Source: Spirochaetales bacterium
GTDB taxonomy: Bacteria; Spirochaetota; Spirochaetia; JABEVK01
NCBI GenBank assembly: GCA_037142615.1
Contig: JBAXAI010000051.1
Span: 1 to 22,219 of the forward strand
Length of the DNA stretch: 22,219 bases
Direction: 5' to 3'
Numbering within the stretch: the stretch's first letter is position 1; every line of letters begins with the position of its first letter. The notes under the pieces are model-generated. The model saw only the letters and a program-made list of their open reading frames with translations. It did no database searches and was not told the origin of the DNA. A program made the position numbers and the translations under genes. This document shows positions 1 to 22,219 of this stretch, in pieces.

Positions 1-81
1 ATCACCGTTCAGCATTAGTGGGAATTCGCGTCCGCTACTCCGACAGGCTCCTAGCAGCGCCGCTAGAGTTCTTCGTAACAT
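1..81 (-). CDS. 5' end of a gene (MLRRTLAALLGACRSSG...) running off the window edge; probably an exported protein, possibly interrupted after about codon 10
   Basis: ATG at 81-79 preceded by GATTCGGAGGTGAATC, the same leader/SD as the beta-barrel genes at 3418 and 9923; basic then hydrophobic N-terminus; frame open to position 1. Confidence 0.5.
   Translation of the reverse strand, partial: MLRRTLAALLGACRSSGREFPLMLNGD
36..54. mobile_element. possible terminal inverted repeat of an IS/MITE (TACTCCGACAGGCTC) next to a CTAG target
   Basis: Reads CTAG-GAGCCTGTCGGAGTA on the minus strand, resembling (from memory) termini of CTAG-targeting IS5-like elements; the signal-peptide-like run of the 81-start gene breaks here; the other end is not visible. 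Confidence 0.3.
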
Positions 82-97
82 GATTCACCTCCGAATC
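78..97. repeat. 20-bp leader/RBS repeat, copy A (ACATGATTCACCTCCGAATC)
   Basis: Identical to 3415-3434; 18 bp also match 9920-9937. Confidence 0.9.
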
Positions 98-115
98 TTT
101 TTGATCCAAACGTTC

Positions 116-193
116 TTCGAAAAGCTCCAGCTGACCACCCTGGCCGACCTCCTCAAGTGGGGGATCAAGGCCGGGGTGATCGTGCTGGATTGA
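116..193 (+). pseudogene. C-terminal fragment of a LuxR/NarL-family HTH regulator
   Basis: Translates FEKLQLTTLADLLKWGIKAGVIVLD*, resembling the final helices of GerE/LuxR domains; no upstream recognition helix or receiver domain. Confidence 0.6.
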
Positions 194-194
194 A

Positions 195-2852
195 CTAGAA
201 CTTCAGAACGCGGTTGCCGATGTAGTCGGCGACCCAAATGTGTCCGGTGGAATCCACCGCCACGCCTTCCGGGTCACGGAACGTGCTTGCTGACGCAGTG
301 CCGGTCACGGTCGAGGTGAAGTCCGGTGCCCCCAGGACCTTGTCAGCCGGAGTCAGAGAAGTGGTGGGGATGCTGTTGTAGATGTAGATTCGTGAGCCTG
401 CTGTCCCGCCTCCCATTGGAACGGCGACCAATAGCCGGCCAAACTTGTCGACCGTGAGTTTCACATTCATTGACCCATTGAAGTTGAGCCTGGCTGCATC
501 GAAATCAACGTTGGTTCTGCTGGACATGTCTGACTGTCCGATCACAACGTCCGCTGCCTGGCCGTACGTCGTGGGGAACGAGTTCCAAACCAAGATGCGG
601 TTGTTGCCTTGGTCCAGCACCAAGACCTTGGTGCCGTCGCTCCAGACCTGCGTGGGATAACGTAGCGTACTCGAATTGGTGGTCGACGAGAAGGTGTTGG
701 CCGATGAAGGAGTAGTGAAACCGGACTGACCCAGCACCATATCGGCGGCCTGGTTATTGTTCGTGGGGATGGAGTTATAGATCAGCACGCGGTGATAGGA
801 GAAGTCGGCGACGAGGAGTTTTGTACCGACGATGGCAACGCCATAGGGATCCATGCTCGATGCTGAGGTCGCGGGGATACCGCTGGTGACATAATCGGAG
901 TGCCCCAAGACCACGTCGGCAGGCTGACCATCCGAGGTCGGGATCGTGTTCCAGATGAGCACACGGGCGTTCCCTTGGTCTGCTACCACGAGGTGGGTAC
1001 CGTCACTGGCAACACCCTGGGGGGCGCTCAATCCCGACTGGGTTGTTGCGGCAAGAGAACTGGTCTTGTTGCTTTGACCAACGACAACATCGCAGCTCTG
1101 GTAGGTCGAGGTAGGAATGCTGTTGTAAATCAAGACCCTGTTGCCAACGATGCTAGTGACGAAAAGTTTCCCACCGGCAAAGACCAGGTCATTCGGGCGG
1201 GCGATGGTCTTGGCGTTCGTGCCGCTGCTACTTGAGGTGAAATCGGCCTGCCCCAGCACCAACGAGGCGCTCATGCCGTTAGTCAGCACAGGCATCGTCG
1301 ATGCCTTCACCGTGACAGAAAAAGTCTTCGTGACCGAGGTGCCGCCCGTCATGCTGAACGTTGCGGTCAGGGTCACTGTGGCGTCGGTCGAAGTCGGCTG
1401 AGTCACGGTGCCGGTGGTCGAAATCACGCTGGTGTCGCTCGACGCCCACGTGATCGTGGTTCCGCTATCGCCAGAGGTCGGCAGAGTCAGGTTGCCGGTG
1501 ACGTTGGACGTGTCCGCGTTGCTCCCCAGTATCGAGGTGGAGGTCAGGGCCGCCTTATCGTCGGCAAGGGCTTCGGTAGGGTCGCTCGACAGGGGCTGGA
1601 CCACGATGGTGAACGTCTTTGTTTCGGAGGTGCCGCCAGATTTGGTGACGGTCGCGGTCAGGGTGACGGTTTTGGGGCTGCCTCCGACGGCAGGCCGGGT
1701 GATGGTGCCGCCCGTACTGACCGTTCCGGGATCGCTCGAAGTCCAGGTGATTGCGGTGCCGCCGGGTCCTGCTGTTGGTAAGGTCAAGTCGCTGGTCACC
1801 ACGTCGAGTCCCTGGCTGGTCCCCTTGATCACGTTGTCCACCAAGGTTGCCTGGTCGTCGGCAATGGCTTCGGTGGCGTCCGCCGGAGTGGCCTCGACGG
1901 TGACGGTGAAAGTCTTGGTAGTCGTGGTGGTGCCGTTGGTGATGGTGGCCGTGAGAGTGACGGTCTTGGACGCTTCACCGATGCCGGGCCGAGTGAGGAT
2001 TCCGCTGGTTCCAATGGTGCCTGTCGGGTCGGAGCTCCAACTGATGGACGAGCCGCCGGGGCCACTGGTCGGAAGGTAGAGAGGTCCCTTCAGGTGCCCC
2101 AGGTCGGGGCTTCCACCCGCCAGCAGGGCCGACGTGAGGGCGGCCTTGTCGTCAGCGGCAGCAGTCGCCGAGTCGCTCGACATCGGCTGCACAATCACGG
2201 TGAAGGTCTTGGTCTCCTGCGTACCGCCCGACTTGGTGAGGGTCGCGGTCAGCACGACGGTCTTGGCGGGCTGGCCGGCAGCAGGCCTGCTGACGTTGCC
2301 CGACGACGAGAGGGTACCGGCCGTGTCACTGGCCCAGCTGATCGTGGTCCCGCTCGGACCCTTGGAGGGCAGGTTCAGCGGACCTTTGACGGTGTTCAGG
2401 TCGGCGTTGGGTCCCTTGAGAATGGCCTCGACCAGCGTGGCCTTGTCGTCGGTGATGGCCACGGTCGGGTCGCTGGGGATCGCCGTGACCTTGACCGTGA
2501 AGGTCTTGGTGGCCGTGACGCCGTTCTTGGTGATCGTGGCCGTGAGAGTGACCGTCGCGTCGGCCGCGCCGACCTCTGGTCGGGTCACCACGCCGGTGGC
2601 CGACACAGTCCCCGGGGTGTCGCTGCTCCACGTGACCGTGGTGTCGTTGGTGCCGAGCTCGGGCAGCAGCAGGTTGCCCTTGACCGCGCTCAGGTCGGCC
2701 TGTCCGGCGCCGATGAGCGCTGGAGTCAGGCTGTTGGCGGTCGAGACGCCGTCCGGGCTCAGCCCGCCGGCGGTCAGATCATTGATCATGTTCGAGCAGG
2801 CGCTCAGGGCCAGCAGGCCCAGGGCCGTGGCAAGGGTTGCGAGGAGTTTCAT
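195..2852 (-). CDS. 885-aa surface lipoprotein: lipobox, five Ig-like (atrophied Big-type) repeats, C-terminal NHL-repeat beta-propeller
   Basis: MKLLATLATALGLLALSA-C lipobox; ATG overlaps the upstream stop (ATGA 2852-2849); five ~95-100 aa repeats LxLPxxGxxxxxI/VxWxS...VxLTAT...TKTFxVxV; C-terminal repeats such as VADQGNARVLIWNTIPT..ADVVLG. Confidence 0.88.
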   Translation of the reverse strand: MKLLATLATALGLLALSACSNMINDLTAGGLSPDGVSTANSLTPALIGAGQADLSAVKGNLLLPELGTNDTTVTWSSDTPGTVSATGVVTRPEVGAADATVTLTATITKNGVTATKTFTVKVTAIPSDPTVAITDDKATLVEAILKGPNADLNTVKGPLNLPSKGPSGTTISWASDTAGTLSSSGNVSRPAAGQPAKTVVLTATLTKSGGTQETKTFTVIVQPMSSDSATAAADDKAALTSALLAGGSPDLGHLKGPLYLPTSGPGGSSISWSSDPTGTIGTSGILTRPGIGEASKTVTLTATITNGTTTTTKTFTVTVEATPADATEAIADDQATLVDNVIKGTSQGLDVVTSDLTLPTAGPGGTAITWTSSDPGTVSTGGTITRPAVGGSPKTVTLTATVTKSGGTSETKTFTIVVQPLSSDPTEALADDKAALTSTSILGSNADTSNVTGNLTLPTSGDSGTTITWASSDTSVISTTGTVTQPTSTDATVTLTATFSMTGGTSVTKTFSVTVKASTMPVLTNGMSASLVLGQADFTSSSSGTNAKTIARPNDLVFAGGKLFVTSIVGNRVLIYNSIPTSTYQSCDVVVGQSNKTSSLAATTQSGLSAPQGVASDGTHLVVADQGNARVLIWNTIPTSDGQPADVVLGHSDYVTSGIPATSASSMDPYGVAIVGTKLLVADFSYHRVLIYNSIPTNNNQAADMVLGQSGFTTPSSANTFSSTTNSSTLRYPTQVWSDGTKVLVLDQGNNRILVWNSFPTTYGQAADVVIGQSDMSSRTNVDFDAARLNFNGSMNVKLTVDKFGRLLVAVPMGGGTAGSRIYIYNSIPTTSLTPADKVLGAPDFTSTVTGTASASTFRDPEGVAVDSTGHIWVADYIGNRVLKF
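1295..2720 (-). repeat. five tandem Ig-like domain coding repeats (~290-300 bp unit; boundaries approximate)
   Basis: Recurring DDK/QAxL, LxLP, WxS, VTLTAT and TKTF motifs in the translation. Confidence 0.85.
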
Positions 2853-3418
2853 AGCGTGACCCCCAGGATGGTGGTGAACAGGAAGCCCGAGTTGCTGGTC
2901 TCGGCGAACCACTGGAAGCCGGGGCTGACGAAGAACGCCACCGGCAAGCCGTCAACCTTGTATTGAGCCCGTACCTCGGTGGTGACCAGCGAGTCGTAGT
3001 ACAGGGCGCTCGAGGCAGTGTTGGCCAAGGGCAAGGTGCCGCTGAAGAGCGTGATCAGACCGCCGTAGCCGACCAGAGGCCGCACGCTGAGCCCCGGAAG
3101 AACCTCTTTGAGGTCGAAGTCGAAGCAGACGTTGAGCGACCATGGGATGCTGATCAGGCTGGTGGTGGCCGCACTCGTGCCGATCCAGTACACCGCTCCC
3201 GCCGCCACCTGGAAGCCCAGCGGTTCCAGCCCGGGGGCCTGCAACTGCGGGTTCATCGTGACCCGGGCGTCGAGCCCGGCGCCAAAAGGGGTCACGGAGG
3301 CAAAAGTGCCCACCGGCACGGCAGCGGTCGCCCCAAACTCAATTTCCAGGGCGCTGGCCAACGGCCCGCCCAGCAAGAACAAAGCCGCCAACAGGGGCAA
3401 TAAACGACGGATCGACAT
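2849..3418 (-). CDS. 189-aa exported protein, predicted small outer-membrane beta-barrel (copy 1)
   Basis: Signal peptide ending ASA; alternating amphipathic strands (ISIPWSLNVCFDF, LSVRPLVGYGG, TTEVRAQYKV, FLFTTILGVTL at the C-terminus); strong SD GGAGGTGA. Confidence 0.75.
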   Translation of the reverse strand: MSIRRLLPLLAALFLLGGPLASALEIEFGATAAVPVGTFASVTPFGAGLDARVTMNPQLQAPGLEPLGFQVAAGAVYWIGTSAATTSLISIPWSLNVCFDFDLKEVLPGLSVRPLVGYGGLITLFSGTLPLANTASSALYYDSLVTTEVRAQYKVDGLPVAFFVSPGFQWFAETSNSGFLFTTILGVTL

Positions 3419-3432
3419 GATTCACCTCCGAA
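3003..3432. repeat. 430-bp perfect direct repeat, copy 1 (partner 9508-9937)
   Basis: No mismatch found on by-eye comparison at offset 6505; first mismatches at 3002/9507 and 3433/9938. Confidence 0.9.
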
Positions 3433-3440
3433 TCATGTTA

Positions 3441-3487
3441 ACCCTACTGCACATGTTGGAGTTTTCGACATCGTAGAACTACGATGT
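3441..3487 (-). promoter_or_regulatory. putative activator-dependent promoter: -10 TAGGGT (3446-3441) and palindrome ACATCGTAG-AA-CTACGATGT (3468-3487)
   Basis: Palindrome core conserved at 9973-9988 at nearly the same distance from a similar -10, while the intervening sequence differs. Confidence 0.65.
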
Positions 3488-3508
3488 TGGGTGGGGGAAA
3501 CTACGCGC

Positions 3509-3540
3509 TTGCCTAATTTGACCAATTTGACTAGTTTTGA
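3509..3540 (+). promoter_or_regulatory. TA promoter TTGCCT-17-TAGTTT with tandem operator-like repeats AATTTGACC/AATTTGACT
   Basis: Sigma70-like spacing; direct repeats overlap the spacer and -10, as is common for antitoxin autoregulation. Confidence 0.6.
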
Positions 3541-3555
3541 TTGACGAGGCCCACC

Positions 3556-3780
3556 ATGCAAACCGCCACCGTGTACGAAGCCAAGACCAACCTTTCGAGC
3601 CTGATCAAGCAGGTGGAGCAGTCGCACGAGCGCATTGTGATCACCAAGCACGGCCACCCGGTGGCGGAACTGGGCCCTGTGACACGGAAGTCCCGTCTGG
3701 TCACTGACCCGCAATTGGCGGCCCTTCGCATGGACTACGACCCGACGTTGCCCACCGAGGAAGAATGGGGACCGCTATGA
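3556..3780 (+). CDS. Phd/YefM-family antitoxin
   Basis: MQTATVYEAKTNLSSLIKQVE...IVITKHGHPVAEL motif; GAGG SD; stop overlaps the toxin start. Confidence 0.92.
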   Translation: MQTATVYEAKTNLSSLIKQVEQSHERIVITKHGHPVAELGPVTRKSRLVTDPQLAALRMDYDPTLPTEEEWGPL

Positions 3781-4163
3781 AGAACCTGCTACTCGACACC
3801 TGCGCGCTGTTGTGGTTGGCCTCGGCCGACGCGGCGTTGTCACAAAGGGCAAGGTCGAGAATTGAGGACGCCGAACTGGTCTACGTGTCAGCGATTTCGG
3901 CCTGGGAAGTCGCGCTCAAGGCCAAAAAGGGCGAATTGGTGCTGCCAATCTCTGCCGATGAATGGTTCCGGCGCGCCGTGGAACAACACGGCATTGTGGT
4001 TCTCGCGTTGGGGACCGACGACCTGCTCGCGTCGGTGGCCCTCCCCGACCATCACCGCGATCCTGCCGACCGCTTTATTCTGGCCCAAGCCCTCGCGCAT
4101 GACCTGTGCGTCGTGACCTCCGACGCGATGTTTGCCAAGTATGGCGTCGAGACGGTGGTTTGA
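3777..4163 (+). CDS. vapC: VapC-family PIN-domain toxin
   Basis: LLLDTCALLW, YVSAISAWEV, HRDPADRFILAQA and VVTSD PIN motifs; ATGA coupling. Confidence 0.92.
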   Translation: MKNLLLDTCALLWLASADAALSQRARSRIEDAELVYVSAISAWEVALKAKKGELVLPISADEWFRRAVEQHGIVVLALGTDDLLASVALPDHHRDPADRFILAQALAHDLCVVTSDAMFAKYGVETVV

Positions 4164-4188
4164 CGAAAAAAGAGAACGCGGTTATACT
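4160..4188 (+). promoter_or_regulatory. near-consensus sigma70 promoter TTGACG-17-TATACT for the second TA module
   Basis: -35 at 4160-4165, -10 at 4183-4188, AGGAG SD at 4196-4200. Confidence 0.75.
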
Positions 4189-4206
4189 CCTACATAGGAG
4201 TACCTT

Positions 4207-4533
4207 GTGAACGCCTTCGGGATCAAAGCCTTGCAGACAAACCCCTCGCTGCTCACCAAGTCTTTCGAGGCCGGCGAGTATTCACTGATCACAAAGCACG
4301 GGAACCCGATCGGGTTGGCTATTGGCTTCGATTCCCTGGTGATCGACGAAGGTCTCAAACGGTTCCTTGCCATCAAGGCCTTCGCCTCGGGCGACCTGAG
4401 CTTGGGCGAGTTGGCGCGGTGCCTGGGCCAGGATCGCGAGGCGACCATGCTGACTCTGGATGCCCTGGGAATTCCTGTCGCCGACTATGACTTTTCCGAG
4501 GACCTCAAAACCCTCGGAGCCTTGGGTTTGTGA
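4207..4533 (+). CDS. UPF0175-family putative antitoxin with a Phd-like N-terminus
   Basis: FASGDLSLGELARCLG...LDALGIPVADY motif; N-terminal SLITKHGNPIG; GTG start with AGGAG. Confidence 0.8.
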   Translation: MNAFGIKALQTNPSLLTKSFEAGEYSLITKHGNPIGLAIGFDSLVIDEGLKRFLAIKAFASGDLSLGELARCLGQDREATMLTLDALGIPVADYDFSEDLKTLGALGL

Positions 4534-5018
4534 AAGCCCTCGTCGCCGACGCGACAGCTCTCCTTGTTCTCGCCAAGCTGGGGAAGCTGAACCTCCTGAA
4601 CCTCGTGTTCGATCAGGTTCTCGTGCCGTCGCAAGTGCTGGCTGAAGTTCGGCGCAAACCAGACCACGAAGCCGCCGTCTGGAACCAACCGTGGTTAACT
4701 CTGACCAATGGCACCCGAGAAAGCCGGTACCACGAACTTTGCCGCGTGCTCGACCCGGGCGAGAGCGAGGCCCTTGCGCTTGCCGTCCGGGAATCTCTCC
4801 CCCTGCTGATCGACGAGCGAAAAGGACGCACGGTGGCAACCCGGTTGGGCGTCGCCGTCGTGGGACTTTTGGGAATCCTTGTTGCACTGGTTCGGTCCGG
4901 CGGGCTTTCCGCTGACGAGGCGATTGCGCTGGTAGCGAAGGCACGGTCTCAGGGCTTTCGGGTCTCCGAAAGCCTGTACCAACAATTTGTCGAAGCTGTG
5001 CGATCGGTTCTGATATAG
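4530..5018 (+). CDS. DUF3368-containing PIN-like putative toxin (COG2405 type)
   Basis: VADATALLVL, LDPGESEALALA, LLIDERKGR, GLLGIL and GFRVSE motifs; GTGA overlap with the partner gene. Confidence 0.88.
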   Translation: MKALVADATALLVLAKLGKLNLLNLVFDQVLVPSQVLAEVRRKPDHEAAVWNQPWLTLTNGTRESRYHELCRVLDPGESEALALAVRESLPLLIDERKGRTVATRLGVAVVGLLGILVALVRSGGLSADEAIALVAKARSQGFRVSESLYQQFVEAVRSVLI

Positions 5019-5019
5019 A

Positions 5020-6015
5020 ACCGGGGCAACGTACCTGAGCGCCGACCATCCCCTCTTGAGTTCCGCGCCGTTGTTCGACTGGGTGGAGCGCCTGTTCCAA
5101 AAGGGCGTGCAACGGGTTCTGGTCGACGAAGTGCACCAGGCCAACCACTGGAGCTCGTCCCTCAAGGCACTTTACGACAGCTATCCCGACAAGTCTCTGT
5201 GGGCCTCAGGTTCCAGTTCGGTGCTTCTGGAAACCGGCGTTGCGGACCTTTCACGCCGCTTCCCCACCTACCGTATGCCCTTCCTCTCGTTCCGCGAGTT
5301 TCTGGTGCTCACCGGCTCGCCCGATTTCGGCGTGCACGATCCCTTTGCCCCCGACCAAAGCTGGGCCACAGCCGTGCTCAAGCAGGTGAACGTCCTGGCC
5401 CGCTTCGAGGAATTCCTGCAGAGGGGGAGCCGGCCCTTTTTCCTTGAGGGGGAGGCCAGCTACGGCATCAAGGTTCTTCAGACCATTCAGAAGACGCTGG
5501 AGTCCGACATTCCGCACTTGGTGGCCTCATTGCAGGTCAACCATCTGCACCTGATGAACGCCATTCTGGGGCACCTCGCCCAGGCTCCGATACCGACACT
5601 GGCGGTCAACTCGCTGTGCCGCGACTGGTCGCTCGGCAAAGAAAAACTGTACCAATTGCTGCAGGCTCTCGAACGGACGGGTGTGCTCCACGTGGTGCGC
5701 AAAGCCTCCGATCACGCCGCCGCGTCGGTCGGGGCCAAGATCTTTTTCGCCGACCCAAACCTGTATTCCGTACTCGCGGGAAAGGAGGGAAACACCCGCG
5801 AGGCCTACGTGGTGTCTGCGCTTCGCGACGCCGGGCGGCAGGTACAAGCCTCGACGGATGAAACCAAGGCCGACTTTGTGATCGATGGCCGGTTCACCGC
5901 AGAGGTCGGCGGGGCGCGCAAACACCACAAGGCCGCCGACTTCGTGCTCCGCGATGGCGCCGACTGGCCCGCCCCTGGCGTCATCCCGTTGTGGATGCTC
6001 GGGTTTGGGCATTGA
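5020..6015 (+). pseudogene. 5'-truncated AAA_14/DUF4143-type ATPase
   Basis: Has YLSADHP, Walker B VLVDEVH, SGSS, DLSRR and KIFFADP, but no Walker A; in-frame stop at 5011-5013 just upstream. Confidence 0.75.
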
Positions 6016-6024
6016 GGGATGTTC

Positions 6025-7314
6025 CTAGGCAAGGAGAAACCTGCGGATGGGCAGCACCCGGATTTCCTTTTCGCCCACGCGAATCAACTCGTCGGTGTCC
6101 CAGGTGATCAAGGTTGCCGTCGCCAGACCTTCCTCGTCCATGGCTTGGAGCAACGCCCTGACCTCGCGTGTACGCGCTTCGTCGTTCAAGTCCCACGCAA
6201 CCTGAATCAAGGCTGTTGCCTGATCTCCGCCGACGCGAAAGTCGACCTCGTAACCGCTTTTTGTTCGCAAGTAGTGAAGCGGCGCGGCCCGGCGCTTCAG
6301 ATGGCAGAACACGAGGTTTTCGAGCAGATACCCCCGCTTTTCGCTGAACGACGCGTCGCACGACACCGCCAGCGCGTGGTCCACCATATAGATCTTGCGG
6401 GCATTCACGTTCTGTTTGGCCAACGAACGGTCCCATAGCCGCACCGAGAACAGCACAAAGGCGTCCTCCAGCCAAGTCAGAACGTCGCTGACGAAATCCT
6501 TTTGCACCTTGAAACCGAGGCTGCGCAAATATTCGGTCAGCCGGTTGAGGGTATACAGGTTGGCCACGCTGGAAACCAGCTTTTCCGTGAGCTTGAGAAC
6601 GGCCTGCGGATGTGCGCAGTCGTGACGCTCGATGATGTCGCGGTACACCATGGTGCGCAGGTATTCCTGGTGAATGGCAACCCGGAGCTGGGAGCTCCCT
6701 TCGCGAACCTCGGGAAAACCGCCGCGCTCCCAGTAGTCTGTAAAGGCGTGGCGGACCAGCGATTCGTGCTTTGTGCCCGGCCGGTTCGCCTCGACCCCTC
6801 GGAAACGGAGGAACTCAGCGAGGCTGAATGGCCAGAGTTCACCGGTAAGCGCCCGCCCTCGCAACTCGGTGGCGATTTCGCGCGACAAAAGACGGGCCGA
6901 CGAACCCGTCAAGTAAAGCTGAACCCGCTCGGTGCGCAAAAAACGCTCGACGAAGAGCTCCCAACCGGTGGCTTCCTGGATCTCGTCGAAAAACGCGTAG
7001 ACCAGCTCCGAGCCGCGCTTTGACGGGAACAGACCGTAGTAGGCCGTCAGAATCAGCTCAAAGTCACCAGCACGCACCGCCTTGAGCCGGTCGTCCTGAA
7101 AGTTCACAAACAGGAAGTTCTCGCGGGCAACACCCTGAGCCAGCTTGTCGGTGGCAATCTGGTTCAAGAACGTCGACTTGCCCGCACGGCGCGGGCCGAT
7201 GCACACAAACACCTTCTTGGCCGCTTCCAGCGGCTCCAAAGTGCGGCGAACCGGGGGAGGCGCCAGCTGTGCCTGGCTGTCAACAATCAGATCGCGAAGG
7301 GTGTCGACTTCCAT
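6025..7314 (-). CDS. AAA_14 ATPase with DUF4143 and C-terminal nuclease-like fold (COG1373 type)
   Basis: Walker A GPRRAGKST, Walker B FFDEIQ, TGSS, GGFPE, KIYMVD, ENLVF, EVDF...IQV. Confidence 0.92.
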   Translation of the reverse strand: MEVDTLRDLIVDSQAQLAPPPVRRTLEPLEAAKKVFVCIGPRRAGKSTFLNQIATDKLAQGVARENFLFVNFQDDRLKAVRAGDFELILTAYYGLFPSKRGSELVYAFFDEIQEATGWELFVERFLRTERVQLYLTGSSARLLSREIATELRGRALTGELWPFSLAEFLRFRGVEANRPGTKHESLVRHAFTDYWERGGFPEVREGSSQLRVAIHQEYLRTMVYRDIIERHDCAHPQAVLKLTEKLVSSVANLYTLNRLTEYLRSLGFKVQKDFVSDVLTWLEDAFVLFSVRLWDRSLAKQNVNARKIYMVDHALAVSCDASFSEKRGYLLENLVFCHLKRRAAPLHYLRTKSGYEVDFRVGGDQATALIQVAWDLNDEARTREVRALLQAMDEEGLATATLITWDTDELIRVGEKEIRVLPIRRFLLA

Positions 7315-7340
7315 AGTGGTGGAATTATACACCGATTACG

Positions 7341-7374
7341 AAACAAAGTGGAAGGAAATCCTTCCACTTTGTTT
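7341..7374. promoter_or_regulatory. perfect 16-bp-arm inverted repeat (operator and/or terminator)
   Basis: AAACAAAGTGGAAGGA-AA-TCCTTCCACTTTGTTT; lies just after the lipoprotein stop (7399) and over the -35 region belonging to TATAAT at 7329-7324. Confidence 0.7.
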
Positions 7375-7398
7375 TCGTTAGAACCCCGGCCGCGAGCC

Positions 7399-9357
7399 TT
7401 ACGGAACCTGGACGATGTCGGTGGCGTTGGAGGTACCGGAGATTCCCGGCAAGCCGGTCCACACGCCGTCTTTCCAGTAGCCGGCCTGAACGACGTTACT
7501 CGAATCCGTTGAGCTTCCGACCATGTAGAAGCTGGTACCGAACAGGGCCACCTTCCTGACCGAGCTTTCTTTCGTGGCATCGAGGGGCGTCACTGCGGTC
7601 CAGACTTGGTTCTTCCAGTAACCGGGAACCCGGACCATGCTCACGTTGTACGAGGTGCCACCGACATAGACGTCGGAGCCAGAAATCGCCAGTGACCCTA
7701 CACTCGACGACCTTGCGGTATCAAGGAAGGGAAGCTCGACGGCAGCGCCGCCATCGGTCCACAGAACGGCTCTGTCAACAACGCCAGCCGTTTGGCTGGT
7801 GCCTGCGCCGTAGATGTGCCCGCCCACGACGGCCAAAGTCAGACAACGGTTGTAGTGGCCACTGCTGAGCGCCGGCAGGGCAAGCCAAACGTCGTTCTTC
7901 CAGTAGCCGGGAATCTCGAGCCCTGCGGAACCTTGACTCACACCAAAAACGTAGATGTCGCTTCCATCGGCGAGGATCCCTTCGACCTCGTGGTACTTGG
8001 TGGCATCGAGCCTCGGCAGATTGAACCATGTGCCATTCTTCCAGTAGCCGGGGAGTTCATCGTTAACGCCTTGCGAGGAGTTCCCCGCCACATAGACATC
8101 AGTGCCGACGACAACCATGCCAGCAACTCTTGAACTTCTGGTTGCACTGACGCCCGGGAGTCCTACCCAGGTGCCATTCTTCCAGTAACCAGCAATCATG
8201 ATGTCGCTGCTGTTCGTGCTGGTTCCCGCGAAATACAAGTCTGTTCCATCGAAATACGCTCCAGACACAAAAGCCATTTTCGCCACCGATATCGGTGGCA
8301 ATGCGGTCCAAACACCGTCTTTCCAATAGCCAGGAACAATCACCCCACTGGCATTGGTGCTGGTACCTGCCACGTAAAGACCCGCAGTAACCGTGCTCGT
8401 CGTGGCTTTGACGGTGAAGGGAAACACCTTTGTCGCGGTGGACGTGCCCGAGGTGATGGTAGCGGTCAGCGTCACAGCGACGGCGGCGTCATCCTTGGCC
8501 GGTCGCTTCACCGCACCGGTGTTGCTGATCACCGCCGTGTTGCTCGACGACCAGGCAATGGTGGTCCCGCTGGCACCGCTGGTGGGCAGGGTGAGGTCGC
8601 CGGAGACGTTGGTGGCGGCCGCGTTGCCGCTGCCGAGCACCGAGGCCATGGTCAAGTTCGCCTTGTCGTCAGCAACGGCCACCACAGGGTCGTTCGAAAT
8701 CGGCTGCACCACCACCGTGAACTTCTTGGTCTCCTGAGTCCCGCTCGCCTTGGTGATCGTCGCCGTCAGCGTGACTGTCGCAGCGGTTCCTCCCGCAGCC
8801 GGGCGCGTGACCGCTCCCGAAGTGCTGACGGCCGCATTGTCGCTGGTCCAGCTGATGGTCGTCCCGCTGGGTCCGGTGGTCGGCAGCGTCAGCGGGCCCT
8901 TGGTGTTGGCAAGGTCGGCGTTGGGTCCCTTCAGAATGGCGTCGACCAAGGTGGCCTTGTCGTCGGCGATGGCCACCACGGGGTCACTGGGGACGGCCGT
9001 GACCGTGACAGTGAAGGTCTTGGTGGAGGTGACGCCGTTCTTGGTGATGGTCGCGGTGAGAACCACCGGAGTGTCGGTTGCTTGGCGGGTCACGGCTCCG
9101 GATGCCGACACAACGGCAGCATTGTTGCTGCTCCAAGTGACGGTGGTGTCATTGGTGCCAAGCTCGGGCAGCAGCAGGTTTCCTTTGACGGCAGCCAGGT
9201 CGGTCTGACCCGCGCCGATCAGCGCAGTCGTAAGGCTGTTGGCCGTGGCGATACCGTCGGGCGGCAGTCCGCCGGCCGTCAGGTCGCTGATCATGTTCGA
9301 GCACGAACCCAGCGCCAGCAGGCCGAGCGCGGCGACAAGTGTGGTGAGAAGTTTCAT
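7399..9357 (-). CDS. 652-aa surface lipoprotein: lipobox, three Ig-like repeats, C-terminal 7-repeat GYWKNG-type beta-propeller
   Basis: MKLLTTLVAALGLLALGS-C; ATGA overlap with the barrel gene; N-terminus paralogous to the 195-2852 protein; seven ~47-aa repeats YxxGxS...GYWKxxxWxxLP (one degenerate). Confidence 0.88.
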   Translation of the reverse strand: MKLLTTLVAALGLLALGSCSNMISDLTAGGLPPDGIATANSLTTALIGAGQTDLAAVKGNLLLPELGTNDTTVTWSSNNAAVVSASGAVTRQATDTPVVLTATITKNGVTSTKTFTVTVTAVPSDPVVAIADDKATLVDAILKGPNADLANTKGPLTLPTTGPSGTTISWTSDNAAVSTSGAVTRPAAGGTAATVTLTATITKASGTQETKKFTVVVQPISNDPVVAVADDKANLTMASVLGSGNAAATNVSGDLTLPTSGASGTTIAWSSSNTAVISNTGAVKRPAKDDAAVAVTLTATITSGTSTATKVFPFTVKATTSTVTAGLYVAGTSTNASGVIVPGYWKDGVWTALPPISVAKMAFVSGAYFDGTDLYFAGTSTNSSDIMIAGYWKNGTWVGLPGVSATRSSRVAGMVVVGTDVYVAGNSSQGVNDELPGYWKNGTWFNLPRLDATKYHEVEGILADGSDIYVFGVSQGSAGLEIPGYWKNDVWLALPALSSGHYNRCLTLAVVGGHIYGAGTSQTAGVVDRAVLWTDGGAAVELPFLDTARSSSVGSLAISGSDVYVGGTSYNVSMVRVPGYWKNQVWTAVTPLDATKESSVRKVALFGTSFYMVGSSTDSSNVVQAGYWKDGVWTGLPGISGTSNATDIVQVP

Positions 9358-9923
9358 AGTGTGACCCCCAGGATGGTTGTGAACAGGAAGCCCTGCTGGC
9401 CGGTCTCGGTGAACCACTGGAAGCCGGGGCTGACGAAGAACGCTACCGGCAGGCCCTCGATCTTGTACTGGGCCCGAACCTCGGTGGTGACCAGCGAGTC
9501 GTAGTAAAGGGCGCTCGAGGCAGTGTTGGCCAAGGGCAAGGTGCCGCTGAAGAGCGTGATCAGACCGCCGTAGCCGACCAGAGGCCGCACGCTGAGCCCC
9601 GGAAGAACCTCTTTGAGGTCGAAGTCGAAGCAGACGTTGAGCGACCATGGGATGCTGATCAGGCTGGTGGTGGCCGCACTCGTGCCGATCCAGTACACCG
9701 CTCCCGCCGCCACCTGGAAGCCCAGCGGTTCCAGCCCGGGGGCCTGCAACTGCGGGTTCATCGTGACCCGGGCGTCGAGCCCGGCGCCAAAAGGGGTCAC
9801 GGAGGCAAAAGTGCCCACCGGCACGGCAGCGGTCGCCCCAAACTCAATTTCCAGGGCGCTGGCCAACGGCCCGCCCAGCAAGAACAAAGCCGCCAACAGG
9901 GGCAATAAACGACGGATCGACAT
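9354..9923 (-). CDS. 189-aa predicted outer-membrane beta-barrel (copy 2)
   Basis: Identical to copy 1 except near the C-terminus (KIEG vs KVDG; TETGQQG vs AETSNSG). Confidence 0.75.
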   Translation of the reverse strand: MSIRRLLPLLAALFLLGGPLASALEIEFGATAAVPVGTFASVTPFGAGLDARVTMNPQLQAPGLEPLGFQVAAGAVYWIGTSAATTSLISIPWSLNVCFDFDLKEVLPGLSVRPLVGYGGLITLFSGTLPLANTASSALYYDSLVTTEVRAQYKIEGLPVAFFVSPGFQWFTETGQQGFLFTTILGVTL

Positions 9924-9937
9924 GATTCACCTCCGAA
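9508..9937. repeat. 430-bp perfect direct repeat, copy 2
   Basis: Matches 3003-3432. Confidence 0.9.
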
Positions 9938-9944
9938 ACAGATA

Positions 9945-9988
9945 AGCCTAGTGAATGTCCATCAACTTCGTTATCGTAGAACTACGAT
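9945..9988 (-). promoter_or_regulatory. putative promoter: -10 TAGGCT (9950-9945) and palindrome ATCGTAG-AA-CTACGAT (9973-9988)
   Basis: Conserved with 3441-3487. Confidence 0.65.
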
Positions 9989-10090
9989 CTTGGGCGGAGG
10001 AAACTGCGACCCCGGTTCGTCGTGCTCTTGCCAAGTCGAACTGACTCGTTCCTTCTTGCACTGTTGTAGCTACTAGGTTAGGATAGCGAC

Positions 10091-10489
10091 ATGCGATTTC
10101 ACCTTGCCATCAGTCTGATTCTGCTGGGAGCCTTCCCGTTGTTGGCCCAGAACTCCAGCGTGCCGGCGACGCTTGCCTCGGTCACTTCCGAGCTCGACTC
10201 GCTCCTTACCGACCTCGAGGCCAACCAAACCCGGACGCTCGAGCTGCAAGCCAAGCTTTCTGAACTCGAAGCGCTGTCGGCCACCCACCTGGCAGCCCTG
10301 AACGAACAGGGTCAGCAATTGGCCGCCTACGAGCAGTCTGTGCACGCGCTCGAGGCGCACGACCGTCAAACCCTCGAACTCCTGTCGACCGAGCGGGTGT
10401 TCAGTTCGTGGCTGGTCCCCGTCGCGGTCAGTGCCTCGGCGCTCGCCGCTCTCGAAGCCGTGCTTCTGCTTGTGGTGGTTTCGCGATGA
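10091..10489 (+). CDS. hypothetical protein: signal peptide, coiled coil, C-terminal TM helix
   Basis: Hydrophobic N- and C-termini with heptad Leu pattern; upstream TTGCAC-17-TAGGAT. Confidence 0.75.
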   Translation: MRFHLAISLILLGAFPLLAQNSSVPATLASVTSELDSLLTDLEANQTRTLELQAKLSELEALSATHLAALNEQGQQLAAYEQSVHALEAHDRQTLELLSTERVFSSWLVPVAVSASALAALEAVLLLVVVSR

Positions 10490-10818
10490 AACGCTTGTTT
10501 CCCGTTGCCGCCGTGTTCATCGCCGGGGTCATCGCAGGCGCCTTGGCCTTCAAAGGTTTTGAAATGGTCACCGTCGAGGCCGCGTTCCAGCAGCAAAAGT
10601 CCGAGCTGGTCCAGCTTCGCACGGAACTCCGCGACCAGGAGAAGACCCTCGAGGCCTCCCGACTGCGGGTCTCCGAAAGCGCTGCCGCGTTGCACGACAA
10701 GGTCGGCGCGGCCAATGCCCAGGCAGCGCAGGTCGTCGCTGCGCAAGGTTCAGCCGTCGAACGCCTGAAAAAGGTGCTCGCCGTGCTCAAGCAGTTGGAA
10801 CAGGACCTTAAGCCCTGA
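10486..10818 (+). CDS. hypothetical protein: N-terminal TM anchor plus coiled coil (110 aa)
   Basis: MKRLFPVAAVFIAGVIAGALAF then an A/E/Q/K-rich helix; ATGA overlap with the upstream gene. Confidence 0.75.
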   Translation: MKRLFPVAAVFIAGVIAGALAFKGFEMVTVEAAFQQQKSELVQLRTELRDQEKTLEASRLRVSESAAALHDKVGAANAQAAQVVAAQGSAVERLKKVLAVLKQLEQDLKP

Positions 10819-11626
10819 CGGTGTCGGCGATGGGCCCGAAACCCATGCGCATGCGCAGCGTGACGACCTGGTCGGTAGCGCGCATGATCGCGTAGTCGAA
10901 CACCCGGAGGTTGCCAGAAGCCTCCGGCAGCGCTTCGCGGAGGATAATGGTGAACTTTTCGCCGCAGAACATCTCGGCCAGGTAGTTCACGTCCAAGAAG
11001 GCCGGACGATGGGCCCTCAAAAAAGCAAAATCGTGGCGGTCGAGGCACCAACCCAGCGAGTTGACATTGCCCACGTGCCCGTTGAGGTCGATGTCTTCCC
11101 ACGTGGCCCACACGCTGTGCGTCACCCGGGCCAGCGACTCCGCCAGCCCCTGGGCTTCGGGCGCGTTTTCGAGCGGGGGCAGCGACGGCGGCACTTCGGC
11201 CAGCGGATCCTCGGCCTGCATCGGCGTGTAGATTTTGGTGTAAGGCTCCGGTCTTTGCGGTTTTCGATCCTTCAGGACCACCCACGCGGTGCTTGAGCGG
11301 CCGCACCAGCCCAGCTCTTCGGTGCCGAAGCGGAAGTCGCGCAGGGCCAGCACCGCCTTGGTGCCCCGGGTCCAGGTGTCGACGGTCAGGTCGCAGGGCC
11401 ACGTGGGCCAGGTGCGGAACTCGACGCTCATGCGCGACAGCACCCAGAAAATGCCCTGATCGAAGTGCTCGCGGAAGTCCCAGCCCAAGCTCGCGGTGTG
11501 GTCGCCTGCCTGGCTCTGCACCAGCTTGATCAGAGACGTGAAACGAAGCGCGCCGGTCGCGTCGGCCTCGGCGTAGGGGATGGCGTATTGCCCGCGGAAA
11601 ACGCCAGGGAGGGGGGAACCCAACAT
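10808..11626 (-). CDS. acyl-ACP thioesterase (FatA/B-like, double hotdog fold)
   Basis: YAEADATG, FWVLSRMSVEF, TVDTW, EDIDLNGHVGN and VNYLAE motifs. Confidence 0.88.
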   Translation of the reverse strand: MLGSPLPGVFRGQYAIPYAEADATGALRFTSLIKLVQSQAGDHTASLGWDFREHFDQGIFWVLSRMSVEFRTWPTWPCDLTVDTWTRGTKAVLALRDFRFGTEELGWCGRSSTAWVVLKDRKPQRPEPYTKIYTPMQAEDPLAEVPPSLPPLENAPEAQGLAESLARVTHSVWATWEDIDLNGHVGNVNSLGWCLDRHDFAFLRAHRPAFLDVNYLAEMFCGEKFTIILREALPEASGNLRVFDYAIMRATDQVVTLRMRMGFGPIADTVRA

Positions 11627-11627
11627 G

Positions 11628-12011
11628 TCATTCCTCCTGGCAGGCCGAGGCTGCCTTTTCGAACAAGCGGGTCAGTCTCTGATTGCCTTCTGCCGTCGGC
11701 TCGAGCAGTTCGAGCGCAACCTGCCGGTCGGGGCCCTCGGTGTCGAGGAGCCTCACCACCCTGGCCTCCACTTGAAACGGAAGGCTCAAACCGTCTTCCA
11801 CCATGTCGAGCAGCACCGCCAGCTTGGTGCCGAGCGGCAATGGTTCCCGGGTGCGGCACAAAAGCCCTCCCTCCGAAAAGTTGAGGGTTTCGGCATGGAC
11901 CGTGCCCTCGTGACCGAAGTCGAGGCGAACCATCTGGCAAATGCGGTAGCGTGGAGAACGACGGAGTTCCTGCATGGGCTTCAGTGTAACCCCTGCCGTG
12001 GCGTGGCTCAA
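11628..12011 (-). CDS. PilZ-domain c-di-GMP receptor (alternative start at 11975)
   Basis: RRSPR (RxxxR) and NFSEGG (D/NxSxGG) motifs. Confidence 0.85.
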   Translation of the reverse strand: MSHATAGVTLKPMQELRRSPRYRICQMVRLDFGHEGTVHAETLNFSEGGLLCRTREPLPLGTKLAVLLDMVEDGLSLPFQVEARVVRLLDTEGPDRQVALELLEPTAEGNQRLTRLFEKAASACQEE

Positions 12012-13039
12012 GGGAAAGTGATGGTCAGCGCTTGCGAAGCCTTGTCTCGCTCGAGACGACCATCGCCCTGCTGGATGAGCGCGTCCAGCAGGTCCCGGGC
12101 GGGGGTTCGCTCATCGCCCTGCCAGGCACAAACCGACAGGTCAGAACTCAGCCGCATGGCGTAGTTGCCCGCCTCCTTCTGGAAACGGAAGGTCAGCCAG
12201 TGGCTGTCCTCGGGATCAACGCACAGCCGGGCCATCGAGGTCAGCAGTTCGTTGACGACAAGGCCCATGGTAAAGGCAGCCCCCGGTGCCAGGGGGAGGT
12301 CTTCGATCTCCAGCTTTAAGTTCAGCATTCGCTCGAGCCCGAAAACCTGAAGGTTGTGCCGCAGCAAGTTGGTGAAGAACGACGCCGAGCCGATCGACGA
12401 GGTATTGGCCGCGTCGTGCACTTCGTCCTGGATCAGCGCGAGCGTGTGCAGCCGGTTCTGGCTTTCGGCAAGCATTGCCGCCACTTCGGGGTTAGGTGCC
12501 GCCTCCTGTTGCAGTCCCAAAAGGATCAGCATGACCTGGAGGTTGTTCTTGACGCGGTGGTGCACCTCGGCCAGCAACAGGTCCTTTTCGGCCAATTGAC
12601 GGGTCAGCTCGGCGGTTCTGTCGGCGATGTCGGCCTCAAGGCGGGCCTGGTACTGGTCTTTCTGTTGCAACAGCTCGGACCGTTCGGCCAAACGTTCCAG
12701 AATGGGTGGCAGGATCTCGAGGCTGGGGAAGGGTTTGATCAGAAACTCCCACGCACCCAGCTTCAGCGCCTGCGTGGCTTCGCGGATGTCGTTGGTTCCC
12801 GACATGGTGACAAAGGGCGTGTAGGGAGCGCTTGCCTTCACCTCGGCGAGCACGGCCATGCCACCTCCGTGGGGCATCCGAAGGTCGCACACCACCGCGT
12901 CGGGCTTGTGCTCGTGGAACAGTCGTTTACCCTCTTCGGCATCGCCTGCGCACAGCACCCGATAGCCAGCCCGGCTCAGAAAGGCGTCGAACAGCAGGAG
13001 GATGGTATCGTCATCGTCGATCACCAGCAGCGATTTCAC
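12008..13039 (-). CDS. receiver domain plus HisKA_2-type kinase domain with degenerate ATPase lobe
   Basis: VIDDD...CDLRMP...FLIKPF receiver; EVHHRVKNNLQ H-box; no DxGxG or GxGL boxes. Confidence 0.85.
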   Translation of the reverse strand: MKSLLVIDDDDTILLLFDAFLSRAGYRVLCAGDAEEGKRLFHEHKPDAVVCDLRMPHGGGMAVLAEVKASAPYTPFVTMSGTNDIREATQALKLGAWEFLIKPFPSLEILPPILERLAERSELLQQKDQYQARLEADIADRTAELTRQLAEKDLLLAEVHHRVKNNLQVMLILLGLQQEAAPNPEVAAMLAESQNRLHTLALIQDEVHDAANTSSIGSASFFTNLLRHNLQVFGLERMLNLKLEIEDLPLAPGAAFTMGLVVNELLTSMARLCVDPEDSHWLTFRFQKEAGNYAMRLSSDLSVCAWQGDERTPARDLLDALIQQGDGRLERDKASQALTITFP

Positions 13040-13089
13040 AGCTTCCCCTAGAATAGACCGTGTGGCGGAAATCCGCTACCATACTGGCA

Positions 13090-13545
13090 ATGATTGCCGA
13101 AAATTTCCCCGCCCCCGACTTCACCCTGCCCGACCAGGACGGACGCCTGCTTTCGTTGTCGGACTTCCGCGGTTTTCACGTCGTCGTTTTCTTTTACCCT
13201 GCGGACGACACGCCAGTGTGCACAAAAGAAGCCTGCGCGCTGCGCGATGGCTACGCCGACCTGCGAGCGAGCAACACCGTTGTACTCGGTGTGAGCCCGG
13301 ACGACGGGGCCAGCCACCGCAAGTTCCGAGCCAAGTACAACTTGCCCTTTGCGTTGCTTTCCGATCCGGAAAAAGTCGTCCTCACCGCGTGGGGCGCCTG
13401 GGGCGAAAAGACCCTGTACGGCAACAAGGTGACTGGCGTGCTGCGAAGCACCGTCGTTATCGGCCCCGACGGCCTCATCAAGAAGCACATCAAACGGGTC
13501 GACACCGCCAAAGCTGCCCTGCAGGGGCTGCCTTACCTGAAGTAG
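13090..13545 (+). CDS. bcp: BCP/PrxQ peroxiredoxin
   Basis: APDFTLPDQDG, FYPADDTPVCTKEAC, GVSPD, FRAKYNLPFALLSD. Confidence 0.92.
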   Translation: MIAENFPAPDFTLPDQDGRLLSLSDFRGFHVVVFFYPADDTPVCTKEACALRDGYADLRASNTVVLGVSPDDGASHRKFRAKYNLPFALLSDPEKVVLTAWGAWGEKTLYGNKVTGVLRSTVVIGPDGLIKKHIKRVDTAKAALQGLPYLK

Positions 13546-13603
13546 GCGTAACTTGCACTCCAGTCATCGCGGATTCCGCCGATGGTTGGGAGGGGAGGGG
13601 GGA

Positions 13604-13819
13604 ATGCGCTGTTCGAGACCTTGGGGCACAGTCTTGGCCGGTTTTGTTCTCACCGCTTTGGTTTCGGGCTGCGCCACGCTCCCCGAAGAGACCTCGTACC
13701 GGCAAAACAGCAACACCACCGTGCACACCAACCGCTTTGGCGTGGTGTACATTGAGCAGCTTGTCCCCGACCCCTGGGGAGAACCCATCACGGTCCGCTA
13801 CATCGTCGACAAAAATTAG
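13604..13819 (+). CDS. small hypothetical lipoprotein (71 aa)
   Basis: GGAGG SD; hydrophobic stretch ending VSG-C. Confidence 0.6.
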   Translation: MRCSRPWGTVLAGFVLTALVSGCATLPEETSYRQNSNTTVHTNRFGVVYIEQLVPDPWGEPITVRYIVDKN

Positions 13820-13822
13820 CGG

Positions 13823-14524
13823 CTAGTGCGAATGGCCGAGGGTTGCCAGCAGTTCACGACCCGGACCAAAACGCGCTTCTTCGGCGCCCAGCACCAGTGC
13901 AAAATCGCAATCGGCGGCGTCTTCGAGGTTGTGCGTGGCCGTGATCACACTCGCCCCGCGCTCGGCCAGGGCCTTCACCGCGCGGTAGAACACTTCCATT
14001 CCCCCCGCGTCGAGGTTCGACAGCGGTTCATCGAGGAGCACCAGTTCGGCGCGGCGGGCGAGCACGTAGCTGAGGTAAATGCGCTGGCGCTGGCCCCCCG
14101 ACAGGTCGCTCACGGGTTGCTGGGCAAACTCGGTGGCGCCGAAGGTTTCGAGTGCCTCGTCGACCACTTTTTCGTCGGCTGCGGTGATGCGCCTCCAAAG
14201 GCCCCGTTCGCCGTAAAACGCCATGCGGACCACGTCGCGGCCCCGAAGCGGCAACAACGGATTCGTGGTTTGAAACTGCCCCAGCCACGCCAACCGGCGC
14301 ACGGCCTTGGTCGGCGTGGTGCCCAGAACGACGAGCCTGCCGCTGATGGCAGGCAACAACCCGGCGATGGTGCGCAGCAAAGTGGTCTTGCCGCTGCCGT
14401 TGCCACCTACCAGCGCCAGCGATTGACCAGGCTCGAGCTCAAAATCGACGGCGGGCAACACGTTGGCCTTTTCGTAGCCGGTATGCAGATGAACCGCCTT
14501 GAGGCTTAGCGGGCGCTCAGGCAT
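13823..14524 (-). CDS. Zn/Mn ABC transporter ATP-binding protein (ZnuC/AztA-like)
   Basis: GGNGSGKTT, LSGGQRQR, LLDEP, ATH. Confidence 0.92.
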   Translation of the reverse strand: MPERPLSLKAVHLHTGYEKANVLPAVDFELEPGQSLALVGGNGSGKTTLLRTIAGLLPAISGRLVVLGTTPTKAVRRLAWLGQFQTTNPLLPLRGRDVVRMAFYGERGLWRRITAADEKVVDEALETFGATEFAQQPVSDLSGGQRQRIYLSYVLARRAELVLLDEPLSNLDAGGMEVFYRAVKALAERGASVITATHNLEDAADCDFALVLGAEEARFGPGRELLATLGHSH

Positions 14525-15335
14525 GGGTCAGCCTCCCCTTCAGGATCAACCCGGCAAAAAAGAACAGCACGGCCACCACCGTGATCGAGGCCCCTGCGGC
14601 AAAATTGAACCAGTAGCTGGCGTTCAGACCCAAAAAGACGCTGACGGTGCCCAGCCCCGTAGCTCCCAGCATGATGTAGCTCATGCGACGGGCAAACAGC
14701 GCGGCCGTGGCGGCCGGTGCCACGAGCAACCCAAACACCAGCATCGTCCCCACCGTTTGAAAGCTGACGATGACCGTGCCGGCGATCATGGCCAGCATGA
14801 GCACGTGGAGCGCCTTGGGGTTGTACCCGCTTACCTGCGCGTGTTCGGGCGAAAAACACAGCAGCAAGAACGGCCGGCGGAGCACCCAAGCCAGAGCGCC
14901 CAACACCAGCAGCGCCGAGGCCTGCAACACCAGGTCGGCCACGGTCGAGCCCAGAATCTCACCAAACAGGATTTTGATCAGGTCGCCCGAAAACGAGTTC
15001 GAGCGCGACACCAGCACCACTCCCAGGGCCAACATGCCCACAAACAGCAGGCCGATGGCCGTGTCACCCGAAAGCCGCGTGCGCCGCCCGATCCAGCTGA
15101 TGCCGCCGATCATCACCGCGCTGCCCACAGCGGCGCCCCACAGCCCGGGCAAACCCAGCAGCAAGGCCCCCGCGACGCCGGGCAGCACACCGTGGCTGAG
15201 CGCGTCACCGATAAAGCTCAGGCCCCGGAGCACCATGTAGGTGCCTACGATGGCGCAGGCCCATGCGGCCAGCACGCCAGCCGCGAGCGCAGTCAGCAGA
15301 AAAGGGTTGTCGACAAAGGGCTGTACCAGGCTCAT
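14517..15335 (-). CDS. Zn/Mn ABC transporter permease (ZnuB/AztB-like, ABC-3)
   Basis: GDALSHGVLPG, LFGEILG, FQTVGTMLV; multiple TM helices; ATGA overlap with the upstream regulator. Confidence 0.92.
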   Translation of the reverse strand: MSLVQPFVDNPFLLTALAAGVLAAWACAIVGTYMVLRGLSFIGDALSHGVLPGVAGALLLGLPGLWGAAVGSAVMIGGISWIGRRTRLSGDTAIGLLFVGMLALGVVLVSRSNSFSGDLIKILFGEILGSTVADLVLQASALLVLGALAWVLRRPFLLLCFSPEHAQVSGYNPKALHVLMLAMIAGTVIVSFQTVGTMLVFGLLVAPAATAALFARRMSYIMLGATGLGTVSVFLGLNASYWFNFAAGASITVVAVLFFFAGLILKGRLTHA

Positions 15336-15610
15336 GTCGCCGAAGCCGGTTCGTGAGACGGGCCTTCCAGCTCGCAGTGGATGTGGATGGCGTTGCAGTC
15401 GTCGCACTTTTCGATTTCGTGGTGGGCGGCGAACGCATCCCAGTGGCGCTTTTGGTCGGGATTGAGGCTGCCGGTGCCCTGGCAAAGGGGGCAGGTGTTC
15501 TCGAGGGCCGCCATGATGGCCTGGCGGATAAACTCACTCTTGTTCGGCACCCGGTGAATGAGCTCGGCCAGCGCCTCGTCGACCTTGAAGGTGATGATTT
15601 CGTTCTTCAC
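15332..15610 (-). CDS. CopG/ribbon-helix-helix regulator with Cys/His metal-binding C-terminus
   Basis: IITFKVDEALAELI...NKSEFIRQAI RHH pattern; CPLC, HH, CDDC, HIHC; GTG start. Confidence 0.8.
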   Translation of the reverse strand: MKNEIITFKVDEALAELIHRVPNKSEFIRQAIMAALENTCPLCQGTGSLNPDQKRHWDAFAAHHEIEKCDDCNAIHIHCELEGPSHEPASAT

Positions 15611-15616
15611 CGCGCC

Positions 15617-15645
15617 AACGTAATACAAAGTACTACGTGGGTCAA
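15617..15645 (-). promoter_or_regulatory. promoter TTGACC-17-TACGTT with operator-like palindrome ACGTAATAC-AAA-GTACTACGT (15618-15638)
   Basis: 9-bp arms with one mismatch, covering the spacer and -10; GTG start follows the -10 after 6 nt. Confidence 0.7.
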
Positions 15646-15706
15646 GCCGACGACCCTCGCACCGGCCTTCTGGTCAAAGTCCGCTTTTCCGGTATATGCC
15701 TCTGGC

Positions 15707-16297
15707 ATGAGACGCCTTGCGTGCCTACTGCTTCTGCTCCCCTCGCTTGCCTGGGCGCACCCCCACGAATGGGTCGATTGGAGCGCCGGCCTCGTGCTCG
15801 ACGAAGGCAAGCCACTTGTGGTGAAGTCGATCACGCTCGAACTCACGTGGGACGAATGGTTTTCGAGCCTGGTATTCACCGATTTTCCGCAGATTTCCAC
15901 CAAAACGATGCGTCCTGCCGACCTGTCGATGCTCGATCGCACCTACGGCTTCGCGTCGTCCCTGCGGGCCACGAGCCTGACGGTGCTGTGGAAGGGCAAA
16001 CCGCTGACCCTGCCCAAGCCGGTCCCGCTGCCTCCCGTCGGGGGCACCAAGACGGTGACGCTGGTGTACTCGTTGCCGCTGGGCCTCAAAATCGACGCAC
16101 CCGGCGAGCTCCGCGTGTGCCTGTTCGACCCCACCTACTACACCGACATGGGCATCAGCGCCAAGAAAGGCGCCTTTTTCGTCGGGGTGAAAGATCCCTC
16201 CAAATACAAAGACAGCTTTAGCTTCGAGCAGGACTTCGACCATCCGTACTACGGCGGCGTTTACCCCGAAGTGGTGGTTTTTCAGCTCGGTAGTTGA
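15707..16297 (+). CDS. DUF1007-family periplasmic metal-binding protein
   Basis: Signal peptide ending AWA followed by HPHEWVD; WDEWFS; FDPTYYTD. Confidence 0.85.
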   Translation: MRRLACLLLLLPSLAWAHPHEWVDWSAGLVLDEGKPLVVKSITLELTWDEWFSSLVFTDFPQISTKTMRPADLSMLDRTYGFASSLRATSLTVLWKGKPLTLPKPVPLPPVGGTKTVTLVYSLPLGLKIDAPGELRVCLFDPTYYTDMGISAKKGAFFVGVKDPSKYKDSFSFEQDFDHPYYGGVYPEVVVFQLGS

Positions 16298-16329
16298 TAG
16301 AATGGACAGATAACCTCCGCTGGAGCACC

Positions 16330-17787
16330 ATGAAAACCTCGATCGACACCCTCAACCCGCCCTTGGTCTGGAAGCAATTCGCCGCGCTGTCGGCCATTCC
16401 CCGCTGTTCGCGCGACGAAGAAAAGGTTCTGGCCCACCTGAAAGGCCAGTTTGACGTTTGGGGCTATTCCTGGTCGCAAGACGCCGTGGGCAATCTGGTG
16501 GCCCGCAAGCCGGCCAGCCCCGGCAAAGAAAAGGCCCCGGTCGTCATCCTGCAAAGTCACGTCGACATGGTGTGCGAGCAAAACCGCGGGCGGGGGCACG
16601 ACTTCCGCTGCGACCCCATCGACCTGATTGTCGACGGCGAGTGGTTGCGCGCCAACGAAACCACCTTGGGCGCCGACAACGGCATTGGCGTGGCCATGAT
16701 TTTGGCGGTCCTTCAAGACAAAACCCTCGTTCACGGTCCGCTCGAAGCTCTGTTCACCGTCGATGAAGAAACCGCGCTCACCGGCGCGTTGGGGCTCGAC
16801 CCCCAGCTGCTCACCGGCAAAATCCTGCTCAACCTCGACAGCGAAGAGGTGGGCCACTTCACCGTGGGCTGCGCCGGCGGAATCACCACCTGGTCGGAAC
16901 TTCCTGTGGGCGCCGTTCCCCCCCGTCAGTCTCACGGCTGGACGGTGTTTCTCAGCGGCTTGCGCGGCGGCCATTCCGGCGTCAACATCCACGAGCAGCG
17001 AGGCAATGCCCTCAAGCTGGCTGAACGCCTGGCCAGCTCGCTGTTCGCGGGTGCCGGCCAAGCCTTCGAGCTCGCGGGCCTCGAAGGCGGCGACAAACAC
17101 AACGCCATCCCCCGCGAGGCGTTGCTGACCCTCGCGGGCCCCGCCAACGGCGGCGACATCCTCGACACCGAGCTGGCCGACCTGTTGCCAGTTTGGGCGG
17201 CCGAACTGGGTCCCGAGGGCAAAAACCTCGCGTTTGAAGTGAAGTCGGCACCCCGGCCGGCCACGGTGCTCAGTCAGGACGGACGAACTCGCCTCCTCCA
17301 ACTGCTGGCGGCGCTGCCCGACGGGGTTCAGGGCATGAGCAAGGCGGTTCCCGGGTTAGTCGAGACCAGCTGCAACCTTGCCTCGCTGAAAATCGAAAGT
17401 GGGGTCGCGAAGCTCCTTTCGAGCCAGCGTTCCAGCGTGGCCAGCCAGAATGCTCTGATCACCCGACGGATCGCCGCAGCGGTCGCGTTGGCCGGTGGCT
17501 CCACCAAACATGGCGATGGCTACCCCGCCTGGACGCCGCGCGCGGCCAGCCCTCTGCGCGACTTGTGCGTTCGCCTGTGGGAAAAAACCAGCGGCAAAGA
17601 GGCCGTGGTCGAGCTCATCCACGCCGGCCTCGAGTGCGGCGTCATCGGCGACAAGATTCCCGGCATGGACATGATCAGCTTTGGCCCCGACATCCAGGGG
17701 GCCCACACGCCGCAAGAAAGAGTGCGCATTGAGTCGGTGAAGCAGACCCACGACCTGTTGCTGGGCCTGCTGCGCGAGCTGGTCTGA
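16330..17787 (+). CDS. pepD: aminoacyl-histidine dipeptidase (M20C)
   Basis: LQSHVDMVCE, TTLGADNGIG, FTVDEE, NLDSE, GGHSG, HAGLECG, SFGP, AHTPQE; GGAG SD. Confidence 0.93.
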   Translation: MKTSIDTLNPPLVWKQFAALSAIPRCSRDEEKVLAHLKGQFDVWGYSWSQDAVGNLVARKPASPGKEKAPVVILQSHVDMVCEQNRGRGHDFRCDPIDLIVDGEWLRANETTLGADNGIGVAMILAVLQDKTLVHGPLEALFTVDEETALTGALGLDPQLLTGKILLNLDSEEVGHFTVGCAGGITTWSELPVGAVPPRQSHGWTVFLSGLRGGHSGVNIHEQRGNALKLAERLASSLFAGAGQAFELAGLEGGDKHNAIPREALLTLAGPANGGDILDTELADLLPVWAAELGPEGKNLAFEVKSAPRPATVLSQDGRTRLLQLLAALPDGVQGMSKAVPGLVETSCNLASLKIESGVAKLLSSQRSSVASQNALITRRIAAAVALAGGSTKHGDGYPAWTPRAASPLRDLCVRLWEKTSGKEAVVELIHAGLECGVIGDKIPGMDMISFGPDIQGAHTPQERVRIESVKQTHDLLLGLLRELV

Positions 17788-17789
17788 CC

Positions 17790-18896
17790 GTGAAACTTCC
17801 CCGGATCGGCCTGATCGGCGGCGGTCAGTTGGCCCGCATGCTCATCTACCGCAACGCCAAGCTGGGGTTTCACTTCACTGTGCTTGATCCCGATGCGGCG
17901 GCGGGGGCAGCGCCGTTGGCCGACCGCTTTCTGCAGGGCAGCCTGTACGACCGCGAGGCGCTCACCGCACTGGTCACCACGTGCGACGTCACCACCTATG
18001 ATATTGAGCACTGCGACACCGAAGTCTTGGCCGAGTTGGAGGCCCAAGGCCACGTGATACTTCCATCGCCCCGGCTGCTTCAAACCGTCCAGGACAAGGT
18101 ACTTCAAAAGCAACTCTATCTGAGCAAAGGACTTCCTGTCGCACCCTTTGTCAATAAGACCTGGCATGACCTGGCCCCCGAGGACTTCCCGGTGGTGCAA
18201 AAGGCCCGCCGGGGGGGCTACGACGGCCGGGGAGTCGCGGTGCTGAGGTCGGCCGCCGACCAGCCCCTGACGGGCGACACCTACCTCGAGGCGCTGGTGA
18301 CCTACGAAAAGGAACTCGGCGTGATGGTGGCCCGCTCGGCCAGCGGCGAAACCGTGGTGTACCCGCCGGTCGAAATGCTGTTCGACCCGCATTGGCACAT
18401 CTGCACCGAGATTGTCGCCCCGGCTCCGGTGAGCCCTGCCGTCGAGGCGCGCGCCCGCGAACTCGCCGTGGCGGTGGTCGAAGCCCTCGGTGGCGTCGGG
18501 GTTTTCGGCGTCGAGCTGTTCCTGACGGCCACCGGACTGGTCGTGAACGAGGTGGCCCCCCGGCCGCACAACTCCGGGCACTACACGATGGAAGCCTGCC
18601 AGGTCTGTCAGTTCGAGAACCACCTCCGCGCCGTGGCCGGGTTGCCGCTGGGCCAGCCCGGCTTCTTCACCCCGGCTGCCATGGTCAACCTGCTCGGTCA
18701 GGGCTCCGGCACCACGGTGGTCGCAGGCCTCAAGGAAGCGCTGGCGGTACCCGGGTTTTCGCTGCACCTGTACGGCAAGACCCAATGCCGACCCGGGCGC
18801 AAAATGGGCCATTTTACCGTGACAGCGCCTAGCCCCGCGTTAGCTCTGGCAACCGCCCGCCGGATCAACGAGACTTTTCAAGTGACAGGAGCGTAA
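17790..18896 (+). CDS. purK: N5-carboxyaminoimidazole ribonucleotide synthase
   Basis: IGGGQLARM, GGYDGRG, NEVAPRPHNSGH, QFENHLRA, HLYGK, GRKMGH. Confidence 0.95.
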   Translation: MKLPRIGLIGGGQLARMLIYRNAKLGFHFTVLDPDAAAGAAPLADRFLQGSLYDREALTALVTTCDVTTYDIEHCDTEVLAELEAQGHVILPSPRLLQTVQDKVLQKQLYLSKGLPVAPFVNKTWHDLAPEDFPVVQKARRGGYDGRGVAVLRSAADQPLTGDTYLEALVTYEKELGVMVARSASGETVVYPPVEMLFDPHWHICTEIVAPAPVSPAVEARARELAVAVVEALGGVGVFGVELFLTATGLVVNEVAPRPHNSGHYTMEACQVCQFENHLRAVAGLPLGQPGFFTPAAMVNLLGQGSGTTVVAGLKEALAVPGFSLHLYGKTQCRPGRKMGHFTVTAPSPALALATARRINETFQVTGA

Positions 18897-18899
18897 ACT

Positions 18900-19439
18900 T
18901 TGGCCGATTTTGCCGGGGTGCAGGTGGGCATCCTCATGGGTAGTGACTCCGACCTCGAAGTGATGGCGCAGGCCGAAGCGATTCTGGCGTCGCTGGGCGT
19001 TGCCACCGAAATCCTCGTGGTCTCGGCTCACCGTACCCCCGCGCTTCTGGTTGAGTACACCCGCGCAGCCCGCGGGCGGGGGCTCCAGGTGCTCGTCGCT
19101 GGTGCCGGTGGCGCGGCGCACCTGCCCGGCATGGTGGCGTCGATGACCACCTTGCCCGTGGTCGGGGTTCCCATCCAGACCAAGGCTTTTCAGGGCCTCG
19201 ACAGTCTGTTGTCGATCGTGCAAATGCCGGCGGGAATCCCGGTGGCCACGGTGGCCGTGAACGGGGGCACCAACGCGGGTCTGCTGGCGGCGCGCATTCT
19301 GGCAAGCCACGATTCTGCCTTGGCCGACCGGCTTCAGGCTTACGCCGACCGGCTCGAGGCCGACGTGCTTGCCAAGAGCGACAAACTCCGCCGCCTCGGT
19401 GGTCAGGCCTACCTCAAGCTCCAGCCGGAGAACTCCTGA
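18900..19439 (+). CDS. purE: N5-CAIR mutase
   Basis: MGSDSD, VSAHRTP, AGAGGAAHLPGM, GLDSLLSIVQMPAGIPVATV; AGGAG SD with TTG start. Confidence 0.95.
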   Translation: MADFAGVQVGILMGSDSDLEVMAQAEAILASLGVATEILVVSAHRTPALLVEYTRAARGRGLQVLVAGAGGAAHLPGMVASMTTLPVVGVPIQTKAFQGLDSLLSIVQMPAGIPVATVAVNGGTNAGLLAARILASHDSALADRLQAYADRLEADVLAKSDKLRRLGGQAYLKLQPENS

Positions 19440-20670
19440 TGGCCAAAAAATCCGTGCTGATCATCGACGAATCGCCCTTGTTCCGTGACTACGTGGCCAA
19501 CAAGCTCGAAGCCTGCGACGTGGTGGTCATCAAGGCCACCAACGGCGTCGACGGCGCCAACAAAATCGCGCATCACAACCCCGACCTCATCATCAGCGAC
19601 TATTACCTGACCCAGCGCAGCCTGGTGCAAATTCTGCGCACCAAAAAGGTCGAGCCGTCGCAGTCGAGCATTCCCGTCGTTGTGGTCACAGCCCGCATCG
19701 CCCGCGACAAGCTGGTCGAACTGTCGCAGCTCGGGGTCCGCAAGATCTTCATGAAGCCGCTCAAGATCGACCAACTGTGGCAGTCGGTCGGCGAACTCCT
19801 GGGCGTCAAGATTCCGCTCGACGAAACCCCGTGCATCCTCGACGCCCACGTCAACGAAAACGTCATCTTTGTCGAGGTGGCGATGGGCCTCAACCTCGAA
19901 AAGATCAACCTGCTCGACTTCAAGATCAGCGAGCTGATGACCATTCACAACCTCGAGCTCCCTAAAATCCTGGTCATGCTTTCGGCCGTCGACTTCAAAG
20001 AGGCCGACGCGCCCAAACTCCGGCGTCTGTTCGAGATTCTGATCAACCTCACCCGCGGGCGCGTCAAATGGATCAAGGTGCTCACCCAGTCCAAGGCCGT
20101 TGAACAGACCCTGCGAGGGTTCTGGGAACTGAGCGACGTCACCATCACCGACAGCCTTGAAAAAGCGATGGACGAGCTGCTCGAAAAAGCCAACATTGAA
20201 GGTTTTGTCAAAGACAACGAAACCAGCGGATCCACGTCGCTCGAAATGCGGTTTGACAACGACGCCGCGCTCGAGGTGCTCAGCAAGCGCATGCAGGCCG
20301 AAGGCGGCGACCTGCACATCGCGGTGGTCGACGACGATTTCATCGTGCAGGAGATCATCAAGAACACCTTCGGGGCTTCCGGGGCCACGGTCGATACCTT
20401 CGATGACGGCCAAAACTTCCTCGAGGCCATTCCCGCCGACATCGACCTGCTGTTCCTCGACCTCATGATGCCCCGCGTCAACGGGTTTGAAGTGCTCGAC
20501 AAGCTCAAGGAACAGGGCTTCACCTGCCCCATCATTGTCTTGTCGGCGCTCTCACGGCGCGAAACCGTGCTCAAAGCCATGAGCTACGGCATCCGCAGCT
20601 ACATCACCAAGCCGCTCAAGCCCGATGATTTGCTGCGAAAAACCTACGAGATCGTCGGCTCGCACTTCTG

Positions 20671-20671
<1 letters not shown>
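19439..20671 (+). CDS. response regulator with two receiver domains and an unassigned middle domain
   Basis: N-terminal LIIDES..ISDY..MKP; C-terminal VVDDD..FLDLMMP..ITKP; no DNA-binding or enzymatic output domain recognised. Confidence 0.88.

Positions 20672-22219
<1,548 letters not shown>

Follow-up and report, generated by a model that had tools for sequence, protein, structure and literature searches.

A putative cassette of a small outer-membrane barrel and a tagged, modular lipoprotein in spirochaetes

Introduction

A freshwater spirochaete carries two copies of a two-gene unit within a stretch of 22,219 nucleotides (the window, meaning the whole stretch of DNA that was analyzed). Each copy joins a gene for a small barrel-like protein to a lipoprotein gene, which raises the question of what the barrel does for the lipoprotein encoded beside it. 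A preliminary description proposed a polymorphic adhesin system in which a dedicated barrel anchors or helps to display its partner. We consider it about an even bet (probability roughly 0.5) that the barrel of the cassette acts as a dock dedicated to lipoproteins that are tagged and modular. The pairing is shared by many spirochaetes and could be relevant to the way in which their envelope proteins are mounted. No published description of a cassette of this barrel and a tagged lipoprotein was found in the literature.

Genetic organization of the two units

The two units, located at 195-3418 and 7399-9923, share one orientation as first described, and both lie on the minus strand of the window sequence. 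In each of them, the gene for a 189-aa signal-peptide protein ends in a stop codon that overlaps the lipoprotein start as ATGA.

2849..3418, minus strand: barrel gene 1, 189 aa, signal peptide (residues 1-23) followed by a predicted 8-stranded outer-membrane beta-barrel
195..2852, minus strand: lipoprotein gene 1, with signal peptide; 885 aa, assuming that the start is the ATG overlapping the barrel 1 stop (ATGA)
9354..9923, minus strand: barrel gene 2, 189 aa, 6 residues different from barrel 1
7399..9357, minus strand: lipoprotein gene 2, ATGA overlap with barrel 2; 652 aa under the same assumption
3003..3432, minus strand: identical tract of 430 nt (100% identical to 9508-9937), ribosome site and first 416 nt of the barrel gene
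3464..3505, minus strand: conserved upstream element of unit 1, palindrome TCGTAG-AA-CTACGA at 3471-3484, about 55-65 nt before the barrel ATG
9967..10008, minus strand: conserved upstream element of unit 2, same palindrome TCGTAG-AA-CTACGA at 9974-9987

The ribosome site of barrel gene 1, GGAGGTG, lies 5 nt 5' of the ATG. The barrels are nearly identical, as had been noticed, and the 6 differences among 189 residues all fall within the last 35. The barrel gene DNA is 100% identical between the units from -14 to +415 relative to the ATG, and 89% identical over the remainder to the stop. An identity this high is far beyond chance as a source of the duplicate, and the 430-nt tract is, as the sequences indicate, a product of recent gene conversion or duplication within one genome. 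The near-identity of the window barrels is therefore no evidence for functional constraint, which is instead supplied by the comparison with other genomes. The two upstream elements are 86% identical, and the intergenic DNA flanking them is unalignable. Their palindrome has only four copies in the 4.27-Mb genome, each located 5' of an envelope or aBig_2 lipoprotein gene.

Metatranscriptome contigs from three libraries (two samples, one study) extend over 1-3417 and over parts of 7068-9423. Some of them bridge the gene junctions (X2, 2783-3417; X6, 2757-3396; X2, 9176-9423), though such contigs are no proof of a single transcript and DNA carry-over is possible.

Domain architecture of the lipoproteins

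The two lipoproteins are 67% identical across the first ~320 residues and unrelated thereafter. Their lipoboxes are LSA|C in lipoprotein 1, where the lipid Cys is Cys19 (2796-2798), and LGS|C in lipoprotein 2; the mature N-termini read CSNMINDLTAGGLSPDG and CSNMISDLTAGGLPPDG, respectively.

2763..2798, minus strand: tag of lipoprotein 1, the mature N-terminus CSNMINDLTAGG, which fits C-S-[NDEG]-[MLFI]-[MILF]
1293..2741 (approximate), minus strand: stalk of lipoprotein 1, five aBig_2 (PF20578) stretches, Pfam E 1.1e-113
198..1292 (approximate), minus strand: tip of lipoprotein 1, NHL-repeat region, Pfam NHL E 1.1e-14
9268..9303, minus strand: tag of lipoprotein 2, CSNMISDLTAGG; lipobox LGS|C
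8398..9246 (about), minus strand: stalk of lipoprotein 2, three aBig_2 domains
7402..8397 (about), minus strand: tip of lipoprotein 2, 47-aa 'PGYWKNGxW' repeats

Both stalk length and tip thus differ between the units, as originally proposed: five against three aBig_2 stretches, and NHL against 'PGYWKNGxW' repeats. Repeated 'GNRVLIYNSIPT'-like units are seen in the translation of the lipoprotein 1 tip, and this NHL region is probably a beta-propeller. The sole Pfam indication for the tip of lipoprotein 2 is a sub-threshold Kelch match, and a search for a solved structure related to it by sequence found none. The view that stalk and tip are exchangeable is borne out by a same-genus relative, which joins a long stalk like that of lipoprotein 1 to a tip like that of lipoprotein 2.

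Fold and family of the barrel

An AlphaFold2 model of the barrel displays 8 strands (mean pLDDT 82.2, pTM 0.74), in line with the initial barrel-like assignment. Foldseek matched it to OmpA, Ail, NspA, OmpX and OprF with E values from 2.9e-6 to 5.5e-5, and the model of a family member, P0109, is also 8-stranded (pLDDT about 95). The predicted extracellular loops comprise only 8, 5, 9 and 2 residues. No Pfam or NCBIfam model reaches its cut-off on the window barrel, and it belongs to no named family as far as these scans go; the best family match, OMP_b-brl on a relative, scores 20.3 bits, short of its cut-off of 28.7. No solved structure related to the barrel by sequence was found. In the standard topology of 8-stranded barrels both termini are periplasmic, and lumens of the OmpA/OmpX class are narrow and packed with polar side chains.

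These properties bear on whether the barrel itself could be a Slam-like translocon (type XI secretion) for the adjacent lipoprotein, a reading we regard as very remote. An outer-membrane protein gene does stand beside a lipoprotein gene here, as described for Slam loci (PMC5449769, PMC9090332). The window barrels are, however, predicted to be 8-stranded, almost loopless and free of a periplasmic domain, and the partners share no common C-terminal barrel domain. Nor is there a match to Slam/DUF560, since no Pfam family matched at E 0.01 or better. That the barrel is too small for a Slam-like translocon, as suspected from the outset, agrees with its 8 strands and with general knowledge of OmpA/OmpX-class barrels.

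Pairing of barrels and lipoproteins across genomes

When 401 genomes of the class were searched with a profile, the barrel family was located at 44 places in 34 genomes, representing 25 of 156 genera. Because only 34 of the 401 genomes have the family, the cassette is no general lipoprotein pathway. Two places at contig ends were left out, and at 35 of the 42 assessable ones a lipoprotein starts -4 to +89 nt from the barrel stop, so barrel homologues in the class do usually adjoin such lipoproteins, as the first account would require. The gap at other loci has a median of about 11 nt, and the barrels there are only 20-28% identical to those in the window. As a control for position, a lipobox was present in only 3 of 32 upstream same-strand ORFs. 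No lipoprotein follows the barrel at the remaining seven places, all of which rank within the 17 matches of lowest significance (E 9e-13 or weaker). In at least three of these seven (L032, L086, L087), the barrel forms the N-terminal part of a protein of 554-572 aa, and the end of the L032 sequence resembles OmpA_C-bearing fusions. In other classes of the phylum, a partner was found beside 4 of 18 more distant barrel relatives and was absent from 14. The idea of a polymorphic adhesin system with a dedicated barrel is partly supported: the fold, the pairing, the tag and the exchangeable stalk and tip agree with it, and these 14 relatives lack the partner.

The C-terminal parts of the partners are unrelated between loci and include aBig_2, BspA-type LRR (LRR_5), Lcl_C, PKD, Flg_new, DUF285, Big_12, YDG/MBG, FG-GAP and fn3. 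Natural single-chain fusions also join the barrel to adhesin-type domains, namely aBig_2 in P0109, Big_5 and Laminin_G_3 in P0027, and cadherin-like and Fn3_assoc domains in P0077. The fused passengers start directly after the last barrel strand. In long-form relatives, OmpA_C is located N-terminal to the barrel according to Pfam and NCBIfam matches. One of them, P0009, has a weak PKD match there too (E 0.0025-0.0055, below cut-off), and NCBIfam 'exchanger_TraB' matches the OmpA_C part of long forms with E values of 4e-11 to 3e-10, far below cut-off.

Conservation and specificity of the N-terminal tag

The pattern C-S-[NDEG]-[MLFI]-[MILF] fits 33 of 36 tabulated partner lipoproteins and stands at the mature N-terminus of the partner at 32 of the 35 paired places. 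Positions 1-5 are occupied by C (36/36), S (34/36), N/D (30/36), M (26/36) and L/M/I (34/36). Among 286 crude lipoprotein candidates of this genome, the full tag is found on four, all of which follow a barrel-family gene. Two other genomes yielded 19 DNA matches to the back-translated tag, three in lipoprotein context; all three tagged lipoproteins follow a barrel, and they match all three barrels found there. The conserved lipoprotein N-terminus noted earlier is therefore also cassette-specific in the three genomes checked, where only barrel-adjacent lipoproteins bear it.

Conserved adjacency and tag would also be expected if the cassette were inherited as a unit and the tag read elsewhere. 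The tag could then be a sorting or export signal for a general machine, such as an LptD-type flippase or the Bacteroidota export-signal pathway, and the barrel no more than a co-expressed protein, perhaps a small channel or a structural outer-membrane protein. Precedents exist in the cited descriptions of N-terminal export signals right after the lipid-Cys in Bacteroidota (PMC5080379; bioRxiv 10.64898/2026.10.03.756453) and of a Borrelia LptD homologue implicated in lipoprotein export as a proposed flippase (bioRxiv 10.1101/2022.12.21.521298), and the adjacency could be passive inheritance. However, a general signal should mark many lipoproteins, which the 4/4 and 3/3 barrel-adjacent tags argue against, and the pairing outlasts both barrel divergence to 20-28% identity and full replacement of the partner body. 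Contact-free coexistence is improbable on these grounds, and the complex prediction, which exceeds its controls by 0.50 in the weak class, also speaks against it.

Complex prediction and proposed function

This prediction was run with the mature barrel and the first 110 mature residues of lipoprotein 1. The co-folding suggested in the preliminary description gave weak support: the score was 0.51 against 0.01 for the best of three controls, and no interface was returned. Contacts agreed to at least 96% between runs, with partner pLDDT of at least 82. For calibration, 116 of 157 solved complexes scored at or above the mark, as did 2 of 215 mismatched pairs; this holds only roughly here as custom alignments were used. 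Passing scores of 0.60 or less came from only 18 of the 157 solved complexes and from both mismatched pairs that passed. The model is thus a weak hint of physical contact between barrel and lipoprotein.

In the dock reading, the product of gene 1 is a compact outer-membrane barrel, 8-stranded by prediction and of the OmpA/OmpX/Ail class, and gene 2, putatively translationally coupled to gene 1, specifies a lipoprotein. The first 5-8 mature residues (C-S-N/D-M-I/L/M-x-D/E-L) make up a cassette-specific tag, and the body is built from freely exchangeable adhesin-type domains, in the window an aBig_2 stalk and an NHL or other propeller-like tip. The likeliest mechanism is matched synthesis of the two proteins, which would form a 1:1 outer-membrane complex with the lipidated tag docked onto or into the barrel encoded beside it. 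That barrel would be a dedicated integral-membrane dock that holds a long binding protein and possibly aids surface exposure. Both proteins would lie in the outer membrane, where the lipoprotein may be exposed to the outside and the barrel may take some part in its export.

The fusions and long forms bear on which side of the membrane the body may lie. Since barrel termini are periplasmic in the standard topology, fused passengers would be periplasmic as well. Unless the chain threads back through the membrane, this speaks against display at the surface. Long forms with the peptidoglycan-binding OmpA_C before the barrel agree with periplasmic termini. One rather doubtful reading is accordingly a complex at the periplasmic face, in which the barrel is just a transmembrane anchor for the lipoprotein or an organizer of envelope architecture. 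It would suit the standard topology, the passengers directly after the last strand, and OmpA_C before the barrel in long forms, where P0009 has its weak PKD and whose partners carry PKD. Many treponemal lipoproteins are moreover described as periplasmic (PMC7521688). Rapid exchange of tip and stalk between close relatives nevertheless fits outward-facing selection. The size of lipoprotein 1 (885 aa), its five-domain stalk and its probable propeller tip are also typical of surface proteins by family knowledge, as are BspA-type LRR, Flg_new, Lcl_C and dockerin-like repeats in the partners.

A way to reconcile topology with extracellular domain types is an interlocked complex, a 'split inverse autotransporter', which we consider unlikely. 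The acylated Cys would stay in the inner leaflet while stalk and tip reach the surface, and a tag and tether of 10-20 residues would run through or plug the barrel, with BAM folding the barrel around them, an arrangement also suggested for RcsF and OmpA/C/F. On this view the cassette carries everything needed to display its own protein at the surface. The segment before the first folded domain spans 10-20 residues in aligned partners, an estimated barrel-crossing length, and partner domains are of extracellular types though the barrel termini are periplasmic. The natural fusions to aBig_2 or Big_5/Laminin_G_3 passengers favor it as well, and intimin/invasin-type proteins have the same domain order. 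RcsF/OMP complexes, as described, offer a precedent (PMC4942254, PMC7553776). Against threading, E25, E27, D50, R52 and R111 appear to face inward, as read from the strand pattern of the model. The lumens of 8-stranded OmpA/OmpX-class barrels are generally narrow and filled with polar side chains. The linker of the P0109 fusion model has low confidence (pLDDT 30-64) and lends no support, and complex prediction returned no interface.

Comparison with known systems

The window barrel shares its predicted fold and size with the 8-stranded OmpA/OmpX/Ail/NspA/OmpW class, but has very short loops and belongs to a family defined here by its co-encoded tagged lipoprotein. The classical OmpA order, barrel followed by C-terminal OmpA_C, is apparently found in P0075, P0087, P0128 and P0141, to judge from their sequences.

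RcsF is a small stress sensor whose folded domain is periplasmic and whose partners are abundant general porins. In its complexes with OmpA, OmpC and OmpF, an N-terminal unstructured segment of the lipoprotein is described as associated with a barrel, including 8-stranded OmpA, so that parts of one lipoprotein lie on both membrane sides (PMC4942254, PMC7553776). The window lipoprotein differs in having a private co-encoded barrel, and neither window protein has a Pfam match to RcsF or OmpA_membrane.

Slam is a DUF560 barrel of 14 strands that also has a TPR domain in the periplasm, and it recognizes the C-terminal barrel domain of its substrates. Its gene is reported beside that of the lipoprotein served, and these lipoproteins are variable (TbpB, fHbp, HpuA), an arrangement like that of the cassette (PMC5449769, PMC9090332). 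Unlike Slam, the cassette has an 8-stranded barrel and no TPR domain, and its common element is the N-terminal tag.

Inverse autotransporters (intimin/invasin, type Ve) possess an N-terminal barrel, an Ig-like stalk and a binding tip, in the same order as P0109 and P0027. Intimin is a single polypeptide whose 12-stranded barrel encloses the linker, whereas the cassette has an 8-stranded barrel, usually two polypeptides, and a passenger with its own lipid anchor. Myxococcus TraA/TraB, a polymorphic cell-surface receptor co-encoded with an OmpA-family partner, is analogous to the cassette, although neither its barrel nor its receptor is homologous to the cassette proteins. TraA is anchored through a C-terminal MYXO-CTERM sorting tag, as opposed to the N-terminal lipobox tag of the cassette.

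Two barrel-lipoprotein gene pairs in the window

The contig that holds the window (C51) belongs to a 4.27-Mb genome in 76 contigs, and the window is present, in full or by over half of the words sampled from it, in seven sequencing runs labelled freshwater metagenome. The preliminary description had reported two same-orientation units, each a 189-aa barrel-like gene followed by a lipoprotein gene, and this observation was correct in every particular when the coordinates, the ATGA overlaps and the lipoproteins were re-read.

Features of the two units and of the spacer between them
195-2852, minus strand: lipoprotein gene 1, 885 aa, with five aBig_2 stretches and an NHL region
2849-3418, minus strand: barrel gene 1, 189 aa
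3433-7332: spacer between the units, which looks like toxin-antitoxin or mobile genes and is unrelated to the cassette
3765-4163: PIN-domain gene in the spacer
4207-5018: UPF0175/PIN pair in the spacer
5056-6015: truncated AAA_14 gene in the spacer
6025-7332, minus strand: full AAA_14/DUF4143 ATPase gene in the spacer
7399-9357, minus strand: lipoprotein gene 2, 652 aa, with three aBig_2 stretches and 47-aa 'PGYWKNGxW' repeats
9354-9923, minus strand: barrel gene 2, 189 aa
3003-3432 and 9508-9937: identical 430-nt tract holding the ribosome site and the first 416 nt of the barrel gene; flanks 71-89% identical

In both units the stop codon of the barrel gene overlaps the start of the lipoprotein gene (ATGA). 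The barrel gene is preceded by a GGAGGTG ribosome site, and the signal peptide of its product ends at ASA/LE. Both lipoproteins are predicted from sequence to be lipidated at LSA/C and LGS/C, each signal peptide ending in the lipobox pattern [LVI][ASTVI][GAS]C, at MKLLATLATALGLLALSA/C and MKLLTTLVAALGLLALGS/C; their mature N-termini read CSNMINDLTAGG and CSNMISDLTAGG. Both units are thus cassettes as defined here, with a partner lipoprotein that starts no more than 100 nt downstream on the same strand and carries the N-terminal tag C-S-[NDEG]-[MLFI]-[MILF]. A Pfam scan of both lipoproteins returned only aBig_2, NHL and, in lipoprotein 2, a weak sub-threshold Kelch match, and a PDB sequence search with the tip of lipoprotein 2 gave no match. 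Promoter and terminator scans gave nothing above shuffled sequences. The rest of the window (10808-22218) is ordinary, with genes for an acyl-ACP thioesterase, a PilZ protein, a response-regulator/HisKA_2 kinase, an ABC-3-type transporter, an M20 peptidase, purK/purE and two-component signalling.

The DNA of the two barrel genes is 100% identical from -14 to +415 and 89% identical over the last 154 nt, and past the barrel gene the lipoprotein-gene DNA is about 71-80% identical between units. The barrel proteins differ at six residues, each of them among the last 35. The two lipoproteins share 67% identity across a stretch of about 320 residues, comprising the tag and three aBig_2 domains, and are unrelated beyond it. 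On sequence comparison the perfect 430-nt tract looks like the result of recent gene conversion, and with such a tract the near-identity of the barrels is to be read as this genome's history rather than as evidence of constraint.

The genome has only four copies of the palindrome TCGTAG-(AA/TT)-CTACGA. Two of them (3471-3484 and 9974-9987) stand upstream of the barrel genes of the window, and two (81985 and 87214 of contig C16) about 160 nt upstream of envelope genes (locus L043), so that it is a candidate operator of a putative small surface-protein regulon. One of these C16 genes encodes a 939-aa protein that by sequence reading begins like a barrel, continues with Ig-type repeats and ends like OmpA_C; an aBig_2-like lipoprotein follows it, and the other C16 palindrome precedes a further aBig_2-like lipoprotein.

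Fold and family of the barrel protein

An AlphaFold2 model of the barrel, built from a 9-row alignment, has a mean pLDDT of 82.2 and a pTM of 0.74, with eight strands right after the signal peptide (24-36, 45-55, 67-79, 85-99, 110-127, 137-154, 161-173 and 176-188) in a mature protein of 166 residues. Its loops on the side termed extracellular by standard topology have 8, 5, 9 and 2 residues. Foldseek against the PDB gave 24 matches at E 0.001 or better, led by the OmpA transmembrane domain, Ail, NspA, OprF-N and OmpX at E 2.9e-6 to 5.5e-5 (TM by target 0.61-0.67), with OmpW/OprG and PagL next. The model and its matches to solved 8-stranded barrels bear out the earlier 'barrel-like' reading.

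The barrel family is small and unnamed. The window barrels match no Pfam or NCBIfam family model, a genome-wide search with PF13505 (OMP_b-brl) misses both of them, and a relative scores 20.3 bits on OMP_b-brl against a cut-off of 28.7. A PDB sequence search with the barrel profile found no related solved structure, returning only Opa at E 0.037. Among 1.84 billion representative proteins, a profile search found 230 clusters at E 1e-3 or better, 65 of them at 1e-10 or better; a word-based homologue search recovered only four close relatives, and a locus search with the single protein only one locus, on a contig of the same genus.

Conservation of the pairing

When 401 genomes of the class Spirochaetia were searched with the profile, the barrel family appeared at 44 places in 34 genomes, from 25 of 156 genera. 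All places were fetched and the downstream gene was tabulated by script; two lie at a contig edge, which leaves 42 assessable. In 35 of these 42, counted over loci related by descent and hence not independent trials, a lipoprotein gene starts -4 to +89 nt past the barrel stop (median about 11 nt). The mature N-terminus fits the tag in 32 of the 35 partners, that is, at 32 of the 42 places, the other three beginning CKDDL, CSRLI and CNDFD. On the upstream side, taken as a control for position, a lipobox was present in only 3 of 32 same-strand ORFs. The seven places without a partner all rank within the 17 weakest matches (E 9e-13 or weaker). In three of them (L032, L086, L087) the barrel forms the N-terminal part of a 554-572-aa protein, and at one of these (L032) a lipoprotein beginning CSDMI is encoded 425 nt upstream, not downstream; another of the seven (L084) is a frameshifted fragment.

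The expectation that barrel homologues are found beside such lipoproteins therefore holds within the class (35/42) but not in the other classes of the phylum, where only 4 of 18 fetched places have a partner. The proteins of those classes are mostly 330-390 aa long with the barrel at the C-terminus, and all four partners start CSNM or CSGM. Barrels of other loci are 20-28% identical to those of the window, and the adjacency carries weight because it has been kept despite this divergence and although the body of the partner has been replaced many times.

The genome of the window itself (G000) has two further, divergent cassettes in tandem on contig C10 (L040). The family matches of their barrels (284-835 and 2834-3322) have E-values of 1.7e-16 and 1.3e-12, and the partners start CSNMLTDL and CSNMLTEL; the complete partner contains two aBig_2 domains, and the other, truncated by the contig end, has a similar start. 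Taken together, the cassette is real, conserved and apparently undescribed, and is apparently a partnership of lipoprotein and barrel.

The tag and the modular partner

Residue counts over 36 tabulated partners define the tag: Cys at position 1 in all 36, Ser at position 2 in 34, Asn or Asp at position 3 in 30 (Gly in 4), Met at position 4 in 26 (Phe in 5, Leu in 3) and Leu, Met or Ile at position 5 in 34. Asp or Glu at position 7 (17/36) and Leu or Met at position 8 (20/36) are less constant. Past the tag the partners diverge in domain content, with aBig_2, BspA-type LRR_5, Lcl_C (DUF1566), PKD/K319L, Flg_new, DUF285, Big_12, YDG/MBG, FG-GAP, fn3 and dockerin-like repeats across loci, to which the window adds NHL and the unnamed repeat tip. 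A relative of the same genus has the window's tag CSNMINDLTANG, a long aBig_2 stalk like that of lipoprotein 1 and a 'GYWKNG' tip like that of lipoprotein 2. Since it mixes the stalk of one with the tip of the other, stalk length and tip recombine among close relatives, as had been proposed from the two window copies.

Three sub-types of the tag were found: CSNM[IL]x[DE]L with stand-alone barrels, CS[DNE]M[LM]TxxPNR with OmpA_C-barrel proteins, and CSDMME[KR][LM]G with barrels in 276-404-aa forms. The tag sub-types track the barrel sub-types, in keeping with the two genes being inherited together as one cassette.

Within the genome of the window a crude scan gave 286 lipoprotein candidates, among which CSNM is the commonest four-residue start, with five cases. 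The full tag is present on exactly four lipoproteins, and these are the four behind a barrel-family gene (two in the window, two on C10); a lipoprotein on contig C5 that begins CSNMWGPM has no barrel upstream. In two other genomes (G046 and G137), 19 DNA matches to the back-translated tag include three in a signal-peptide and lipobox context, all directly behind a barrel gene and equal to the three barrels found there; the pattern demanded Met at +4 and Asn or Asp at +3, so that variant tags were left uncounted. These genome-wide counts, one tag to one barrel, disfavour the tag as a general sorting signal. They also sit badly with a reading in which barrel and lipoprotein make no contact and a general machine reads the tag, which we regard as quite improbable.

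A possible analogous fifth cassette lies on contig C29 (3425-5946, L041), where a 195-aa protein with a signal peptide is joined by an ATGA overlap to a lipoprotein of 645 aa; the latter starts CSNFNLAGD and has SBBP propeller repeats. Homology of the 195-aa protein to the barrel family was not detected by hhalign (probability 7%), and its Atlas model aligns to OMP_b-brl barrels at TM 0.68-0.82. A 1070-aa repeat lipoprotein is encoded just upstream of this pair.

Natural fusions and barrel topology

Single-chain fusions show that the same barrel anchors adhesin-type domains in cis. Passengers directly follow the barrel in P0109 (aBig_2 repeats) and P0027 (Big_5 and Laminin_G_3), both with no lipobox between barrel and passenger, and precede it in P0077 (cadherin-like, CHB_HEX_C_1 and Fn3_assoc). 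OmpA_C stands before the barrel in some relatives, one of which (P0009) also has a weak sub-threshold PKD match ahead of the barrel; in P0075, P0087, P0128 and P0141 an OmpA_C-like part, read from the sequence and not by Pfam, follows the barrel in the classical OmpA order. In the sub-family of loci L013, L017 and L018 the barrel is at the C-terminus of 520-560-aa proteins, with an N-terminal OmpA_C recognized in L013 by Pfam and NCBIfam, and the partners, which bear the PNR-type tag, carry PKD domains. By way of this peptidoglycan-binding OmpA_C domain, the barrel protein would link the lipoprotein to the cell wall.

To our knowledge, both termini are periplasmic in all known 8-stranded barrels, and the OmpA_C fusions place the termini of this barrel in the periplasm as well. 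A passenger fused to it would then be periplasmic too, unless its chain crosses back, through the barrel or alongside it. The domain families of the partners and their long stalks argue for the cell surface. A complex at the periplasmic face, ranked third of three sub-readings, seems to us unlikely. A threaded arrangement, a 'split inverse autotransporter', is ranked second and likewise considered unlikely; in the model of P0109 the barrel, again of eight strands, is confident, and the linker and passenger, at pLDDT 24-65, carry no threading information.

Predicted contact and RNA-library contigs

The mature barrel (40-row alignment) was submitted to complex prediction with the first 110 mature residues of lipoprotein 1 (8-row alignment). 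The score was 0.51 (runs 0.47-0.56) against 0.01 for the best of three controls, which is graded as weak support; at least 96% of contacts are shared between runs, with a partner pLDDT of at least 82. Of 157 solved complexes 116 reach the same pass mark, as do 2 of 215 mismatched pairs, a calibration only roughly valid for a prediction from our own alignments, and passes at 0.60 or under comprise only 18 of the 157 solved complexes plus both mismatches. The co-fold of barrel and lipoprotein N-terminus that had been suggested thus sets the pair apart from its controls, but in the weak class and with no interface to be taken from it.

We favour, with a probability of roughly 0.5, a dedicated complex of barrel and tag, in which the tag would sit on or in its own barrel. 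Ranked first of the three sub-readings is a dock at the cell surface whose lipid is in the outer leaflet, or else a threaded tether. A further-reaching claim, which we consider possible but rather unlikely, makes the cassette a self-contained surface-display device. As BAM folds the private 8-stranded barrel, the tag would be caught inside or against it; the interlocked pair would then bring stalk and tip across the outer membrane and hold them under load, as a two-piece inverse autotransporter with a lipid anchor.

Contigs of three metatranscriptome libraries (two samples of one study) cover 1-3417 and parts of 7068-9423, and single contigs span the barrel/lipoprotein junctions (2783-3417, 2757-3396 and 9176-9423). 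They are compatible with expression and co-transcription, as contigs that can neither prove one transcript nor exclude DNA in the library. They leave 3471-6940 and 9717-10400 uncovered, both of which are covered by a DNA run, and this is read neither as silence of the intervening genes nor as a sign that the RNA signal is free of DNA. One DNA-run contig also contains a joint from 1675 to 1931 that skips 255 nt of the aBig_2 stalk and has 12 other letters instead, a possible stalk-length variant whose supporting side of 21 letters is below the reliability bound of 30.

Implications

How spirochaetes place lipoproteins on, or off, the surface is only partly understood, and the routes known elsewhere use large machines or general porins, such as Slam, LptD-linked export, and RcsF with porins. 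The cassette offers a compact test case, with a mature barrel of 166 residues, a tag of 5-8 residues and a body swapped among more than 10 domain families. If the barrel is a dedicated dock or export aid, it would explain a firmer hold of long adhesin-like proteins than lipid alone affords, supply a rule by which such envelope proteins could be predicted from sequence in spirochaete genomes, and provide a portable two-part display module. Were the display device true, it would be a surface-exposure route for lipoproteins that is not known from any bacterium, and would give access to the question of how spirochaetes expose them. If the barrel is a passive neighbour, what is left is a lineage-specific operon with a member of an unnamed OmpX-like family.

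Comparison with known systems

The preliminary description did not recognise the pair as a named system, and in agreement with this a full-text literature search, whose coverage excludes most subscription journals, returned no description of it. Slam substrates share a C-terminal 8-stranded barrel domain as export signal, whereas the C-terminal Pfam families of the window-type partners are unrelated and the element common to them is N-terminal. The window barrel also differs from Slam itself in having neither the DUF560 14-stranded barrel nor the N-terminal periplasmic TPR domain (no Pfam match at E 0.01 or better); in the model its mature protein begins directly at strand 1. With eight strands, no DUF560 and no TPR, a Slam-like translocon is rejected as highly improbable. 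Slam with adjacent surface lipoproteins is still the nearest genetic arrangement (PMC5449769, PMC9090332).

The nearest domain order is that of intimin and invasin. Inverse autotransporters (type Ve) have a 12-stranded IAT_beta barrel in one chain, in contrast to the eight strands and two genes found here, which give no Pfam hit to it; the single-chain relative P0109 is also 8-stranded, unlike type Ve. The nearest mechanistic precedent is the interlocked lipoprotein-barrel complex of RcsF (PMC4942254, PMC7553776). In complexes of this type the N-terminal segment of the lipoprotein is placed within or against the barrel, and assembly depends on BAM; here the counterpart is a predicted complex that passes in the weak class, and a Pfam scan of the window lipoproteins gave no RcsF match. 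The passages shown of the Treponema pallidum OMPeome paper (PMC8407342) describe four stand-alone 8-stranded barrels and mention no partner lipoproteins. In structure, the nearest class for the window barrel is OmpA/OmpX/Ail/OmpW, with which its model has in common a signal peptide followed by eight antiparallel strands.
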